A DNA stretch of 64,000 bases from assembly GCA_963786955.1 (NCBI GenBank), contig CAWBAT010000005.1, positions 650,860 to 714,859 of the forward strand, in the 5' to 3' direction. Every line of letters starts with the position of its first letter. Positions within the stretch are counted from its first letter, which is position 1. This stretch comes from an uncultured Acidimicrobiia bacterium. GTDB taxonomy: Bacteria; Acidobacteriota; Terriglobia; Versatilivoradales; Versatilivoraceae. Of the stretch, positions 1 to 64,000 are shown one piece after another. Both the position numbers and the translations under genes were made by a program. A model generated the notes under the pieces. That model did not search any database. It was not told where the DNA came from and worked only from the letters and a program-made list of their open reading frames with translations.

Positions 1-276
1 CGGGAGCCATAATCCTTCCGCTCACTGTGGGAATCGATTTGGCCATCTGGGCAGCTTTGGGAGTAGCTGCCGGCGGCGGAGGAGGAGGAGGAGGAGGGGG
101 CGGGGGAGCCACAAGATAGGTAACGAACTTTTCCGGATTCAAAGTTTCCGTGAAAAACAGCGGAACTATGATCGCTACGATGAGAACCAAGGAATGGAGA
201 ATGGTCGAAACGATCAATGGAAATATTTTCTTTTGGATTCGAATGTTGGGATTACTCTCAATGAGAAGGTCAAACA
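1..276 (-). CDS. TonB-like energy transducer, N-terminal part (partial; continues past window start)
   Basis: Reverse-strand ATG at 276-274 preceded by AGGAGG. Translation MFDLLIESNPNIRIQKKIFPLIVSTILHSLVLIVAIIVPLFF... gives one TM helix then a Pro10 tract (the GGA/GGC run at 76-108), which is TonB-type architecture. Not in the ORF table because it runs off the edge. Confidence 0.45.
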
Positions 277-375
277 TTTCATCCTCCTTCTAGAAGGAGT
301 TTGTTCGAGGCGGGCGATGCTGAGTCGAAACCGCTTCCTATCCCATTCCTTCCCCCAGCCCACTTGACACAAATT

Positions 376-837
376 TCAGGTCACGAAATCATGTTCTGGA
401 TGTTTCACTGTCAAAACTGGACAGGGCGCCAATCGAACAACTTTTTCGGCGGTCGAGCCAAACACGAGATGGCTGATCCCCTTGTGCCCGTGAGTCGCAA
501 GGGTAATCACATCGATATCCATTTCTTTAGCGCAATTGACAATTTCCAGATACGCCTTCCCGGTCACAAAAAGAGGTTCAGCGTCAATGTTCTTGGCACG
601 TAATTCTTCTGTAATCTGCTCAAGGGTCTTCTTTTCCTGTTCTTGTACCTCAGCACTAAACTCGGGCACCGCGAAATGGTAAGCCTCCATACCCGCCCCA
701 ACAAACGGATGCTCACAGGCATGCATGACATATAATTTCGCCTTGAAGCTTTCCGCAAGGGCGGCGGCATACCGAAGTGCATGTTGCGAGTATTCTGAAA
801 AGTCCGTCGGAAACAAAATCTTTCGGATTTCAATCAT
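376..837 (-). CDS. universal stress protein (UspA family)
   Basis: 153-aa ORF with Usp fold signatures (ILFPTDFSEYS...VMHA...ATHGHKGISHLVFGSTAEKVVRLAPCPVLTV). AGGAGG RBS upstream of the ATG at 837. Confidence 0.85.
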   Translation of the reverse strand: MIEIRKILFPTDFSEYSQHALRYAAALAESFKAKLYVMHACEHPFVGAGMEAYHFAVPEFSAEVQEQEKKTLEQITEELRAKNIDAEPLFVTGKAYLEIVNCAKEMDIDVITLATHGHKGISHLVFGSTAEKVVRLAPCPVLTVKHPEHDFVT

Positions 838-1335
838 AGGAGCCTCCTTGCGGGAGCGAGACTAACCTCATTCAATCGGCTCAGCGGCCTTATCAATAGG
901 TGTGCATGATGGATACCAAAACAAAACATGAAGGGACAGGTTCGAGATCGGAAGACAGATAAAGCTTTGGAGTAGGCAGCAGAAGAGCAGCTCTCTGCGG
1001 TAATTCACCCGCCTTGGGGCAAAAGAGCCGATGGTTTGATAAGCCGAATTGTGCTATGAAGATATGGAGCACGGAAGGAGTTCCCGCAAGAAGGAGGGTT
1101 GTTCACTGATAGCTCCTTGCCGCTTCACCGCCTGCCGGGGAATAGAGCTAAGGACTTTGACACGAGGATTGGCGGATAGACAAGACCATCCCGCCAACTG
1201 GAAGTTTGCATGCCTAACCTGGCGAGTGTGAATCATTGGAGACCCGCTCTTGGTTTGAAATTTAATTTGAGGTTCATCAAATGATATCGCTTTCGAAGCG
1301 CCTGAATAGAGGCCCGTCACCATCTTAATTTACTG

Positions 1336-2799
1336 ATGCGGCTGGCGAAAAATCCCATTTCGCTTCTCGGAATTATCATCACTACGGTCAGCGGCATCCT
1401 GATATTCATCCTGACCATCATGGGGTTTCTCGAGTACCTGGCTAACCCCTACGTCGGGATCATCACCTTCCTCATCCTGCCTGCCTTCTTCATTACAGGT
1501 TTACTTCTCATTCCGATAGGGATCTGGCGGATCAAGCGCCTCCGCCTCCGCCTGCTGGCCGCCGGGAGCACCGTTCCAGAACTTCAGTTTCCGATCTGGA
1601 ATTTCAATGATGCACGGGTTCGAAGGATTGCAACATTTGTCATCATCGCTTCCGTCGTGAATGTGCTCATCCTATCGACGGCTACCTATAAAGGGATTCA
1701 CTACATGGAGGGTGTCGCTTTCTGTGGAACGGTCTGTCATGCCGTGATGAAGCCGGAGCACACAAGCCATGAAAACTCACCGCACTCCCGCGTAACCTGC
1801 GCCAGTTGCCATATCGGACCCGGGGCACCCTGGTTTGTAAAATCAAAGCTTTCCGGAGTTCGTCAGGTTTTCGCGGTCGCACTCCATACCTATAGCACGC
1901 CTATCGAAACACCTGTCCGGAATCTGCGTCCTGCACGGGATACTTGCGAGCAGTGTCATTGGCCTGAAAAATTTCATGACGACCGAGTAAAAGTGATTCA
2001 AAAATATAAGGACGATGAAAAAAATACCCCCATCACAACGGCATTGTTGTTAAAGGTGGGAGGATCCCGGGACAATGCTCGGAAATGGCAGCGGAATTCA
2101 CTGGTGGCATATGGCTCAAGTCAATAAAGTGACCTATATCGCCGACGAGAAGCGGGAAAAGATTTTCTGGGTTGAACACCAGAACATGAAAGGAGAGGAC
2201 ACTGTCTTTGAATTAGAAAACTCCGGCATCTCACCCCAGGAACTCAGCAAATATGAAAAGAGGGTCATGGATTGTGTTGACTGTCATAACCGTCCGACGC
2301 ATATTTACAAACTTCCCGAAGAGGCAGTTGACCAGGCGATCAGTGCTCATCAGATCGACGAAAGCCTCCCTTTTATCAAGAAGGAGGGGGTGGTTTTGCT
2401 CAGAGGCAAACTATCCGAGTGACGTGGAGGCGAAACGCCAAATTGAGTCCGGAATGATGAGTTATTATCAAAAACTATACCCGCAGGTCTATGAGACCCA
2501 GAAAGTCCAAATTCAACAGGCAATCACGGCTTTGCAGAACATATACTCCCGGAATGTGTTCCCTGAAATGAAAGTTGCATGGGGTACCTATCCAAACCAT
2601 CTTGGGTCATGAGAACTTTCCGGGCTGTTTTAGGTGCCATGACGACAGTCATAAGAGTAAGAGTGGCAAAACGATCACGCAAGATTGTAGTGCATGCCAC
2701 GATCTCCTCGCGGTCGAGGAAGAGAAGCCACTCGCTATTTCTGAAATTTTGCAGGGTAAGAATCCCCGCAATAAATTCCTGGATGGCCCACGGACTTAG
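1336..2799 (+). CDS. membrane-anchored multiheme c-type cytochrome, NapC/NirT-related (ImcH/CymA-like quinol dehydrogenase candidate); frame broken about 3 times
   Basis: Two N-terminal TM helices. CxxCH motifs CGTVCH, CASCH, CEQCH, CVDCH, CFRCH and CSACH are spread over ORFs 1336-2127 (f1), 2075-2422 (f2), 2253-2612 (f3) and 2575-2799 (f1). Together these read as one protein of about 488 aa. Confidence 0.65.
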
Positions 2800-2886
2800 T
2801 ACTCCATTTCATAAATACGGTGATGTATCTTAGTACTGCTATTCGTAATTGCGGTGACGTATCTTAAGAATAGGCGCCGCGTGGGG

Positions 2887-2946
2887 TTGAGGCTTTGAGA
2901 AAGCCTCAACGGCCTACAAAGTTGCAGGCCGGGTCACCGACCCGGC
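2887..2946 (+). terminator. two stem-loops downstream of the cytochrome gene (weak terminator candidates)
   Basis: gttgaggctt-tgag-aagcctcaac (10-bp stem, 2887-2910) and gccgggt-caccg-acccggc (2928-2946). No strong U-tract follows either. Confidence 0.3.
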
Positions 2947-3304
2947 GTTAACGTGATCGAATTTCTGAAAGCCAGACCAAAGTACATCCAAAAATTTGCC
3001 AGACGACACTAAAGCCAGAGTTTACAGGTATGAGGGTCAATTTTTGGTGCAAGTCACCGCTGGACAGAGAAGGCTTCTTGCGCTAAATTAATCAACACAA
3101 TCGGATTAATTTGCAGATTTTCTCAACACAATCCGATTCAATCAGTTAATAATTGTTTACTTGCTCTGCATTCGTAACTGTGGGGGAAATAACCGGCTTT
3201 GGATTAAAACTCCCTCTCCAAGTTCTTTCACAGAAAAAATCTAGCAATCATTTAACCTATTCATAAATAACTATTTAATAGAAAATATTTATTTTTTTTA
3301 CCTT

Positions 3305-3320
3305 TGGCAGGAAGCTTGCG
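3305..3320 (+). promoter_or_regulatory. sigma-54 type promoter candidate (-24 GG / -12 GC)
   Basis: TGGCAG-gaagc-TTGCG at 3305-3320, with GG and GC spaced 12 nt apart and about 45 nt upstream of the TTG start at 3365. An AT-rich region and direct repeats (caacacaatcggatt x2 at 3093-3140) lie upstream and could be UAS sites for an enhancer-binding protein. Confidence 0.35.
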
Positions 3321-3364
3321 AAATTATTCACCAGACAAGTAGGGATAGAAGGGAGAAGGTTGAC

Positions 3365-4324
3365 TTGAAAAGGAATCGTGTAATTGTCATTTTTTTATTC
3401 GTTTTTGCGGCAACCTCGGGAACATGGCTGCTGTTTCATCGAGCTCCACGCCCAGGTTCTCTATCGGATGTCAAGAAACGCCCTGAACTCCGTCCGTATT
3501 TTTTGTCGGCCTTGAAACTAGACCAGCCCATAGCTAAGGTTGGGTCAAATGAACTCAAGACTGATGAATTACGCGATTACCTGCTGTTGACATTTCAGGG
3601 CCAGATGACCCAGGTTTCTATCCCCCAGCCCGATCTGGTGGCAAAAATTTCTGGGGCTCTAGACCGGTTGATTGACGAAGAACTGCTGGCGCAAGCCGCG
3701 CAAAAGGAAGGCCTGAAAAGCTCTTTAGAGGGAGTCGAGAGGAAGCAAGACTTGGCGAAGAAGTATCTTGAAAGCCAGCTCGCAAAAGAGCCGCCCGTAA
3801 GCGACGTTCAGATGCGCGACTTTTACAGAAACCATGGTGAGAAGTTTTTGATTCCAGCCGGGGTTCAACTCCGAGAATTTTTCATACCTTTCACAGGGGA
3901 GAAGAGCAAAACGGGTAAAAAAGATTCTGCTTTTGATCTGGCCAAGGATCTAGCCGATCGAGTCACTAAAGGTGATTCAATCGAAGAGCTCAGTAAGAAA
4001 TATGTTTCAGAAGAGTATCGGGAGAGAACCCAAATTCACCTCTACAAAGGCGGCGTGACAGAACCAGTCGATGATCAGAAGGTGCTGGCGCTCCGACCGG
4101 GTCAAAGCGCCGGGCCTTTCCGTACCGAAGGCGGGTATTCCGTTTTTCAAGGGATCTCCCAGGAACGAAGTCGGTTTATTCCGTTTTACGAAGCCAAGGC
4201 TAAGATTCAATTATTTCTGGAAGCACGTCGGGTCGAGAATTTGAGGCAAAAGCTCGTGGATCAACTGAAGCAGCAGATTCCGATCGAGCGATACGAAATT
4301 GATAAACTGATCACAGTCAGTTGA
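3365..4324 (+). CDS. peptidyl-prolyl cis-trans isomerase, parvulin/SurA-like, secreted
   Basis: 319 aa with an N-terminal signal/TM (VIVIFLFVFAATSGTWLL). SurA-N-like helical region followed by a PpiC-type segment (GGVTEPVDDQKVLALRPGQSAGPFRTEGGYSVFQ). TTG start with GGGAGAAGG RBS. Confidence 0.55.
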   Translation: MKRNRVIVIFLFVFAATSGTWLLFHRAPRPGSLSDVKKRPELRPYFLSALKLDQPIAKVGSNELKTDELRDYLLLTFQGQMTQVSIPQPDLVAKISGALDRLIDEELLAQAAQKEGLKSSLEGVERKQDLAKKYLESQLAKEPPVSDVQMRDFYRNHGEKFLIPAGVQLREFFIPFTGEKSKTGKKDSAFDLAKDLADRVTKGDSIEELSKKYVSEEYRERTQIHLYKGGVTEPVDDQKVLALRPGQSAGPFRTEGGYSVFQGISQERSRFIPFYEAKAKIQLFLEARRVENLRQKLVDQLKQQIPIERYEIDKLITVS

Positions 4325-4517
4325 ATTATGCGAAAGAAAGATCTCGATAAAACAGGTTCCAACGTCTGGGAAGGTTTAGAGTTGTCAGAGAGTAAGTGGG
4401 TCAGGGAGTAGGATGTGGAAACATATTGGGAAGTCGCAGAGAAGATTAAGATTCTTGGCCCAGCGAAGGAATGGTTGTACGAATTCTTAACATTTACGCC
4501 CTTTAACGGAGGATGTT

Positions 4518-6576
4518 ATGGTTAGATCCATATCAAGCCGGGTAGTCATCATATGCACGCTCCTCTTCCTGTTCCTAGTCTGGATATCCATCCCAGTCTG
4601 GGGAAGTACGGTAGGGGACACGAAGCAAGGAGTCCAATTTAACAAGCATGAGCTGAGCTATTATCTCGACCAAAGCCAGGTCAATTTTGTCCGCCCTGGA
4701 CTAAAATTCACGATTAAGGCGGTCACGATTAGCGGCGACTAATAGGATTATCGTCACCTTCTTGATTACCGACAACAATGGCTTGCCTCTGGATCGATTA
4801 GGTGTCTCTACACCGGGGGTGGTCAGCACTAGTTTCATAGCCGCATATATTCCCAAGGATCAATCGCAATATACTGCTTACACAACTCGAATACAAACTA
4901 GTCCTATCAACGGAGTAAAGGCTGTGCAAGCCGGTACGGATTCAGGTGGAACTTATGCACAATTGTCTGATGGCCTGTATACATACACTTTCAATACGGT
5001 GCTGCCCTCAAATTTTGATCGAAACATGACTCATACTGTGGCTCTCTATGGTTCACGCAACCTCAGCGAATTCGATCTTGGGATTCAATATGATAACAAA
5101 ACAATTGACTGGGTCCCGAGCGGTGCTCCGGTCACTGTCGTACGCGACGTTGTCGTCACAGCGACCTGTAACCAATGCCACGATCCTTTGGCACTTCATG
5201 GAGGATCACGACGGGAAATCAAGGTCTGCGTGACCTGTCACACCCCTCAAACTACCGATCCGGATACCGGGAACACAGTTGACATGAAGGTCATGGTCCA
5301 CAAGATCCATGCCGGACCCAACTTGCCTAGTGTCAAGGCTGGGAAACCGTATATTATTATTGGCAATAGGCAATCGGTGAATGACTATTCTAATGTAACT
5401 TTTCCCCAAGAGCTCAACCACTGCGAGGGCTGCCATACTGGCAAAGGCACTCAAGTCAACAACTGGCTCTTGAAACCCTCTCGTGCGAGTTGCGGCTCCT
5501 GTCATGACGATGTGAATTTTGCAACAGGTGATAAACATGCCGGCGGCCCGCAGCCGTCGGACAACCTTTGCGCCAATTGTCATGTTCCTGAAGGAGAAGT
5601 GGATTTCGACGCGTCCATTAAAGGCGCTCATGTGATCCCAACATTATCCAAGGATTTGCCTGGGGTCAATTTTGAAATTTTGAACGTCAAAGACACCAAG
5701 CCCGGCAACAAACCGACAGTTACACTGAAGATCACGGATGACGACGGTTTCCCAATCGAAACCTCTCAGATGAACAGTTTAAGCTTAGTATTGGCCGGTC
5801 CGACTACTGACTACGCAGGCTTTGTGTCTGAAAATGCGCTTACAACTAAAAGCCAGGGTGGCATCCTGAACTATACATTCCTGAAGGCTATCCCTGCGGA
5901 CGCCAAAGGTAGCTATGCCATCTCTGTCCAGGGATACAGAAACATAACGCTTCAACCGGGAACCACTAGTGAGGTCAAGGACGTTCGCGATGCAGGATTC
6001 AACCCAGTTGTCTATGTAGCGGTGACGGATAGCAAGCCTGTGCCCCGTCGCCAGGCTGTCTCTCAAGAGAACTGCAACAGTTGCCATGCTCACCTGGCGC
6101 TCCATGGAGGGTCCCGTCAAAATGTTATGTATTGTGTCATGTGCCACAATGCAAATTGGGATGACAAGGCGCGCCGGCCAGCCGACAAACTGCCAGTCGA
6201 ATCCATCCACATGAAAACCATGATCCATAAGATCCACACTGGGGAAGAATTGGAGAATGATTTTACGATCTACGGATTCGGAAATGTTCCGGTCAACTTC
6301 AATGAAGTAACTTTCCCTGGAGATCGTCGCAATTGTGAGAAGTGCCATGTCAATGAATCTCAACAGCTACCGTTAGCGAAGGGAGTATTGCCTTCGGTGG
6401 CGCCGCGAGATTACATCAACCCGATGAAACCGGCGACAGCTGCTTGTCTCACTTGCCATACCTCTCAAGAAGCTGCTTCCCATGCGCTCTTGAATACCTC
6501 CACCCTTGGAGAATCCTGCAGTGTTTGTCACGGAACAACATCCGAATTCTCCGTTGACAAGGTTCACGCGCGGTAA
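4518..6576 (+). CDS. decaheme c-type cytochrome, MtrC/OmcA-like (probable outer-membrane/extracellular); one frame break at about 4742-4762
   Basis: ORF 4762-6576 has 10 CxxCH motifs (CNQCH, CVTCH, CEGCH, CGSCH, CANCH, CNSCH, CVMCH, CEKCH, CLTCH, CSVCH) in 604 aa. ORF 4518-4742 supplies a GGAGGA RBS and signal peptide, and its sequence joins smoothly (…KAVTISGD | ITDNNGLPLD…). Confidence 0.75.
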
Positions 6577-6596
6577 GTCGTTCGCTCGACCCTTAT

Positions 6597-6755
6597 CCAG
6601 CCGCTCTTCGCAGGGCGGCTGGAGTTTCTTGTTGTGTGAATGAAAGGTATCTTCTCACCCCGACCCCTGGAGGTGAGAAGAAATTGTAGCGGCGCTCTAT
6701 GAGCGCCGACCAAGCCGTTGAGATGAAAAGAAGACGGCGGTCACAGACCGCCGCT
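6597..6755 (+). terminator. four consecutive GC-rich stem-loops between the two decaheme genes (terminator/attenuator or REP-like)
   Basis: Hairpins at 6597-6622 (ccagccgc/gcggctgg, followed by a T-rich run), 6651-6680 (cttctcacc/ggtgagaag), 6689-6709 (gcggcgctc/gagcgccga) and 6733-6755 (acggcggtc/gaccgccgt). Confidence 0.45.
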
Positions 6756-6873
6756 ACAACCAATTCTTTCACGCCTTCCCTCTCCACTTGGTGAGGGGAA
6801 CGAATTGAGGATGACCTGAAAGTGTAACTTTACTTCATGCGTTTGTACGAGACACAAGGACGGAAAGAAGAGG

Positions 6874-7878
6874 ATGCAATCGCTTGCCAACCCATTGTCA
6901 TCAACCGGAAAGGGTGTGAATGTTATGCCCGTTCGTCTCTCTAGGAATGCCGCTTTCATCCTGGCGTTCATGTTGACTTTGGTTTTCCCCAGTTTTGCCA
7001 AAACGCCCAAAAGTCAGCAAGCCGCGCAAGAGCCGAGCCCCAAAGCCATCGTGGCTGAGGCAAAGAACGACTATGTCAGCTCAGCTACCTGCTCTTCCTG
7101 TCATGAGGCTCAAACGACGAAATTCGCAACCAACCCCCACCAAATCCTTGATATGAAGGCGGATAAGGGTTGGAAAGATCGTGCCTGTGAAGCCTGCCAC
7201 GGTCCTGGACAAGCCCATGTCGATGCTGGAGATGGAAGTCATGTCGTTCTTCTTAAAAGCAGCTCGACGAACGCCGAAATCAACAAGACCTGTCTCAGTT
7301 GCCACGCGGACAGCAACACGCAGGCAGGGGGGCCCAACAACTTGCATCGAAAGGAAAACCTGGCCTGCACAGAATGCCACTCAATTCACGAACCCAAGCA
7401 GAAGCAGCATTTGCTGACAGCAAGCGTCGATCGAGTTTGCACGGCCTGCCATAAGGATGTTTTAGCAGCGTTCTATATGCCCTTTCATCATCGATTACTC
7501 GAAGGGGCTATTCACTGTGTAGATTGTCACCAGCCGCACAGCGGCCTGATGCCCAAGATGGCCAGACTTTCTTTTGGAAATGAATCGCCCTGCGTCAAAT
7601 GCCATTCCGACAAGCGGGGGCCCTTTGCCTTCGAGCATCCCGTGATGCGCCTCGAAGGATGTATGGCATGCCACGCACCTCATGGTTCCATTAACTCCAA
7701 GATGCTCATTCGGACGCAACTCAGCTTGATGTGTCTGGAATGTCACACTTTTACCCCTGGAGTTTTGGCCAGTCAGCCTCCATCGTTCCATGATTTGCGT
7801 AGTGCCCGGTTTCGGAATTGTACGACTTGTCACGTCAAGATCCATGGTTCCAATGTGGACCGATTCTTAAGGCACTAA
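6874..7878 (+). CDS. periplasmic decaheme c-type cytochrome, MtrA/DmsE/PioA family-like
   Basis: 334 aa with a signal peptide (alternative start at 6925, MPVRLSRNAAFILAFMLTLVFPSFA). It has 10 CxxCH motifs, 9 of them canonical (CSSCH, CEACH, CLSCH, CTECH, CTACH, CVDCH, CVKCH, CMACH, CTTCH) and one CLECHT. Size and heme count match MtrA-type porin-inserted cytochromes. Confidence 0.8.
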   Translation: MQSLANPLSSTGKGVNVMPVRLSRNAAFILAFMLTLVFPSFAKTPKSQQAAQEPSPKAIVAEAKNDYVSSATCSSCHEAQTTKFATNPHQILDMKADKGWKDRACEACHGPGQAHVDAGDGSHVVLLKSSSTNAEINKTCLSCHADSNTQAGGPNNLHRKENLACTECHSIHEPKQKQHLLTASVDRVCTACHKDVLAAFYMPFHHRLLEGAIHCVDCHQPHSGLMPKMARLSFGNESPCVKCHSDKRGPFAFEHPVMRLEGCMACHAPHGSINSKMLIRTQLSLMCLECHTFTPGVLASQPPSFHDLRSARFRNCTTCHVKIHGSNVDRFLRH

Positions 7879-7890
7879 CAGAGCTAATCC

Positions 7891-9983
7891 ATGCGAAACC
7901 TGAGAAAAATGCGCCAGACGGTTCCTCAGTTCTTTACAGGTTGGGTTCCTCTACGTCTCCATACCCAGCGGCGACGGGGCCCAGGAATGTTTTTCTTCTT
8001 GCTCATACTGAGCTTCGGGGGGAGTTTTCTTCACGCGCAAGAGCGACCGTTTGAAAATCCCAAGTCGGCCCCGGACACTGGCAATCCGGTTCTGATTCGT
8101 GGGATGGAGGCTACCGGGGTCGTCGATGTGGGTTATCGCAGTATTGCCGGATTTAACGGGAGTCAAGACTACTATCGGAGTGTTGTCAACCTGGGTAATG
8201 GCCCACGCCTTCTCTTCGCGAATATGGATTTTCAGAGCCCACTGGGGACCAAGAAATATTTCGACAAGCTTCATTTCGATGCGTCGGCTTGGGGTGGTGA
8301 TCCTTACAACACCATTCGCGTCTATGCGCAAAAAGCCGGAGTTTATGAGTTCAATTTCAATTACCGGAACGTGGATTACTATAATTATATCCCCACTTTT
8401 GCCAACCCTCTGCTGCTCGAAGGAGTCCTGGTAGGTCAGCATTCATATGATACGGCGATTCGCACTATGGATTTTGATTTGACCCTTCGTCCGGGAAAGA
8501 AAATCTCTCCATATTTTTGCCTACTCTCGATCTTCTGGTTTTGGCCCGGGAATCACCACATTCACCGGAGCCGGCAACGAATTCCCCGTTAACAACAATG
8601 TGAGCAACAGTAGTAACTATTATCGTGGTGGTGTGACACTGAATCTTCGCAAGACTAATCTGATCTTCGAACAGGGCGTCGTGTCGTTTAAAGACGATCA
8701 AACGGTTTACTGGCAGGGAGGAGTGAATAAGGGAAACCGTAAAACACCCCTGCTTGGTGAAACAACCTATCTGGATCAACTCGACGAGTACTATCATGTA
8801 CGTGGGACAACTCCAGTCAGCCGATTTCAAATCGTATCGACACCATGGGAAAAATTGACTGTCACCGGCCGGTTCGTCTATACCCAGCCGAATTTAGAAT
8901 TTTGATTATAACCAACGCTCTGCCGGGAATTTTGTTTCTTTTGAGGTGGCAAGGATTTTCACCGGCGATGTCTCTAATGCCGTTTCAGACGGAAAGTTGC
9001 CGCACATTCTGGGAAACGTATCCGTTGAATATCGACCTTGGGAAAGGGTTCGGATAATCGACAATCTGATCACGGACCGATTTCATACCGACCCCAGTTC
9101 TACTCTCGGGCGCACCTTGACTGGTACCGATCCTCTGTCTGGCTCTCCGGACCCTGACGGGACGTTTAGCTATACCACGACAGATTCGAATCGTCTGGCT
9201 GTGAATCTGAATCAAAATCAGTTGGAGGGAATCGTCGATCTCACCTCCAAACTCTCAGTACGAGGCGGTTATCGCTACGTGTGGTCTGATACCCAATTAG
9301 TCTCATTCAATCTGGAGGGCGAAAACCAGGCCATTAGCATCAACCGCAATGTGGCGATAGCAGGGTTTAATTACCGGCTGCAACGTAAGGCCAGCCTGGG
9401 GCTGGATTTAGAGATTGGCCAGGGGAACCGAGTCTTTTCTCGAACGGACATTCTCGATTACCAGAAAGTTCGCATCCGTGGGCGTTACAAGATCTGGAAC
9501 CCCCTGGTGATTAGTGGATCCTATTTTCTGCTGAACTACCAAAACGGCCAGCGGGATATCGATTACAATTTCAATAGTTACGGTTACAGCCTTTCCGCCA
9601 TTGTGGCTCCCAAAGGCGGGAAGCGATTCATGGCGACCTTGGACTATTCCAAAGGCGATCTTAATTCGGATATTCTAATCCTGATTCCTCAAACTCTGAC
9701 GAGGAGTCAATCCATTTATATTGAAAACAGTAATTTCGGAAACTTGAACCTTGATTTCGGGATCTACCGGGGTTTTCGATTTAATTTGGGCGGTTCGGTG
9801 ATGACAACCTCCGGGAATCGTCCGCTGAATTATTATCAGCCCCACGCCGGTTTTCTCATTCCCCTGGGTAGCAAGTTGTATTGGACAACCGAATGGCGTT
9901 ATTACGACTTCAATGATAAAGAATTTGCTTTCCAGGATTTTAGAGTTCACCTGATTACCGCCGGAATTCGATTCCGCTATTGA
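7891..9983 (+). CDS. large outer-membrane beta-barrel, MtrB/PioB-like porin candidate; 2 frame breaks
   Basis: ORFs 7891-8592 (f1), 8600-8905 (f2) and 8946-9983 (f3) are contiguous and together give about 697 aa. Signal peptide MFFFLLILSFGGSFLHAQE. Alternating amphipathic Y/F/N/G-rich strands, with a C-terminus …GIRFRY typical of OM barrels. Sits immediately 3' of the MtrA-like gene. Confidence 0.55.
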
Positions 9984-9993
9984 TTTTTCCGAT

Positions 9994-11215
9994 ATGACGC
10001 ATGGTCCATTTGCCTGCATAGAGCGCATCCTGCACTCGAGGAGAGGTGCAAGTATGAGAGTAGCTGCTGCCATACTGATTGGCCTGTTGGGGACGCTTTC
10101 GTCCCTGGGACAAACACCTCAGAAGGTGAAGCTTTCTGATTTCAAGCTCGCTTCGAGTTGCCAGCCCTGCCACGAGGAGATTTATGCTCAGTGGCAAACC
10201 TCGACCCATTCCAAGGCATTTGTCGATCCTTTATACCAAGCAGTTGTCCGTAAAGCCGTCGAGGAAAGCAAAGGGGGCTTAACCCAATTTTGTGTTTCCT
10301 GCCACGCACCCCTGGCGACCGTCACCAGTTCCATTCCACCCGATCTGTTTCAGAAAGAGCAGATAGACCCACGGATTGAGAACGGGGTAACCTGCGAGTT
10401 CTGCCACACGATCTCTGGTAACAGAAGTGAACCTTAACAAACTCAGTCTCGGGGCTTTCCTTTTCCCAAGAGCTATCCAAACGAAAATTCTTTACGGACG
10501 GCATGCGGATGCTACCAACGATGCGCATCCGACCCAACCCTCGCCGTTTCTTGTTGTCCCGGAATTATGCGGGACCTGCCATCGATTTGGACACCCCGTT
10601 TCAGGGATGCCGGTTCAAGACACCTATCAGGAATGGAAGCAAAGTCCCTATGCCGCAAAAGGGACCCGATGTCAGGATTGCCATATGCCCTCGTATCAGG
10701 GGAAAGTGTCTGAGTCAGGCAAAGAACGTTCTGAAATTCATGCCCACATTTTTAGGGGCGGACACACGGAAATGATACGACAGGCGGCCATCGTCAATAT
10801 CACGGCTAATCGAGACTACATCGAACCCCTAGATGCGTCGGTGGTAGTCACTAATGTCGGAGCCGGCCATATGATCCCGACCGGACTCCCTGCTGTCCGT
10901 GAGATGTGGTTAGAGGTTACAGTCCAGAGCCAAGGGAAAATCTTGAGTACTCAAAAGAGGGTTTTCGGCCTGGAAGTTCTCAATGCGGAAGGGAAGCCGG
11001 CTTTGCCGTGGGAAGCCACGAAGCTCGGGAAAGACACCCGGATTGCCCCTAAGAAATCCCGTTTAGAGAAGTTTCGATTCGAGGTTTCCGGTTCGGAAAA
11101 CATTCGCATTGAAGCCAAGCTCCAGGAACAATTATTGTCCGACCAGGCCGCCAAATTTGCTGGCATTCCGCCCACTCCGCCTCAATCGATGGCAGAAACA
11201 TCGATCTCCTGCCTC
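9994..11215 (+). CDS. periplasmic multiheme (>=5 CxxCH) c-type cytochrome; frame break near 10430; 3' end uncertain
   Basis: Signal peptide, then CQPCH, CVSCH, CEFCH, CGTCH and CQDCH across ORFs 9994-10437 and 10427-11356. The table ORF reads through into the start region of the next gene. Confidence 0.6.
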
Positions 11216-11216
11216 A

Positions 11217-12079
11217 ATGAGTTCAGCTCCGGGTACCGAGGAGAATTTCCCTCTCCAACAGTTCGCGATGCGGCTTTCTTTGGCCGTGGGCTTTTTCATG
11301 CTCGTGACCAAAACCTTCGCCTACTGGCTGACTGGGTCGGCCGCAATCCTCTCTGATGCTGCAGAATCCGTCGTCCATGTCGTTGCCGTTTCCTTTGCGG
11401 CTTACAGTCTTGGCTCAGTGTCAAACCGGCGGACCGCAGCCATCTGTACGGACATGATAAGATCAGTTTCTTCTCGGCGGGGTTTGAAGGGGCGATGATC
11501 ATCATCGCCGCTTTCTATATCATCTATGTTTCAATTGAAAAATGGATTTCAGGGCTGAGGCTGGAGCACCTTGGCACGGGAACGGGCCTGACCTTATCTG
11601 GCCTCTGATCAACGGCGGCTTAGGTCTTTATCTGGTCACCATTGGGAAGAAGAAACCACTCTCTAATTCTTGAGGCCAACGGGAAACATGTCCTCACGGA
11701 TTGCTGGACAAGTCTGGGCGTTGTCGTCGGCCTGTTCCTGGCCATGATCACGGGCTGGTTGGTTCTGGATCCGATTATCGCGATCCTGGTAGCTTTAAAT
11801 ATCCTGTGGACCGGCGGTCAATTAATCCGCCGATCCATCGGTGGTTTAATGGATGAGGTGGATCCGGAAACAGAGGCAAGAATCAAGAGCATGCTTGACC
11901 CGATTACCAAACCCAAGGCATCGAATACCATAGTCTGCGACACCGGAACACGGGAAGTACGCTCTGGATCGAACTGCATATGCTTTTCCCCAAAGGGATC
12001 CTGCTGGAAAACGCTCACGCGATCGCCACCCAGATTGAAAACCGTTTAAAGACAACCTTCCCACTAAGACCGAAGTAAC
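11217..12079 (+). CDS. cation diffusion facilitator (CDF) family metal efflux transporter; multiple frame breaks
   Basis: Fragments in three frames carry CDF signatures: LSLAVGFFMLVTKTFAYWLTGSAAILSDAAESVVHVV…, …HLYGHDKISF…, the TM region ILEANGKHVLTDCWTSLGVVVGLFLAMITGWLVLDPIIAILVALNILWTGGQLI, and a C-terminal cytoplasmic domain …KGILLENAHAIATQIENRLKTTFP. Confidence 0.6.
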
Positions 12080-12391
12080 CACCCATTTGGAAACCCTCGA
12101 AGACCATGCGGATATTCATACCGACCGGCACGACCAAGGAACGTGAGCACGAAATCGGAAGGTTAAGATGAGCGGTAAGAGAGTGACCTTTTAAAGTCAC
12201 AGGATCTGCACCTCCATCTCCCCACTCGATACGATGACCCGTAAAAATCGGATGACTCACGAATTGTCCAGCTGGAATTACAGATAAGTCCAATCATGTC
12301 CGAGACCTCCTCCTTGATCTTCAGACCGTCCATTTGTGCATCGACTATCATTTTGTGATCGTTTCATTTTACGAATGGCACTTCGCAGAAC

Positions 12392-12962
12392 ATGTCCTTC
12401 TCGAAAGAGCGCCCACAATCGCTGGGAGAGGAAATCGCAAACAGCATAAGCCACGGAGTTGGCCTGCTGGCAGCAACTCTCGCGATCCCAGTGCTCGTGA
12501 TTGGGGCTATCCGACGAGGAGGCATTGGCACCTTGATCGGCGCGAGTGTCTTCGGGGTCACCATGTTGCTACTGTACTCAGCCTCCACCCTTTACCACGC
12601 GTTGGCCCGTAACCGTGCCAAACGCGTGTTTCAGGTCCTCGACCACAGCGCGATTTACTCTATTAATCGCCGGCACCTACACTCCATTTGCTCTCGGTGT
12701 GCTCCGGGGTGCTTGGGGGTAGACGCTGCTCGTTCTGGTTTGGAGCCTGGCACTTACAGGTGTCATGTTGAAAGCTACGGGTAACATGCGGCATCCGATC
12801 TATTCGACCTCCCTTTACCTGGGATGGGCTGGCTTGTCATTGTCGCGTTCAAGCCCCTCTACATCCATGTGCCAGCATGGGGTCTGTTCTGGCTCTTGGC
12901 AGGTGGCATTGGATACACAGCGGGGATTGGATTTTTCGCGGCCGCGACGGCTTCGCTATAGC
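12392..12962 (+). CDS. hemolysin III / PAQR family membrane protein; frame breaks
   Basis: N-terminus EIANSISHGVGLLAATLAIPVLV…VFGVTMLLLYSASTLYHAL…RVFQVLDHSAIY is typical of the family. The C-terminal TM helices continue in other frames (TYTPFALGVLRGAWG…, …LVWSLALTGVMLKATG…). Confidence 0.6.
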
Positions 12963-13404
12963 CACTTCATTTGGCACCTTTTCGTCATGGCAGGTACAGC
13001 CTGTCATTTCATCGCAGTCTTGCGGTTTGCATTCTGACAGCAGAGAGCATTTGCGGGCTTGGAAAAATCAAATCACTGTACTGAAGTCAGATTTGAAAGA
13101 ACCGACCAACCCCTTTCTAATCCCCTCCAAAGGGCGGAGTGTCGAGAGCTTCTGGCAAAGGATAAATCCGGCCAAGGAGACAATTCCCAGCTTTCACCCC
13201 CTCTCTCATATCGCTTTTGTCTTGAAAAAGACTCCTTCCTTGCGTATTCTTTGGCATGCCAATGGCTTTTGCAGTCTCCGCGCAGGCCACGAGGGACCCC
13301 GAGGGGATGTCCCTTCTTGAAATTGTCACTCCCCGCTCGAAATTTGCTTATCTTCTTGAAGAGTTCAGTCGTTTCGGGAAAATCGGACTCCAGGTGATTC
13401 CATT

Positions 13405-15873
13405 TTGAGTCGTCAAAGTCCACTCTCAAAACCTGACAACATGGATCCTAATCTGGTCTTTGTACGTGTTGAAGGTGATGTTTTGTCTCTGCGCCCATTC
13501 CGCATACTGGCTCACTATGCGCGGAATGCTCAGGCCTTTACAGAGCGGGCCTTCCGACTCCCTGCCGTCGACTCTCATGACTCTCCTGCGGCCGGCCTTA
13601 TCCGTTGAAAATCCTGTTCTGGGGACTCGACTGCTCTATCTGCCACTTCGCGGAATGAGCCGCGACAGACTCGATCTTCTGGGCGAAGAATATTTCAACT
13701 ATGTTTTGTCTTCCCGATTAAGAAAGGAAGGGATTCGCCATATCGAAGAATTGCACGCGATGGGCAAAGAAGATCGTATTCGTGAGCGATCAATTGGATC
13801 ATCTCATCCGACCTCTGGCACTCCACCTTAAAGCCCATTTTCTCGCTACGAATCGCCTCGAATTTCGGGATGATCTGGCAACAGGGAGGCTTCTTGAACC
13901 TGTCATCCCCGCTTTGGGGGTCACCGCCGGTTTAACCTCGACGGAACGGAAAGAGTCCACCGGCTGGAAGGCCTTCGAAAAGGAGGTGGGGCCCCAAGAA
14001 TTCTCGACGGTGAATCCTCTTTCGATTCTCCCCGTGCACCGCCGAATCCGGGCGATCCATCATCCTATGGTCCAGTTCGCAAGACGGGATTCCACACTGA
14101 AGCCGTTGTCGGTCCGTGGAAGTTTATCCGGCAAAAAGATTCTTTTAATCGGCTGCACCGGATTCATCGGGAAGGTATGGCTGACCATGCTGCTGAAGGA
14201 TTTACCCGAAATCGGCCGCGTCTTCTTGCTGATCCGGCGTCATGGAAAACGGTCGGCACTGCAACGATTTGAAAAAATTGTTGCACGAGTCTCCGACCTT
14301 CAAACCCTTTCATGAATCCTATGGCAATCAGCTGGGTGAGTTTCTCGCTGAACGGATTGAGGTTATCGAGGGAGACGTTTCAGAGCCCCACCTAGGCCTT
14401 AACCCACAAACCGCTCGGCGCCTGTATGGCGAGCTCGATCTCATTGTCAATTCAGCAGGTTTGACAGATTTCAATCCGGACCTCCGGCTGGCCCTTTCGA
14501 CCAATGCGGACAGCGTGTTGCACCTGATCGAGTTTCTCAACAATTCGCAGAAGGCAGGGCTAGTCCATATTTCCACGTGTTTTGTTAACGGTCGCACCGA
14601 CGGCCGGGTCCCTGAAGAATTGCGGCGCAATTACACACCGAAAGGCAGAGTTGAATTTGACGCCATCTCAGAATGGAAGTTTCTGCACCAGGAAATCAAA
14701 CGGGTCGAAGAAGAATCTGAAAGCCCTTCACTCAACGAACAATTCCGAACCCAGGTGGTTTCCCGTTGGAAGGATGGGGAAGAAGCAGGTCCCGGACAGA
14801 AAGGTATTCAGAACCGGATCCGCAATTTGCGGACTCGCTGGGTGCGTGATCAGTTGATCGAAATGGGAGTGCAACGAGCTCAATATTGGGGATGGCCTAA
14901 CATCTATACCTTTACCAAGAGCCTTGGAGAATCCCTCCTGGAAAACAAAGGAGCCAGGCTCCCCTTCAGTATCGCACGGCCCTCCATAGTGGAATCCTCG
15001 GTTTTTCAGCCGTTTCGAGGCTGGAATGAGGGAGTGAATACGACAGCCCCGCTTTCCTATCTGCTCGGCACCTATTTTCGTCAGCTTCCGTCCAACAAGC
15101 GAAAGCGGCTCGATGTCATACCGGTCGACTTGGTCTGCAGAGGGATAACCCTGATTGCCGCCGCGCTAGTGCAACGAGGTCATGAAAAAGTTTATCAGCT
15201 TGCAACCTCTGCGACGAACCCGGCGAACATGCGACGGACGATTGAGTTGACCGCGTTAGCCCATCGTAAGCATTATCGTTCTTTGGAGGGGCTAGAACAT
15301 TGGCTTCGGGCCCGGTTCGACGCGATTGCCGTTTCGAAAACCCGCTACAAATACGTGTCCCTGCCAAGATTAAAAGGATTGCTACAAAGCGCTGAGAGCG
15401 TCCTTTCGCTCTTGCCATTCAAAGGGGACACTCTGGTGCGAAAGCAAAGGGCCCTGGACCGAGTGCAAAAAGTCATCGGACTTTACGAGCCTTTCATCTT
15501 GGATAATGACTACTTCTTTGCCGCCGATCATATCAAGGCGCTGGCCGAGTCGCTGCCGGATGAGGAGGCTCAAACGTTTGGTTACGATGTCTCTTCGATC
15601 GATTGGTATGACTACTGGATCGATCTCCATGTCCCGGCCTTGAGACGATGGACTTATCCTTTAATCGAAGGGCGTCGCCCGGAAACAGGCTTGTTACCGC
15701 GAAATTTCAAGCTCCCGGTAAAAGAAGAAGGTCATACTTCCGAGCTTTCGGAATCACTCGACCCAGCCTCAGCTAAGCCAGCAACTTCTTTGCTTCCATC
15801 CGAAAATTTGGGCAATGCTGCCGGGGCACCGGCAGGAGATAATTTTCAGGTGGCTGACCAGGATGGTAATTGA
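13405..15873 (+). CDS. HAD-IB-like hydrolase domain apparently fused in frame to a fatty acyl-CoA/ACP reductase (NAD_binding_4 / male-sterility domain); about 3 frame breaks
   Basis: N-terminal part resembles HAD-IB (…EDRI[V]FVSDQLDHLIRPLALHLKAHFLATNRLEFRDDLATGRLLEPV). In-frame continuation with no stop leads to a Rossmann motif KKILLIGCTGFIGKV. ORF 14242-15873 holds the reductase core (…DLIVNSAGLTDFNPDLRLALSTNADSVLHLIEF…HISTCFVNGR…) and a FAR C-terminal domain. Confidence 0.55.
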
Positions 15874-17019
15874 GCATAACTATGGCTACTTTTGTTACAG
15901 GCTCAACAGGATATCTTGGGGCCCATGTTGCTTCGGAGCTGCTCTCAAAACATAACTCTAAGTTAAGCCTCCTGGTGCGAGCCAAAGATCACCGGGGGGC
16001 TGAGTTGAAACTTTGGAAGGCCATGCAATTACACCTCGGATTTTCCGAGTTTGTCCATTGGCTAGAAACAAACATCGAAATCTTTCTTGGCGACATTACT
16101 CTCCCCCGCTTTCGGGTTAGATGAAGAACAGTACGTCCAGCTGCTCAAGAAGACTGATTCGGTCCTTCATATCGCGGCATCGCTAAATCGTCGCTCCGAG
16201 AAATCCTGCCTGAACGTAAATCTTCGCGGCACGCTGGAAGTGCTTCAGTTCGCCCGGAGAGTTAGTTCCTATCATGGCCTTCGGCGTTTCAGCCACGTGA
16301 GCACAGTCGCCGTCGCGGGAGCACGAAGCAACGAAGTTGTCAAAGAGGACGAATCCATTGATTGGAACCGGTCGGATTTTGACCCGTATGCGAGAACCAA
16401 GAAGTTCAGCGAGCTGATGATTCGGGAATTGCTTCCTGATATCCCCTTGACCATCTTCCGTCCTAGCATTGTTTTGGGGGATAGCCGCTATGGCGCGACA
16501 ACCCAATTCGACATGGTGGAGGCATTCGTCTTCTTAGCGAAATTAGGGTTGCTTCCACTGCGACCTCACGATCGTTTGGACATCGTGAACGTCGATTTTG
16601 TCGCCAATTCCATTGTCTCTCTCCATCAAAAGGAGAAAACCTTATACGATACCTACCATTTATCTTCTGGCGTTCATTCCCCTACCTGCCGGCAGATTAC
16701 TGAGGCGCTCAGCGCCGCTCGACAGAGGAAGGGGCCCTTCTACCTGCCATCTCTCGCAAATCCTTTTAAGGGAATCGTGAACTGGATGGCAAATCGTCGT
16801 GGAACTTCTGTGGGGCACCTGGGATCATTACTCAAGGTTTTCTTACCTTATCTCTTATGGAACACCGTATTCGACAATCAACGAGCGGTTCAAGAAGTCG
16901 GCCAGCATCCTGTACCTTTTCCTGAGTACTGCTACCCTTTGTACAATTTCTCGGTCAAGCACAATTTTGCTTATCCTTACCAGGACTGGCCGGCGCTTGA
17001 AGGGAGTTCCACCGCATGA
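15870..17019 (+). CDS. SDR-family thioester reductase / NAD-dependent epimerase-like (second acyl reductase); one frame break near 16090-16124
   Basis: [11 protein letters not shown] Rossmann motif, then …[28 protein letters not shown]…[10 protein letters not shown]…[12 protein letters not shown] (YxxxK), which is a TE-reductase pattern. ATGA start overlaps the upstream gene. Confidence 0.6.
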
Positions 17020-18425
17020 TGGATCCATTGCTGGAGCTTTGGGTTGCGGGACTGGTAGAGCTGGCAAAGACCCGATGGATCCTGGGCTTCGGTCAGGCTT
17101 GGACCCCAGGCTCTCCTCTCCGACTCCTCTTTGCAGGATACAATGGAAACCGTAACACCGGCGCCGATGTCCGGGTCGAGGAAATGATCCGTCAAATTCG
17201 CCGAGTTCTGGGGGATGAGCATATTGACCTCAGTGTTCTCTCGCATAACCTAGAACTTTCGAAAGGTTATTTCCCCACCGTCCAACAGGTTAAGCTTCCG
17301 GATGTGTTTCCGCCCTTCTTATTTCGAGAAATACCCCGCTATCACGGCGTCATCACCTGTGAGGGATCGATGTTTAAGAGCAAGTTTGCCAATGCCCTAA
17401 CGACGATGATGATCGGGGCCCTGGGCATTGCCACGGCCGAAAATAAAGTCTCGATCGGGTACGGCGCAGAAGCCGGATCGATGGATCGCCTGCTGCAGAG
17501 CATGTGTCGCCGCTATTGCGCCAGTTCGCTGGTTGTGACACGCAACGAAGAGTCTCAAAAAGTGTTGGGAGATTTAGGAATCCAAACGGAATTGGGAACG
17601 GATACGGCGTGGACATTTGAACCGCACGGGTTAGATTATGGGAGAAAAGTTTTACTCGATGCCGGCTGGGACGGTCGTACCCCCATCTTGGGTTTGTGTC
17701 CGATCAATCCTTTCTGGTGGCCGGTAAAACCATCAATTCTGAAACTGCTGATGAATAAGTCGGCAGGCTTTTATCGGGATAGCCATTATCGCTCGATTTA
17801 TTTCCATAACGATGGAAAAGAAGTCAACGCAGCCTTCTTCCGTTATCTTGAAGCATTCGTCGCTGGGATCCAAGAGTTTCGAAAAGAGCACGCCGTCTTC
17901 CCCGTATTGATCGGGATGGAGGCATTAGATCGCCGTGCTTGCGAAATCATGGGACAGAAGCTTGATCGAGTCCCTCTATTCATTTCAGATCAATATGACA
18001 TGTACCAATTGGTCAGTATTCTGCGCAATTGCCACCTTTTGCTCTCTTCCCGTTATCACGGTATCGTGACATGCATGCCCACACTGGTTGCATCAGCCGG
18101 AGTGACCATGGATGAGCGTATTCGCAACCTCATGCGTGAAAGAGGTCACACGGATCTGTTACTGGAGGTAGATGATCCGGACCTTTCATCAAAACTGGTG
18201 ATCGTGTTGCGAAGACTCATCAAGAATTCTGAAGAAATCCGACAGGGGATTGGAAAAACCGTGGTCAGGAATCTGAAGATGATGTCGAGGATGGGTATTT
18301 ATCTTCAGCAAAACGTCCAAGAACGATATCCGGAATTCCCCGTCCGGACAGGACACTATTCCTGGGAAGACTATCTGCCATCCTTGAGCCCAACTCTGCA
18401 GAAACTGATAGAAGAGTTTGAGTAA
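17016..18425 (+). CDS. polysaccharide pyruvyl transferase family-like protein (function uncertain)
   Basis: 469 aa. N-terminal [16 protein letters not shown] and C-terminal …[30 protein letters not shown] resemble PS_pyruv_trans (CsaB-like) motifs. Start overlaps the preceding stop (ATGA). Confidence 0.4.
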
Positions 18426-18790
18426 AGAACTGGCGTGAGCTGTAGCTGCGGTCCTCGAGCATCAGATAACTGACAAAGTCATGGGATCCGGCAGCCATAA
18501 ACTGTCGCCTCCGTCGGTTTATCCCGAATTCCGAAGTTGGGCGAGGGGGATTTCTATCTATTTACTGATTTACATGAGACTTGCAAGACGCTCAGGAAAG
18601 GGAAAATGTATACTGATGGCCTGCGGATTCAGGTGGAACGCGCGCTCCGCCGCGCGTTCATTGAGCGTGCCCGGGGGGACAGCGGTCCCACGCGCACGCT
18701 CCACCTTGCGACGCTCACGCACTTTCGGAATTCGAGTTTATCCGAGCTTGAAAGGAACGATTAAAGATTGCAACAGGCAAAGACGCAGCG

Positions 18791-20494
18791 ATGAATTTCT
18801 TAGAGACTATTTTCGAGAACCTGTCCAGCGCTCCACAGAAGCCAATCTTGCAGGAAATACGCCGAGGCCACCTCGTTTCGTGCACGGGTGAAGAGTTGCT
18901 GGGCTACATTCAGCAGGCTCGCTACGCCTTGAGGGAAGCCGGATTACACGCAGGCGACCGATGTGCATTATTGGCACCCAATAGCATTCAGTGGGTTGCC
19001 GTTGATCTGGCCATCATGGCGGAGGGAGGAATCGTTGTTCCTCTCTATTCGAGGCAGTCCCCTTCCGAACTGGTTCAGATGATGAAAGATTCTTCTCCGC
19101 GTTTCCTTTGTTGCGCGAACGTGGAACTGCGAGACGCCATCTCTGCAGTCTGGGCCGAGGTCCCTGCCACTCTCTTGTTTGAAAAAATTTTCTCAACCGT
19201 TCTTTCCCCCTCCACTCCGGATCTAAAGAAAGACTCAACTGCTGAGACAAAATACCTGGCTGGCTTGACTGATTCGTCATGGGTAACGATCATCTATACT
19301 TCGGGAACTTCGGGAGATTCGAAGGGAGTTGTTCTGACGGCAGGAAACATCACGTTCATGCTGCAGCGCACCACGGGGCGACTTGTTGAACTCATGCAAA
19401 ACGTCAAGAAGAGTAGTGATGACCGGGTCTTTCATTACCTTCCTTTCTGTTTTGCAGGATCCTGGATTCTTTTACTCTCAAACCTCTACCGAAACAACGC
19501 TCTGATCCTTTCCACGGATCTCAACAAGCTGACTGAAGAACTTCAGATCGCCCAACCCCACTATTTTTTAAATGTTCCTGCGCTGTTAGAACGGATACGC
19601 AACGGCATACAAGATCAGCTTCGCAAGAGAGGGAAAGTGGTCCACCGTTTATTTGCGAGAGCACAAAAGGCCTGGCTCGCTCAGAACCACGGCGAGGCTG
19701 GAATCGTAGATTCGCTCGGACTCTCACTCACACGGTTCCTGATTTTTCCCAAAATCAAACAAACGATCAGCCCAAACCTTCGAGCACTAATCTGTGGCTC
19801 TGCTTCCCTCTCTGAAGAGACTCAACTCTTTTTCCAGATGATCGGTATTCCTGTTTTACAGGTTTATGGGCTCACAGAAACCACGGGAATCTGTACGATG
19901 GACGATGTTCATGAAGTCAGCGCAGGGCGAGTCGGCCCCGCCATTCCCGGGATTGAAATGAAGCTGGGCGCAAATGATGAGATTCTCGTACGGGGTCCCA
20001 ACGTGTTTCCCGGCTATTGGAACCGACCTGAAGCAACCGCCGAAGTGATCAAAGATGGATGGTTTCATACAGGGGATCAGGGTGAGGTTGATGGGAACGG
20101 AAATTGGAAGATTGTTGGACGATTGAAAAATTTGATCATTCCGACTTCAGGTCACAATGTCAGCCCGGAACCTCTTGAACAAAAACTGCTCAGCTTCCTC
20201 CCGGAGGCCGAATATGCGATGGTCTGCGGGAACGGCCGGAAGTTTCTTTTGGCCATCATCAGTGGGAATGCAACGAGGGAAAGAGTTGAGGTAGCCCTTC
20301 AAGCCCTCAATCAAGAATTGCCGCATTACAAGCAAGTTCGGAAATTCTACCTGACCCCAGAACCTTTTAGCGCCGAAAACGGACTGTTGACCACGAACCG
20401 AAAGATCAAACGCGCAGCCATCGAATCACTCTACAGGAGCGCCATCGAAGAGCTATACCGGGATCCGGCAACACAGGTTAAGGACCGGCCCTAA
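18791..20494 (+). CDS. long-chain fatty-acid--CoA ligase (AMP-dependent synthetase/ligase)
   Basis: 567 aa with the AMP-binding motif IIYTSGTSGDSKGV, plus …YGLTETTG… and …GWFHTGDQGEVDGNGNWKIVGRLKN…. Confidence 0.85.
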   Translation: MNFLETIFENLSSAPQKPILQEIRRGHLVSCTGEELLGYIQQARYALREAGLHAGDRCALLAPNSIQWVAVDLAIMAEGGIVVPLYSRQSPSELVQMMKDSSPRFLCCANVELRDAISAVWAEVPATLLFEKIFSTVLSPSTPDLKKDSTAETKYLAGLTDSSWVTIIYTSGTSGDSKGVVLTAGNITFMLQRTTGRLVELMQNVKKSSDDRVFHYLPFCFAGSWILLLSNLYRNNALILSTDLNKLTEELQIAQPHYFLNVPALLERIRNGIQDQLRKRGKVVHRLFARAQKAWLAQNHGEAGIVDSLGLSLTRFLIFPKIKQTISPNLRALICGSASLSEETQLFFQMIGIPVLQVYGLTETTGICTMDDVHEVSAGRVGPAIPGIEMKLGANDEILVRGPNVFPGYWNRPEATAEVIKDGWFHTGDQGEVDGNGNWKIVGRLKNLIIPTSGHNVSPEPLEQKLLSFLPEAEYAMVCGNGRKFLLAIISGNATRERVEVALQALNQELPHYKQVRKFYLTPEPFSAENGLLTTNRKIKRAAIESLYRSAIEELYRDPATQVKDRP

Positions 20495-20499
20495 AGCCC

Positions 20500-21180
20500 A
20501 TGATTCCATTGCCCCTAGCCAGAAGACTTGTTCGAGCATTGATGACCTGGGTGGTTTTGATGGCACTGATGCTTTCAGCCTGGGGATGGAATCGGCTCGC
20601 CGGATTCGGGGCGGAATGGCCAAGACTCCTCTTGCCTTTTGTATGGCTCATTTTCTCACTTTACGGAGCGTGGAGGGACACGCAAACCAGCAGTTCGGAG
20701 GGGAAGAATGAGGTGCGCAACCACCGGCGAATGCTCCTGTTTTTTCTACCGGTCTTTGTCTTGTGGTTTTTCTACCTTCCTTATTCGGATCAAAGAGATG
20801 GCCCCGCCTTTTCTTCCACTCCCTTACGCTGGGTTGGGCTGGTTTTTTTTGCAATCGCTCTGTTGCTCCGGATTGAAGCAATCCGAGCGCAAGGCAAGCA
20901 ATTCAGTTATGCTGTGACGATTCAAGACGGCCACCAACTGGCACTTCAAGGCCCGTACCGATGGATCCGTCACCCGGCTTACCTGGGAGTTATCGGGATG
21001 TTTTGCGGACTCTCTTGGGTATTCGCAAGATTTGAGCTGGGGCTCCTGATGGCACTTTTGGTATGGTTGTGGATGGAATCGCGCATCCGGGATGAAGAGA
21101 AATTGTTGCTTGAGGAATTTGGAAGAGATTACGCTCATTATCGCCAGAAAACGGCAAAGCTTGTACCCTTTGTCTACTGA
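20500..21180 (+). CDS. isoprenylcysteine carboxyl methyltransferase / phospholipid methyltransferase family membrane protein
   Basis: 226 aa, multi-TM. C-terminal signature …GPYRWIRHPAYLGVIGMFCGLSWVF…EEKLLLEEFGRDYAHYRQKTAKLVP is the ICMT/PEMT family motif. Starts 6 nt after the ligase stop. Confidence 0.7.
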   Translation: MIPLPLARRLVRALMTWVVLMALMLSAWGWNRLAGFGAEWPRLLLPFVWLIFSLYGAWRDTQTSSSEGKNEVRNHRRMLLFFLPVFVLWFFYLPYSDQRDGPAFSSTPLRWVGLVFFAIALLLRIEAIRAQGKQFSYAVTIQDGHQLALQGPYRWIRHPAYLGVIGMFCGLSWVFARFELGLLMALLVWLWMESRIRDEEKLLLEEFGRDYAHYRQKTAKLVPFVY

Positions 21181-21280
21181 CGGGTAGTAGAATTCCTAGG
21201 ACTAAGCATTTCGAGAAAGTCGGGTCAGGATTTTGCCCCAACAGGCGTCAACAAAAATCTTGGGATAGAAATCACACTCA

Positions 21281-22360
21281 TATGGATTCTTTCAAAGGCA
21301 ATGCAATCTCATGGGGTTTGACAGAAGGCGTCGTGGAACTGGTCCTTCATCGCGAACCTTGTAATGAAATAGGCTCGGTGACACTGGCCGAGTTGGAACG
21401 TTTTGCCGATGCCCTCGAGAATTCTGGTCAGAAGCCCAGGCCCTGATTCTCTATAGCCGACTGGCTTCAGGGTTTTGCGCCGGAGCAGACTTGCGTGAGC
21501 TTTTCCGAGGAATTCAGCCGCTGAAAGCCGAGGATCGTTCAAACCGCGTGCGCGATTTTCTACTGCGGATTCATCGTGTTTTTAATGTGATCGACAGTGC
21601 GCCGATCACGACGATCGCGGCGGTTCACGGAGTGGTTTTTGGAGGCGGATTCGAGCTGGCCTTAACCTGCGATATGATCGTGGCAGACCGGACAGGCCGT
21701 TTTTGCTTCCCGGAGTTGCGATTGGGTCTCGTACCCGGATTTGGGGGGATTCCCCGAATGAAGCGGGATATTGGTAACGGCTTGGTGAGGGATCTTCTGC
21801 TGACGGGCCGGAGCATTAACGCGAATAAGGCATCCGCCGCAGGTTTGGTCAGTCAGGTCGTTGCTCCAGGAGAAGCCTTTCGGGTCGCGCGATCCGTCGC
21901 TTTGCAAGCAACCAAATTCGATCGCCGGGCAGCCCAAGTCGCTAAGGAATTCATCAAGCCGATTCCATACGCAGAGTTGCAGGAAGAAATCCGACTCTTT
22001 TGTGAACTGATGGGTCGGCCGGCCGTCGAAGAGGCATTCGCAAGTTTATTGAAAGCACTGACGCACAACCGTATCTCCCATAAATATCGAAAATATTACA
22101 AGGATCGATTCCCTTTATGCCTCATCTCGAGCAAACCCTTGCATGATTTGTTAAAGTTGGCCTCCGAGCATTTCCAGGTCCCCGTCAGCGAACTCAACCC
22201 CGACGAAGATTTTTTCAAGAAACTCAAGATCAATAGTCTCCAAGCCCTAGACCTATTGACCAAATTAGAACACCACTTTAACGTGGAACTCCCTGACTAT
22301 GAATTGCAGGGCGTAACAGATTTCAGAACCCTGGCGGAAAAAATCCAAGCGCGACTGTGA
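21281..22360 (+). CDS. enoyl-CoA hydratase/isomerase (crotonase) fused to a C-terminal acyl-carrier-protein-like domain; frame break near 21440
   Basis: Crotonase motifs (…AAVHGVVFGGGFELALTCDMIVAD…, LRLGLVPGFGG). The last roughly 80 aa, …DEDFFKKLKINSLQALDLLTKLEHHFNVELP, resemble a phosphopantetheine attachment site (Ser in an NSL context). Confidence 0.6.
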
Positions 22361-24083
22361 AACACACGGCCCCCGATTTATCTCCGTTCGCTTCTCTGGG
22401 CGAGGCCCTGCACATGGCTGCGCAGAAGTGGGACCACCACTTGGCTCTCATTGAAGCCGACCGTGAGCGCGAGAACTGCCGCCTGACCTACTCCCAATTT
22501 GAACAAGCCGCCCTTCCTATTGTTCAGGCCCTTCAAGAAGCCGGATTTGAATCCGAGCATCGAGCAGCGATAATCATGTCCAATCAGTCCAAATGGTTGA
22601 TTGCCGCCTATAGCCTTTTTTATGCTGGGGGCGTGCTGGTCCCCCTGGATTTCAAGTTGACACCTGCGGAACATTTGCAACTTCTGGCCCACGCCTCGGT
22701 AAGGTATTGATCGTGGAATTTCCTTTCTGGCTGGCAATAACTCAGACTCCGGCCTATAAGGAATTCGCCCTGTCCCCTAGTCCTCGTGACCGAGGCCCCC
22801 AAGACTGTGAAATTAGTGGGTGCACAGCGTTGGGAAGAGCGCACTCTTGCCGGAGCAAAGCCCCGCTTCGTACCAAGAACACGGCAAGACCTGGCCGGTA
22901 TCGTCTACTCCTCGGGTACGGGTGGGCAACCCAAAGGATGCATGTTGACTCACGACAATTATTTGGAGCAGTGCCAGTCATTGATGACCTGGTATCCGTT
23001 TTGGCCCGGAGTTCGTTATCTCAGCATCCTTCCAACAAACCATGCCATTGATTTCATGGTCGGATTTCTTGGACCTTTTTTTTGCGGAGCCACGGTTGTT
23101 CATCTCCGAACATTACGTCCCGAGTATCTCAAGGAGGCATTCCCACGCTATCGAATCACTTACGCCAGTGTTGTCCCCATGGTGTTAAAAGCCTTCGAAT
23201 CGGGTTTGAAGAACAAGTTCAAAGAATTCCCACCAAGCCGGCAATGGGTTCTCAGTTGTCTGATGCGCATCAACCGATGGTTAACGCGTAACCGCCCACG
23301 ACCGTGGATCAGCCGGCGGTTACTGCCCAATATTCATCAAGCCTTCGGCGGTGAACTGTTAGCCCTGATTACTGGGGGCGCCTTCGCAGAGCCTTCGACT
23401 TTGCAGTTTTTTTATGATCTCGGCATTCCCGTCGCCAACGGATACGGGTTGACGGAGGCCGGAACTGCTGTCACTGTCAACGATTTGAAACCCTTTCGAG
23501 CGGACACGGTGGGAAAGCCGTTGCCCGGGAGTTGAATTGAAGATTCTCGATGCGGATGCAGATGGGGTCGGACAAGTTGCGGTGCGAAGCAAGACTGTCA
23601 TGAGAGGCTACTTGAATGATCCTGAAATGACTGCTGAAGTGCTTGTCAAGGGGTGGTTGTTGACCGGCGACCTCGGACGAGTGGATGCAACCGGCCATCT
23701 CCTGCTGTTTGGGCGTTTGAAGAATATGATTGTGACCGAAGGGAGGGAAAAACATATACCCCGAGGATATTGAGTCTGCGTTTCAAGGCTTACCCGTTAA
23801 AGAGTTTTGCGTCTTTGCGGTCAATTATGTCTGGAAAAAACAGACCTTGGTCGGAGAACAGCTGATGCTCGTCGTTCAACTGGAACCAGGAGATGAGCTA
23901 ACTCCAGCCTTGATCGAGGAGCTGCAGACTCGCAACCTTCGGCTGGCAGATTTCAAGCGGGTTTCAGGCTATCTTCTTTATGACGAAGATTTCCCGCGTA
24001 CCGCTTCCCTGAAAATTAAGCGCAGGATTCTGGCTGAACGGATAGCCACAAAGCTGAACCGGACTGATGTGAGAACGCTATGA
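22357..24083 (+). CDS. second AMP-dependent acyl-CoA synthetase/ligase; at least 3 frame breaks
   Basis: GTG start overlapping the upstream stop. Motifs [23 protein letters not shown], …[13 protein letters not shown]… and …[25 protein letters not shown]… are spread across ORFs 22357-22710, 22786-23535, 23537-23773 and 23847-24083. Confidence 0.6.
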
Positions 24084-24097
24084 TAATTCGTGCGTTA

Positions 24098-24996
24098 TGA
24101 AACGTTACCTGGCTATCGTGAACCCTGCCGCCGGAGGAGGACGCTGCGGCAAGCTGGCATCCGAGACACTCGGGACAAATACGTGCGGGCGGGGTGGCGG
24201 TTGAAGTAGCTGGGACCCAACGCGCCGGAGATGCGACCGCCTTGGCAAGGGAAGGCTACGAACGGGGCTTCCGTCACTTCCTTGCCGTGGGAGGAGACGG
24301 GACAAGCTTCGAGATCGTGAACGGGTTGTTCCCGCGCGAGAACCAGACGGACAGGGTCGCGTTGGGATTTCTCCCCTTGGGGACCGGAAATTCCTTTCTC
24401 CGCGACTTCGCCGAAGCGGGTTTACCACACGCTATAGAGGCCATAATCAAGCAAAAAATAGACCGTGCGATGTCCTTTGTCTCAAACACGGGGGAGGCCA
24501 ATTGCATTACATCAATCTTGTGAGCTTCGGATTCACGGCTGAGGCAGGCACTTTGACAAACAGCCGGTTCAAGCCGTTGGGGGAGGTTGGCTACTTATTG
24601 GCCACTTTAATCTGCTGGATGAAACTCCATTACCCTACCTTTCCACTGCGCGTGGATGATGCCTCGGAGATTGATCACCGGCCTTGCACCTATTTAACCT
24701 TTTCAAATAGCCGCTATACCGGGGGGAAATTCATGATTGCTCCCTTCGCAAACACGGCAGACGGGTTGATTGAGCTGACACGAGTCGGAACCTTAAAGCG
24801 ATTAGATTTTGCTCGGACTTTTCCCAAAATATTTTCCGGAACTCACATGAGTCATCCGCTGATCTCACATGTGGGCGCCCACCGGGTCGATTTCCAAATT
24901 TCGCAGCCGATCGATGTCATGATTGACGGTGAAGTGGTGGCTTGCTTACCGGAGTCTATTGTCGTCTTGCCGCAAGCTCTCGATGTGATGGTATGA
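24098..24996 (+). CDS. diacylglycerol-kinase catalytic-domain lipid kinase (YegS/DagK-like); frame break near 24180
   Basis: [15 protein letters not shown]… then …[20 protein letters not shown]…[12 protein letters not shown]… (DAGK_cat) and a C-terminal beta-sandwich domain in ORF 24502-24996. Confidence 0.65.
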
Positions 24997-25790
24997 AGCA
25001 ATTTTATCTGATCATCCGCAGTGTTTTTCTCTGGATTCTCAGTGCCATTCATTTTTTTACTGTTTGTACCGGCTTGGTCATTCTGGGTATTTTCTTCGAC
25101 CCTCGCACCAATGATTGGCCTCAACGATGGTTCTTTCGGAATATCCTCCGCGTGGCTGGCGTGGGATTTCAAGTGAAGCGCTCACCCGGTTTCGACCCTC
25201 AACGCACGAGCATTTTTGTTTGCAACCACATTAATATTTTTGACGCATTCGTAATCTATTCGGCGATTCCGCAATTCGTTCGAGGTCTAGAACTGGAGTC
25301 TCACTTCAAGATCCCGGCCTATGGATGGATGATGAAACGATTTGGGAATATACCTGTAACGAAAGCTGGAGGGCCCTCACAATTCAAGAAAACTCTGGAA
25401 CACGTTAGGTCTCATATTGCGAACGGCATCAGCGTCATTATCTTTGCCGAAGGAACAAGAACACGGGATGGACGGGTTGGCCCGTTCCAGAAAGGTGGCT
25501 TTGTTATGGCCCACCACATTGGCGCGCCGATCGTTCCCATGAGCATCTGTGGGTCATTTGAATTCAACCGCAAGGGCAGCTGGATGCTACACCCCTCCAC
25601 AATCAACGTCTATCTGCACGACACGATCGAGACAACAGGGATCAAGAAAGAAGAATTAAACGAATTGGTAAAAGAGGTTCACCGAATTGTCTCTGAACCG
25701 GTCGATGCCTCTTTGAAAGTCCAGTCCGGCGCCCATCGATCAAACAAAGAGAACACGACAGGGGGACACAACTACAACTTAAGCGCTTGA
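24993..25790 (+). CDS. 1-acyl-sn-glycerol-3-phosphate acyltransferase (PlsC/LPLAT family)
   Basis: N-terminal TM, then the HX4D motif (FVCNHINIFD), …FGNIPV… and …VIIFAEGTRTRDGRVGPFQKGGF…, which are LPLAT blocks I-IV. Start taken at MKQFYLII. Confidence 0.8.
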   Translation: MKQFYLIIRSVFLWILSAIHFFTVCTGLVILGIFFDPRTNDWPQRWFFRNILRVAGVGFQVKRSPGFDPQRTSIFVCNHINIFDAFVIYSAIPQFVRGLELESHFKIPAYGWMMKRFGNIPVTKAGGPSQFKKTLEHVRSHIANGISVIIFAEGTRTRDGRVGPFQKGGFVMAHHIGAPIVPMSICGSFEFNRKGSWMLHPSTINVYLHDTIETTGIKKEELNELVKEVHRIVSEPVDASLKVQSGAHRSNKENTTGGHNYNLSA

Positions 25791-26211
25791 GACCGCTCAA
25801 GAGGGTTGGAATCGTTCTTCGAGCGGTAATTCACTGGTCACAGTTCTTCTCTCCTCTAATCCGCATGTAGATTCAATTCACTCCGGCACTATCGTATTAG
25901 TCCCACGCGGCCTCCTTGTGATGCAGGCGTCCCACCTGCAGCTCGCGATTGGACATTTCGGGAGAGGATAGGGCGCGACCGCTGGGGCGGCGCGCCGCGG
26001 ACGGCCTATGAGTTCAGCCCGCGGCCAGGAGGTTCTGTCGGCGCGCGGTCACTGTTGTGCTCCTCAGTTGTGGGTCGCGAATCTATCGGTCTCTTCACTT
26101 CGCCTGCTCAAAGTCTGTCTACTGCATAGTCTCGCCCACAATACGGTCATCCGCGTGAGACAGTCAGGTGCATTGAAAATGCCGTCGTCGATCTTTGGCT
26201 CCACTCACCTG

Positions 26212-27402
26212 TCAGAAAAGAATCTTGATCACCCGCGTGACCAACTCCTCAAGCGAAAAGACCGTCAGAGCCAACGGCAGAAGAGGCGCGGCGGTCACGG
26301 CGGCGAGTCTTGCGATGTCCTTAAGTCCGAAGGGCACGAGGCGCATCTCTTCAACAATCGAATAACTGTTTCCGAGATCGGCCAGCGACTGAATGTCGCC
26401 AGTGCCCAGAAGTTCATCGCCTTGTGCCGCGTTCCCCCGAACCCACTTGTCCTCAAATCCCTGGACGTAGCGGTTAGCGAGCAGTCCGTATGCGTCCAAT
26501 CCCCTCTGTTTCGCCCGCGCGAGCTGCGGCGTAAACATGACGAGTGGGCCGAGAAGGAACAGAACGAAGAAACCCACCAAGCTCACGGCTTCCATCTTGA
26601 AGGACAGCAAGCTCTCACCCTCGTACAGGATCCGACTGGCGATCATACCCGCCAGCAACAGGCCTTGGGCGAAAAGGATCGGTCCGAAGGCGTAGGTGCT
26701 CTTACCCAGGAAGGCTAGTCCGCCGGCTCGGTCCGGGTGGGTGGAGATGAGGCACAAGTTCAGCCTCGAGACCTGCCACAGGAACCGAAACCAGATAAGG
26801 AGCCGCAGATACCAGCGGAGCAAGATGAACTGAAAAATTGGAATACTGACGAAGGCATACCAGTACCCGGCAGGCGTGAGATGCAAATGGGTGCCTTGCG
26901 GCATCGCATACCAGGTTGCTGCACCGATGGCAATCTGGCTCCGCCAGAGCCATTGCCCGACCGTCCAGACTAGAATCACCAGCGCCACTTCCATGGGGGC
27001 CGAGTTGCGCACACGCTCGGCCGAGTGAATGGCGGCGTGGAATTTCGGCAGATCTTCGGAGACGACAATGTCCCGCTCCACGAACCGTGACACCACGGGG
27101 CGGACGCGCAAATGGACGATCAGCTCGGCGGCAATCAGCACCGGTAACGCGACCAGGAATCGAACCTGCACCTCGATGTCGTGTAAAAATGGGACCTTGA
27201 TGGCTCCGCCCAGCGCATGCCCGCCAATCAGCGACAATACCAATAGCGGGAGCCACGCGAAAAGCGAGATAAACAGAATTCGGCGGTGGAGCAACTCCAG
27301 TGCGTCTCCGGACACATGTGTCCGCCGGAACAGTTGATACAGAGGACCGCCCAAGCATAGCGAAAAGTCAGGCGATTCTTGGAGAGGCGTGGTTTTGTTC
27401 AT
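26212..27402 (-). CDS. polytopic membrane protein of unknown function (first gene of the high-GC block)
   Basis: 396 aa with about 8 predicted TM helices and no recognisable catalytic motif. GC is about 62%, against about 50% for flanking DNA. Confidence 0.5.
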   Translation of the reverse strand: MNKTTPLQESPDFSLCLGGPLYQLFRRTHVSGDALELLHRRILFISLFAWLPLLVLSLIGGHALGGAIKVPFLHDIEVQVRFLVALPVLIAAELIVHLRVRPVVSRFVERDIVVSEDLPKFHAAIHSAERVRNSAPMEVALVILVWTVGQWLWRSQIAIGAATWYAMPQGTHLHLTPAGYWYAFVSIPIFQFILLRWYLRLLIWFRFLWQVSRLNLCLISTHPDRAGGLAFLGKSTYAFGPILFAQGLLLAGMIASRILYEGESLLSFKMEAVSLVGFFVLFLLGPLVMFTPQLARAKQRGLDAYGLLANRYVQGFEDKWVRGNAAQGDELLGTGDIQSLADLGNSYSIVEEMRLVPFGLKDIARLAAVTAAPLLPLALTVFSLEELVTRVIKILF

Positions 27403-27474
27403 GGTGCAGGATCCTTAGAACTCAAGCCCCGGCCGCAGCAGGGTGCCTTGCGCGGTGGTCTTCCCAGATAAAAA

Positions 27475-27702
27475 TCATGTCATTCTTTGCTTGCTGAGCG
27501 GTACTGGTGTCCCAACACCCCACTGGCGGGCGGCCAACTTCAGCGCCAGTCCAGAGACCAGCGCGGCGGCGAGGTTGGTTTTCGTTTTCATGGTCGTGTC
27601 CTTTCTTTGTTTATCGGTTGCCGCGCCCGCCGCCTTGCGACGGCGGGCGCAGTTCTTATTACACTTACTGTGCGGCGGCGATGGTGGCTTTGCCTTCTTC
27701 AA
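27475..27702 (-). CDS. signal-peptide-like mini-ORF (MKTKT…) sharing a leader/RBS context with the sulfatase genes
   Basis: 75 aa beginning [21 protein letters not shown]. The upstream context gaaaggacacgaccATGaaaac parallels the sulfatase starts at 30076 and 33654. Could be a remnant N-terminus or a real small secreted peptide. Confidence 0.25.
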
Positions 27703-30076
27703 GTTTCTGCTGGTCCTGCGCCGTCAATGGCACGGGTTTCAAGTAAACCGTCACCTTCTTGAGCTCGCCGGTGAACTTGAACGGGACGTGGTAATCCTCG
27801 GTGACGGGTGTGCCGGTGTCCTCGCCGCAATCGAGCGTCTCGTCGAGCGAGAGGCGGAAGGCCAGTGTACGTTCGATGCGGCCGGTGGCCACGGTCTTGC
27901 CGTCCACCTGGATCGTGCCGACGCCGCCTTTGCCGAGGCCACCGCCATCGTATTTGAAGTCGTAAACGATGGTGTGCGCGCCTGGCGCAAGCTTGTCCTT
28001 ACCGGTGACAAGGTAGTGGGCGACACCGGCGAGGTTGTAGCAGAAGACCGGCTTGCCTTTGAGCAGGTAAAGTCCCCACCCGGAGAAACGTCCACCATGC
28101 GTGAGCAACATGCCTTCCGCGCCGCCCTTGGGGATGTCCACCTCGGCTTTGATCTGCCAGGACTTGTTCTTCGTGTCCGGCGCTGCGCCCTCGGGGATGC
28201 GCACGAGGCCGGGGTAGTAGGTGAACTCGTCCCGCCCGCGCGTCAGGCTGGGCCGGATGTTCACATCGAAGCGGTTAATCCTGCTGTTCTCGATCGGCAG
28301 CACATTGTATTTCTCGGCTTCCTTCCAGAAGAGGTCCTGCAGCTCCTTGAGCTTGGCGGGCTCTTTGGTCGCGAGGTTGTTCGCTTCGGAGAAATCCTCG
28401 CTGACGTTGTAGAGTTCCCACTTGTAGTCAAGGACGGAAGGCAATCGCCCTTCGATCTCGGCCGCCGAGTCCCACGGCGCAACCCCCGGCGTCGTGCAGG
28501 CGACCCAGCCATCGTGATAGATGCCCTGGTTGCCAAACATCTCGAAATACTGCGTCGTGTGTTTCGACGGCGCTTTTGCGTCATCGAACGTATAAACGAG
28601 GCTCGCGCCTTCAATGGGTTTCTGCGCCACACCGTTGATGCTCGTCGGCGCGGGCACACCGGCGGCTTCGAGCAACGTGGGCATGATGTCAATCACCGAG
28701 CAGAACTGCGAACGGATGCCGCCCACGTCCTTGATGCGCGCCGGCCAGGAGATGACCATGCCGTTGCGCGTGCCGCCGAAGTGCGAGGCGATCTGCTTGC
28801 ACCATTGGAACGGCGTGTCCATCGCGTGCGCCCAACCGACCGGGTAGTGGTTGAAGGTGTTCGGCCCGCCGAGTTCGTTCATGCGGCGCAGGACTTCCTT
28901 CATGTCTTCGGGGATGCCGTTGAACACCGTCATCTCGTTGAGCAGGCCTTGCATACCGCCTTCGCCGCTCGCGCCGTTATCGCCCTGGATGTAGATGACG
29001 AGCGTGTTGTCCAGTTCACCCTGCGCTTCGATGGTATCGAGGATGCGGCCCATCTCGGTGTCGGCGTGTGAGAGCGCCGCGGCATAGACTTCCATCATGT
29101 GGGCAAAAACTTTCTTCTGGTCGGCGTTCAAGCTGTCCCACGCAGGAATGCCAGCGGAACGCTCCGTCAACTTCGTATTCGCCGGGATGATGCCCGCCGC
29201 CTTCTGCCGCGCGAAAGTTTCCTCCCGCACCTTGTCCCAGCCTTGATCGAACTTTCCCTTGAACTTCGCGATCCAATCCGGCGGTGCGTGATGCGGCGCA
29301 TGGGCCGTGCCCGTCGCGTAGTAGGCGAGGAAGGGCTTGCCCGGCGCGGTCGCGTGCTGCATCCGAATCCAGTCAATGCAATGGTCGGCCATGTCATTGT
29401 CGAAGAAGTAATTCTTCGCGTCATGCGGCGGCTCGATGGGTTTCGTGCCCTCGAAGAGCGCCGGATTCCACTGACTCGTGTCGCCGCCGATGAAGCCGTA
29501 GAAGTATTCAAACCCCAGCCCGGTGGGCCACAGGTCGAACGGCCCCGCCTGGCTGGTCATCCAGTCGGGGACGTTGTGGTTCTTGCCATACCAGGACGTG
29601 TTGTAGCCGTTCTGCTTCAGAATCTCGGCGAACGTCCCGTCGCTCTTCGACATCAGGGAGTTGTAGCCGGGGAAGCCAGTGGCCAGTTCCATGATGACGC
29701 CGGTGTTGGCGCTGTGATGATTGCGTCCGCTGAGCAGTGCGGCGCGCGTGGGCGAGCAAAGCGCCGTGGTGTGGAATTGATTGTAGCGAAGTCCGTTTTT
29801 GGCCAGGCGATCCATCGTCGGCGTGGGAATCGGCCCGCCAAACGTGGATGACGCCCCGAAGCCCACATCATCGGTGAGGATGACGAGAATGTTCGGCGCG
29901 CCTTTCGGTGCTGCGACACCCTTGGGGAAATCCGGCGTGGACTCCTTGGGCGTGCGGCCAATCTTGCCGCCGAAGGGTTGTTCGGGTCGGGGCAGGACTT
30001 GTTGCGCCCTTGCCGGTAGCGCATAGGCTGTGGCCAGCACAAGGATCAGAACGGCGAGCATGGTTTTGGTTTTCAT
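27665..30076 (-). CDS. arylsulfatase-family sulfatase (Cys-type), secreted
   Basis: 803 aa with signal peptide [24 protein letters not shown]. Sulfatase signature ILTDDVGFG…[15 protein letters not shown] (C-x-P-x-R), followed by a C-terminal beta-sandwich extension. Confidence 0.9.
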
Positions 30077-30248
30077 GGTTGTTTTCCTTTCATTGGTTGC
30101 TTGGTTGACCCGCGGCAGCGTCAGCGAGCACGGCGGCGAGGAATTGGGGAGTTTTCATTTTCATAGTTTTGTTCTTTCTTTGGTTGATTGGTTCGCTGGT
30201 TAACGCGCGAGCCGTCCACTCGGACAGCCCGCGTGTTTCACAATCGAA

Positions 30249-31883
30249 TCATTTCAGTTTCAGTTGCTGGAGCTTCTTCGCCGCCGTACCGAACTGACCA
30301 AGCTGATAGACCGCTGCGCCCGCCGGTGAAAAGGTGAACGCCACAAACGGTTCGGCCAGCATTCCATCCAAGTATTCTTTGCTGGCGACGCCAGTGCTGA
30401 CATGCGGATTGAAATTCTCGCCGGTGCCCTTCGGCACAAACACGGAAACGTATTTGATCAGGAACGGATCAATGACCGGATCTTCGGGCGTAGTGACGAA
30501 CGCGGACGAGTCGCCGGTTTCCACCGTGAACGGAGCAACGGCGGCGATGATGTCCGCCTGGAGTTTAAGTAATTCCGGGGTCGGCTTCGCGCAGATGCCC
30601 GCAAGGCCGATGGGACCGCTTGCGACGTAGTAGTATTTGAAGGCTTCCAGCTTCATCGCGGTCACGTTGGCTTTGGCGATGACTCTTCCAGCAGCGTCAT
30701 AGACCTTGTCGAGGTCGGCGGTGCGGACGTAGCGCTGGATCAGCGTGATGTGCGGACGGTGCGTCGCATCCAGTGAAAAGCCTTTCGGGTAAACCTTCAG
30801 CAGGCGGGCGTTGTTCACTTCGCTTTCCTTGAGCATCGTGGCGTCCGGCTCCAGCAAGATGTCAATGGCCGTGCCAGCGGCTTCCTCGGCAGGGAAGACT
30901 GATTTCCAATCGTTCTTCATATTCACGACCACCCAGCCGTTCGCAGCGGCGGCCTTCAACGAGGCGTTGTCCGGCTCGGCGTAAGCGAACTCGCGCGCGG
31001 CATCGTCATGGTTGACCATCAGTTGGAGCGTCGCGCCGGGGCGGCTCTGACAGTAGCGCAGCATGGCGATGTCGCCGCCGGAGAAGACGTTCCCGGCCGA
31101 CAGTATCGGCTTGCGACCGATGTGCTGATTGATGCCAACGGGCTTGCCCTCTTTGTCATCGATGAAATTCAGCTCCGGCAGACGCAAGAGCACCGGCTGG
31201 CCGTCGCGGATTTCAAACCTCGTTTTGATACTGCTGCCGACGACCTGCTCGGGCGGGATCTCATAGACCTTTTCCGTCCACGGGCGCATGAACTCGATGC
31301 CACCGCCGGAGACGATGTAGTTCTTGAAACCGTTGGCGCGCAGGTAGGCGAGCACTTCGAGCATGGGCTGATAGACCATCTCAGTGTAAGGCCGCCCGGT
31401 CGTCGGATGCTTCGCCGTACCGATCCAATCCTTCACCATCTTCTCAAACTCCACGGTGGTCATGCCTGCATGCGTGGCCATGATGATTTCGAGCAAGGCG
31501 TGTTCTCCGCCCGCCATCGAGCCTTTCACGTCACCCTTGAGCAACGAGGCGAACGGTTCCGTCGTCTTCCATTCCGGGTGCTGCGGCGCGAGCGCCTTCA
31601 CGCCGTCAAGCGCGAAGTATAATTGGACGGGCACCGGCTTCTCACACCAGAGCGTGCCGTCGTTGTCGAACGTGGCGATGCGTTCCGGTACCGGCACGAA
31701 ATCCGGCGAACCGGGTTTGGTGACCTTGGCGACAAATGCGACGATGGATTTCTTGGCCGCGCCGTCGTTCCACGAGGGAAGCGGGTCGCTTTGCGCTCGT
31801 GCTGTACCAACTGCGCCGCCGACAAGTAACGTCGCGAAGGCAACAGCAAGTATGAAGCTGAAGGCAGCTTTGTTCGTTCTCAT
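30249..31883 (-). CDS. secreted HAD-superfamily hydrolase domain protein (phosphatase-like), C-terminal domain unknown
   Basis: 544 aa with signal peptide. HAD motif I FDNDGTLW, …SGGGIEFMRPW… and NVFSGGDI…. The C-terminal roughly 250 aa are unrecognised. Confidence 0.5.
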   Translation of the reverse strand: MRTNKAAFSFILAVAFATLLVGGAVGTARAQSDPLPSWNDGAAKKSIVAFVAKVTKPGSPDFVPVPERIATFDNDGTLWCEKPVPVQLYFALDGVKALAPQHPEWKTTEPFASLLKGDVKGSMAGGEHALLEIIMATHAGMTTVEFEKMVKDWIGTAKHPTTGRPYTEMVYQPMLEVLAYLRANGFKNYIVSGGGIEFMRPWTEKVYEIPPEQVVGSSIKTRFEIRDGQPVLLRLPELNFIDDKEGKPVGINQHIGRKPILSAGNVFSGGDIAMLRYCQSRPGATLQLMVNHDDAAREFAYAEPDNASLKAAAANGWVVVNMKNDWKSVFPAEEAAGTAIDILLEPDATMLKESEVNNARLLKVYPKGFSLDATHRPHITLIQRYVRTADLDKVYDAAGRVIAKANVTAMKLEAFKYYYVASGPIGLAGICAKPTPELLKLQADIIAAVAPFTVETGDSSAFVTTPEDPVIDPFLIKYVSVFVPKGTGENFNPHVSTGVASKEYLDGMLAEPFVAFTFSPAGAAVYQLGQFGTAAKKLQQLKLK

Positions 31884-32019
31884 GTTGCTTCCTCCTGATC
31901 ATATGAACCGCAGGGCATAGTCCTTGCTGCGCCGTATGCCTTACCGTCACCCACTACCATGAGGTGGTTTTTTCGCCGCGGGCAGCCCTTGCGGACCGCC
32001 CGCCATGTATGCGTCCGTG

Positions 32020-33654
32020 CTACTTCGAACCGCCGCCTTCCTTCAGCTGCTGAAATACTTCATCCATGTTGAAGCTGGCCGCCTTCTGCCGCTGCGGGTA
32101 GTCCTTGAATGTCATCAGAAACTGGCCCACATACGCCTGCGCAGGGACCAACAAGAAGGCGTGATCCAGCAGCCAGTCGTAGTAGGTGTTCGACGTGATG
32201 TCCGCCCGTTCATACGGATCCGTCCGGAGATTGAAGATCTTCGGGACCCGCAAGCTGGTGAACGGGTTCGCCCAGATCAACATCGTTCCAGGGGCCCGCT
32301 GCTCCATGAATGCAAGCTTCCAATTGTCGTAGCGCAACCCGGTCAATTGCTGGTCGTCGTTGATGTACAGGAACGATTCCCGCGGGCTCTTCGCGGCTTG
32401 CCCGGTCAGGTAAGGGACGAGGTTGTCGCCGTCAAGGTGAACCTTGTACGTCCTGTCTCCAACCTTGTAGCCCTTGAGCAGCTCGTCCTTAATCTGCGTG
32501 TCGCCGGCCATGGCCACAAAGGTCGGCAGCCAATCGAGGTGGGCGACGATGTCGTTGGACACACTGCCTGGCTTGATCTTGCCCGGCCATCGGACCATGG
32601 CGGGCACCCGGTAGGCCCCTTCCCAGTTCGAGTTCTTCTCGCTGCGAAACGGCGTCATGGCTCCGTCTGGCCAGCTGTTCATGTGCGGACCGTTGTCGGT
32701 TGAGTACATGACGAACGTATTGTCCGCAATGCCCAGGTCATCCAGCACCTTGAGGACCGTGCCGACATTCTTGTCGTGGTCGATCATGGTGTCGTGGTAC
32801 GGGCTCTGCCAGCGCCCCGACTGGCCGATGCTCTCCGGCTTGGTGTGGGTGCGAAAGTGCATGTGGGAGAAGTTCACCCAAACAAAAGCCGGCTTGCCGG
32901 CCTTGTTCTGCCGCTGGATGAAGTCCACGGCCCGGTTGGCAACGTCATCGTCAATCGTTTCCATCCGCTTCTTGGTCAAGGGACCAGTGTCAGTGCACAC
33001 CTGCTTGCCGACCTTGCCGAAGCGCGGGTCGACGGTCGTGTCGTCCTTGTCCGAGGCCTTGCAGTCCAGCACGCCGCGCGGGCCAAACTTGGCATGGAAT
33101 GCCGGGTCTTTCGGATAGTCCGGCAGTTCCGGCTCTTCCTCGGCGTTGAGGTGATACAGGTTGCCGTAGAACTCGTCAAAGCCGTGGACGGTAGGCAGAT
33201 ACTCGTTGCGGTCGCCCAGGTGATTCTTGCCGAACTGGCCAGTGGCATAGCCTTGTGCCTTCAACAGCTCGGCAATCGTCGGGTCTTCCTTTTGCAACCC
33301 TACCGTAGCGCCCGGCAGGCCGACCTTCGTCAGACCAGTGCGCAAGCCGGACTGGCCGGTGATGAACGAAGCGCGACCGGCGGTGCAACTCTGCTCGGCA
33401 TAGTAGTCGGTGAAGATCATGCCTTCTTTCGCAACACGGTCAATGTTAGGTGTGTGAAAGCCCATCAGTCCCATCGAGTAGGCACTGATATCAGATTGGC
33501 CGATGTCATCACCCCAGATGATGAGGATGTTGGGTTTTTTGTCAGCGGCCTGCGCCGAAGCGAGGACGCCCCATGTCAGCCCGAAGGCCAGTAAGAGGTT
33601 CTTGAAGATAGTTTGTTTCATGGATGTTTCCTTTCGTTTTGGATTGGCCTTCAA
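32020..33654 (-). CDS. sulfatase (Cys-type, C-T-A-G-R), secreted
   Basis: 544 aa with signal peptide. ILIIWGDDIGQSDISAY…CTAGRASFITGQ sulfatase signature, plus …GKNHLGD…. Confidence 0.9.
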   Translation of the reverse strand: MKANPKRKETSMKQTIFKNLLLAFGLTWGVLASAQAADKKPNILIIWGDDIGQSDISAYSMGLMGFHTPNIDRVAKEGMIFTDYYAEQSCTAGRASFITGQSGLRTGLTKVGLPGATVGLQKEDPTIAELLKAQGYATGQFGKNHLGDRNEYLPTVHGFDEFYGNLYHLNAEEEPELPDYPKDPAFHAKFGPRGVLDCKASDKDDTTVDPRFGKVGKQVCTDTGPLTKKRMETIDDDVANRAVDFIQRQNKAGKPAFVWVNFSHMHFRTHTKPESIGQSGRWQSPYHDTMIDHDKNVGTVLKVLDDLGIADNTFVMYSTDNGPHMNSWPDGAMTPFRSEKNSNWEGAYRVPAMVRWPGKIKPGSVSNDIVAHLDWLPTFVAMAGDTQIKDELLKGYKVGDRTYKVHLDGDNLVPYLTGQAAKSPRESFLYINDDQQLTGLRYDNWKLAFMEQRAPGTMLIWANPFTSLRVPKIFNLRTDPYERADITSNTYYDWLLDHAFLLVPAQAYVGQFLMTFKDYPQRQKAASFNMDEVFQQLKEGGGSK

Positions 33655-34135
33655 CCGGAATTTCCATTTTGAGTTTTCTGACGGGAACTAGTGGACGATA
33701 TCAGAAGGAATGGAACAACTGTGAGTACACTGAAGCACATACTCAGCGTGGGGAAGACAAATTTAATCATAGCAGATCAACCCTTAGAATCACTTACATC
33801 TATCAATCCACGGTGCGAAGGGCTAGCTGAGGTAGACTTTCGTTTCAGGTCGAAGCCCAAACTTTCGTCCAACTCGCGCACGAGAACCAAGCCACCGTCG
33901 GAGGTGATTTGTGATCCCTGAATACCGATCTTCAGGAAAGCTATTGAAGGAGAGCTGAAAGGGTTGGTTTTGTTTCTCAGCCATTAGTTGTGGGCCTCCA
34001 GAGCGTGTTCTTTGCGTCGCAATCCGCAAAAATTAAAGACGTTCGAAGGCCCCATAAGGTTGTCAATAGCTACTTCACAATGAAAATCTGGGCTTATGCA
34101 TCACCGCTGAGGCAGGCAGTTGCGGGAAAAACGCC

Positions 34136-35872
34136 TCACCCCTGCGTGGTTTTTGGAACACGCTTCCGGTCTCCCATTCTCGACTGAACTTCTCTATGGA
34201 AGAGGGCCCGAAACAAGTCAAATTGAGCTCTGTAGAGCTTCCACTTCTTCCGCTGAAAGAAAGCCAGGCTGGAGCATACCAGCGCCCTGGCTAATCGGAA
34301 TGAGATCTCTCCATTGACATTCAGCAACCAGGGATCCTCCCACTTCAGAGGTCCCACCCCCTTCTTACCCAGAGGGGTGAGTAATACAACCTTCCGGATG
34401 GTCTTTTCCGGAAGAAATCGATAATTGTGGTTCCACCCTTGCCCACTCAGCCCCAAGGGCCCGGCACCCCATGGCAACGACGTTGCGAAGGCAACACCCG
34501 GGTAAATATTGATGCCGACAACTCCATGTCGGAGTTCTGTGGCAAATCGTTTCACTTCCGGATTAGAGGGATCAGAGGTGAAGACGGAGATGCCTAAATC
34601 ACCGGCCAATGCAGAGGAATTGGCAAACTCTAAGGCCTTCTCGAGGAAGGAATCATCAGGCAGAGTCAACAGAGCTGCCACCGGACCGAAGGCCTCTTCG
34701 CGAAGAAAAAGAGCATCCCTGTCAATACCTGCAATCAGTGTCACTGGGAATCCTCTGTCTTTAGCTTTCGGGTGAATTGGGATGACCTCGGCTCCTGCCA
34801 GATGCAGTTCTTCAAGCTTCGCCTGCAGACGATCGGCTGACGGATGATCAATAAGTAAACGGTCTCCGTGATGTTCTCCTTCCCGGCGGGCGGCCAAAGA
34901 AATCTCTTCACAAAGCACTGCCTTAAAAGATTGGCAGTAAGAGTCGGGTATGACGATGAGCTGAAAACTGACACAATGTTGACCGTTGTTTGCCAGCATT
35001 CCATAAGCTGCTTGGCGTGCCACCTGCCGCATTCCCTCCCGCTGCGAAAAGACGTCTGGAAGAACGAGAGCTGCGGTAACGCCTCCCAATTCCGATGTGA
35101 CCCTTTTGGAGCCAGCAGCTCGCGTGATAGCACTTCCAGTCTGAACGCTCCCCGTGACGTGGATATGATCAAACTCAGGCTGTTCCACGAGCCAGGCGCC
35201 CACCTCGGGTCCGCCATATACAAAACTCAAGGCATTCGAGTCAACAAATGGGGCAAAAATTTTCTCCAGGTAAGGCCCACTAAAGCCAACCTTCTCAGAA
35301 ACCTTGGCAATAACTCGAAGTCCCCTATAGCAGAGCAAGTGGACTATATCCAGCGCCCCGATGCTGACCAGATTAAAAGGAAGGAGGCAGAGTGCAATAC
35401 CCTTACTTGGCTTTGCTTCATCTGTCGGAGCCTCTTTAGGCTGCAACGTGAGGTGATCCTCGGGTCGATTAAACACGACATATCCGGTGACACCCGGAAG
35501 CAGCATCTTCTCCAGTCGATTTGCGGGAAGAATGCGAGAAGCAGGAAAGCCGCCAAAGTCGGTCAGCGAGGGAGAGACCGCCTGCTTCAAATATTGTTCC
35601 AAGGTTTGAGCTGGATTGGCACTCTTCAGAGATTCAGAAATGGAGAGAATTCCCCAGACAGACGGAAACACAGTCTCAAAATAGACCTCCGCAGGAGTGA
35701 TCCCCATTCGTTCGGCCGTCTCATATGCTAAAGGGTCACCGTAAAAAAGGAATAGTTCGGCGACTCTCTCAAGCAAAGAGGAAATCTCACCAACGGACTT
35801 GAGACGCCAGGCAGATGAAGCTTCCGCGTCTACTAGAATTTTGAGGGTGTTATTCAGAGAAGAATGGCTCAT
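34136..35872 (-). CDS. aldehyde dehydrogenase superfamily protein (divergent; N-terminal extension)
   Basis: 578 aa with ELGG (SELGGVTAAL) and a catalytic-Cys context NGQHCVSFQ, plus …EEAFGPVAAL…. The annotated start abuts the tRNA 3' end (6 nt), so the true start may be internal. Confidence 0.55.
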   Translation of the reverse strand: MSHSSLNNTLKILVDAEASSAWRLKSVGEISSLLERVAELFLFYGDPLAYETAERMGITPAEVYFETVFPSVWGILSISESLKSANPAQTLEQYLKQAVSPSLTDFGGFPASRILPANRLEKMLLPGVTGYVVFNRPEDHLTLQPKEAPTDEAKPSKGIALCLLPFNLVSIGALDIVHLLCYRGLRVIAKVSEKVGFSGPYLEKIFAPFVDSNALSFVYGGPEVGAWLVEQPEFDHIHVTGSVQTGSAITRAAGSKRVTSELGGVTAALVLPDVFSQREGMRQVARQAAYGMLANNGQHCVSFQLIVIPDSYCQSFKAVLCEEISLAARREGEHHGDRLLIDHPSADRLQAKLEELHLAGAEVIPIHPKAKDRGFPVTLIAGIDRDALFLREEAFGPVAALLTLPDDSFLEKALEFANSSALAGDLGISVFTSDPSNPEVKRFATELRHGVVGINIYPGVAFATSLPWGAGPLGLSGQGWNHNYRFLPEKTIRKVVLLTPLGKKGVGPLKWEDPWLLNVNGEISFRLARALVCSSLAFFQRKKWKLYRAQFDLFRALFHREVQSRMGDRKRVPKTTQG

Positions 35873-35877
35873 TGGGT

Positions 35878-35975
35878 TGGCGGAGGCGAATGGGAATCGA
35901 ACCCACCTATCGCAACAAAGTTACGACACGCTGGTTTTGAAGACCAGGAGAGTCACCAGGCCCTCTGCACCTCCG
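35878..35975 (-). tRNA. selC: tRNA-Sec candidate (anticodon UCA), class II with a long variable arm
   Basis: Reverse-complement reads CGGAGGUG-C-AGAGGGCCUGGUGACUCUC-CUGGU-CUUCAAA-ACCAG-C-GUG-UCGUAAC-UUU-GUUGCGA-UA-GGUGGG-UUCGAUU-CCCAUU-CGCCUCCG-CCA. Anticodon loop CUUCAAA (U33, UCA, A37) is identical to E. coli selC. It has an 8-bp-capable acceptor, 5-bp T-stem and TTCGATT T-loop, 7-bp variable stem, and encoded CCA. About 97 nt. Confidence 0.65.
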
Positions 35976-36068
35976 GGTTGACTATAGCATATCGAAAGGC
36001 AACGCCGGGATCATCTTGTGGTCTTCACTTAGAGGTTGTTTTTGTCCTGAATCCTGCCTACCCTAAGA

Positions 36069-36704
36069 ATGTTTACTCTGGGGAGGAGGATTATGGTAGA
36101 GGAGCTTGTATTAGCGTTCCCGCGTAAAATATTGGATGAGATCGGGGATTTCCAGGGGATTGAATTCAATGTCGCACGCTACATTCCCGCCATCCTTGAC
36201 AAGACTAACTGCCGTTTCCTACCTCGCGCCGCGGCGGAAAGTGACCCGAGCTACAAACAAATTATTTCCTACGTGTTGATTCGAAAGGGAAATGCCTGGT
36301 TGCATTATGTAAGGGGTAAAGCTTCAGGGGAAAAGCGCTTGGTCGCTAAGAGCTCGATCGGGATTGGAGGCCATATCAATCCACATGACCAGAGCCTCTT
36401 TGATAGCGGGTTGGATTTTTATGAAACAGCCGTCCAGCGGGAACTCCGGGAAGAACTGCGAATGGATGGAGTTTTTAAAACCCAGGTCGTTGCCCTGCTC
36501 AATGACGATTCCAGTGCGGTGGGGCAGGTTCATTTGGGGATAGTCCATCTTTGCACATTAACCGATGAAATCGTGTCAAAAGGCGAAGCCAGCCTCACGG
36601 GATTAGCATTTTTGACTCAGGAAGAGTTATTGAAACGTAAGGAACAAATGGAGACGTGGTCTCAGTTTTGCTTGGATCACCTGGAGAAAATTGGGGGAGC
36701 CTGA
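36069..36704 (+). CDS. NUDIX hydrolase
   Basis: Nudix box GGHINPHDQSLFDSGLDFYETAVQRELREELRMDG (Gx5Ex7REUxEExGU). 211 aa; the start may be the internal MVEELV at 36093. Confidence 0.7.
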   Translation: MFTLGRRIMVEELVLAFPRKILDEIGDFQGIEFNVARYIPAILDKTNCRFLPRAAAESDPSYKQIISYVLIRKGNAWLHYVRGKASGEKRLVAKSSIGIGGHINPHDQSLFDSGLDFYETAVQRELREELRMDGVFKTQVVALLNDDSSAVGQVHLGIVHLCTLTDEIVSKGEASLTGLAFLTQEELLKRKEQMETWSQFCLDHLEKIGGA

Positions 36705-36710
36705 GTAAGT

Positions 36711-36736
36711 CGCGCTCGGCGAGCGCGCCCTACCAA
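36711..36736. repeat. 26-nt palindromic direct repeat, copy 1 (cgcgctcggcgagcgcgccctaccaa)
   Basis: Identical to the copy at 36827-36852. Internal near-perfect palindrome cgcgctc-ggc-gagcgcg. Lies 7 nt after the NUDIX stop. Confidence 0.6.
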
Positions 36737-36780
36737 TAGCGTCAACCAATAGCAGTTGAGGCATGGGCACGATCAAGGTA

Positions 36781-36802
36781 GGGCGGTCTCGCTGAGACCG
36801 CC
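36781..36802. repeat. hairpin gggcggtctc-gct-gagaccgcc between the two 26-nt repeats
   Basis: Perfect 9-bp inverted repeat (ggcggtctc / gagaccgcc) around a gct loop. Confidence 0.5.
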
Positions 36803-36826
36803 ATTTCAATTTATAGATTCCTTCGG

Positions 36827-36852
36827 CGCGCTCGGCGAGCGCGCCCTACCAA
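36827..36852. repeat. 26-nt palindromic direct repeat, copy 2
   Basis: Exact second copy. Ends 34 nt before the enoyl-CoA hydratase start codon. Confidence 0.6.
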
Positions 36853-36886
36853 AGGGCCGTCACCTCTTTTCACAAAGGAAAACACC

Positions 36887-37660
36887 ATGCACTTTGAAAA
36901 CATCATCATCCGCCGCGAAAGTGCTGTCGCCATCCTCCAACTGAACCGGCCCAAAGTCCTTAATGCCCTGAATGCCTTGATGATGGCTGAACTGTGCGAA
37001 GCTTTAGAAAGCCTCGACCGGGATGAGACCGTTCGCTGCCTGATTCTCACCGGCGATGAGAAGTCCTTTGCTGCAGGAGCCGATATCCGGGAATTAGTGG
37101 GTGCCGGCTCAATCGAGATCATGCAAAAAAACACGGTCGCCCTATGGACAAGGGTTCAAGCCATTGGCAAACCCCTCATTGCCGCTGTTAGCGGGTATGC
37201 GTTGGGGGGGGGATGCGAATTGGCGCTTGCTTGTGACATGATCGTTGCTTCGGAAGACGCTCGATTTGGGCAGCCGGAAATTAACATCGGGGTTATTCCT
37301 GGGGCAGGCGGAACCCAGAGGTTAGCGAGAATTCTGGGGAAACATAAGGCCATGGAATTGGTCCTGACGGGACGGACCCTCACAGCTCGAGAGGCCCTAC
37401 AAATGGGGTTGGTAAACAGAGTAGTTTCCGATGGATCCTGCCTGGAAGAGGCCAGGAAACTGGCGATCGAGATCAGTGAAAAGTCACCATTAGCCGTCAA
37501 GCTGGCCAAGGAAGCGATTCTCAAAGCTCAAGAATGCAGCTTGAGAGAAGGTATCGAATTTGAACGAAAATGTTTTTTCCTTTTGTTCAGCTCGGAGGAT
37601 CAGAAGGAGGGAATGAATGCTTTTTTGGAAAAAAGAAAGCCAGATTTCAAGGGAAGATGA
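36887..37660 (+). CDS. enoyl-CoA hydratase/isomerase (crotonase)
   Basis: 257 aa with ILQLNRPKVLNALN…LILTGDEKSFAAGADIRE…GGGCELALACDMIVASEDARFGQPEINIGVIPGAGGTQRL, the canonical crotonase fold motifs. Confidence 0.9.
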   Translation: MHFENIIIRRESAVAILQLNRPKVLNALNALMMAELCEALESLDRDETVRCLILTGDEKSFAAGADIRELVGAGSIEIMQKNTVALWTRVQAIGKPLIAAVSGYALGGGCELALACDMIVASEDARFGQPEINIGVIPGAGGTQRLARILGKHKAMELVLTGRTLTAREALQMGLVNRVVSDGSCLEEARKLAIEISEKSPLAVKLAKEAILKAQECSLREGIEFERKCFFLLFSSEDQKEGMNAFLEKRKPDFKGR

Positions 37661-38659
37661 ATGGATTGCCAAATGCCAAATGCCGATTGTCGATTGTCAA
37701 TCACCCATCTGACTGCTTATTCCAAATGCCTCTTGATTGTGATGCTTTGTTCCTTCATTTCCGGGTGTGGTCATCCCGAGAAGCAAGCCCCTGCCGAGAC
37801 AATTGCAAAGATCCGTTTTTCTGCATTTCAAGACGGCGAGATCTGGATTCGCCATTCCGTTATTCAGCTTCGCTTCGATCCAGACATGTATTGCAAAATC
37901 TTCCTGAATGAAAAAGGTGGATTACAATCCTTCGTGGACATTCCCCCCGACAAGGAGAAGGCTAGGCCGGCACAATTCGTCTCGGTCAATGGAAAAGAAT
38001 TAAGAGATTTTCATATTGACTATGCCAATATTGGAGTCTCGGACATTGGAACTCAGTATGGGATTGGGAGGCGTTTGCACTTGACTGGGCTTGCAAGAAC
38101 GACGGACGGGATCATTATCAGAAAGGAGTTGAAGATTGACCTCTACAATGACTTCCCCGAATTGGCTTTCGTATCCTGCCTGTTTCGCAATATCGACAAA
38201 TCAAGGCCTGTTCAGCTCACCACAATTGTTGACAATTTTTTCCGTCTCAACGCAAATCGCGTCAATTCTAGCCTCCGACCTTATGATTTCATTTTTTTTC
38301 ATGGAGGAATGGAAAGGCAAAGCAGCGGCTCAAAACTGATTGAAAATTTTACGCAAACCGTCCTCTATGAATTCAAACGGGAGCCCCATGCAGACTCCTT
38401 CCCGTTTTTCGATTTCTGGAATGAGCAAATGGGGATGGCGGTTGGGTCTCTCACGGCGGAACTGACTGGGGGTGAGCTTCGAGTCATGATCGATTCAGAT
38501 AAACGTGTCGAAGCAGGCGTTTACTACGAAACAGCCCGAACTCTCGGCCCGGAAGAAGGCATTTCGACTCCGAAGTGCATTTGGATGGTTCATCGTGGAG
38601 ACTTCTTATCTCCTTTCAAGAGATACCAAGAACTGGCACTTCGAGCTGAGCGAAAATAA
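37661..38659 (+). CDS. lipoprotein of unknown function
   Basis: 332 aa. Lipobox-like LCSFISGC after a hydrophobic stretch. No other recognised motif. Confidence 0.45.
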   Translation: MDCQMPNADCRLSITHLTAYSKCLLIVMLCSFISGCGHPEKQAPAETIAKIRFSAFQDGEIWIRHSVIQLRFDPDMYCKIFLNEKGGLQSFVDIPPDKEKARPAQFVSVNGKELRDFHIDYANIGVSDIGTQYGIGRRLHLTGLARTTDGIIIRKELKIDLYNDFPELAFVSCLFRNIDKSRPVQLTTIVDNFFRLNANRVNSSLRPYDFIFFHGGMERQSSGSKLIENFTQTVLYEFKREPHADSFPFFDFWNEQMGMAVGSLTAELTGGELRVMIDSDKRVEAGVYYETARTLGPEEGISTPKCIWMVHRGDFLSPFKRYQELALRAERK

Positions 38660-39009
38660 CAATATTTTCTTCCTCAGCCTTTATGGAATGCCATTACTGG
38701 GTTCGTCCTGAAATGGTAAGGGATCCAGCCAGTTCCATCTTAAGCGATCTCGCAACCCCCCCCAGAATCTACAGCTCCCTCAGCAAACAAGATCCTCCTT
38801 ACAAACCTGAAAGGGCTCAGGATGACTGGTTCGAAGGCCCGGTCGTATCTTTTTAACCTTCGATAAAGAAACCGCATAGATTGTGGCTCTCATTCACAGG
38901 GTGTAGAGCCTATTCCATAAGGGTGACCTAGGTTGCCAGGGAAATGGGCCAAGAGTGTCTGCAAGGCGTATTGGGGAATAGAATTGAGGGATATGGCTAT
39001 GCTAATCGT

Positions 39010-39495
39010 CTAGTTTGAGGCGGATTTGCGTTTATATTGACTCTTATTTCCCGGATCGACAGAAGCCTTGGGTCGGTCTTCATGAATATTTGATTCGGTC
39101 TGATTGCCTAGCTTTTCAGTGGCGTTCGGGTCTTGGATTAAATTCAAATCTGCTAAGTCCGCCGATGTCAAATAGGGACTGATAGACAAAGACCCATGCT
39201 TTTCAGGCGATGTCTTCCTTCTTCTTCTTTCCTTAATCAGATTTTTATCAATGAGTGCATCGATCACCTGGTGCTTGCTGGCATCGAGAACAATGCAGAT
39301 ATCTTTGATAGTGAGGTTCTGATTGGCGAAAAGATTACAGATTGTCAACTTGCGCTTGGTGACCGGGTCCATATGCATGAGGTTATCAGGCAAATCAAAC
39401 TTCTCATTGGTTTTCTTAAAACCTTCGATCGTATAATTGTCTAAGAAGGCAATCAGCACATGCATCCAAAGCCTTCTGAACGTCCTTGCGAACAT
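39010..39495 (-). CDS. hypothetical protein in an AT-rich (about 38-40% GC) block
   Basis: 161-aa ORF, the only long ORF in the AT-rich interval 38700-40080. Basic, lysine-rich C-terminus. No recognised domain. Confidence 0.3.
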   Translation of the reverse strand: MFARTFRRLWMHVLIAFLDNYTIEGFKKTNEKFDLPDNLMHMDPVTKRKLTICNLFANQNLTIKDICIVLDASKHQVIDALIDKNLIKERRRRKTSPEKHGSLSISPYLTSADLADLNLIQDPNATEKLGNQTESNIHEDRPKASVDPGNKSQYKRKSASN

Positions 39496-40068
39496 CTTAC
39501 CTCTCCCGTCTTTCTATCTCAATGATTCTCACCCATTCGTATGGAAAATTAATGGCAAGCGGAGCTATGTTATTAACTCAAATGAACGGACAACCTCTAC
39601 GAATTATTCTAGCAACCCAATAACTAAATATTCTACATGGAAAACAATAACCCAGATTGGCATAGTGTAACACACTATGTGCTTCCTGTGAATTTTGAAA
39701 AATTTCGTATATCTAAGATTCTAAATCTATTATCAAATTCCAGCTCATCCGTTTGCCAAAGATTTCACTAAGAATGGAAAAACTTTCCTAGGTTTGACAG
39801 AGGGTAAATACCAACCCAGTAATGACATCAAAATGAAGAACAAGGAAAATCAGAGGGGAGAAACTTCCGTATCGCGGTCTAGACCCAAGAACCACGAGGT
39901 TGAGAGAATATCCTGCAATATCAATCAATCAATGAGATTTTGGGAATCTGTCGACCTAATCGCAGGTTCGCTCCAATATTCTTCCTGGCAATATTCTGAA
40001 ACGCATTATTAAAGCTTTCAAGGAGAAGATCGGTGCATCCTTCTTCGACGCATCAATTTCCTTTTCAA

Positions 40069-40096
40069 TTGCCTCTTTGTTCTCCCTTTGTATAAT
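40069..40096 (+). promoter_or_regulatory. sigma-70 type promoter candidate for gmd
   Basis: TTGCCT (40069-40074), 16 nt, then TATAAT (40091-40096). GGAGAGAAG RBS before the ATG at 40122. Confidence 0.4.
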
Positions 40097-40121
40097 GGCT
40101 CTTGAAACTGGAGAGAAGTCT

Positions 40122-41174
40122 ATGGCAAAGCGCGCTTTGATCACGGGGGTTACGGGCCAAGATGGGTCTTATCTGACAGAATTCCTATTGTCCAAAGGTT
40201 ACGAGGTTCACGGAATAAAGCGCCGCTCGAGCAGTTTCAACACGGAGCGGATTGATCATCTTTATCATGATTGGCACGAAGCCAACATTTGCCTCGTTCT
40301 TCACTATGGAGACTTAACGGATGGCTCTAGTTTGCGATCTGTAATTTCACAGGTTCAACCTGACGAAATTTACAACTTAGGGGCACAATCCCATGTTCGT
40401 ATCAGTTTTGACCAGCCGGTATACACAGTCGAGACCGATGCCTTAGGGACGCTGATATTGCTGGAAGCAATCCGGGATGCCTGCCCGAAAGCACGCTATT
40501 ACCAGGCTGGGAGCAGTGAAATGTTCGGGAACATCCAAGAAATTCCACAAAGAGAAACGACTCCTTTTTATCCGCGAAGTCCCTATGGTTGTGCCAAGGT
40601 CTTCGCCCATTGGCAGACCGTGAATTATCGGGAAGCTTACGGCCTGTTTGCCTGTAACGGAATCTTGTTTAACCACGAATCCCCACGCCGTGGAGAGACG
40701 TTTGTGACCCGTAAAATCACTCGTGCTGCCACCCGAATCAAAGAGGGCTTGCAGGAGACCCTCTATCTGGGAAATCTCGAGGCCAAAAGAGACTGGGGTT
40801 TTGCGGGGGATTACGTCGAAGCCATGTGGCAGATGCTTCAACAGGAGCAACCGGGTGATTTCGTGATTGCCACGGGAGAAACCCATACTGTCCGCGAGTT
40901 CGTCGAAGTTACTTTTTCGCTCCTTAGCTTAGATTGGGAAAATCACGTTCGAATTGATCCTCTGTACTTTAGGCCAACTGAGGTAGACATCTTGCAAGGA
41001 GACAGCCGGAAAGCCCGTGAAAAATTCAACTGGCGCCCTCGGATCAACTTTCGCCAGTTGATAGAAATGATGGTCGAATCCGACTGGAAGCTGGCGAGAA
41101 AAGAAAAACTCATCCGAGAAAACAGGGGGGCCATTTCCGAGGGTACCATTAGCCCAGCAGCTGATTTGCAGTAA
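40122..41174 (+). CDS. gmd: GDP-mannose 4,6-dehydratase
   Basis: [48 protein letters not shown]…, plus …[47 protein letters not shown]…. This is the near-universal GMD sequence. Confidence 0.9.
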
Positions 41175-41429
41175 TTACCGAATCCCTTCCGCACTATGAC
41201 AAACTTCAAGTCGGAATGATTTGTTTAGAGGCAATCTGAAATATTGCCCCATCTTAGTAACCCATCACGTGGGCCGGAGCATTGAGAAACCCCAAACCGA
41301 CAATGAACTCATACCTGTTTGGAACCGGTCGAGTATTTTCACAGGAACGGCCGACGCTTCGCCACCAAACTGCAGAACGCGTGTCTAGCTCAGTTCTATG
41401 GATGTTGGAAGGAGATAGAGGAATAAAGC

Positions 41430-41996
41430 ATGCCATTTAAGATTGAGTCCCGTCACTTGGGCGAGATAGTGGTCATCGTTCCGGATGTATTCGAAGATCA
41501 GCGTGGTTTCTTCATGGAAACGTTTCGTGAGGATCATTTCGCCCAGTCAGGGTTGCCTACCCGTTTCTCCCAGGACAATCATTCACGGTCGACACATGGA
41601 GTCCTGCGCGGACTTCACTTCCAATGGGATCCCCCCATGGGGAAGTTGATGCGGGTTACCTATGGTGAGGCTTATCTGGTTGCAGTCGATATCCGGAAGG
41701 GTTCTCCTTCGCTCGGCCAATGGTTCGGCATTGAGGCCTCTGCTCAGAACCGACGGCAGGTCTGGGCCCCGCCAGGATTTGCGAGAGGTTTTTGCGTACT
41801 CTCTGATTCCGCCGAGATCCAATACAAATGTACTGGAATTTACAACAGCAATGCGGAATCGGGAATTCGTTGGGATGATCCCGCGATTGCAATAAAATGG
41901 CCGGTCAAGGACCCTATCCTGTCAGGAAAAGATGCTGTCGCGAGGACCCTTTCAGAATGGCTGGCTTCAAAGGAATCGGATCATTTCCGCTTCTGA
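41430..41996 (+). CDS. dTDP-4-dehydrorhamnose 3,5-epimerase family cupin (RmlC-like sugar-nucleotide epimerase)
   Basis: 188 aa with …VPDVFEDQRGFFMETF…THGVLRGLHFQ…GKLMRVTYGEAYLVAVDIRKGSPSLGQWFG… (RmlC motifs). Confidence 0.8.
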   Translation: MPFKIESRHLGEIVVIVPDVFEDQRGFFMETFREDHFAQSGLPTRFSQDNHSRSTHGVLRGLHFQWDPPMGKLMRVTYGEAYLVAVDIRKGSPSLGQWFGIEASAQNRRQVWAPPGFARGFCVLSDSAEIQYKCTGIYNSNAESGIRWDDPAIAIKWPVKDPILSGKDAVARTLSEWLASKESDHFRF

Positions 41997-42185
41997 GTTC
42001 CAACCCTAAAATCCCTTGACGCTGGGTCGCGATTGGGATAGCTTTTACAAGGCTTGATTGCCGTAAGTTATTGTTTTTCAAGTCTAGTGAATTTTTGGAC
42101 TAGCAGAAAATGGATTGTAACGTACACAGAATTAAAGGCCTAGCCCCAAGAGAAAATTGCAGGTTGGATTTAGCTTTGGGGAGCT

Positions 42186-42466
42186 TTGAAAACGGAGGAT
42201 GTGTTGATGAAAGACTCCGAATTTGTCAAAGCTCTCAAGGAAATGAAACTTCGGTATCCTGAAGGAGAGATAACGAACTACAACCCGGAAAAGGGTTATG
42301 GGTTCATTACCAGTGAGAAAGGAGAAAAGATATTTTTCTTTCTTCCTGAAGTCGACACGATAGGATGTCGTGCCAGATGATATTCGCAAGGGGGTTCGAG
42401 TCGGATTTGACGTTTCCCTGACGTCCAAAGGCAGAAGAATCTCCAGAATTAAGGTACTTGACTAAC
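42186..42466 (+). CDS. cold-shock domain protein with N-terminal extension; frame break near 42365
   Basis: YNPEKGYGFITSEKGEKIFFFLPEV (RNP1/RNP2-like CSD core). The C-terminal strands continue in another frame (…DDIRKGVRVGFDVSLTSKGRRISRIKVLD*). Confidence 0.5.
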
Positions 42467-42690
42467 AGGAGATTCTCAAGAATCTTATCCTTAAAGAGTA
42501 TTATTGACCTTCAGGTAATTTCCTTGAAGAGTTGAAGTGTATATCTAAAATACAGAAATTGTTTTGGAAACCACCATCTTTTCTCCATCAAGAATACGAT
42601 GGTGGTTTTTTATTCCCAAGTTAAAAAAAGGAGATTGTTTCGCCCCCTTCGATAGAATTCTCTTGGGCCCCCGATGAAACACAAAGATCC

Positions 42691-43044
42691 ATGCAAGATT
42701 ATTTCCCGTTAATTCTGATGTTCGTGGTGACAGGCTTACTCGTTGGAGTCATCCTTTTCTTAGCCAGCCTCCTCGGACCGAAGAAACCGAGCCTGATGAA
42801 GAATTCTCCTTTTGAGTGTGGCTATCAGCCATTTCAGTTGCCCACCGACCGTTTCTTCATTCGCTTCTACCTCATTGCGATGCTTTTCATCTTGTTTGAC
42901 ATTGAAGTGATCTTTCTCTATCCCTGGGCGGTCGTTTTCAAGTCCCTTGGATTGAGAGGCTTTATGGGGATTGTAGTCTTTATTCTGGTTCTCGGGGCTG
43001 GTTACATTTACGCATGGAAGAAGGGTGCGTTCCAATGGGAGTAG
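42691..43044 (+). CDS. nuoA: NADH-quinone oxidoreductase subunit A
   Basis: 117 aa with 3 TM helices and …KNSPFECGYQPF… (NuoA/ND3 signature). Confidence 0.85.
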   Translation: MQDYFPLILMFVVTGLLVGVILFLASLLGPKKPSLMKNSPFECGYQPFQLPTDRFFIRFYLIAMLFILFDIEVIFLYPWAVVFKSLGLRGFMGIVVFILVLGAGYIYAWKKGAFQWE

Positions 43045-43078
43045 CTTCACGTCTGATGGAGGCTGCTTTCACCGTTTT

Positions 43079-44107
43079 ATGTCGATTCAAGAGATAAAAC
43101 GAAGGCTACATTCACTTAGCGGTGTTGTAAAGGATGAGGCTCAGATCCTCATTCTGATGCATGACAACCCAGATCCTGACTCCCTAGCCAGTGCTTTTGG
43201 GCTTCAATATCTACTCAACAGTCTCGCTGGGAAGCCTTCGTTAATTGGTTATTCGGGAATTGTAGGGCGGGCTGAGAATCGGGCAATGATCAAGCATCTG
43301 GACATCAGGCTTTGTCCGTTATCAAGAATTCCCATCAAAGAATATCCCTGTATCGCCATGGTGGACACCCAACCTTCGACTGGAAACAATTCGCTGCCGA
43401 CCAGACTCTTGCCTAAGATTGTCTTCGACCATCATCCGTTCCGGTCGGCCAGCCGGAGAGTCGCCTATCGAGAAATTAAGACGAAGTACAACGTCACTGC
43501 TTCGATCATCACCGAGTATTTGATCGCCTCGAAGCTTGAGTTCGATTTCAAACTCGCAACGGCACTTTTTTATGCCATCAAAAGTGAGACCGAGGGGCTC
43601 TCCAGAGAAGTCGGCAAGATCGAAGCCCGCTTGAGACATTATCTCTATCCCCATGTAGATCAGAAGCTCTTAGCGAACATCGAGAATGCCCGCGTGAGCA
43701 AAGAGTACTTCCAGACGATACACTCCGCACTGGAAAACAGTATGATTTACGGGGACGCCGTAGTCGCTAAGATTGAAAATGTTCAAAATCCGCACATCGT
43801 TGCCGAAGTTGCCGATTTTTTGATGAGGCTAGAAAAAATCAAATGGGGCTTTTGTTTCGGGACCTACAACGGAGATGTTCTGATTTCGGCACGGACTATC
43901 GAGCGCAGTAACGACGCGGGGAGCCTGATGCGAGAAGCCTTTGGGGATTTGGGGGCTGCCGGGGGACATGAAATGATGGCAGGGGCCAAGATTAGCCTCA
44001 AAACTACGTCTCTCCAGGGTAAGAGATCCTTCGTACGTCAATTAATTTTCAAAGCGCTGGAGCTGACGGGAAATGACCCGAAAGATGGGGAAAGGCTGGT
44101 CGAATAA
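43079..44107 (+). CDS. DHH/DHHA1 family phosphoesterase (NrnA-like nanoRNase/pAp phosphatase)
   Basis: Motifs ILMHDNPDPDSLASA (DxD), …VFDHHPF (DHH), and GAAGGHEMMAGAKI (the GGGH of DHHA1). Sits where nuoB/nuoC would be expected. Confidence 0.7.
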   Translation: MSIQEIKRRLHSLSGVVKDEAQILILMHDNPDPDSLASAFGLQYLLNSLAGKPSLIGYSGIVGRAENRAMIKHLDIRLCPLSRIPIKEYPCIAMVDTQPSTGNNSLPTRLLPKIVFDHHPFRSASRRVAYREIKTKYNVTASIITEYLIASKLEFDFKLATALFYAIKSETEGLSREVGKIEARLRHYLYPHVDQKLLANIENARVSKEYFQTIHSALENSMIYGDAVVAKIENVQNPHIVAEVADFLMRLEKIKWGFCFGTYNGDVLISARTIERSNDAGSLMREAFGDLGAAGGHEMMAGAKISLKTTSLQGKRSFVRQLIFKALELTGNDPKDGERLVE

Positions 44108-44116
44108 TATAGCCCT

Positions 44117-45471
44117 ATGACAACTCCATCCGTCGATGTTCAGCAATCGAGCTGACAACCCATAGTACCCTGCTGAATATCGGTCCTTCTCATCCGGCCA
44201 TGCATGGTGTGATTCGAATCATCACCCAGCTGGAAGGTGAGACGATTGTTAAGGCTGATATTGAAATTGGTTATCTACACCGTGGGTTTGAAAAAAGTTG
44301 TGAACAGGGAGGTTACAACCACCCTATCCCTTATACCGACCGGCTGAACTATGTTTCCCCGCTCATCAACAATTTTGGCTACTGCATGGCGGTGGAAAAG
44401 CTCATGGGAATCCAGGTCACGGAAAGATGCCAGTATATTCGGGTACTCATGAGCGAGATTTCTAGGGTTTGTGACCACCTCACTTGTATCGGGGCCTCGG
44501 CCATGGAACTCGGGGCCATGACTGTTTTCTTGTATATGATCAAGGCGCGTGAATTTCTGTGGGAGCTAGTAGAGTCTGTGACTGGTGCGCGCTTGACGAT
44601 ATCTTATGGGCGAGTCGGAGGCGTGAGCGGGGATCTCCCAGCGGACTTCGGCGCAAACGCCGCTGGCACGTTCAAGAAAGTGCGCGAAGTGCTTATCGAA
44701 GTGGACCGTTTACTCTCGCGCAACCGAATTTTCGTCGACCGCATGCAAGGCACCGGTTTAATCAAGCGGGAAGATGCCATCGCTTACAGTTTCACCGGAC
44801 CGGTAGCACGGTCTGTCGGGATTGACTATGACGTTCGACGGGATCAGCCCTACATGGTCTATGATCAACTGCAGTTTGATGTCCCCCTCGGGTCCATGGG
44901 TGACAATCTGGACCGTTACCATGTACGGATGGAGGAGATGCAACAGAGTCTACGCATCGCAGAACAAGCATTGAATAAAATGCCCAAAGGACCTGTTCAG
45001 GTGGATTCCGAAGGGAAAGTCGTTGAAGCGCATGAAATGGTGGATCGCGCAAAAATGGGCCGAACCCGAGGGATCCGAGATACTTTGGTCCAGCTATCTC
45101 CGAATCTGGAAGGGTTGGAAGGCCCCGCGTATGACGAGGTCACTGCCAAGGAAAAACGGGCCGTACTTCCTGCCAAGAGCGACACATACGGAAACATTGA
45201 AGGGCTCATGAACCATTTCATGCTGATCATGCACGGTCATGGAATCCATCCGCCAAAAGGTGAAGCTTATGCTGCGGTTGAAGCCGCCAACGGTGAGCTG
45301 GGCTTTTATGTTGTCAGTGATGGCTCCGATCGACCGTATCGGGTTCGAGTACGTCCCCCCTGCTTCACTCTGATGGCAGGCCTTCACAAAATGATTGAAG
45401 GGTCTATGATGGCGGACCTCATTCCTACTTTCGGCTCGATCAATATGATTGCCGGAGAACTGGACCGATGA
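44117..45471 (+). CDS. nuoD: NADH-quinone oxidoreductase subunit D (49-kDa subunit); frame break near the N-terminus
   Basis: …LLNIGPSHPAMHGVIRIITQLEGETIVKADIEIGYLHRGFEK…. ATG at 44117 (MTTPSVDVQQSS) is in frame 2 and the body is in frame 1 from about 44150. The table ORF is 44200-45471. Confidence 0.85.
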
Positions 45472-45643
45472 ATCTCGAAGCACATCGTTCTCGATTAGGG
45501 AATTCTTAGGCTTATTTCAGCAGGGGGAAGTTGACACAGGGTCTCCCGTTTGTCAGCCGAAGCTTGGCCGCCCTTAAGGCTTATGGTTTGATTTTAGAAG
45601 TTGAAGGCTGCGCTTAATCTTCAATTCAGAGAATCTCGGAAAC

Positions 45644-46921
45644 ATGGCAGAACTCGCACTTTTAAGAGACGTGCAGGAAAGAAATCTGATGACGGTCGAA
45701 GACTACCGTCAGGTGAATGGTTTCGAGACGCTTCGCAAATCTCTTTTTGAGATGAAACCCGAACAGGTCACCGAGGAAGTCAAGAAGTCGGGATTGAGAG
45801 GCCGCGGAGGTGCAGGTTTTCCAACTGGAATGAAATGGAGCTTTATTCCGAAAAACTTGGATAAGCCTCACTATCTGGTGATTAATGCCGACGAAAGCGA
45901 GCCTGGAACCTGCAAGGACCGCGTGATTATTGAAAAAAACCCTTTCCTGCTGATGGAAGGGATCGCTATCGCGAGCTACGCAATCGGGGCGCACACCTGT
46001 TATCTCTACATCCGGGGAGAATATTACGAACAGGCCATGATCCTCAAAAAGGCCATCGAGGATGCTTATCACTACGGTTACTTCGGAAAGAATATCATGG
46101 GTTCCGGCTTCGATCTGGATGTTTATCTCCATCGCGGTGCGGGGGCCTATATCTGTGGTGAAGAAACCGGCTTGCTGCAATCACTGGAGGGTAAGAAAGG
46201 TTGGCCCCGTTTAAAACCTCCCTTCCCTGCTACCTATGGTCTTTATGGCTGCCCTACAGTCATTAACAATGTAGAAACCATTTCCGCAGTCGTCCCCATT
46301 TTACAACGAGGAGGAGACTGGTACGCCAGCCTTGGTACTCCCAAGAATGGGGGAACGCGACTCTTTTCGGTAAGCGGTCATGTCAAGAAGCCAGGAAATT
46401 ACGAACTGCCCATGGGGACTTCGCTGCGAACCATCATTTACGATATTGCGGGGGGCATTAAAGGCGACAAGAAGTTAAAAGCGGTCATTCCTGGGGGCAG
46501 TTCAGTGCCGGTGCTGACAGCCGAAGAAATTGACGTTAAGATGGATTTCGATTCCGTGGCGGCGATTGGTTCCCTGTTGGGTTCCGGGGGAGTAATCGTC
46601 ATGGACGAAAGCACGTGTATGGTGAAAGCGCTATTGCGGATTTCGAAGTTTTATGACCATGAGTCCTGCGGACAGTGCACACCTTGCCGGGAAGGGACCG
46701 CCTGGTTGAGAAAAACCCTCCAGCGCGTCTTTGACGGGCAGGCTCAGCCTAGGGATCTGGATCAATTGATGGATGTTGCTTTTAATATGATGGGGACAAC
46801 GATCTGCGCGCTTTCAGATGCAGCCGCGATGCCGGTGCGCAGTTTTCTTCAAAAATTTCGCCAAGAATTCGAATATCACGTCCACGAAAAGCATTGTGAT
46901 GTCGCGCGGCGCAAGAGTTAA
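45644..46921 (+). CDS. nuoF: NADH-quinone oxidoreductase subunit F (51-kDa, FMN/NADH binding)
   Basis: …GLRGRGGAGFPTGMKWSF… and …ESCGQCTPCREGTAW… (4Fe-4S N3). 425 aa. Confidence 0.9.
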   Translation: MAELALLRDVQERNLMTVEDYRQVNGFETLRKSLFEMKPEQVTEEVKKSGLRGRGGAGFPTGMKWSFIPKNLDKPHYLVINADESEPGTCKDRVIIEKNPFLLMEGIAIASYAIGAHTCYLYIRGEYYEQAMILKKAIEDAYHYGYFGKNIMGSGFDLDVYLHRGAGAYICGEETGLLQSLEGKKGWPRLKPPFPATYGLYGCPTVINNVETISAVVPILQRGGDWYASLGTPKNGGTRLFSVSGHVKKPGNYELPMGTSLRTIIYDIAGGIKGDKKLKAVIPGGSSVPVLTAEEIDVKMDFDSVAAIGSLLGSGGVIVMDESTCMVKALLRISKFYDHESCGQCTPCREGTAWLRKTLQRVFDGQAQPRDLDQLMDVAFNMMGTTICALSDAAAMPVRSFLQKFRQEFEYHVHEKHCDVARRKS

Positions 46922-46961
46922 CAGCGGTCCACGGATCGCGGCAGAGTAATATCGAGTTCCT

Positions 46962-48587
46962 ATGCCAACGGTTACAATAAATCAACAGTCCATCGTTATT
47001 CCCGAAGGGACCACGATTATTCAAGCAGCCCAACAGTTGGGGATCGAGATCCCTCATTACTGTTATCACCCCGGGCTCAGCACCGCCGGTTCCTGCCGCA
47101 TGTGTCTGGTGGAAATAGAGAAAAATCCCAAGTTACAACCTGCTTGCTATACCCGAATATCGGATGGGATGGTGATTTACACCAATACCGAGAAAGTGAA
47201 GCAGATGGTGAGCGGCGTTCTGGAATTCCTGCTCATTAACCATCCGCTGGACTGTCCTGTGTGCGACCAGGCCGGTGAGTGCTTTTTGCAGGAATATTAT
47301 ATGAAGTTCGGGCTTTACGACAGCCGGATGAACGAAGACAAGATCAAACGGCATAAGGCCCAGGCGATTGGCCCGCATGTCATGCTGGACACCGAGCGGT
47401 GCATTCTATGTTCACGTTGCGTCCGCTTCGTCGAAGAGGTCTCGGATAGCCATGAGATTGGCATATTGAACCGCGGAGGTCGATCAGAAATTCGATTGCT
47501 TCCTGACAAGGCCCTGGACAATAACTATTCCGGAAATGTAGTCGATATTTGCCCGGTAGGGGCGTTGACGGATCGCAATTTCCGCTTCCAATGCAGGGTG
47601 TGGTATCTGGACAAGACCAATTCTGTCTGCAACGGTTGTAGCCGCGGCTGCAATATAACCGTGGAAGCCAATACCGAGCGGCCTCATCATGCTGAGGGCC
47701 GGCGCATTATGCGCTTAAAACCCCGCTACAACCCAGAAGTCAACCAGTGGTGGATCTGCGATATCGGTCGCTATGGTTTCGAATTCATCGACGACCCTTC
47801 ACGCCTGGCAAGTTGTTTGGAGAGGCGAGAGGGTCAGCAAGAATCGATTGAATGGCATGAAGCACTCGGGAAAGCTTCTCAGCGGTTGTCTGATGCATTG
47901 CATCATCAGGGCGACGAATCGGCGGTCGTGATTGCCTCTCCACAATTGACCAATGAAGATTTGTTCCTCATTCGAAGGTTCTTCGGGGAAGACCTGGGAC
48001 TATCGAAGATTGATTATCGCGTACCAGAGCGAAGCTTGTCGGCAGGAGATAACGTTCTCCTTCTCGCGGATCGAAACCCGAATACGCGGGGAGCAGATGC
48101 CATCTTAAAGAGCGGTGGCGGGTTTAGTTTGCACCAGTTGCTACAATCCCCAACGACCCAAAGCTTCAAACTGCTCTATCTCTTCGAACAGGATCTTGTA
48201 AAGAAGCTTGGCGAAGAAGACGCAAAGTCCTTTCTTTCTAGCTTTGAATATGTGATCTATCAGGGGACCAACGAGAATGAGACCTCTCGCCTGGCCGATT
48301 TAGTTTTACCGAGCGCTACGTATGCTGAAGTTGAGGGAACCTTTACCAATTTTGAAGGAAGAGTCCAGAAAATTAACCGAGCCGTGGCACCATGGGGAGA
48401 TTCCCTCCCCACTTGGCAGATAATGGCCAAGCTGGCAGAAACGCATGGAAAAACATACCCTTATGATTGTTCTGAAGACGTATTTGCGGAACTAGCTGAC
48501 CGAGTGCCCGAATTTGAAAATTTGAGCTATTCCAAGATGGGTGATCGAGGGACAAAAACGATCACAACCGGCCAGATGAAAGCGTAG
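46962..48587 (+). CDS. nuoG: NADH-quinone oxidoreductase subunit G, short form (541 aa)
   Basis: 2Fe-2S region CYHPGLSTAGSCRMCLVEI, HPLDCPVCDQAGEC, CILCSRCVRF and CPVGAL. Lacks the long molybdopterin-like C-terminal extension. Confidence 0.85.
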   Translation: MPTVTINQQSIVIPEGTTIIQAAQQLGIEIPHYCYHPGLSTAGSCRMCLVEIEKNPKLQPACYTRISDGMVIYTNTEKVKQMVSGVLEFLLINHPLDCPVCDQAGECFLQEYYMKFGLYDSRMNEDKIKRHKAQAIGPHVMLDTERCILCSRCVRFVEEVSDSHEIGILNRGGRSEIRLLPDKALDNNYSGNVVDICPVGALTDRNFRFQCRVWYLDKTNSVCNGCSRGCNITVEANTERPHHAEGRRIMRLKPRYNPEVNQWWICDIGRYGFEFIDDPSRLASCLERREGQQESIEWHEALGKASQRLSDALHHQGDESAVVIASPQLTNEDLFLIRRFFGEDLGLSKIDYRVPERSLSAGDNVLLLADRNPNTRGADAILKSGGGFSLHQLLQSPTTQSFKLLYLFEQDLVKKLGEEDAKSFLSSFEYVIYQGTNENETSRLADLVLPSATYAEVEGTFTNFEGRVQKINRAVAPWGDSLPTWQIMAKLAETHGKTYPYDCSEDVFAELADRVPEFENLSYSKMGDRGTKTITTGQMKA

Positions 48588-48700
48588 AGATGACTACGAG
48601 GAACCTCTTCTTTTCTGACTTTTCGTTGACAGATTTTGCTCCGAACCTTTTTCCCCACCCGAGATAGACGGCCTTTTTTGACGGAGACTGCTAAATAATT

Positions 48701-49783
48701 ATGCTGGCAACTCTTGGAATCGAACTCGCAAAGGTTTTGGTCGTATTAATTGGCGTCCTAAATCTGGCGGCTATTTTGACCTGGATGGAGCGAAAGCAAA
48801 GTGCCGTCATGCAAGACCGCATTGGGGCAAACCGGGCCTCGATTTTTGGCTTTCGCTTGTTTGGACTTTTTCAAGTTCTCGCAGACGGATTAAAGATGTT
48901 TACCAAAGAAGAATTTGTTCCCGAAAAAGCCCATCGTTTCATTCACACCCTGGCACCCTTTCTGGCTGCCTTCTTTGCGCTGATAGGCTTTGCCGTCATC
49001 CCGTTCGGAAATGTGGTCACGTTGTTTGGCCGCGAGATCAATCTTCAGATCATTGATTTGAATGTAGGCGTTTTATTTATCTTTGCTGCCATGTCTCTCG
49101 GGATTTATGGGGTTGTGTTGGCTGGATGGTCCTCCAACAATAATTATGCGTTTCTTGGCGGAATGCGCGGTAGTTCCCAAATGTTTTCTTACGAGATAAC
49201 CATTGGGGCAACGATTCTGGGAGTACTCATGATCTTCGAGTCCATGAGCTTGCAAGATATTGTGAGAGGCCAGGGGCAGTTGCTCTGGGGATTTCTCCCT
49301 AAGTGGGGATTTGTTGTTCAGCCCATTGGATGCATTTTGTTTCTAGTTGCCGGAATAGCCGAAACCAAGCGTGTCCCTTTTGATCTGCCCGAAGGTGAAT
49401 CTGAAATTATCGGTTATTTCGTCGAATACAGTAGCATGAAGTTTGGTCTGTTCATGCTTACTGACTTCGTTGAAACGGTTCTTATTGCTGCCTTGGTCAC
49501 CACCCTATTCTTTGGTGGCTGGCAAGTGCCGTATTTGTACCAGAACGGCTTTTCTTTCCCCGGCGGGATGACGGTTGAAATTTCGCAAATCTGGGTCGCT
49601 CTCTTCCAGGTTCTGTCTTACGGAATTAAGGTCTTTTTCTTTTGTTGGCTTCTCTTATTAATCCGGTGGACCTTGCCGCGCTTTCGTTATGACCAGCTCA
49701 TGCGGCTTGGCTGGCAGATGATTTTTCCGCTCTCGATTCTGAACCTGCTGGTCACGGGCGCGGTAATCCTCCTCCTTCAATAA
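48701..49783 (+). CDS. nuoH: NADH-quinone oxidoreductase subunit H (ND1)
   Basis: 360 aa, multi-TM, with …AAILTWMERKQSAVMQDRIGANRA…, …IPFDLPEGESEIIGYFVEYSSMKFGLFML… and …RWTLPRFRYDQLM… (NuoH hallmarks). Confidence 0.9.
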   Translation: MLATLGIELAKVLVVLIGVLNLAAILTWMERKQSAVMQDRIGANRASIFGFRLFGLFQVLADGLKMFTKEEFVPEKAHRFIHTLAPFLAAFFALIGFAVIPFGNVVTLFGREINLQIIDLNVGVLFIFAAMSLGIYGVVLAGWSSNNNYAFLGGMRGSSQMFSYEITIGATILGVLMIFESMSLQDIVRGQGQLLWGFLPKWGFVVQPIGCILFLVAGIAETKRVPFDLPEGESEIIGYFVEYSSMKFGLFMLTDFVETVLIAALVTTLFFGGWQVPYLYQNGFSFPGGMTVEISQIWVALFQVLSYGIKVFFFCWLLLLIRWTLPRFRYDQLMRLGWQMIFPLSILNLLVTGAVILLLQ

Positions 49784-49800
49784 TTTCAAAGAATGGACTT

Positions 49801-50292
49801 ATGGAACGACGCGAATTGACTTTTGTCGAACGATTCTACCTGGTAGAAGTTTTCAAGGGGCTTTGGCTCACCGGACGGCACTTCTTCTTGAATTTGAGCA
49901 AACATATCAAGACACAACTCGGGCTCAATACTCTGGAAAAAGGCGCGGTGACTTTTCAGTACCCTGAAGAGCGGCGCCCCTTTTCCCCGCGCTATCGGAG
50001 CCGTCATCGGTTAACCCAGCGTGAAAACGGGAGTCCCCGTTGTGTTGCCTGCATGATGTGTGAAACAGCATGCCCAGCCCGTTGTATCTACATCGTGGCC
50101 GGCGAGCATCCAGATCCCAACGTCGAGAAATATCCCATCCGTTTTGATATCGACCTTGGCGTCTGCATTTTTTGCGGTTTTTGCGTAGAGGCTTGCCCGG
50201 AGGACGCGATTCGTATGGATACTGGAATCGTCGAGATTGCCGCCTACAGCCGAAAAGAAATGATTTATCATATTGAAGACCTACTGCAGTAG
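49801..50292 (+). CDS. nuoI: NADH-quinone oxidoreductase subunit I (2x[4Fe-4S] ferredoxin, TYKY)
   Basis: CVACMMCETACP and CIFCGFCVEACP motifs. 163 aa. Confidence 0.9.
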   Translation: MERRELTFVERFYLVEVFKGLWLTGRHFFLNLSKHIKTQLGLNTLEKGAVTFQYPEERRPFSPRYRSRHRLTQRENGSPRCVACMMCETACPARCIYIVAGEHPDPNVEKYPIRFDIDLGVCIFCGFCVEACPEDAIRMDTGIVEIAAYSRKEMIYHIEDLLQ

Positions 50293-50434
50293 ATCATCCG
50301 ATCGTCCTTTCCATTTTCCAGGCGTATCCGCCTCTAGCCTTCGCGGGTGGCGAAGACATGGGGCTTCAGTGGCAACGTGGCACATTCATAATTCCGATTG
50401 GAAATATTCATCAGACGTACAACATCTTCGTTCC

Positions 50435-50815
50435 ATGCAAAACACCATGAGACTCCAGTTCGGATTAGCAATGCTGGCTTGTTGTGTTCTAGACGGGTGT
50501 CATACAACCCAGCCACCGGTCACGAGAGAAGCCCTTGTAGGAAGCTATGTCTACAAATCTGAAGACCCTGAAGGCAAGGCGACAGATCACGAGTGGGACC
50601 GTCTGACTTTACAAGCAGATGGGAAGTATGACCTCGTGGAAGAAGGACCAACTAAGCCCAGATCTGAAACTATAGGAAGGTGGACAAGTTGGGCCGGAGT
50701 CAAAGGCACAGAAGTCGTACTGGATAATGCGGGCTATCCGATTCAGATAAAGGGAAATGAAATTAGGCTCTTGATCGATAACGATGTTGGGATATGGTAC
50801 GCGAAATCAAAATGA
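50435..50815 (+). CDS. small lipoprotein of unknown function
   Basis: MRLQFGLAMLACCVLDGC lipobox. The table ORF 50273-50815 has a non-native upstream extension. Confidence 0.4.
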   Translation: MQNTMRLQFGLAMLACCVLDGCHTTQPPVTREALVGSYVYKSEDPEGKATDHEWDRLTLQADGKYDLVEEGPTKPRSETIGRWTSWAGVKGTEVVLDNAGYPIQIKGNEIRLLIDNDVGIWYAKSK

Positions 50816-50883
50816 AGCCCGCCGCTGTCAACGCTCATTTAGAATTGACCCCTTTTTAATCATCAGAATTGACCACCCTGGCT

Positions 50884-51000
50884 GGTGGCGAAGACATGCG
50901 CCCTTTGCATGTCTTCGAAGAAGCTGACTCATTAAAGAGAAATGAGAAAAACAAAACAGTGCCGCACTCAAGAGATTGAATTCTCGCCTTTCCTTAAAGC
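50884..51000 (+). repeat. hairpin-repeat family, copy a (GGTGGCGAAGACATGCGCCCTTTGCATGTCTTC + AT-rich tail), directly 5' of RHS cassette A
   Basis: 10-bp perfect inverted repeat GAAGACATGC/GCATGTCTTC at 50890-50916, then …aaagagaaatgaga…gattgaattctcgcc…cttggcatctatcc. Related copies are in the next features. Confidence 0.7.
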
Positions 51001-52548
51001 TTGGCATCTATCCTACTAAATAGAATAGTCTGTCATTCATTCCAATTCGCTCTTCCTTTTTCTTGTCGCAGAGAAAGGCGTAACCGGGCATCAGTCGCTG
51101 CCACTCGGAACAATGGGCAGATTACCGAATTTATCGATTCGGTTGCCGGGCAGACAGTCGATTACACCTACGACAGTTTGAATCGTTTGATAGCAGCCAG
51201 CACGACCGGGTCCCAGTGGGGTTTGAGCTTCAGCTATGATGGTTTTGGAAACCGTTTGAGCCAAACGGTAACGAAGGGATCTGCTCCGGCTAGCTCGCTC
51301 GCGATTAATCCAGCCACCAACCGGATCAGCTCGACCGGCTACGTTTACGATGCGAATGGCAACTTGACGACCATGCCGAGTGGCACTTCAAGTCTCACGC
51401 TCAGTTATGATGTGGAGAATCGGCTGGCACAAGCCAGTACCACATCAATGACCAATCGTTTCGGATATGATCTGGACAATCGTCAGGTCTATACAAACAC
51501 ACTTGGTTCGACAGTTGAATCCATTATCTTTTACGGAGCCTTTGGGGAACGATTGAAGGAGTACACTTTGCAATGGGGCAACTATCAAGCGATCCATTGG
51601 AATTTATACTTTGATGGGAAGCTGATTTGGCAGGATTACAAAATCACACCCCCTGCGAACGGCGGCATCCCAGGTTTTCAGGACCGACTGGGCTCGCGAA
51701 TGGCTTATTTTCTGGCGTATTATCCCTTCGGCGAGGGGCAGGTCCCAGGCCGGGATTTTGCCACTTATTTGAGCACACCCTTTGGTATCGATTATGCGCA
51801 CAACCGCTACTATGCTAGCAACTTGGGACGGTTCACCACGCCCGATCCGTATGGAGGAAGCGCCAATCTAGGAGATTCACAAAGCTGGAACCGGTATGCG
51901 TATGTAAACAACGATCCTGTGAACAGGAATGATCCATCGGGGCTCGATTATTATTACTATGGTCCCAGAGCAGGAAATGATTTCTTTGACTGGGAGTGGC
52001 TCTGCAGGTTCTTTGGCAACTGTTCGGGTGGGAATCCAGGTGGCCGAGGCGAAGGTCCGACTGTTGGTCCAGGAGGCCCTCGAGGTGTAGATCCTTACAC
52101 AGAACCGTCACAGACAGTACCCGCAAACAACACGGTCTCGTCATCCCCTTGTAACTCGGCTGGAAACGCGCTAAGTCCACAGCAATATCAGGCGGTGGGA
52201 TACGCTGCGCGAGCCTCGTGGCTGTACGGTCCGGAAGTCGGAGTTTGGTCGAATGCGGGTGCGTTGGCGATGTTCAAGCGTGGGCTGCCGCTAGATGCGC
52301 AGGTACTCTATGGCGGGTCACCAGCTTACGCGAATTACGCGTACGGGGTTTACGCGGCTGCAGCAGGGTTACCATTGAGCGTTGCATTTGCGGGTGCAAA
52401 TGCTTATGCAAGTGTTTTTAGCTCTTACGAAAGAAAACCTCCGTATGACGAGAATTATAAATCGACGCCTGCCGAGAATATCCAAAATATTACCAAAGGG
52501 TACAACGACCAGAAAAACGGAACTCTATGCTCAATACCAAATCAATGA
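51001..52548 (+). CDS. RHS/YD-repeat C-terminal cassette A: YD repeats, RHS repeat-associated core and a C-terminal polymorphic-toxin domain of unknown type (orphan-like; no N-terminal domain)
   Basis: YD motifs (YTYDSLNRL, FSYDGFGNRL, YVYDANGNL, LSYDVENRL, FGYDLDNRQ). RHS core …NRYYASNLGRFTTPDPYGG…YAYVNNDPVNRNDPSGL, followed by a G/P-rich linker and a 200-aa unique C-terminal domain. Begins at a TTG inside the repeat element, with no RBS. Confidence 0.75.
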   Translation: MASILLNRIVCHSFQFALPFSCRRERRNRASVAATRNNGQITEFIDSVAGQTVDYTYDSLNRLIAASTTGSQWGLSFSYDGFGNRLSQTVTKGSAPASSLAINPATNRISSTGYVYDANGNLTTMPSGTSSLTLSYDVENRLAQASTTSMTNRFGYDLDNRQVYTNTLGSTVESIIFYGAFGERLKEYTLQWGNYQAIHWNLYFDGKLIWQDYKITPPANGGIPGFQDRLGSRMAYFLAYYPFGEGQVPGRDFATYLSTPFGIDYAHNRYYASNLGRFTTPDPYGGSANLGDSQSWNRYAYVNNDPVNRNDPSGLDYYYYGPRAGNDFFDWEWLCRFFGNCSGGNPGGRGEGPTVGPGGPRGVDPYTEPSQTVPANNTVSSSPCNSAGNALSPQQYQAVGYAARASWLYGPEVGVWSNAGALAMFKRGLPLDAQVLYGGSPAYANYAYGVYAAAAGLPLSVAFAGANAYASVFSSYERKPPYDENYKSTPAENIQNITKGYNDQKNGTLCSIPNQ

Positions 52549-53027
52549 TCGAGATTGCTTCAGAAGATGCAATTGTAAACATTTCAAGGCAGGGTCGCCT
52601 TGTTCAAGTTATGGTGAATCTGATTGTTATCGTGGGGCTGTGTATTTTTGGACTAGGCTGTAATGAGGGCAGTATAACTTGGTCGACTGAAGCATATTCT
52701 CCTGATGGGGTCTGGCATGCGACTGCCCATACTCGCCAATGGGGAGGCCCCGGGACAGCTTTTGTAGAGACGACCGTGTACCTTGATCAAAGCAGGGTGA
52801 AAGGGCCTCCGACCCTTATACTAGCCTTTACTCATCAGTATTCTAGTAGAATGTATCTGAAATTGGAATGGATCACAGCAAAGCACTTGGACGTCACTTA
52901 TGGTTATGGTGAGAGCGGAAGACCTGGCGATCATGTTGATCTAATCTTCCAAGCAGTCAAGAACAATGGTGTTGAAATTACGGCGAGAGAGATTCCGAGT
53001 GGAACAAAAAAGGCCACAACTCAATAA
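52527..53027 (+). CDS. putative cognate immunity protein for cassette A (membrane-anchored, unknown fold)
   Basis: 166 aa overlapping the toxin stop. One TM helix (LVQVMVNLIVIVGLCIFGLGC). Its position immediately 3' of an RHS-CT is the only evidence for function. Confidence 0.4.
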   Translation: MLNTKSMIEIASEDAIVNISRQGRLVQVMVNLIVIVGLCIFGLGCNEGSITWSTEAYSPDGVWHATAHTRQWGGPGTAFVETTVYLDQSRVKGPPTLILAFTHQYSSRMYLKLEWITAKHLDVTYGYGESGRPGDHVDLIFQAVKNNGVEITAREIPSGTKKATTQ

Positions 53028-53344
53028 CGCCATTGCCAAAAACTCTAGTCACACCCAACGACAAGGCCGTGGGGGTGTTGGGGCCAGCCCTCAAAAATCA
53101 AATTAGTTCAGTACACCCGGAAAAAGATCGGTGACCAGACCAAAGCCCTGTACGAATCCTTGTGTGAGACAGTACATCTTAGCTTGGGGCCACGAAACTG
53201 TCCCTGCAGCAAAATACAGGATGACACTCTCTTACCTCTTCACGGACCAACACACTAGATTTGGATGTTTAGCTCGCGCCCGAGCACAAAAATTCACTAG
53301 CCACAAGGCTTCCTCGGGATCATTTCTGCTTGCATAAATCCCTT

Positions 53345-53440
53345 TCTAGATCAGGTCTTCGCGGCATTTGGCTCATGAAAGAGAAATGAGATAAAGGTGA
53401 ACGGTGCCACACTCAAATAGGTTGAATCTTTACTGTAGGT
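53345..53440 (+). repeat. hairpin-repeat family, degenerate partial copy (tail half only)
   Basis: gtcttcgcggcatttggctcatgaaagagaaatgagataaaggtgaacggtgccacactcaaataggttgaatc aligns with the tail of copies a and b. Confidence 0.5.
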
Positions 53441-53631
53441 CCTTTGATCAACATTTAGGGGACATCTGTCTCCCGTTAATTTCTCCTAGTTATTACTCAA
53501 GCTATTGTAAGTTGCAATCCCCTGCTGCCCAGACAGGGCGTTATAGTCTCTAATCATGGCTTGGTCAACTTGTCCATGCTGGTTCACTTGCTGTTGCTCG
53601 ATTCCAAGTTGTCGGCGCCGTTGGAGCGCGC

Positions 53632-53754
53632 GTGGCGAAGACATGCGCTCTTTGCATGTCTTCGAATCAGTTGACTCATGAAAGAGAAATGTGGGAAAAG
53701 AAGAATCGGGCATTGCCGCTCTTAAAAGTTTGAATTCTCGCCTTTCCTTAAAGC
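53632..53754 (+). repeat. hairpin-repeat family, copy b
   Basis: gtggcgaagacatgcgctctttgcatgtcttcgaatcagttgactcatgaaagagaaatg…ttgaattctcgcctttccttaaagcttggcatctatcc. The tail is near-identical to copy a. Confidence 0.7.
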
Positions 53755-54300
53755 TTGGCATCTATCCTACTAAATAGAATAGTCTGTCATTCATTCCAAT
53801 TCGCTCTTCCTTTTTCTTGTCGCAGAGAAAGGCGTAACCGGCAATCAGCCGCTGCCACTCAAGACAATGGGCAGATTACCGAATTTATCGATTCGGTTGC
53901 CGGGCAGACAGTCGATTACACCTACGACAGTTTGAATCGTTTGATAGCGGCCAGCACGACCGGGTCCCAGTGGGGTTTGAGCTTCAGCTATGACGGATTT
54001 GGAAACCGTTTGAGCCAAACGGTAACGAAGGGATCTGCTCCGGCTAGCTCGCTCGCGATTAATCCAGCTACCAACCGGATCAGCTCGACCGGCTACGGGT
54101 ACGATGCGAATGGCAACTTGACGACCATGCCGAGTGGCACTTCAAGCCTCACGCTCAGTTATGATGTGGAGAATCGGCTGGCACAGGCCAGTACCACATC
54201 AATGACCAATCGTTTCGGATATGATCTGGACAATCGTCAGGTCTATACCAACACAACTGGTTCGACAGTTGAATCCATTATCTTTTACGGAGCCTTTGGG
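53755..54300 (+). pseudogene. RHS/YD-repeat cassette B, truncated after the YD region (…FYGAFGER) by a hairpin-repeat copy
   Basis: About 95% identical to cassette A over 170 codons, then runs into repeat copy c (…GRGWRRHAPFAFLRRS is the translated repeat). No RHS core and no CT. Confidence 0.6.
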
Positions 54301-54360
54301 GAACGGGACTGGGGTCACATCTTTCCTTTTTCCAAAAACGAGCGTGGAAGGGGCCGCGGG

Positions 54361-54480
54361 TGGCGAAGACATGCGCCCTTTGCATTTCTTCGAAGAAGCT
54401 GCATCATAAAAGAGGAATGAGAGAACAGAAAAAGCTGCCCCACTAAAGAGATTGAAATCTCGCCTTAAAGCATGGCATCT
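54361..54480 (+). repeat. hairpin-repeat family, copy c (second stem half diverged: gcatttcttc)
   Basis: ggtggcgaagacatgcgccctttgcatttcttcgaagaagctgcatcataaaagaggaatgagagaacagaaaaagctgcc…. Duplicated exactly at 58088. Confidence 0.7.
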
Positions 54481-54489
54481 ATCCTAATT

Positions 54490-55995
54490 AATTGAATACT
54501 CTGTCATTCATTCCATTTCGCTTTTTCTTATGCTTGTCTCTGAGAATGGCATAACCGGCCATCATCTGTTGCCACTCAAAACAACGGGCAGATCAGCCTG
54601 ACGATTGACTCGGTATCAGGAGAGACTATTGATTACACCTACGACAGCCTGAACCGGCTGATCACGAGCGCTACCCAGGGACCGCAGTGGGGCCTATCAT
54701 TCAGCTATGATGGATTCGGGAACCGCTTGAGTCAGACGGTGACGAAGGGATCCGGGCCGAGTAATAGTTTGATCGTCAACGCGGCCACGAATCGAATCGC
54801 TTCGTCCTATTATAGCTACGATTCCAATGGGAATCTTGTCACCATGCCTTACGGGACCGGCTATACAACGCTGAGCTACGACATCGAGAATCGGCTGATC
54901 CAGGCCACAAATACAAACGGGACAGAAACATATGCTTACGGGCCGGATAACCGGAGGGTGTATCAGAAGATGGCCAGTGGGACGGAATTGGTGTTCTTTT
55001 ACGGGGTCAATGGGGATCGATTGAGGACGTATCAGCTTCAGTGGATGAACGGCTTTTCTGTGACGAACACGAACATCTATTTTGCCGGAAGATTGATCTC
55101 TGCGAACAACGGACCCATCCGCCTTGACCGATTAGGCTCAGTTCGAAACTGGTCGCGCTACTACCCGTTTGGAGAAGAGCAAGGGTCTGGGTATATTCCA
55201 GAAAAGTTCGCCACCTACTACCGCGACACCTCGACCAGTCTCGACTACGCCATGAACCGGTACTACGGAAGCACCATGGGACGGTTCACGACGCCCGATC
55301 CGTATGGCGGAAGTGCTAATCTAGAGAATCCTCAGAGTTGGAATCGGTATGCGTATGTCAACAATGATCCAGTCAATAACAACGACCCTACAGGGCTCTT
55401 TCTCCCTGGAACCCCTTTTGATGATTCATTGAGTTATTTCGAGTTGTGGTGGGTATATAACAACCCTATGAGTCGCCAATTTGCATTTCCCGGAGGCGGA
55501 TCTCAGCCACCTCCACGTCTTTTCAAAGATCTTCTTGTATATGGTGCTGCCAACTTAATTTACAAGAAAAAATGTGGAGACTTCTTGGTGAGCGTAGGGC
55601 AGAAGGCCTTTTTGGATGTAGTCGGCAAGTCGAGTGTTAATGAATTAAATTCTGCCGAGCGAACATACTATGATGCCATCACTACGACCAACCTCAAGGG
55701 ACGGCTTCAGGGTGCGTCATTCTATGATAAGCATCGCCCAGAAGAGGATCAGTATAAGAACATCGTTCGTGCTCGCTCTGACTACGGTATCGATGGAACC
55801 GGTCAGTCTATATCTTTCTTCGACGCGTTCATTGGACAAAGTACCACAGAACAGTCCCAAATAGTAGTACATGAGAGTATGCATTTGATCAACGCCGTAA
55901 GCGACTCCAATCTAGCAAGGGGCGCCGGCGTCTATAAGGGGGATAAAAGTGCATCGGAAGATTTTCAAACAGAACTTAAAAAGCATTGCAAATAA
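54490..55995 (+). CDS. RHS/YD-repeat C-terminal cassette C (diverged core, about 70% identical to A) carrying an HExxH zinc-metallopeptidase-like toxin domain
   Basis: YD repeats and RHS core (…NRYYGSTMGRFTTPDPYGG…YAYVNNDPVNNNDPTGL), then a unique CT containing VVHESMHLIN (HExxH). The table ORF is 54727-55995; homology to A and B extends upstream to about 54560. Confidence 0.7.
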
Positions 55996-56413
55996 ACTTT
56001 TCTTATTTTCCAGCTTCGTCATATTGGCATTCGCAGTATCCGTACAAGGTCAGGTTGAAGAACCTTTGAGGGTTTCTTACTTCATTTCACCTGAATATCC
56101 GCGTCTAGCGAGACAGGCCATGATGTCAGGCGACGTCGTGCTGACAGTGACAGTTGATGCCACAGGCACACCTAAAGATATCGTTTTCAAGGCTCCGTAC
56201 CCATTGCTGGGCGAATATGCCAAGGAAGCTGTTTCCAAATGGCGATTTAATCCTGTTTCTCCTCCTTCTACACGTAAGGGATTCGTTTTCATCCACTACA
56301 GTTTTTCCGGCACGACTCGTGACTGTGACCCCAGCACAGTAGTGGCTGCCGACTTAGAAAATCTGCGGGTAATTGTAACTGTCGATCCGCGCCGTCCTTC
56401 TGACTCGGAATGA
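55949..56413 (+). CDS. TonB C-terminal-domain-like secreted protein; possible immunity protein for cassette C
   Basis: Signal peptide, then PEYPRLARQAMMSGDVVLTVTVDATGTPKDIVFKAPYPLLGEYAKEAVSKWRFNPV (TonB_C-type fold signature). Overlaps the toxin gene end by 47 nt. Confidence 0.5.
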   Translation: MHRKIFKQNLKSIANKLFLFSSFVILAFAVSVQGQVEEPLRVSYFISPEYPRLARQAMMSGDVVLTVTVDATGTPKDIVFKAPYPLLGEYAKEAVSKWRFNPVSPPSTRKGFVFIHYSFSGTTRDCDPSTVVAADLENLRVIVTVDPRRPSDSE

Positions 56414-56606
56414 CCGAGAGGCGTTTCCAGCATCAAGGAGATTTCACAAGAGTCAAAAGAGATTTGAAGTCAATTTCGGGGTTAATTATTCAGCATCTTA
56501 TATAGTAAAGCTCAGTGCAATCGAGCCATTTTGGAGAATTAAGGATGACAACTACTTTTATCTTATTTTTTCTGCGATTACTACTCCTTGGCGGTACCAA
56601 AGCGAG

Positions 56607-56760
56607 GTCGGACCAAGCAAGATCCTTGTTGGATGCGGAACGGGTGTGATTTTAGAGGTATTTTTCGGCCTTAGAAATTCTTTTTTGGGTGCAAAAACGG
56701 GCTTTTAACAAAATGTCTCTGCGCGGAGCAGCATAAGCTTAAGAGAGGCTCACACGGCGG
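56607..56760 (+). repeat. second repeat family R2, copy 1 (ggtcggaccaagcaagatccttg…ggccttagaa…gggcttttaacaaaatgtctctgcgcggagcagcataagc)
   Basis: About 150-bp segment, about 90% identical to 57030-57165. Each copy is followed immediately by a hairpin-repeat copy. Confidence 0.65.
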
Positions 56761-56765
56761 GTAGC

Positions 56766-56880
56766 GAAGATATGCGTCGTTTGCATGTCTTTGAAGAAGC
56801 TGACTCATGACAGAAAAATGAGAGAACAGAAAAGGCTGCCACACTCAAGAGATTGAATTTCCGCCGTAAAGCTTGCCATC
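56766..56880 (+). repeat. hairpin-repeat family, copy d (degenerate stem gaagatatgcg…gcatgtctttg)
   Basis: gtagcgaagatatgcgtcgtttgcatgtctttgaagaagctgactcatgacagaaaaatgagagaacagaaaaggctgccacactcaagagattgaatttccgcc…. Followed by a cassette C-type 5' fragment that R2 interrupts at about 57020. Confidence 0.6.
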
Positions 56881-57029
56881 TTCCCTAATTGATTGAATAC
56901 ACTGTCATTCATACCAGTTCTCTTCTCCTTATTCTTGGCTCTGAGAAAGTTAAAACGAGCAATCAGCCGCTGCCACTCAAAACAACGGGCAGATCAGCCA
57001 ATCGATTGACTCGGTGCACAAGCGGGGTC

Positions 57030-57165
57030 GGACCAAGCAAGATCCTTGCTGGATGCGGAAGAGGTGTACTTTTAGAGGTATTTTTCGGCCTTAGAAGTCC
57101 TTTTTGGGCCGCTAAAACGGGCTTTTAACAAAATGTCTCTGCGCGGAGCAGCATAAGCCGGGTGG
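57030..57165 (+). repeat. repeat family R2, copy 2
   Basis: See 56607-56760. Confidence 0.65.
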
Positions 57166-57240
57166 CGAAGACATGCGTCCTTTGCATGTCTTCGAGGCAG
57201 TTGGTTCATGAAAGAGAAATGAGAGGATAGAGAATAGCAC
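57165..57240 (+). repeat. hairpin-repeat family, copy e
   Basis: gggtggcgaagacatgcgtcctttgcatgtcttcgaggcagttggttcatgaaagagaaatgagagg… with a perfect 10-bp stem. Confidence 0.65.
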
Positions 57241-57337
57241 GGCACATGAAAGATATAATCTTTGCAAAAAGTTTCATGATCAATGTTCAGCGGTAGAATG
57301 TTCACCCGTTACTATTGTTTTGCTTTACCAATTGAAT

Positions 57338-57371
57338 CGAAGACATCGCAAAACGATGTCTTCGCCACCCA
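57338..57371 (-). repeat. hairpin-repeat family, solo inverted copy (cgaagacatcg-caaaa-cgatgtcttcg-ccaccc)
   Basis: Reverse-complement reads gggtggcgaagacatcg-tttt-gcgatgtcttcg, i.e. the 5' hairpin module alone in the opposite orientation. Confidence 0.55.
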
Positions 57372-57661
57372 CGAAAAGTGGGGTCGGGACGAACAGGTCG
57401 TTCCTGACGGAGCTAAGAAATCTTCAACGACACTCCGTTCTATAAACAGGTCGCCGCGCTGCGGCTTCGCCTAGAATGACAACAGCCGCGGACCCACATA
57501 TCGGGTCCGCGCTACGCTAGGGAAAAGCCACAGAGTCAAAATCAGCTCTGCGATTCCCACTACGTGCTGGCTCCGTAGGAGCCTCCGGTCTATAGTAACC
57601 AGGAGCCACTGGTCTTGAAAGCTCCAGAGGAGCGGCCTGTAGGCTCAGATCCAACTTCTCA

Positions 57662-58150
57662 ATGCATTTCCCTAAAAGCAAGAGCACGACCGGGTCCCAG
57701 TGGGGTTTGAGCTTCAGCTATGATGGTTTTGGAAACCGTTTGAGCCAAACGGTAACGAAGGGATCTGCTCCGGCTAGCTCGCTCGCGATTAATCCAGCTA
57801 CCAACCGGATCAGCTCGACCGGCTACGGGTACGATGCGAATGGCAACTTGACGACCATGCCGAGTGGCACTTCAAGCCTCACGCTCAGTTATGATGTGGA
57901 GAATCGGCTGGCACAGGCCAGTACCACATCAATGACCAATCGTTTCGGATATGATCTGGACAATCGTCAGGTCTATACCAACACAACTGGTTCGACAGTT
58001 GAATCCATTATCTTTTACGGAGCCTTTGGGGAACGGGACTGGGGTCACATCTTTCCTTTTTCCAAAAACGAGCGTGGAAGGGGCCGCGGGTGGCGAAGAC
58101 ATGCGCCCTTTGCATTTCTTCGAAGAAGCTGCATCATAAAAGAGGAATGA
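57662..58150 (+). pseudogene. duplicate of truncated cassette B (near-identical to 53880-54420), 5'-truncated
   Basis: ORF 57662-58150 is residue-for-residue identical to the tail of ORF 53755-54420, including the run into repeat copy g at 58088. Confidence 0.6.
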
Positions 58151-58219
58151 GAGAACAGAAAAAGCTGCCCCACTAAAGAGATTGAAATCTCGCCTTAAAG
58201 CATGGCATCTATCCTAATT

Positions 58220-58663
58220 AATTGAATACTCTGTCATTCATTCCATTTCGCTTTTTCTTATGCTTGTCTCTGAGAATGGCATAACCGGCCATCATCTGTT
58301 GCCACTCAAAACAACGGGCAGATCAGCCTGACGATTGACTCGGTATCAGGAGAGACTATTGATTACACCTACGACAGCCTGAACCGGCTGATCACGAGCG
58401 CTACCCAGGGACCGCAGTGGGGCCTATCATTCAGCTATGATGGATTCGGGAACCGCTTGAGTCAGACGGTGACGAAGGGATCCGGGCCGAGCAACAGTTT
58501 GAGCGTCAACACTGCCACGAATCGAATCAAAATGAGCGGGTATTCCTACTTTCCCAATGGAAATCTAGTTCCGCCAATCCCCTTCGCCAGTACTGACGAT
58601 CAAGTTACCAACTTCGCCCACGCAAGACTAGAAGGTCACCTGCACAAAGCGGAACAAACCTAA
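58220..58663 (+). pseudogene. duplicate 5' fragment of cassette C (matches 54490-54780), diverging and terminating after about 60 codons
   Basis: 58200-58510 is about identical to 54470-54780. After …TKGSGPSNSL the sequence diverges and hits a stop at 58663. Confidence 0.5.
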
Positions 58664-59329
58664 TCCAATGAGTCCGACCGAGAGTAGACGGAAAAGCTGT
58701 TGGGAATTAGGATGCGCGCTGAGCCGCCTCAAAATGGCGAATGTCAGAAAGCTCACTAAAGCCATCACAATCGCCAAACCCAATTGAAAAGACAGTAATG
58801 AAAGAATCATCCCTTTTCTGGGATAGCCAATGCTCCGAGCCAGATCTGAATAGCTCAGTCCATAGATAATGCCCAGAAAACCCGCAATAGCCCCTCGATA
58901 TCGGATCTTCTTGATGAGCACATTTTCAGCTGCAACATAGGCGACGCTCAATGGAATTGCTGAATGGACAAATCGAACCGACAAGATTGGCCCGTGCCAG
59001 GTGTCGTAGGAGAATGCGGCCGCTTGACCCAAAAAGGACATCGCCACGACGATCCCTAGGCCTCCCCAAGTGGGTTCTATCAAGATCAATCCCAGGAGGA
59101 AGGCCGCAGATTCGGGAGTCGAAAAGTACTCTTTGATTGAATAAGTGCATGATCGCCATGCCAGCTTGAAGTAGCTTCTCGTTTCCCGTCGCAGTTCGAC
59201 TCGGCCCTCCGGCGTCTCCAAGTTGAAATAGCGTTGCTCCTCAACACCATCGTAATGAATGCGGGCAAGGTCCCAATGCCCTGAATCAGTGAGCGAATGC
59301 AGTGTTACCCGAAAAACAACATCCTCCAA
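58628..59329 (-). CDS. polytopic membrane protein of unknown function
   Basis: 233 aa with about 5 TM helices in the C-terminal two-thirds. No motif recognised. Confidence 0.4.
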   Translation of the reverse strand: MEDVVFRVTLHSLTDSGHWDLARIHYDGVEEQRYFNLETPEGRVELRRETRSYFKLAWRSCTYSIKEYFSTPESAAFLLGLILIEPTWGGLGIVVAMSFLGQAAAFSYDTWHGPILSVRFVHSAIPLSVAYVAAENVLIKKIRYRGAIAGFLGIIYGLSYSDLARSIGYPRKGMILSLLSFQLGLAIVMALVSFLTFAILRRLSAHPNSQQLFRLLSVGLIGLGLFRFVQVTF

Positions 59330-59335
59330 AGGTCT

Positions 59336-59743
59336 TTAAATGCATAAATCAGGTGGCAACGGAGCTCCCCTTTCTGGGGGTTGAAATTCACTTCTGCCAA
59401 TCCTTCCCTGTCCTCCCTCTCCACTTCCAAAGATCCGAAACTGTTCCAATAGCTGTGGTGCAATTAACCGAATCTCGGCTAGAACTTCCTCCTCCGTGAT
59501 GAGCAAGTCGTTATTGCGATCGAACTGCCGCGCAAACTTTAGTTCGCGCAAATTGAATTGAAGCCAGACTGCAATTTCCTGCTTTCCAATTTCGATCTCT
59601 GCATAACTGACACCCGTCATATGCGCAGCGGACGACAGCGTAAAGAGAGGAATCAGGAGGCAAATCCAGACGAGGAAGGCGGCCCTTCGACCCTTCAGGC
59701 TCTTGAGGAAAGCGGAGGGATGAAGATCAATCCATATCATCAC
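59336..59743 (-). CDS. hypothetical protein (signal/TM N-terminus); may be the N-terminal part of the 58628-59329 gene if a frame break is present
   Basis: 135 aa. Ends 7 nt before the next minus-strand ORF start. Confidence 0.3.
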   Translation of the reverse strand: MMIWIDLHPSAFLKSLKGRRAAFLVWICLLIPLFTLSSAAHMTGVSYAEIEIGKQEIAVWLQFNLRELKFARQFDRNNDLLITEEEVLAEIRLIAPQLLEQFRIFGSGEGGQGRIGRSEFQPPERGAPLPPDLCI

Positions 59744-59945
59744 TGGGAATGATAAGAACGCTTTGGATGTGGTGAAAAAACGATTTCGATTCGAGTTAAA
59801 GGGGCCGCTGTGGTCTTTCCCGATGAAGGCCGAATTGGTGAACCCATCAGTCCAGCAGATTGGTGCCCACCAGATTCACGGTTGGCTCCGATCTCGAATA
59901 GCAGCCATCATCGAGTCGTGAATCAATCCGTTACTGGCGAGAAGT

Positions 59946-60660
59946 TCATCTCCATAGATCGAATAGTCCCTTCCCATGGAAATCCGTAACGGTCCCGCCT
60001 GCTTCGAGCACGATCAGGAACCCAGCTGCAGAATCCCAAGGCTTCAGTTTCCGTTCCCAAAATCCATCGGTACGGCCCATCGCCAAGTAGCACAGGTCCA
60101 GCGCCGCAGATCCATCACGCCGGACTCCTTGGGCTGTTTTCATGAAACTCGTGAAATAGCTCATGGCATCTTCGAGATTTTTGAAAAGCTCATAGGGGAA
60201 ACCCGTGGAAATTAATGCCTGCCGAAGTTTGTCCACTTGAGAAACTTGAATTTTTCTGCCATTTAGATAGGCTCCATTCCCCTTTTCCGCGACAAATAGT
60301 TCTTCGCTCACAGGATTGTAGATGACCCCCACGATGAGCTGCCCGTTCTGCTCCAAAGCCACCGAAACACCAAAAAGAGGATAATCATGCGCATAGTTGG
60401 TCGTCCCATCCAGGGGATCGATAACCCATCTGAAACTCCTCGGATCGCTGTATTTCCGTGCCCTCTTCAGCAAGGATAGAATGATGCGGAAATCGCGAAT
60501 TAAGCCATTCCACAATTAACTTTTCCGAGCGTTTATCGACTTGAGTCACAAGATCAATCTCAGCTTTGTACTCGATTTCTTTGGCTTTTCCGTAATATTG
60601 CCTGAGAACATCTCCTCCTATTTTGGCGGCTTCAACAGCGACTTCAAGGTAGTCTCGCAT
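59946..60660 (-). CDS. inositol monophosphatase family protein (SuhB/CysQ-like); one frame break near 60400-60500
   Basis: …ILAEEGTE… (N-terminal ORF 60385-60660) and WVIDPLDGTTNYAHDYPLFGVSVAL…WDSAAGFLIVLEAGGTVTD (IMPase motifs) in ORF 59946-60515. Confidence 0.7.
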
Positions 60661-60934
60661 TCACTTTCCCCATCTCTTTGGACTCAATACTGAAGAGCGA
60701 AACATTACCACAATCCAAAAGCTTTTTGATGTATAATATGGTGGAGCTTGTAATAGAGGAAAAGTGGCGGAATTTTCGAGCATTCCGGATACGGGCTGTA
60801 CCGTTTCTTGAATCCTTCAGGGCAGTCAATTCATCATCATTTCCTGATCCCGTACCGTCTTCAAGTTTCTCCTGGTCGAAATTGACCGTAACATTTTGAT
60901 TCATTAGCAGTGTCTTCTCTTTGGAGAGACCGTA

Positions 60935-61339
60935 ATGCAACGATTCTTCCTGAGCGTGGTGGTTTTTCTTGGGTCATGCTTGATTTTAGTCTCGTCTCCG
61001 CTCTTCATCAAGTCTGCGCCCCAGGATCAGCCATTTTCTGCAATAAGAGATCAGGCAAAAAGTCCATTCCAGAAAAAGCTCCACCAATCGGAGTCCGGTC
61101 GCCCGCAATCAGCTGTTGCCCAAGGGGGGCAAGTTGGAAAAGCCGTCCTCATCCTGGAGACGCGAGACAACCGAATCACGGTTTACTGCGGCGAGAATTC
61201 CCTGCTTTACACGGTGAGCACTGGAGGGGGTGCCATTTTGGCTGAAAGGCTCAAAGGATCGGACTTAAAAGACCGCTTCCCTGAACTCTACGACATTGTC
61301 ACGGGAACGGCCTGGGCTGGTGAAATACACACGCCTTAA
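60935..61339 (+). CDS. secreted hypothetical protein
   Basis: 134 aa with signal peptide MQRFFLSVVVFLGSCLILVSSPLFIKSAPQ. No domain recognised. Confidence 0.35.
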   Translation: MQRFFLSVVVFLGSCLILVSSPLFIKSAPQDQPFSAIRDQAKSPFQKKLHQSESGRPQSAVAQGGQVGKAVLILETRDNRITVYCGENSLLYTVSTGGGAILAERLKGSDLKDRFPELYDIVTGTAWAGEIHTP

Positions 61340-62083
61340 TGTCGCTCAATGACGGTGGCGGAATTCTGTAAGGTTCAATCGTTTCTCTGGATTTTCAGAT
61401 ACCCATTCCCCGCCCTTTCATTGAAAACCATCTTAGGACCTAGTGGAGAAATTTTATGGCTAGAGGTTGGGAGAGCAAATCTGTTGAAAATCAAATTGAC
61501 GATTCCCATTCTGAGAAAACAGATCAAGTTGCCGTTGTGAGCAAAGGCCGCCATATCAATAGGCCTTTACGCCCTTCGCGCGAGAAGGAGGCATTGCTTC
61601 TGGCTCGGACACGGCTCTTGAGCGATATCCAGTCCACAGAAAACCCGCGTTACAAATCGTTTCTGGAGACTTCGCTGGCTGCAGTCGACAAGCAGATTTC
61701 CGAAATTCAATGAACGCAAATGCAGGGGCCCGATTGGTCGGAACGTGCTGATAGTTCTCCCCAAAAATGGCATTTCTTGGACTCGTAAAACAAGCAAATG
61801 AGTCCCGATTCCTCACATTTTCGGAGAGGGTTTGTCTTCATTTGCCTTTCACAGTGAGGCAGTGAAACTCGCGCATACTCATATTGAGAACTGAGACGTG
61901 AATAGGTCTCTCCAGGAATCGTTCCAGAAATTCGCATATGGAGTTATTTTTGGTTTAAATAGTAGAATCTTGCGATTATCATGAATCGTTGAGCAGGGTG
62001 CCCATCGATGTCGGTAGGAACAATCAGTTGGTTGGTTGCTCAGAAACCCGCAAATAGTGGGCGAAGTAAGAAAGAGGGGCAGG

Positions 62084-63026
62084 ATGTCTCAAGATCTTTC
62101 CGGCCTAATCCACCATCTGATCGATCGTCGCCAAGCTCTCCGCACCTTGATCGCCGGCGGTGTTGGCTGGACAATGCGATCCTTCATTGGAGCTTTTTGC
62201 GAAGAATCCACCCCGTAAGATTCTATTTTTCTCCAAATCGTCAGGCTACGAACATAGTGCTATCCGGCGCAACAGCAATGGACTCAGTCCTGCTGAAATA
62301 GTGCTCATCGAGTTAGGCAAAACTCATGGATTTGATGTCGTTGCCACCAAGGATGGATCCATTTTCACTCGTCAAAATCTTAAAGGATTCGATGCGATCT
62401 TCTTTTATACAACCGGAGATTTGACCCAGTCGATGGGAGATAAGAACCCGCCGATGACAATTGAGGGTAAAGTAGCTCTCCTCGAGGCGATTCGATCCGG
62501 GAAAGGGTTTCTTGGGACCCATTCAGCCACAGACACTTTCCACTCTCCTGGCCTTGAATTTGAAACTCAACCCATTGAGAGAAGGGATCCTTATATTCAG
62601 ATGATCGGAGGAGAATTCATCCGCCACGGCCCCCAGCAGGAGGCCACCCTGCGCGTGACTTCACCCCGCTTTCCCGGAGTCGAAAAACTAGGAACGGAAT
62701 TTCAGATCAAAGACGAATGGTATTCATTGAAGAACTTTGCTCCGGATCTTCATGTCATCCTGGTACAGGTGACGCAGGGGATGGAAGGAACCGATTACCA
62801 GCGCCCAGATTATCCGGCAACATGGGCTCGCAAAGATGGCAAAGGACGAGTATTCTATACTTCAATGGGCCACCGGGAAGACGTCTGGACCAACCCGATT
62901 TTTCAGAGCGTGTTGCTCGGCGGGATTGCCTGGGCAGTGGGCAATGTCAAGGCCGCGGTCCCACCCAATATTTCGGAGGCCACTCCGAAGGCAGGGACGA
63001 TCCCTCCAAAGCCCCCAAAATCCTGA
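62084..63026 (+). CDS. ThuA-like (trehalose-utilisation / class-I glutamine-amidotransferase-like) protein with Tat signal; frame break near 62180
   Basis: Twin-arginine leader MSQDLSGLIHHLIDRRQALRTLIAGGVG (ORF 62036-62218). Body KILFFSKSSGYEHS…FDAIFFYTTGDL…GKGFLGTHSATDTF…YQRPDYPATWARKDGKGRVFYTSMGH is typical of the ThuA family. Confidence 0.65.
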
Positions 63027-63086
63027 ACGTAATGTTCATCAGTTTCTCAATTAACTGTGAAGTCGGTTCCTGGTGACAGCTTTTCC

Positions 63087-63968
63087 TTAGACTTCGGCTT
63101 TCACAATCGGAAATGCATCGAAGCATACCAGTGCACCCCCAACAAAAATCAGAAATCTCTTAAACTGGCTCCAGGCCGGGACGCCTGGCGCCGCAAATCT
63201 ACTTAGGCTCTGGACAGAATTGTTGATTTTTGAACCCATGAGCCTGTTCTCTTCGATAAAAGGATCTTGAGATACTAGTGCCGGTAAGATTCCCATCTTG
63301 ACCAGCACCGGCCTGAATTCATATCTCAAGCTGATGGTGGAAGCTGGCGCCGGTTCCAGTTCCATGGAAACCCACTGGATCGGGTGGTCACTTCTTTGCC
63401 CCATCCCTGTTGCTGCGTATTCATCCTTTTTAGGGGCTGCGGCCGCGGCTTCATTTGAAGCCATCGAAGAACGGTCCGCCTCTTCATTGGACTTCATTGG
63501 AGCCGGGCCGGCCCCATTGAGGTTGCCTGCAGACCGGGATTTATGCATGTCCTGAGACAAGGCCGGATGAGGCTCAACACAAATCTTCTCTTTATAAAAT
63601 ACAGCTGAGATGACCCCTAAATTCTGATCATGCCCAAGCCATTTTCCATAGGAATTCTCTTCCGAGGTGAAAAAGAATCTCTTCGCTTCTTTTTGATTCA
63701 CTTGCCACCCTTCAATGGTGATGGTTTCGTAGGGACCCAGGACCCATTTTTTCGCATTCATTGCCGTGGTGTGCCGGGCATCAATAGTATTAAGACCGTC
63801 CACGGCCAAGGCTACCGCAACTCGTCGATTAAAAGGGTTTCTCAACCGAACCGAATACTCCCTGTCCTTTATTGCTTCTATGTAGTTTTTTCCATTATGG
63901 AAATATTCTGGAGCAGGGTTACCATTAACCAGAATCTCCAGGTCGAAGCCATCTTGCCCGGCAGCCAT
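63087..63968 (-). CDS. hypothetical protein (Ala/Pro-rich central linker)
   Basis: 293 aa with no recognised motif. Low-complexity SNEAAAAAPKKDEYAATG region in the middle. Confidence 0.35.
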   Translation of the reverse strand: MAAGQDGFDLEILVNGNPAPEYFHNGKNYIEAIKDREYSVRLRNPFNRRVAVALAVDGLNTIDARHTTAMNAKKWVLGPYETITIEGWQVNQKEAKRFFFTSEENSYGKWLGHDQNLGVISAVFYKEKICVEPHPALSQDMHKSRSAGNLNGAGPAPMKSNEEADRSSMASNEAAAAAPKKDEYAATGMGQRSDHPIQWVSMELEPAPASTISLRYEFRPVLVKMGILPALVSQDPFIEENRLMGSKINNSVQSLSRFAAPGVPAWSQFKRFLIFVGGALVCFDAFPIVKAEV

Positions 63969-64000
63969 AAGCGGCGTGCATGAGAGCCAAGGCGATAAGT

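Follow-up and report, generated by a model that had tools for sequence, protein, structure and literature searches.

The window, by which we mean the whole 64-kb stretch of DNA that was analysed, contains a genuine selC gene of an acidobacterium of the Terriglobia / Ca. Versatilivorator lineage. It is an ordinary selC gene in a mildly unusual and conserved tRNA-mRNA arrangement, in which the gene for tRNA-Sec stands directly upstream of, and on the same strand as, a gene of the aldehyde dehydrogenase (ALDH) family. Our preferred reading, which we consider probable, is that this genuine selC gene is co-transcribed with the ALDH gene from an extended -10 promoter, that the two form an ancestral unit, and that the nearby high-GC block is independent of this unit. 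The non-trivial result is the apparent lineage-wide, tightly spaced promoter-tRNA-Sec-ALDH unit, which is akin to known tRNA-mRNA operons but is set apart by an unusually short spacer with no ribosome-binding site. The features discussed below are collected in Table 1.

Table 1. Positions of the tRNA-Sec gene, its neighbours and the high-GC block in the window
Feature	Position	Strand	Basis or location
Extended -10 element TGCTATAGT (candidate promoter)	35981..35989	(-)	Conserved box in 10 aligned loci
tRNA-Sec gene (selC)	35878..35974	(-)	ARAGORN, Rfam RF01852, cloverleaf across 18 copies
Spacer ACCCA, 5 nt, from CCA end to ALDH start codon	35873..35877	(-)	Sequence
ALDH-family gene, 578 aa	34136..35872	(-)	Pfam PF00171, homologue coverage, AlphaFold model
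Conserved protein, 203 aa, divergent upstream neighbour of the tRNA	36093..36704	(+)	Gene calls in L001, L003-5
8.3-kb insertion, between ALDH stop and convergent acyltransferase stop	25806..34135	(-)	BLASTN, synteny, composition
Membrane protein, 396 aa	26212-27402	(-)	In high-GC block
Sulfatase, 803 aa	27665-30076	(-)	In high-GC block
Secreted HAD-like protein, 544 aa	30249-31883	(-)	In high-GC block
Second sulfatase, 544 aa	32020-33654	(-)	In high-GC block

Identification and structure of the tRNA-Sec gene

ARAGORN found a single tRNA in the 64-kb window, a tRNA-SeC of 97 nt on the minus strand with the anticodon tca placed at tRNA position 35. The Rfam model for tRNA-Sec, RF01852, matched positions 35882-35974 with 68.7 bits (E = 6.5e-12), and the full model was covered; the gathering score of this model is 47 bits. 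These two results establish the original prediction of a 97-nt candidate tRNA-Sec with a UCA anticodon on the minus strand, although its end coordinate, 35975, was one base too long, as the ARAGORN call ends at 35974. The tRNA is laid out as GGAGGUGC-AG-AGGGCC-UGGU-GACUCU-C-CUGGU-CUUCAAA-ACCAG-C-G-[variable arm]-G-GUGGG-UUCGAUU-CCCAU-UCGCCUCC-G-CCA. The 7-nt anticodon loop, CUUCAAA, had been described as identical to that of E. coli selC, and it equals the Rfam consensus loop. The discriminator is G73 (position 94), after which the predicted CCA can be read directly in the sequence, so that this end is encoded in the gene.

The minimum-free-energy fold of a tRNA commonly misses the cloverleaf. 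Because such a fold of the tRNA-Sec alone gave no cloverleaf here, we used covariation to examine its structure, aligning the window gene with 17 copies from related genomes and counting pairs for a hand-written cloverleaf. Across these 18 copies, 76 of the 97 positions are invariant, and the UCA anticodon and its loop are the same in every copy. Standard pairs fill 90% of the cells of the cloverleaf, a share that falls to 41-52% once the 3' partners are shifted by 1-3 columns. The T stem (5 bp) and seven acceptor pairs are always paired. The variable arm, for which a stem of 7 bp had been proposed, can form nine pairs instead, and three of these show compensatory changes among the relatives (U-A/C-G, G-C/A-U, and A-U/G-C). 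In tRNA-Sec, the variable arm is needed for recognition by SerRS, and G73 is a SerRS identity element. The D stem (11-16/21-26) has six positions and closes on a 4-nt loop, UGGU; five of the six positions are paired in the window copy and all six in most relatives, where the C.A mismatch of the window copy is replaced by U-A. One more non-standard opposition, C.C, lies at the top of the anticodon stem of the window tRNA-Sec.

The geometry of the acceptor and T arms is 8/5: G73 is separated from the 5-bp T stem by eight residues, giving 13 layers in all. The tRNA had been described as having an acceptor capable of 8 bp and a T stem of 5 bp. The T stem and the eight residues stand, but standard pairs form at only seven of the eight acceptor positions, the eighth (junction) position being C.U. 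This eighth pair is standard in none of the 18 copies; the window's clade has C.U, and the other clades have A.A. Inspection by eye of further tRNA-Sec genes from metagenomes that share this 3' end shows that the eighth acceptor position varies there too.

Bacterial tRNA-Sec has an acceptor and T branch of 13 layers in the 8/5 arrangement, and the 7/5, 8/4, and 9/3 branch types belong to variants and allo-tRNAs (PMC5330540, PMC5389517). The window tRNA resembles the E. coli-type 8/5 tRNA-Sec in its UCA anticodon, CUUCAAA loop, G73, 13 layers, D stem of six positions with a 4-nt loop, long variable arm, and CCA end. It differs from that type in the eighth acceptor pair, which is never standard in the window's lineage. 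The location of the gene also sets it apart from many bacteria: selC often adjoins selA or selB (PMC1794560; PMC5330540, S2 Fig legend), whereas in the window it is beside neither.

Selenocysteine use

It could be asked whether this gene encodes a tRNA-Sec look-alike, that is, an allo-tRNA, a selC* tRNA-Cys, or a relic RNA leader that no longer takes part in Sec insertion. On the one hand, allo-tRNAs that resemble tRNA-Sec are known in Acidobacteria (PMC5389517), the window copy has three non-standard pairs, and no sel genes were seen in the 64-kb window. On the other hand, allo-tRNAs are of the 8/4 or 9/3 type and selC* has U73 (PMC5389517), whereas the window tRNA has 8 + 5 and G73. The score well above the RF01852 threshold, the anticodon and loop that do not vary in 18 copies, the variable arm maintained by compensatory changes, and the selenoproteins documented in Acidobacteria (PMC1794560) all argue for a functional tRNA-Sec. 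We consider a look-alike very unlikely and treat the gene as a genuine selC, the product of which presumably works in a complete Sec system.

The window itself contributes little to the picture of such a system. Searches of its approximately 50 ORFs against Pfam and NCBIfam gave no SelA, SelB, or SelD domain, and the 64-kb window has no selenoprotein gene. It had been suggested that some in-frame TGAs in the window could be Sec codons. Our screen for TGA read-through returned 17 candidates, none of which falls in a known selenoprotein family, and we found no convincing case among them. The most striking candidate, ECH257/332-aa, proved to be simply a TGA followed by an ATG between two complete genes.

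The ALDH gene and its start codon

The 578-aa ORF that follows the tRNA contains the Aldedh domain (PF00171, E = 3.5e-38 in Pfam). It has approximately 100 homologues, nearly all of them 550-590 aa long and covering 97-100% of the query. A structural model built from their alignment with AlphaFold (pLDDT 84, pTM 0.88) has a full-length ALDH fold, in which approximately 510 columns superpose on numerous aldehyde dehydrogenases of solved structure; the highest TM-score normalised to the target, 0.82, was obtained with the class 3 benzaldehyde dehydrogenase 5ucd. The catalytic glutamate, E261 (ELGG), and cysteine, C300 (GQHC), are invariant in the alignment. In its fold, TM-score, and catalytic residues, this protein agrees with the ALDH superfamily. 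It is unlike other members in three respects: it falls below every NCBIfam equivalog cut-off, the model has two extra C-terminal helices (residues 522-569), and the subfamily occurs almost only in Acidobacteriota, its named homologues coming from Acidobacteria or Terriglobia.

The start codon of this gene is an ATG at 35872-35870. In an alignment of 26 ALDH homologues, E17 and W22 never vary and Met1 almost never does, and upstream of E17 the ATG at 35872 is the sole ATG, GTG, or TTG in the window sequence. Because the N-terminus is conserved and no other canonical start precedes E17, this ATG, 5 nt after the CCA, is on alignment evidence the true start of the ALDH. The original prediction was right that the start codon abuts the 3' end of the tRNA; the gap is 5 nt (ACCCA). 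It had also taken the lack of room for a ribosome-binding site as a hint of a junction. This argument does not hold: of the 29 window genes that are well defined, only approximately 12 are preceded by a Shine-Dalgarno sequence, and its absence before the ALDH gene is unremarkable since most window genes (approximately 60%) likewise lack one.

The conserved neighbours of the ALDH gene are of the lipid type (fatty-acyl reductases, acyl-AMP ligases, ACP, acyltransferase, and lipid kinase), and the most economical reading is therefore that the protein is an aldehyde dehydrogenase of the neighbouring lipid pathway. A further possibility is that the enzyme serves selenium or selenoprotein physiology and not the neighbouring lipid genes alone; we found no sign of such a link and no Sec variant among truncated homologues of the ALDH. 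We also discarded the idea that some relatives have a selenoprotein form of the ALDH, as the truncated homologues keep both Cys162 and Cys300 and owe their shorter length to frameshifts or contig ends.

Linkage of tRNA-Sec and ALDH in related genomes

The contact between the two genes is shared by all three close relatives: in L003, L004, and L005, the ALDH proteins of which are 86%, 82%, and 67% identical to that of the window, the tRNA-Sec ends exactly 5 nt before the ALDH start. The same distance is seen in L001, a contig of the same species from another sample, and extends to L006 and L007, so that it is found in L001 and L003-L007. A species-level scan, with one genome per GTDB species, yielded 21 loci with this ALDH subfamily, and 16 of them have an intact tRNA-Sec gene on the same strand directly upstream, with ALDH identity as low as 42%. 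In total, the ALDH gene is the immediate 3' neighbour of tRNA-Sec in 19 related loci. Of the 16 linked loci, 14 have a spacer of 5, 17, 19, or 21 nt; 5 nt is the length in the window's clade, and 17-21 nt that in most other clades. The two exceptions (L018 and L022), with approximately 93 nt, appear to have gained approximately 70 nt after the old start.

The surroundings are conserved as well. In 17 loci, the same order is kept: a 332-aa gene, the divergent 203-aa gene, tRNA-Sec, ALDH, and a convergent cluster encoding an acyltransferase, a YegS-like kinase, an acyl-AMP ligase, an ACP, and an enoyl-CoA hydratase. The 203-aa gene, the product of which has no match in Pfam or NCBIfam, is kept at 14 of the 21 species-level loci. 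On the far side of the high-GC block, frameshifts are present at 15.8-24.5 kb of the window, either as real pseudogenes or as sequencing errors.

As a control set, we used 120 metagenomic loci that share the last 24 nt of the tRNA-Sec. This 3' end is common to tRNA-Sec genes of many lineages, and 39 of 40 control loci tested were indeed tRNA-Sec genes, varied in length and GC content. This ALDH follows tRNA-Sec in none of the 120. ORFs and T-runs were counted in the 68 control loci with at least 600 nt of downstream sequence. In only three of these 68 does an ORF on the same strand, 150 aa or longer, start within 25 nt of the tRNA, each time at a TTG inside a T-run; among the 16 ALDH-linked loci of the species representatives, 14 have the ORF within this distance. 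At least five consecutive T are seen within 60 nt after the tRNA in 24 of the 68 controls, versus none of the 16 ALDH-linked loci.

The contact had been read as a junction, and this view is contradicted by its recurrence in three of three close relatives and 16 of 21 species-level loci and by the conservation of Met1. As judged from these comparisons of sequence, the lineage inherited the tRNA-ALDH arrangement from its ancestor, and the contact does not mark an island edge.

A candidate promoter and a probable joint transcription unit

Upstream of the tRNA, a box of the form T-ATGCTATA(G/T)T, i.e., TGCTATA(G/T)T, stands unchanged in each of the 10 loci that were aligned. Between its end and tRNA position 1 lie 6-7 nt (6 nt in the window), and apart from this box the upstream regions cannot be aligned between clades. 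L141 and L065, whose tRNA-Sec genes are closely similar, carry the box in front of the tRNA as well. The consensus of the extended -10 element is TGnTATAAT, and a promoter with such an element works without a -35 box. From its match to this consensus, we propose the conserved box as a candidate promoter that would consist of an extended -10 element only. Our promoter scanner, which looks for the two hexamers of sigma-70 promoters, found no site upstream of the tRNA, where no -35 is recognisable; it is the lack of a -35 box that explains why the scanner was silent there.

Scanning the interval between the tRNA and the ALDH gene revealed no site resembling a terminator or a promoter, and a spacer of 5 nt leaves no room for a promoter, a terminator, or a Shine-Dalgarno sequence. 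The conserved -10 box, the missing terminator, the short spacer, and the conserved linkage together point to a single promoter-tRNA-ALDH unit, and tRNA-Sec and ALDH most likely share one primary transcript. This transcript would start at or beside the 5' end of the mature tRNA, which would then be released from the joint transcript by RNase P and 3'-end processing. When the CCA is encoded in the gene, a tRNA normally matures by endonuclease cleavage a few nucleotides past its end and subsequent trimming by exonucleases, as RNA-seq has shown in another bacterium (PMC3848588). After processing, the ALDH mRNA would be left with a leader of 0-5 nt in the window's clade and of 17-21 nt in most others, and the released message would be translated without a Shine-Dalgarno interaction, in a near-leaderless manner. 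We infer co-transcription, processing, and near-leaderless translation from the arrangement of the sequence elements. Two observations weigh against the unit: L018 and L022 have the longer spacer of approximately 93 nt, and five of the 21 ALDH loci have no intact tRNA, so that the ALDH gene can be expressed without it.

Joint transcripts of this kind have a well-known counterpart. The E. coli thrU-tyrU-glyT-thrT-tufB genes form a tRNA-mRNA operon with a single promoter, in which the mRNA is freed by tRNA processing, and the spacer between the last tRNA and tufB is roughly a hundred nucleotides long and includes a ribosome-binding site. The unit described here is similar in having a tRNA upstream of a same-strand protein gene with no intervening terminator and, as we propose, in relying on a single promoter and on processing. 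It differs in having a single tRNA-Sec, a spacer of 5 nt (17-21 nt in most sister clades), and no ribosome-binding site. The partner is also different, an ALDH-family enzyme and not a translation factor, and its mRNA would be leaderless or nearly so.

The adjacency could also reflect close packing and nothing more, with the ALDH gene having its own promoter within or upstream of the tRNA gene and with no effect of the tRNA on its expression. With approximately 60% of window genes lacking a Shine-Dalgarno sequence, a start codon without one is commonplace here; synteny extends over all 20 kb of the neighbourhood, so that adjacency could be simply inherited; and three loci (L009, L010, and L020) carry the ALDH gene without the tRNA. 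However, a separate -10 element would have to fall in the acceptor/T-arm sequence CGATTCCCATTCGCCTCCGCCA, which contains no TATAAT-like hexamer and in which the scanner finds no promoter-like site. Moreover, no terminator separates the genes, and read-through from the tRNA would be unavoidable barring an unrecognised stop signal. We regard close packing without consequence as unlikely, and prefer the joint transcription unit.

How strictly the two genes depend on each other is a separate matter. In an extreme version of the joint unit, tRNA-Sec would be an obligatory 5' module of the ALDH mRNA, forming a "tRNA-punctuated" unit since the common ancestor of these Acidobacteriota, and its excision would produce a leaderless or near-leaderless message. 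If this were true, ALDH output would be set by the selC promoter and the tRNA-processing enzymes. We give little credence to such an obligatory role.

The high-GC block

Downstream of the ALDH gene, the GC content rises to 0.54-0.615 across 26-34 kb, versus approximately 0.50 in the flanks. BLASTN alignments show that the window is collinear with L003-L005 up to 34163 and again from 25805, and the gap between the ALDH and acyltransferase genes, which measures 117-391 bp in these relatives, is 8.3 kb in the window. None of the 17 syntenic loci has the sulfatase block. The block was originally suspected to be foreign, and its atypical GC content and its absence from L003-L005 and from all syntenic loci agree with this. 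Its HAD-like protein has hundreds of homologues with 70-82% identity in soil and sediment metagenomes, a few of which are named as deltaproteobacterial MAGs, and a sulfatase-HAD pair in the same order is found on an unrelated contig (57% and 75% identity). We conclude that the block is a horizontally acquired cassette, separate from the tRNA unit.

Islands targeted to tRNA genes occur at the selC gene of E. coli (PMC6174562, PMC2704930). By analogy, the 3' end of the tRNA-Sec in the window might be the attachment site of an island, with both the ALDH gene and the high-GC block as cargo and the 5-nt contact as the junction. The block does resemble the E. coli selC islands in being of atypical GC content, absent from all relatives examined, and only 1.7 kb from selC, and a tRNA-Sec gene is used in connection with an integrase in the related lineage L141. 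The differences are more telling. The block starts past the ALDH stop, 1.7 kb from the tRNA, so that a resident gene lies between the supposed attachment site and the insert, and the insertion is at the convergent ends of two genes; the foreign DNA does not begin at the tRNA 3' end. The tRNA-ALDH contact is kept, with the same spacer, in relatives that lack the block. A direct repeat of the tRNA 3' end would be expected at the far boundary of such an island, yet no second copy was found anywhere in the 64 kb, either with a 26-mer or with a 17-mer and with up to three mismatches allowed. No integrase, recombinase, or transposase was detected by Pfam or NCBIfam in the ORFs of 25.8-36 kb, and a search for repeats, direct or inverted, at the termini of the 8.3-kb insert gave only short matches at chance level. 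An island anchored at the tRNA is, in our judgment, almost certainly the wrong explanation for this locus, and the ancestral tRNA-ALDH unit with an independent cassette beyond it is preferred.

Integration at tRNA-Sec in related lineages

The observation that selC serves as an integration site has a basis in the relatives, although not at the window locus itself. In L141, a tRNA-Sec gene identical to that of the window at 90 of 97 positions is followed, after an AT-rich spacer of 83 nt, by a same-strand gene for a tyrosine integrase of 375 aa (Phage_integrase, PF00589, E = 1.8e-16). Two loci have exact fragments of the tRNA 3' end before the ALDH gene, and these, like the L141 integrase, are what an island reading could cite in its favour: L008 has a 24-nt copy that runs from the T loop to the CCA and ends 7 nt before the ALDH start, with a fragment of a group II intron farther upstream, and in L011 the last 22 nt of the tRNA lie at the very start of the contig. 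A possible decayed remnant of the tRNA occupies the same place in L010, where the match is no better than that of the best shuffled sequence. L009 and L020 have no tRNA fragment before the ALDH gene, which stands in a different gene context there. A scan of viral contigs for the tRNA 3' end as an attP site gave no match. Integration at tRNA-Sec in these sister lineages would part the ALDH gene from the intact tRNA and its presumed promoter.

Implications

The lineage is a probable selenocysteine user, and annotators should look for TGA-containing selenoprotein genes elsewhere in its genome. The locus also illustrates how a tRNA that abuts a start codon near a block of atypical GC content can mimic an island junction when one genome is viewed by itself; the relatives show that the arrangement is ancestral. 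The conserved unit of promoter, tRNA, 5-nt spacer, and ORF would be a natural case in which the 5' end of an mRNA is probably made by tRNA processing, and the tRNA-Sec-ALDH unit may thus have a modest relevance for the study of bacterial RNA processing and leaderless translation.

tRNA-Sec and integration in related lineages

The last 24 nt of the tRNA-Sec gene in the window, TTCGATTCCCAYWCGCCTCCGCCA, are common to tRNA-Sec genes at no fewer than 120 metagenomic loci (L029-L148). Across the metagenome loci listed, the genes with this 3' end are 94-100 nt long and lie on contigs of 51-71% GC; in eight loci, a SelB-like GTPase motif is found near the tRNA gene. At one of these loci, L141, the tRNA-Sec gene (identical to that of the window at 90 of 97 positions) is followed, 83 nt downstream and on the same strand, by the gene for a tyrosine (phage) integrase; therefore, a related lineage uses tRNA-Sec as a site of integration.

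Two loci with the same ALDH subfamily, L008 and L011, carry exact copies of the tRNA-Sec 3' end before the ALDH gene, with the remainder of the tRNA absent. These fragments are either remnants resembling att sites or the result of deletions. In L008 there is also a fragment of a group II intron, and the Acido-Lenti-1 small RNA (RF01687, 45.3 bits) was found in L020, an ALDH locus without the tRNA.

Positions of features in the window and in related loci
Locus	Position	Feature	Details
Window	1336-11356	Multihaem c-type cytochrome cluster	604-aa MtrC/MtrF-like protein; NapC/NirT-like, NrfB-like and c554-like proteins
Window	15800-24500	Seven or more frameshifts, by comparison with intact orthologues in L003, a close relative	Acyl-AMP ligase and YegS-like kinase genes (each split over three frames); enoyl-CoA hydratase and NAD-binding reductase genes
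Window	30249-31883	Secreted HAD-like protein	544 aa; encoded in the inserted block
Window	37658-37663	TGA-ATG contact	Enoyl-CoA hydratase stop, then in-frame ATG of the 332-aa gene, no gap
Window	42691-50292	NADH dehydrogenase (nuo) gene run
Window	51001-54420	Two RHS-repeat ORFs, then unannotated ORFs	515 and 221 aa
L141	2257-3563 (-; stored coordinates)	tRNA-Sec, then integrase gene
L008	3-74	Group II intron fragment
L008	873-896	tRNA-Sec 3' end	24-nt copy
L011	3-24	tRNA-Sec 3' end	22-nt copy
L020	11949-11994	Acido-Lenti-1 small RNA

Other features of the window

The tRNA-Sec and ALDH genes are free of the frameshifts that affect the lipid genes of the window. Those frameshifts suggest either indels of a long-read assembly or a lipid gene cluster in decay. 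The TGA between the enoyl-CoA hydratase gene and the 332-aa gene, which belongs to no recognised family, was rejected as a selenocysteine codon, as it is the hydratase stop directly before an in-frame ATG. The same abutment is repeated in L003 and L004, both from close relatives, and it looks like translational coupling.

The family to which the inserted block's HAD-like protein belongs is very large and highly conserved, with no assigned function: every one of the 8,000 candidates scored has E <= 1e-20, and the 120 matches listed share 68-82% identity with the protein. Pairing with a sulfatase is frequent. The RHS-repeat ORFs, together with the unannotated ORFs that follow them, may represent a fragmented polymorphic-toxin locus.

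Among the redox genes, the nuo run has a DHH/DHHA1 phosphoesterase gene interposed between nuoA and nuoD, an order kept in all three close relatives (L003, L004 and L005). The multihaem cytochromes, as predicted from their genes, suggest extracellular or anaerobic electron transfer in the source acidobacterium.

Follow-up and report, generated by a model that had tools for sequence, protein, structure and literature searches.

The nuo cluster on the plus strand at positions 42691–50292 of the 64-kb window, the whole stretch of DNA analysed, is probably the largest piece of a complex I (NDH-1) gene set that is functional yet split in one Acidobacteriota clade, with a DHH/DHHA1 phosphoesterase gene riding along. 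The cluster comprises, in order, nuoA, the DHH/DHHA1 phosphoesterase gene, nuoD, nuoF, a short nuoG, nuoH and nuoI (Table 1), and Pfam and NCBIfam searches bore out this gene list of the initial annotation. NuoD, NuoF, NuoG and NuoI passed the NCBIfam equivalog cut-offs, and their translations keep the cofactor and quinone-site motifs, including the FMN/NADH-binding and N3-cluster motifs of NuoF, the N1b, N4, N5 and N7 Cys/His motifs of NuoG, in which the molybdopterin-like C-terminal region is reduced, and two CxxCxxCxxxCP motifs (2x[4Fe-4S]) in NuoI. The seven genes follow one another closely, and a promoter in front of nuoA presumably drives them as one transcript.

Table 1. Features of the nuo cluster and its edges
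Feature	Position	Strand	Evidence
Cold-shock-domain (CSD) gene, 5' neighbour of nuoA	42186..42464	+	weak PF00313 match
nuoA, 117 aa	42691..43044	+	Pfam PF00507, E=6.5e-35; dN/dS 0.038 vs L011
DHH/DHHA1 phosphoesterase, 342 aa, NrnA/GdpP-like	43079..44107	+	Pfam PF01368, PF02272; dN/dS 0.071 vs L011
nuoD, 450 aa in relatives	44117..45471	+	PF00346, E=1.4e-99; dN/dS 0.040 vs L011
nuoD-nuoF spacer, 172 nt	45472..45643		no nuoE remnant
nuoF, 425 aa	45644..46921	+	TIGR01959, 640 bits, above cut-off; PF01512/PF10589
Short nuoG, 541 aa	46962..48587	+	TIGR01973, 470.1 bits vs cut-off 470.05; Pfam
nuoH, 360 aa	48701..49783	+	PF00146, E=3e-104; dN/dS 0.057 vs L011
nuoI, 163 aa, final cluster gene	49801..50292	+	TIGR01971, above cut-off; dN/dS 0.024 vs L011
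Partial RHS-cassette repeat, left edge of RHS array	50338..50360	+	repeat family D9

NuoA, D, F, G, H and I have clear orthologues in E. coli (nuoA-N) and Thermus thermophilus (Nqo1-14): they match curated family models and lack none of the FMN, Fe-S and quinone-site motifs. The differences lie in size and arrangement: NuoG has ~540 aa against 783–908 aa in canonical systems, NuoD (450 aa) carries a ~50-aa insertion also seen in Rokubacteria, NC10 and Binatia, among other relatives, and the canonical genes form one operon, whereas here nuoB-nuoC form a separate pair and nuoE and nuoJ-N presumably lie elsewhere. No nuoB, nuoC part, nuoE, J, K, L, M or N was detected in the 64-kb window by tblastn with E. 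coli NuoA-N queries, and a lenient tblastn search of the window with clade NuoB/NuoC, NuoE of a relative and E. coli NuoJ-N returned only noise (E>0.2). Likewise, Pfam searches of the other window ORFs (~30) revealed no nuo genes, so that the absence of nuoB, C, E and J-N reported earlier extends across the 64 kb. The nuoD-nuoF gap indeed lacks nuoE; its sequence is kept among close relatives only and matched no Rfam family.

The same arrangement was found in about 20 independent contigs of one Acidobacteriota clade, whose MAGs are labelled gp11 or Terriglobia, with differing flanks. The order nuoA-DHH-D-F-G-H-I was identical in every sufficiently long clade locus (L001-L006, L011-L026, L092), and it persisted at 59–63% DHH identity, within a range of 59–94% among clade homologues. 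In short-read MAGs, all seven genes were intact wherever a locus held them. We computed dN/dS between the window and its closest relative, L011, for six of the seven genes (nuoA, DHH, nuoD, nuoG, nuoH and nuoI; nuoF was not computable) and obtained 0.024–0.071, indicating purifying selection on the locus. The cluster is probably a working, lineage-conserved and mostly ordinary piece of a split complex I gene set; clade-wide order, differing flanks and low dN/dS argue strongly against a mis-assembly or a decaying copy.

Related nuoA-I operons (L093, L094, L095, L096, L137) encode the same complex I type with short NuoG and long NuoD. NuoG measures 530–557 aa throughout the relatives, and the cluster ends after nuoI in L001-L005, L092, L093, L095 and L098, but after nuoK in L094. 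Short NuoG and the end after nuoI are older than the focal clade, because both are common to related operons. Unlike the window, the related operons still have nuoB, nuoC and nuoE at their usual positions, and L093 and L095 carry nuoE as a fusion with nuoF. An intermediate operon, nuoA-B-C-DHH-D-E-F-G-H-I, occurs in a second Acidobacteriota lineage (L098, L039, L103), with a leading CSD gene and overlapping gene boundaries in L098 and L039. Insertion of the DHH gene in front of nuoD is therefore likewise older or recurrent; the DHH tree does not establish a single insertion for the two nuo-linked lineages (4 of 60 bootstraps). The initial annotation had placed the DHH gene in the nuoB/C position; its location upstream of nuoD holds, but it does not replace nuoB and nuoC, since the second lineage carries it between nuoC and nuoD with both genes present.

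The DHH protein matched the DHH domain (PF01368, 30.7 bits) and the DHHA1 domain (PF02272, 31.8 bits) barely above cut-off. The reported overlap of ~20 nt with nuoA when the frame is extended was recovered exactly (GTG 43025, a 20-nt overlap); the alternative ATG start at 43079, 34 nt past the nuoA stop, is the real one, because homologues, nearly all of 342 aa, align from that Met. The gene stops 9 nt short of the nuoD start codon. All metal-binding motifs and GGH are kept; a correction to the initial annotation concerns motif IV, which has Glu where Asp is canonical, as in most of the subfamily. The protein keeps ~89% of the positions conserved at >=85% in 33 family members outside both nuo-linked lineages. 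The predicted structure (pLDDT 77) matched GdpP, TmPDE and NrnA in Foldseek (E 1e-16 to 1e-12). The protein shares its two-domain DHH+DHHA1 architecture of ~340 aa and its DxD, D, DHH and GGH motifs with a group of stand-alone phosphodiesterases: NrnA (B. subtilis 5J21, M. smegmatis 4LS9), Pde2/NrnA (S. aureus 8IU7), TmPDE (5O25), Rv2837c/CnpB (5JJU) and the catalytic domain of GdpP (5XSP). Against these phosphodiesterases, identity was 15–19%, TM-scores were 0.45–0.59, and motif IV again differed by Glu for Asp; the TM-scores may reflect domain orientation and the pLDDT-77 model. There was no match to NCBIfam NrnA and none in the PDB by phmmer. The protein belongs to a widespread NrnA/GdpP-like subfamily, in which it is ordinary and catalytically intact. 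Its substrates are most likely short nucleotides (nanoRNA, pApA/pGpG or pAp), as for the relatives that are not linked to nuo.

A functional tie between the DHH protein and complex I in these Acidobacteriota is doubtful, though it has evidence on its side. The protein might help to assemble or maintain the complex, couple signalling to respiration as a second-messenger (c-di-AMP, pApA) phosphodiesterase, or act as a hydrolase that clears an inhibitory nucleotide (ADP-ribose-like, NAD(H)-derived) or makes FMN from FAD. Two lineages have the gene immediately 5' of nuoD, although their DHH proteins share just 42–43% identity. In L039 and L098 it overlaps nuoC and nuoD or is separated from them by a few nt, and in the window the gaps to its neighbours are 34 and 9 nt; dN/dS is 0.04–0.07, and phosphodiesterases of dinucleotides and c-di-AMP head the structural matches. 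However, family members 36–47% identical to it are widespread, occurring in Geobacterales, Planctomycetota, Myxococcota and NC10; of the 33 family members, the two with gene context examined (NC10, Anaeromyxobacter) do not adjoin nuo. The two nuo-linked lineages have no derived residue in common, and a single conserved position is altered in both, to different residues. Moreover, other unrelated genes fill the same slot in related operons, such as a PF05635 gene inserted between nuoC and nuoD in L095, and our literature search returned no paper connecting DHH proteins and nuo. The DHH gene is thus most likely an operon hitch-hiker that shares the expression of the operon. Strictly, its presence in the same slot of two 42%-identical lineages, strong purifying selection and translational coupling with nuoC/nuoD exceed what a neutral hitch-hiker needs.

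The suggestion that the missing subunits are encoded elsewhere gained support from the MAG gp11 AA58 (GCA_003224715.1), which carries nuoA-DHH-nuoD-nuoF on contig QHZP01000469.1 (L017) and, on contig QHZP01000184.1 (L100), nuoB and nuoC as an intact pair by themselves, a link made by binning in this one MAG. NuoB of this pair (152 aa) keeps all four N2 cysteines, NuoC has 165 aa, and the flanking genes are a sensor gene and folB, with no other nuo genes. The pair was found in the same context on four contigs in all (L099, L100, L101, L102). NuoB of L100 is closest to that of L137 (90%) and L098 (86%), both of which adjoin the focal clade in the D-I tree, where this position has no support value. 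The search for the missing genes thus located nuoB-nuoC; nuoE and nuoJ-N were not found in any clade genome among the matches listed in the metagenome scan, and they are presumably encoded at other loci.

Borrowing of B, C and J-N from a second nuo operon, for example of the 11-subunit type, would instead give a hybrid enzyme by isoform swapping. L095 does have a second, 11-subunit-type nuo cluster adjoining its A-I cluster, and the failure to find nuoJ-N for the clade among the matches listed fits this reading. It is nevertheless improbable: the stand-alone NuoB and NuoC match the focal genes in complex I type, with NuoB 82–90% identical to that of similar A-I operons (L093-L095, L098, L137), the pair lies outside any other operon, and published phylogenies hold hybrids rare (PMC4453560).

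Still less credible is the reading of the locus as a redundant or degenerating second copy from which B, C, E and J-N have disappeared, although 7 of 14 genes are missing from the window and nuoD is 5'-frameshifted there, which the initial annotation overlooked. The nuoD frame with homology runs from ~44149 to 45471, with its first in-frame ATG at 44200, and homology extends 5' of this codon, in a different frame, up to ATG 44117. Relative to the 92%-identical locus L011, there are two 1-nt insertions, at 44144 and 44148, which shift the 5' part of the gene as written; NuoD has 449–450 aa in nearly all of the clade. The CSD gene, which also precedes nuoA in relatives (L001-L004, L039, L098) and is followed by a terminator-like hairpin at ~42569–42612, is likewise broken by a 1-nt insertion, at 42374 (seen against L011), and frame breaks in long-read MAGs strike different genes in different MAGs. 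Both frameshifts are therefore most likely assembly indels, though that in nuoD could be a real lesion. Together with the arrangement kept clade-wide, the intact short-read genes, the low dN/dS where computed and the cognate nuoB-nuoC pair retained elsewhere, this largely refutes the earlier view of a remodelled or decaying second copy.

The partial hairpin repeat reported after nuoI is real: it is the 5' part of a 79-nt element, present in 7 copies, that precedes each RHS cassette. The RHS array (8.3 kb, 50345–58603) is absent from L011, with which the window is collinear at ~90% nucleotide identity from 36877 to 50344 and again from 58604; given this synteny break at 50344/58604, the array is an insertion relative to L011, 3' of an already terminal nuoI. 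Assembly chimerism at the nuoA-DHH and nuoI-RHS junctions, suggested by the unusual gene order and nothing else, has a negligible chance, and for the former it is already refuted, as the nuoA-DHH-nuoD junctions recur in more than 20 independent contigs, which come from various studies and sequencing technologies, and every relative with a long enough contig has the nuoA-DHH junction. Relatives lacking the RHS array also end after nuoI, and the window is collinear with L011 on both sides of the array.

Spero et al. 2015 (PMC4453560) and bioRxiv 10.1101/2025.03.13.643058 give ~14% of complex-I genomes with non-colocalised nuo genes and report split sets in most clades; their subunit genes are spread over several loci and the enzyme is presumed functional, as here. 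The partition A-D-F-G-H-I / B-C / E? / J-N? and the embedded DHH gene were not found in these papers as far as they could be searched. For the split complex I set favoured here, we propose that the ancestral operon would already have encoded a NuoG of ~540 aa and stopped at nuoI, in some relatives at nuoK, the antiporter-like subunits being encoded at other loci, and that an NrnA/GdpP-like DHH/DHHA1 phosphodiesterase gene would have been inserted directly upstream of nuoD. Later, in the focal clade, nuoB-nuoC would have come to occupy a separate two-gene locus and nuoE would have moved away from the nuoD-nuoF junction. The cluster products would join NuoB, C, E and J-N from other loci, yielding a normal NADH:quinone oxidoreductase.

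Seven closely packed genes occupy positions 42691-50292 of the forward strand, and Pfam and NCBIfam searches returned the gene content given in the initial annotation: nuoA, a DHH/DHHA1 phosphoesterase gene (DHH), nuoD, nuoF, a short nuoG, nuoH and nuoI. All six Nuo proteins scored above the gathering scores of their own Pfam families. In NCBIfam, NuoD (NF004739, 443.8 vs cut-off 360), NuoF (TIGR01959, 640 vs cut-off 559), NuoG (TIGR01973, 470.1 vs cut-off 470.05) and NuoI (TIGR01971, 121 vs cut-off 113) exceeded their thresholds; NuoA and NuoH gave strong matches, yet fell under the narrow equivalog cut-offs. Cofactor and quinone-site residues of NuoF, NuoG, NuoI and NuoD were read directly from the window translations. 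The FMN/NADH and N3 motifs of NuoF (GAGAYICGEETG and CGQCTPC...C), the N1b/N4/N5/N7 motifs of NuoG (C..CRMC..C, HPLDCPVCDQAGEC, CILCSRC..CP and CNGCSRGC), both CxxCxxCxxxCP motifs of NuoI (CVACMMCETACP and CIFCGFCVEACP) and the NuoD equivalents of His38 and Tyr87 (in MHGV and DRLNYV) were all in place.

Genes of the nuo cluster in the window
Gene	Position	Strand	Remark
nuoA	42691-43044	+	
DHH/DHHA1 phosphoesterase		+	between nuoA and nuoD; start ATG 43079
nuoD		+	between DHH and nuoF; ATG of relatives 44117, previously listed ATG 44200
nuoF	45644-46921	+	
nuoG	46962-48587	+	541 aa
nuoH	48701-49783	+	
nuoI	49801-50292	+	

The spacings also agreed with the first description: the extended DHH frame (GTG 43025) overlaps nuoA by 20 nt, the alternative ATG lies 34 nt past the nuoA stop, and the nuoD-nuoF gap is 172 nt. 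Because DHH homologues from the Acidobacteriota MAGs sharing this gene order (the focal clade; 59-94% identical) are nearly all 342 aa long and align from that methionine, we take the ATG to be the real start. A search for RNA elements gave no Rfam match in the cluster spacers, and no conservation was found in the nuoD-nuoF spacer.

The absence of nuoB, nuoC, nuoE and nuoJ-N from the 64-kb window was reproduced by tblastn with the 14 E. coli subunits, which recovered no NuoB, NuoC part, NuoE, NuoJ, NuoK, NuoL, NuoM or NuoN. A lenient search of the window with clade NuoB and NuoC and the NuoE of a related lineage yielded noise only (E > 0.2), and Pfam identified no nuo genes among about 30 other window ORFs. 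The same subunits were absent from the flanks of every clade locus (up to 10 kb on each side, contig permitting), and nuoA-N are thus not colocalised at any of these loci.

The proposal that the missing subunits are encoded elsewhere was borne out for nuoB and nuoC. The NuoC of a related operon (L039) was used as query, the matches were clustered, and the most soil-like cluster was listed member by member. One member, PYV42484.1, sits on QHZP01000184.1 (L100), a contig of the same MAG (gp11 AA58, GCA_003224715.1) as QHZP01000469.1 (L017), which carries nuoA-DHH-nuoD-nuoF. On L100 and three further independent contigs (L099, L101, L102), stand-alone nuoB (152 aa) and nuoC (165 aa) lie 3 nt apart, flanked by a divergent HD-GYP/dCache sensor gene and folB. 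The stand-alone NuoB retains the N2-cluster ligands (CC...C...C) and shares 90% identity with the NuoB of the L137 operon and 86% with that of the L098 operon. In a concatenated D-F-G-H-I tree these two operons adjoin the focal clade, a placement that carries no measured support, and the tree does not separate L137, L098, L125 and others as its sister group. These results support nuoB-nuoC being encoded elsewhere in the clade, the link to the cluster being made through binning in one MAG. A second NuoC group, of 172 aa, was rejected as the clade NuoC, as it belongs to the canonical operon of another lineage (L096).

Clade nuoE and nuoJ-N were not found in the contigs inspected, in homologue searches or among the metagenome NuoE matches listed. 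Among those matches, the scan gave only nuoE followed directly by nuoJ-K-L-M-N (L164, 6001-12200, and L178) and, in L165, a nuoE with a nuoA-like gene in front of it. These contigs were rejected as the source of clade nuoE on composition (65-70% GC vs about 50% GC in the focal clade); their arrangements represent further modes of splitting the nuo set.

The suggestion of a decaying second copy was not upheld, given the conserved gene order, the low dN/dS and the full retention of the FMN, Fe-S and quinone-site motifs; the cluster is not a decaying copy. The order nuoA-DHH-nuoD-nuoF-nuoG-nuoH-nuoI was found in every clade contig inspected, of which L001-L006 and L092 came from look-ups and L011-L026 were drawn from 185,579 species genomes scanned; the flanking genes vary among sub-lineages. 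Between the window and its closest relative, L011 (92.5% nucleotide identity over the nuo region; dS 0.19-0.40), dN/dS was 0.038 for nuoA, 0.071 for DHH, 0.040 for nuoD, 0.068 for nuoG, 0.057 for nuoH and 0.024 for nuoI. The value for nuoF was not computable because nuoF is frameshifted in L011. Deeper pairs had reached saturation (dS about 2 or undefined), leaving window/L011 and L022/L092 as the only informative comparisons. Chimerism was not upheld either: the arrangement recurs across independent contigs, and because these stem from different projects and technologies, mis-assembly is excluded as the source of the gene order. The records of L011, L014, L016, L023 and L026 are titled 'uncultured Acidimicrobiia bacterium' (Actinomycetota), and the proteins encoded by MAGs with that title share 72-94% identity with proteins from MAGs labelled Acidobacteriota or Terriglobia; on this similarity the Acidimicrobiia labels are probably wrong.

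The original description of the cluster held with one correction, namely that the 5' end of nuoD is frameshifted in the window. Homology to nuoD extends upstream past ATG 44200, in a frame that a TAG at 44110 closes; the ATG used by relatives is in another frame, 10 nt past the DHH stop. Compared with L011, the window carries single-base insertions at 44144 and 44148, and a further one at 42374 breaks the cold-shock-domain gene (CSD) upstream of nuoA. In long-read clade MAGs and L012, frame breaks hit other nuo genes: nuoF in L011, L014 and L003, nuoD and nuoF in L022, nuoG in L002, L003, L012 and L016, and nuoH in L012. All seven genes are intact in short-read clade MAGs. Because CSD and the long-read relatives show similar lesions and the short-read MAGs are intact, the nuoD and CSD frameshifts are likely to be assembly indels. 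Elsewhere in the window, a fatty-acyl reductase gene (NAD_binding_4, 13782-15873) is broken into two ORFs, and of a YegS-like gene (24502-24996) only the C-terminal domain is seen. Taken with those at 42374 and 44144/44148, these lesions suggest assembly indel errors or several pseudogenes.

Comparison with the nuo operons of relatives showed one order in all clade contigs, and nuoB, nuoC and nuoE kept in the operons of the nearest non-clade NuoD relatives (L093-L095, 68-72% identity) and in L098. L093 encodes nuoA-B-C-D-EF(fused)-G(530 aa)-H-I followed by unrelated genes. L094 encodes A-B-C-D-E-F-G(535 aa)-H-I-J-K followed by pyruvate dehydrogenase genes, and L095 encodes A-B-C-[PF05635 gene]-D-EF-G(549 aa)-H-[363-aa ORF]-I followed by unrelated genes. 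Since these three operons share a short NuoG, a NuoD of 434-465 aa and a terminal nuoI (nuoK in L094), these features are traits of this complex I type and are not specific to the window. The NuoE-NuoF fusions (L093 11341-13221 and L095 11329-13158) are 609-626 aa long. Operons of this type thus contain other unrelated inserted genes. The PF05635 gene of L095 (9582-9977; 23S rRNA intervening-sequence protein) lies between nuoC and nuoD, the slot of DHH, and the L095 gene between nuoH and nuoI (15928-17019, about 360 aa) has no Pfam match; comparable gaps of about 1.1 kb separate nuoH from nuoI in L149 and L176.

DHH had been described as occupying the nuoB/C position, a reading contradicted by a second Acidobacteriota lineage (L039, L098, L103), which keeps nuoB and nuoC beside DHH in the order CSD-nuoA-nuoB-nuoC-DHH-nuoD(450 aa)-nuoE-nuoF-nuoG(539 aa)-nuoH-nuoI. 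There, DHH starts 4 nt past nuoC in L098 and overlaps nuoC in L039, and its end overlaps nuoD by 11-20 nt. This order therefore identifies DHH as an insertion upstream of nuoD and not as a replacement of nuoB/C. An A-I operon would have gained DHH upstream of nuoD, and nuoB-nuoC and nuoE would have been excised later in the focal clade. A single origin of DHH in both lineages was not established: the two nuo-linked groups are 42-43% identical, no nearer to each other than to homologues not linked to nuo, they join in 4/60 bootstraps of a neighbour-joining tree, and no derived residues common to both were found. At 7058-8025, L098 also carries an additional NuoB-like gene of 165 aa (PF01058) and then one for a 4Fe-4S dicluster protein, upstream of pep-deformylase-CSD-nuoA, in the same lineage that has nuoA-B-C-DHH-D-...-I.

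The DHH protein matched PF01368 (DHH, 30.7 bits, cut-off 28.1) and PF02272 (DHHA1, 31.8 bits, cut-off 25.9). Catalytic motifs I (DxD), II (D) and III (DHH) and the DHHA1 GGH are present, and the nine aligned clade sequences all conserve HDNPDPD, VDTQP, DHHP and AGGH; motif IV reads SET, with Glu in place of Asp, a substitution seen in most of the subfamily. The clade profile aligned over its full length (residues 5-324) with the GdpP catalytic domain 9n0l (E = 3.9e-6), at motif I with TmPDE, and at motif I only with S. aureus NrnA (E = 2e-4). An AlphaFold model (pLDDT 77.4, pTM 0.74) showed the two-lobed DHH fold, for which Foldseek against the PDB ranked GdpP 5xsp (6e-16), TmPDE 5o4z, NrnA (8iu7, also called Pde2, 4ls9 and 5j21) and Rv2837c 5jju (TM 0.59) at the top and also returned a RecJ-like protein, with E values from about 1e-16 to 1e-12. 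The protein matched no NCBIfam family at E ≤ 1e-5, and phmmer found no PDB chain at E ≤ 1e-3. Unlike NrnA proper, clade DHH matches no curated NrnA model and has no close similarity to characterised NrnA; the names 'NrnA' and 'nanoRNase' on its homologues are automatic annotations.

At E ≤ 1e-3 the DHH subfamily numbers thousands of proteins, found in Geobacterales, Planctomycetota, Myxococcota, NC10 and others. Nuo genes did not adjoin the NC10 and Anaeromyxobacter homologues, and of 64 further genome loci with DHH homologues, L039 alone showed nuo genes nearby. Outside Acidobacteriota, a link between DHH and nuo was discarded, as none of the contexts checked there was nuo-linked. The focal DHH keeps about 89% of the 97 positions conserved at ≥85% in 33 family members sampled outside both nuo-linked lineages.

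The simplest reading of these features is an ordinary nucleotide phosphodiesterase that shares transcription with the operon, with nanoRNA, a dinucleotide or pAp as its predicted substrate, and the prior for a mere hitch-hiker is high. The protein may instead have a specific role in complex I biology, for which the one observation that speaks is the persistent position of the gene. We consider it improbable that DHH is a dedicated, co-translated complex I partner in at least two Acidobacteriota lineages. Such a partner might act in assembly or repair, scavenge an inhibitory nucleotide at the NADH site, or tune respiration by hydrolysing a second messenger, and, if real, the partnership would explain why DHH holds its place directly upstream of nuoD despite extensive operon rearrangement. 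We know of no accessory nucleotide hydrolase for bacterial complex I, and our literature search found nothing connecting DHH/DHHA1 proteins with nuo operons. A conserved DHH gene inside a complex I operon offers a cheap, testable guilt-by-association lead, if a modest one experimentally.

Downstream of nuoI, the partial repeat noted at the start of the RHS cassette array was recovered as 23 nt at 50338-50360, matching the element that precedes each RHS cassette. It is the reference copy of repeat family D9, whose other six copies are 74-87% identical and each form the 5' end of a 79-nt repeat (D4); at 50338-50360 the D4 hairpin is represented by its left arm alone. The left edge of the array coincides with this partial repeat. 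Compared with L011, in which a HupE/UreJ-like gene (window 58604 onward) directly follows nuoI, the array is an 8.3-kb insertion (50345-58603). As nuoI was already terminal before this insertion, the operon was not cut short by the RHS array.

Two other regions of the window were recorded. An 8.4-kb block at 25806-34162 (58-61% GC vs about 50% elsewhere) carries sulfatase-family genes (27665-30076 and 32020-33654, both reverse strand) and an unassigned 544-aa ORF (30249-31883, reverse strand); it is absent from L011, where its flanks are about 340 nt apart, and looks like an acquired island. Positions 1336-7878 encode a cluster of multihaem c-type cytochromes (NapC/NirT-like, MtrC/MtrF-like with 604 aa, and a protein of 334 aa in which CXXCH motifs are paired), which hints at extracellular electron transfer in an Acidobacteriota genome.

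A single nuoA-N operon is typical but not obligatory: in the survey of Spero et al. 2015 (PMC4453560) it is present in 86% of genomes, and nuo genes lie apart in 14% of the genomes with complex I. 'Split' nuo sets occur in most clades (bioRxiv 10.1101/2025.03.13.643058). Of the explanations first offered for the cluster, subunits elsewhere gained support from the nuoB-nuoC pair of L100, a decaying copy was set aside on conservation and dN/dS, and a chimera on the recurrence of the order in independent contigs. The locus is a lineage-specific form of documented nuo splitting and not a new system, and the evidence points to a complex I that is split, not lost, in the clade. Pipelines that require colocalised nuoA-N or score a single cluster would report an incomplete complex I throughout this soil-abundant clade, and the locus merits mention for annotation pipelines. 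Together, the loci offer a stepwise view of how a large operon fragments yet stays functional.

What the first reader, a model, noticed from the sequence alone, without database searches (positions are those of the whole stretch)
50345..58210. Novel roughly 120-bp hairpin repeat (GGTGGCGAAGACATGCGCCCTTTGCATGTCTTC…) in nine copies marking every cassette boundary, with a companion roughly 150-bp repeat R2
Full-length copies lie at 50884, 53632, 54361, 56766, 57165 and 58088. Partial copies lie at 50345 and 53345, and a solo inverted 5' module lies at 57338. Each full copy starts with a 10-bp perfect inverted repeat (GAAGACATGC / GCATGTCTTC, 7-nt loop). An AT-rich tail follows (…tcatgaaagagaaatgaga…gattgaattctcgcc…cttggcatctatcc) that runs directly into the cassette's first codons. 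All three frames are closed within it. R2 (56607-56760, 57030-57165) precedes two of the copies and in one place interrupts a cassette 5' end (about 57020). The element is not an integron attC (no R''/L''-L'/R' architecture) and not CRISPR. Possible roles are a recombination hotspot for cassette shuffling, a terminator/insulator between cassettes, or a small mobile (MITE-like) element.
Basis: seen in the sequence. Interest (0 to 1): 0.5.

Follow-up and report, generated by a model that had tools for sequence, protein, structure and literature searches.

The report
REP hairpin repeats heading Rhs cassettes
The repeated hairpin belongs to a well-known class of selfish bacterial repeats (REP elements, spread by a RAYT transposase); in this Acidobacteriota genome one copy became fused to the front of silent Rhs toxin-gene cassettes and is copied with them, so it is an ordinary kind of element in an unusual place.

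Summary
The repeats are real: eight hairpin copies plus one 3'-half copy lie in window 50346-58122, and none lies elsewhere in the 64 kb. The hairpin is not a new kind of element. It has a GTGG/GTAG head followed by an 11-12 bp palindrome. The same hairpin is scattered through Acidobacteriota genomes and at least 120 soil or peat metagenome contigs, next to unrelated genes and with compensatory stem changes. In 43 of 158 outside copies it directly flanks a RAYT gene (REP-associated tyrosine transposase) or a RAYT fragment, head pointing outward. It is therefore a REP.

The "tail" is the spacer of a roughly 210-nt REP doublet. An intact doublet lies at 57161-57369. In the cassette-linked copies the right REP is replaced, always at the same nucleotide, by the last part of an rhs core. 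This produces a 212-223 nt non-coding leader in front of each orphan Rhs cassette. The same leader-Rhs junction, and R2, recur in a second genome (L156) that also carries what looks like the main rhs gene.

Within the homologous part, the REP arm is better conserved than the neighbouring spacer and coding sequence. I found no support for a terminator, a promoter, a translation start, an attC site or cassette gain and loss bounded by REPs. Verdict: a new member of a known kind, of modest interest.

The parts
50346..50359 (+). REP remnant: head plus 5' arm only (GGTGGCGAAGACAT). It is orthologous to the left REP of the first doublet in L136. Homology with L136 ends exactly at 50359.
50884..51099 (+). 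Unit U1 leader. REP hairpin at 50884-50917, then spacer ('tail') up to the fixed junction with rhs sequence at 51100.
51100..53027 (+). Orphan cassette 1. rhs core end (YD repeats, DPVNRNDPSGL motif) plus C-terminal domain (to 52548), and an overlapping small ORF 52527-53027 (putative immunity, no Pfam hit). No credible in-frame start codon.
53352..53491 (+). Partial element: 3' arm of a REP (..GTCTTCG) plus doublet-type spacer. The 5' arm and loop are missing.
53631..53853 (+). Unit U2 leader (REP at 53631-53664 plus spacer).
53854..54306 (+). rhs fragment, 97% identical to U1, truncated at 54306.
54307..54358 (+). 52-nt spacer ('pre') between the truncated rhs fragment and the next REP. Repeated at 58037-58088 and also present in L136.
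54359..54570 (+). Unit U3 leader (REP at 54359-54392 with one stem mismatch, plus spacer).
54571..56507 (+). Orphan cassette 2. rhs core end plus C-terminal domain (to 55995), a TonB_C-domain ORF 55949-56413 (putative immunity) and downstream non-coding DNA. It is 89% identical over 1941 nt to L156 8064-10002, the 3' end of the apparent main rhs there (its 96%-identical TonB_C ORF follows within the same stretch).
56592..56738 (+). R2a, the companion repeat. Also present in L156 12915-13067 (93%), there too just 5' of a REP plus leader.
56760..56971 (+). Unit U4 leader (REP at 56760-56793 with GTAG head and weakened stem, plus spacer).
56972..57011 (+). rhs start of U4, cut off by R2b.
57012..57158 (+). 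R2b, 90% identical to R2a.
57161..57369 (.). Intact REP doublet (REPIN/BIME-like). Left REP at 57161-57194 (+), spacer, right REP at 57338-57369 (-) with a compensated stem variant. As ssDNA it folds into one long hairpin (-47.9 kcal/mol, z -7.7).
57373..57650 (+). R3, a roughly 280-nt element with about 22-nt terminal inverted repeats (MITE-like). It follows the doublet here and follows the same element in L136 (x2), L015, L042 and L132.
57680..58036 (+). rhs fragment, 99% identical to 53953-54306.
58089..58300 (+). Unit U5 leader (REP at 58089-58122 plus spacer), identical to U3 over the 259 nt compared.
58301..58620 (+). Terminal rhs remnant. From 58448 onward it is orthologous (94%) to the rhs remnant beside hupE in L136.

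Best explanation
The hairpin is a REP (repetitive extragenic palindrome). It has a GTGG/GTAG head and an 11-12 bp palindrome, and it belongs to a family maintained by REP-associated tyrosine transposases (RAYTs, HUH/Y1 enzymes that act on the folded single strand) in Acidobacteriota.

The 'tail' is the internal spacer of a roughly 210-nt REP doublet (REPIN/BIME-like). One intact doublet survives at 57161-57369.

Inferred history: in an ancestor, one doublet lost its right REP and became joined at a single nucleotide position to a 5'-truncated rhs core. The resulting 212-223 nt non-coding leader (left REP plus spacer) now heads every orphan rhs-CT/immunity cassette and cassette fragment.

Inferred mechanism: the copies at cassette boundaries were propagated with the cassettes by homologous recombination or segmental duplication within the leader-plus-core homology block, not by fresh transposition. 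The REP arm is kept more uniform than its surroundings by selection or gene conversion.

The leader supplies no start codon, so the cassettes are silent orphans. Its most likely present-day roles are as part of the homology block that lets cassettes be exchanged and, secondarily, as an RNA or DNA hairpin separating cassettes.

Shown: REP identity, RAYT association elsewhere, the doublet origin of the tail, and the fixed junction in two genomes. Inferred: the order of events, and any current function.
For: 1. Head plus palindrome: GGTGG (GGTAG at 56760) followed by a 12-bp stem.

2. Dispersal. The hairpin occurs in three Acidobacteriota-type MAGs beside unrelated genes such as MreB, Pta and CorA. 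It is depleted from long open frames: 36 copies inside them against 91 expected.

3. Covariation. At the stem position left free by the search pattern there are 139 C:G, 22 A:T and 0 mismatched pairs. At the first inner pair there are CG 63, GC 22, TA 13 and TG 8 among 112 unique copies.

4. RAYT association. Genes next to the hairpin hit Pfam Y1_Tnp and the NCBIfam equivalog NF047646 'REP-associated tyrosine transposase' at 88-104 bits against a cutoff of 80. In L103 and L093 the gene is flanked by two inverted hairpins. Of 158 outside copies, 43 abut a RAYT gene or fragment: 21 at the 5' flank, 18 at the 3' flank and 4 beside other fragments.

5. The tail is the doublet spacer. Alignment A5 shows the Rhs-linked leaders are homologous to the stand-alone doublets of the window, L136, L132, L042 and L015 up to about 10-25 nt before the right REP. 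The doublet folds as one long hairpin. A spacer-only profile finds this family only directly after REPs.

6. Fixed junction. Homology of the orphans to what appears to be the main rhs of L156 starts at the same GCCACTCAAAACAACGG in U1-U5 and in both L156 orphans.

7. No conserved in-frame start codon in the leaders.

8. Conservation gradient. For U1 versus U3 identity is REP 97%, spacer 78%, rhs 64-66%.

9. The orthologous locus L136 (96% identical flanks) carries only doublets, R3 and rhs scraps between nuoI and hupE.
Against: - No RAYT gene lies in the 64-kb window, and the rest of the source genome could not be read. Current REP mobility in this organism is therefore untested.
- Within the window the hairpin occurs only at this locus, which is unusual for a dispersed REP.
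- More distant relatives have no copy in 66 kb.
- The closest MAG has only about ten exact copies, so the family is of modest abundance.
- In that MAG (L026) the RAYT is immediately flanked by a different GTAG-type REP, with our hairpin lying further out. The A:T stem subtype found in the window is linked to a RAYT only through its C:G sister subtype.
- The leader and REP being more conserved than the adjacent coding sequence hints at a function or at an active homogenising process. Passive co-duplication does not explain this.
Confidence: 0.75

Rival explanations
1. Exapted RNA or DNA hairpin acting as an insulator. When transcribed from upstream, the REP stem-loop ends or stabilises the upstream cassette's mRNA and keeps downstream orphans silent, as REPs do in some E. 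coli operons. This is compatible with the REP identity.
For: All boundary copies lie on the same strand as the rhs ORFs and downstream of the preceding small ORF. The REP arm is more conserved than the flanking spacer and coding DNA. The hairpin is stable. REPs are reported to affect mRNA decay and 3'UTR regulation (abstracts listed).
Against: No T-run follows the hairpin, and no terminator-like site is found at any copy. Distances from the preceding stop codon vary from about 70 to about 600 nt. No expression data exist. No conserved structure beyond the REP appears in ten aligned leaders.
Confidence: 0.25
2. Cassette recombination site. The REP head or hairpin is the site at which a RAYT (or another enzyme acting on folded single strands) excises and integrates Rhs toxin/immunity cassettes, in an integron-like manner.
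For: The left edge of homology of the repeated unit coincides with the REP head in at least six different upstream contexts. Two copies are broken inside the hairpin, and homology with L136 stops inside one. The same cassette (CT2 plus TonB_C, 89-96% identical) sits in arrays at different chromosomal sites in two genomes. All boundary REPs share one orientation.
Against: The roughly 2.9-kb unit that differs between L156 and the window is bounded about 85 nt upstream of a REP on one side and at the start of R2 on the other, not at REP heads. The breaks at 50359 and 53352 lie inside the stem, not at the head where E. coli RAYT is reported to cleave (PMC3733652). No RAYT or tyrosine recombinase is present in the window. 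The leader-rhs junction is fixed, as expected for ordinary homologous exchange.
Confidence: 0.08
3. Promoter or 5' UTR that allows independent expression of each orphan cassette.
For: A weak sigma-70-like match (TTGGCA-17-AATAGT) lies in the U1 and U2 leaders. The leader is conserved between genomes.
Against: Promoter-like sites are fewer than expected by chance (4 against 8.8), and the match is absent from U3 and U4. There is no conserved in-frame start codon or ribosome-binding site in any leader.
Confidence: 0.05
4. Purely local segmental duplication of an arbitrary sequence, with no mobile-element identity.
For: Within the window all copies lie in 8 kb. 54359 and 58089 are identical duplicates, and homology runs on into rhs.
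Against: The hairpin is dispersed in many genomes and contexts and flanks RAYT genes.
Confidence: 0.02

Closest known systems
REP elements with their RAYT transposase (REPtrons; Nunvar 2010 PMC2817692, Di Nocera 2013 PMC3733652)
   Same: GT(A/G)G-type head followed by a palindrome. Compensatory stem changes. Extragenic and dispersed. Occurs as singletons, inverted pairs and arrays. RAYT genes flanked by two inverted copies.
   Different: The family comes from Acidobacteriota, whereas Nunvar 2010 found none outside gamma-proteobacteria. Di Nocera 2013 grouped acidobacterial RAYT-like genes as 'TIRYT', flanked by inverted repeats, and I could not check whether those repeats are this hairpin. The stem is long (11-12 bp). 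The abundance seen is modest. Many sampled copies (27%) sit beside RAYT genes or RAYT pseudogene fragments.
REPIN / BIME (Bertels & Rainey 2011 PMC3116915; E. coli BIMEs)
   Same: [quoted passage not shown] The two REPs of the pair are of different subtypes, like the Y and Z units in BIMEs.
   Different: The spacer is long (about 140-170 nt) and is itself conserved across genomes. This spacer-bearing subfamily was found in the window and five outside loci. Four of these six settings show Rhs-derived sequence nearby (window, L136, L156, L015). L042 shows none, and L132 is too short to tell.
Orphan rhs-CT/immunity cassette arrays downstream of a main rhs gene
   Same: 5'-truncated core end with a PxxxxDPxGL-type motif, a variable C-terminal domain and a small downstream ORF. 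No start codon. The same cassette is at the 3' end of the apparent main rhs in one genome (L156) and in an orphan position in another (this window).
   Different: Every orphan begins at the same nucleotide and carries the same REP-derived non-coding leader. No main rhs gene lies within the 64-kb window.
Integron attC sites
   Same: A hairpin-forming repeat between promoterless cassettes, all in one orientation.
   Different: No R''/L''-L'/R' architecture, no integrase, a constant rather than cassette-specific sequence, and unit gain or loss not bounded by the repeat.

Membership tests
REP (repetitive extragenic palindrome) | Conserved GT(A/G)G head at one end of the unit | tested here: met
   GGTGG precedes the stem in 7 of the 8 window copies that keep the 5' arm (53631 reads CGTGG), and GGTAG occurs at 56760. 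The collection searches either found the head as flank (the true family hits) or required it in the pattern. The three bases before the head are mostly GCG, CCG or CGG.
REP (repetitive extragenic palindrome) | Short imperfect palindrome kept by complementary changes | tested here: met
   12-bp stem with 5-nt loop, z -5 to -7. 139 C:G, 22 A:T and 0 mismatched at the free stem position. Three Watson-Crick pair types at the first inner pair.
REP (repetitive extragenic palindrome) | RAYT gene flanked by two copies in inverted orientation | tested here: met
   L103 (1866+ / RAYT 1933-2511 / 2522-2555-) and L093. NF047646 scores 88-104 bits against a cutoff of 80. Met in metagenome relatives carrying the C:G and long-stem subtypes, not in the window's own genome.
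REP (repetitive extragenic palindrome) | Many dispersed extragenic copies within one genome | not testable with these tools
   The source genome (1.76-Mb contig on record) is not readable. The window itself holds copies only at 50.3-58.1 kb. The closest MAG (CAWEPG01) has 10 exact copies on 7 contigs. An extragenic bias is seen in the pooled loci.
REPIN / BIME | Two inverted REPs plus a spacer folding into a long hairpin, recurring as a unit | tested here: met
   57161-57369 gives -47.9 kcal/mol, z -7.7. The same unit occurs twice in L136. Other inverted pairs occur in L028, L007, L008, L036 and L085.
Orphan rhs-CT cassette | rhs core end with a PxxxxDPxGL-type motif, a variable C-terminus, a small downstream ORF and no initiation signals | tested here: met
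   RHS_repeat hits. DPVNRNDPSGL and DPVNNNDPTGL read in the sequence. No in-frame start codon. The cassette is homologous to the 3' end of the apparent main rhs in L156. Toxin and immunity functions are not shown.
Integron attC | R''-L''...L'-R' imperfect palindrome with extrahelical bases, and an adjacent IntI integrase | tested here: not met
   The hairpin is a simple perfect stem. No tyrosine-recombinase-like sequence in the window (tblastn, E<=1, only chance-level hits). Neighbouring genes are nuo, HupE and inositol monophosphatase.
Intrinsic terminator | GC-rich stem followed by a T-run | tested here: not met
   No terminator-like site at any copy. The sequence after the stem is GAAGAAGCTGAC.
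Known structured RNA (Rfam) | Match to a curated covariance model | tested here: not met
   Only one chance-level hit (E 0.14, below the gathering score) in 50000-59000.

The most novel reading that the evidence does not exclude
The REP-derived leader is not a passive passenger but the portable 5' handle of a cassette-exchange system. Resident REP doublets would act as landing pads, and the leader's REP (through a RAYT acting on the folded single strand, or through REP-promoted recombination) would let Rhs toxin/immunity cassettes be captured, reshuffled and moved between chromosomal sites. This would be a hairpin-based analogue of integron cassettes for polymorphic toxins.
Probability: 0.08. 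Interest if true: 0.75.

Novelty: new member of a known kind. Interest (0 to 1): 0.3.

Why it matters
The result assigns an apparently novel repeat to a known system (REP/RAYT) and adds a well-supported REP family, with its cognate RAYTs, in Acidobacteriota, a phylum in which such elements have barely been described.

The one unusual point is that a REP-doublet fragment has become a fixed, well-conserved leader of orphan Rhs toxin cassettes in at least two genomes. If that leader contributes to cassette exchange or silencing, it would link two fields that have been studied separately: REP/RAYT biology and the diversification of polymorphic toxins. If it does not, it is simply a clear example of selfish repeats hitch-hiking inside a recombining toxin island.

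Tried and rejected
- Rfam search of 50-59 kb found nothing.
- A metagenome scan specific for hairpin plus tail gave 0 hits because the pattern was too strict. The broader hairpin pattern then worked.
- I suspected the tail was a decayed RAYT 3' end, based on an apparent match to the ...SWRFYHL coding region. Neither blastx nor an nhmmer profile of RAYT 3' flanks supports this.
- A borderline tblastn hit of RAYT to the 'pre' spacer (54281-54349, minus strand, E 0.004) runs partly over Rhs-derived sequence. I treat it as chance.
- I tested whether 50360-53352 is a clean insertion splitting one ancestral hairpin into 50346 and 53352. The tail at 53352 is only about 75% identical to the L136 doublet, against 96% for the flanks, so this is not a simple insertion.
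- Promoter and terminator scans gave no enrichment.
- No conserved RNA structure appears in the leader beyond the REP. R3 shows no covariation.
- Look-ups of the source contig through window proteins were either not on record or returned only a 2.2-kb Logan contig.
- Loci of more distant relatives downstream of nuoI hold no REP and no Rhs.
- A search for other proteins that start in the leader found only ordinary Rhs segments.
- The hairpin sequence string was not found in the paper library.

Full report
**Observation.** The repeats are present as described. The 14-mer GGTGGCGAAGACAT (up to 2 mismatches) occurs nine times in 64 kb against 0.35 expected. Eight of these lie between 50346 and 58102. 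The ninth (62335, minus strand) has no palindrome, sits inside a ThuA ORF and is a chance match. Full hairpins start at 50884, 53631, 54359, 56760, 57161 and 58089 on the + strand. A complete but inverted hairpin lies at 57369->57338. 50346-50359 is a 5' arm only, and 53352-53491 is a 3' arm plus tail. As single-stranded DNA the unit forms a 12-bp stem with a 5-nt loop (-12.6 kcal/mol, z -5 to -7). The copies at 54359/58089 and 56760 carry stem defects. R2 (56592-56738 and 57012-57158, 90% identical) is real. Rfam has no match in the region.

**The hairpin is a REP.** It consists of a GTGG head (GTAG at 56760) followed directly by a palindrome. This is the published definition of REPs: a GT(A/G)G head, palindrome-forming arms and a non-complementary middle (Nunvar 2010, PMC2817692; Di Nocera 2013, PMC3733652).

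- An exact-pattern scan of species-representative genomes did not find the source genome. It did find the same headed hairpin in three MAGs: CAWEPG01 (10 copies on 7 contigs), CAYZVR01 and QHZO01. These copies have different loops and flanks and lie beside unrelated genes such as MreB, Pta and CorA.
- The search pattern allowed four base combinations at one stem position. Only the two complementary ones occur (139 C:G, 22 A:T, 0 mismatched). The first unconstrained inner pair is CG, GC, TA or TG in 106 of 112 unique copies.
- Copies are depleted from long open frames: 36 inside them against 91 expected.

**RAYT association.** Many copies are followed about 35 nt later by a gene beginning MPRQRHFYGLNHLH.... 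Intact examples hit Pfam Y1_Tnp and the NCBIfam equivalog 'REP-associated tyrosine transposase' above its cutoff, at 88-104 bits against 80. In L103 and L093 the gene is bracketed by two inverted hairpins with heads outward, the canonical REPtron arrangement. Overall, 43 of 158 outside copies abut a RAYT gene or fragment: 21 at the 5' flank, 18 at the 3' flank and 4 beside other fragments. The long-stem subtype found in the window (ACATGYG...) flanks RAYTs in L103, L093, L147 and L080. The window's A:T variant differs from those by one compensated base pair. No RAYT lies in the window itself.

**The tail is the spacer of a REP doublet.** The unit at 57161-57369 has a left REP, a spacer of about 140 nt and an inverted right REP of a different stem subtype. 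It folds into one long hairpin (-47.9 kcal/mol, z -7.7). The same unit occurs twice in L136, and without the right REP in L132, L042 and L015. Alignment of these with the cassette-linked copies shows homology through about 200 columns, ending 10-25 nt before the position of the right REP. A profile of the spacer alone finds it only directly after REPs: seven times in the window, twice each in L136 and L156, and once each in L132, L015 and L042. It is absent from the other roughly 150 loci. The leader has no conserved RNA structure beyond the REP. It is not significantly similar to RAYT coding sequence.

**Fusion to rhs at one fixed point.** L156, from a related organism and a different chromosomal context, carries a run of contiguous broken ORFs spanning about 5.4 kb (3488-8867). 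I read this as a frameshifted full-length main rhs gene, although only the last two ORFs have weak RHS or YD-shell hits. Its 3' end plus a TonB_C ORF is 89% identical over 1941 nt to window 54571-56507 (96% for the TonB_C ORF). It is followed by a REP-plus-leader-plus-rhs-CT orphan, and then by R2 plus REP plus leader plus an rhs start. Homology between that rhs and all orphans, in both genomes, begins at the same GCCACTCAAAACAACGG: window positions 51100, 53854, 54571, 56972 and 58301. The leader has no conserved in-frame start codon, so these are typical silent orphan cassettes. The two complete cassettes (U1, U3) carry DPxxxxDPxGL-type motifs and variable C-termini.

**Comparative frame.** The window belongs to an uncultured Acidobacteriota lineage. 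NuoH is 78-83% identical to proteins from MAGs labelled Acidobacteria, Acidobacteriota or Terriglobia. L136 is the orthologous locus of a close relative. Its nuoG-nuoI region is 96% identical up to window 50359, exactly inside the first REP. Identity resumes at 58448 (94%) inside the terminal rhs remnant next to hupE. Between these points L136 has only 1.4 kb, made of two [REP doublet + R3 + short rhs scrap] units, whereas the window has 8.1 kb. More distant relatives have other genes after nuoI and no REP in 66 kb.

**How the copies came to mark cassette boundaries.** The junction with rhs is identical in all units, so it arose once. The leader then spread with the cassettes. 53953-54614 and 57683-58344 form a 99-100% identical duplication, and U1 and U2 are 97% identical in their rhs part. 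Two features are not fully explained by passive co-duplication:

- The REP arm (84-100% identity) and the spacer (68-86%) are better conserved than the adjacent coding sequence. For U1 versus U3 the values are 97%, 78% and 64-66%.
- The left edge of homology coincides with the REP head in at least six different upstream contexts.

Both features fit selection or gene conversion acting on the REP. They also fit recombination between cassette leaders and REP doublets already inserted at various sites. Two further results argue against a REP-bounded, integron-like excision mechanism. The 2.9-kb unit that distinguishes L156 from the window is not bounded by REP heads. The two broken copies are cut inside the stem rather than at the head.

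**Roles tested and not supported.**
- Intrinsic terminator: no T-run and no predicted site at any copy.
- Promoter: 4 promoter-like sites against 8.8 expected, and the weak match is absent from U3 and U4.
- Translation start: none conserved.
- attC site: no integrase, and a simple perfect stem.

**Verdict.** This is a REP/RAYT family member, a known kind of element. A doublet fragment of it has been captured as the conserved leader of orphan Rhs cassettes. It is a new member of a known kind and of modest interest. The residual novel reading, that the leader is a cassette-exchange handle, is unlikely but testable.

Noticed in passing
window 57373-57650; also L136 697-1037 and 1492-1824 (minus strand), L015 3549-3793, L042 about 660-1010, L132 about 885-1000: R3 is a roughly 280-340 nt element with about 22-nt terminal inverted repeats (ACAGGTCGCTCCTGACGGAGCT ... 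AGCTCCAGAGGAGCGGCCTGT) and internal sub-repeats. It looks MITE-like and shows no covariation. It always follows the spacer-bearing REP element. In the window, L136 and L015 it is followed by an rhs scrap beginning near GNRLSQTVTKGS.
   Followed up: partly
window 56592-56738 and 57012-57158; L156 12915-13067: R2 is shared with a second genome (93% identical). In all three copies it lies 2-21 nt upstream of a REP head. Its origin is unknown, and it was not found in any other fetched locus.
   Followed up: partly
L026 2080-2120 and 2784-2822; also L048 and L092: A second REP family of GTAG type (GGTAGCCACGGAGA...TCTCCGTGGGC) immediately flanks the RAYT of MAG CAWEPG01, with the GGTGGCGAAGACAT hairpins lying further out. 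The two REP families co-occur as composite units in several metagenome loci.
   Followed up: no
L092 2927-3141: Three tandem REP copies at 91-nt spacing, forming a BIME-like array of this family.
   Followed up: no
window 55949-56413; L156 9444-9908: A 154-aa ORF with a TonB C-terminal domain occupies the position of an immunity gene after an rhs C-terminal domain and is 96% identical between the two genomes. This is an unusual domain for an Rhs immunity protein.
   Followed up: no
L157 1248-5950 and 7978-8650: Five consecutive tyrosine-recombinase (Phage_integrase) genes lie a few kb upstream of an rhs fragment. That fragment is cut by an inverted pair of variant REPs (GGTGGCGCCTACATGC... and GGTGGCGCATGCATGCC...).
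   Followed up: no
window 50360-50883: DNA found in the window but not in L136 starts inside the broken REP at 50359/50360. It encodes a small lipoprotein-like ORF (ATG at 50449, MRLQFGLAMLACCVLDGC...), possibly the immunity gene of a lost cassette. It has no Pfam hit.
   Followed up: no
window 40000-50292: The nuo cluster here ends at nuoI with no nuoJ-N downstream. The same is seen in relatives L136 and L151-L154, so the complex I operon is split in this lineage.
   Followed up: no
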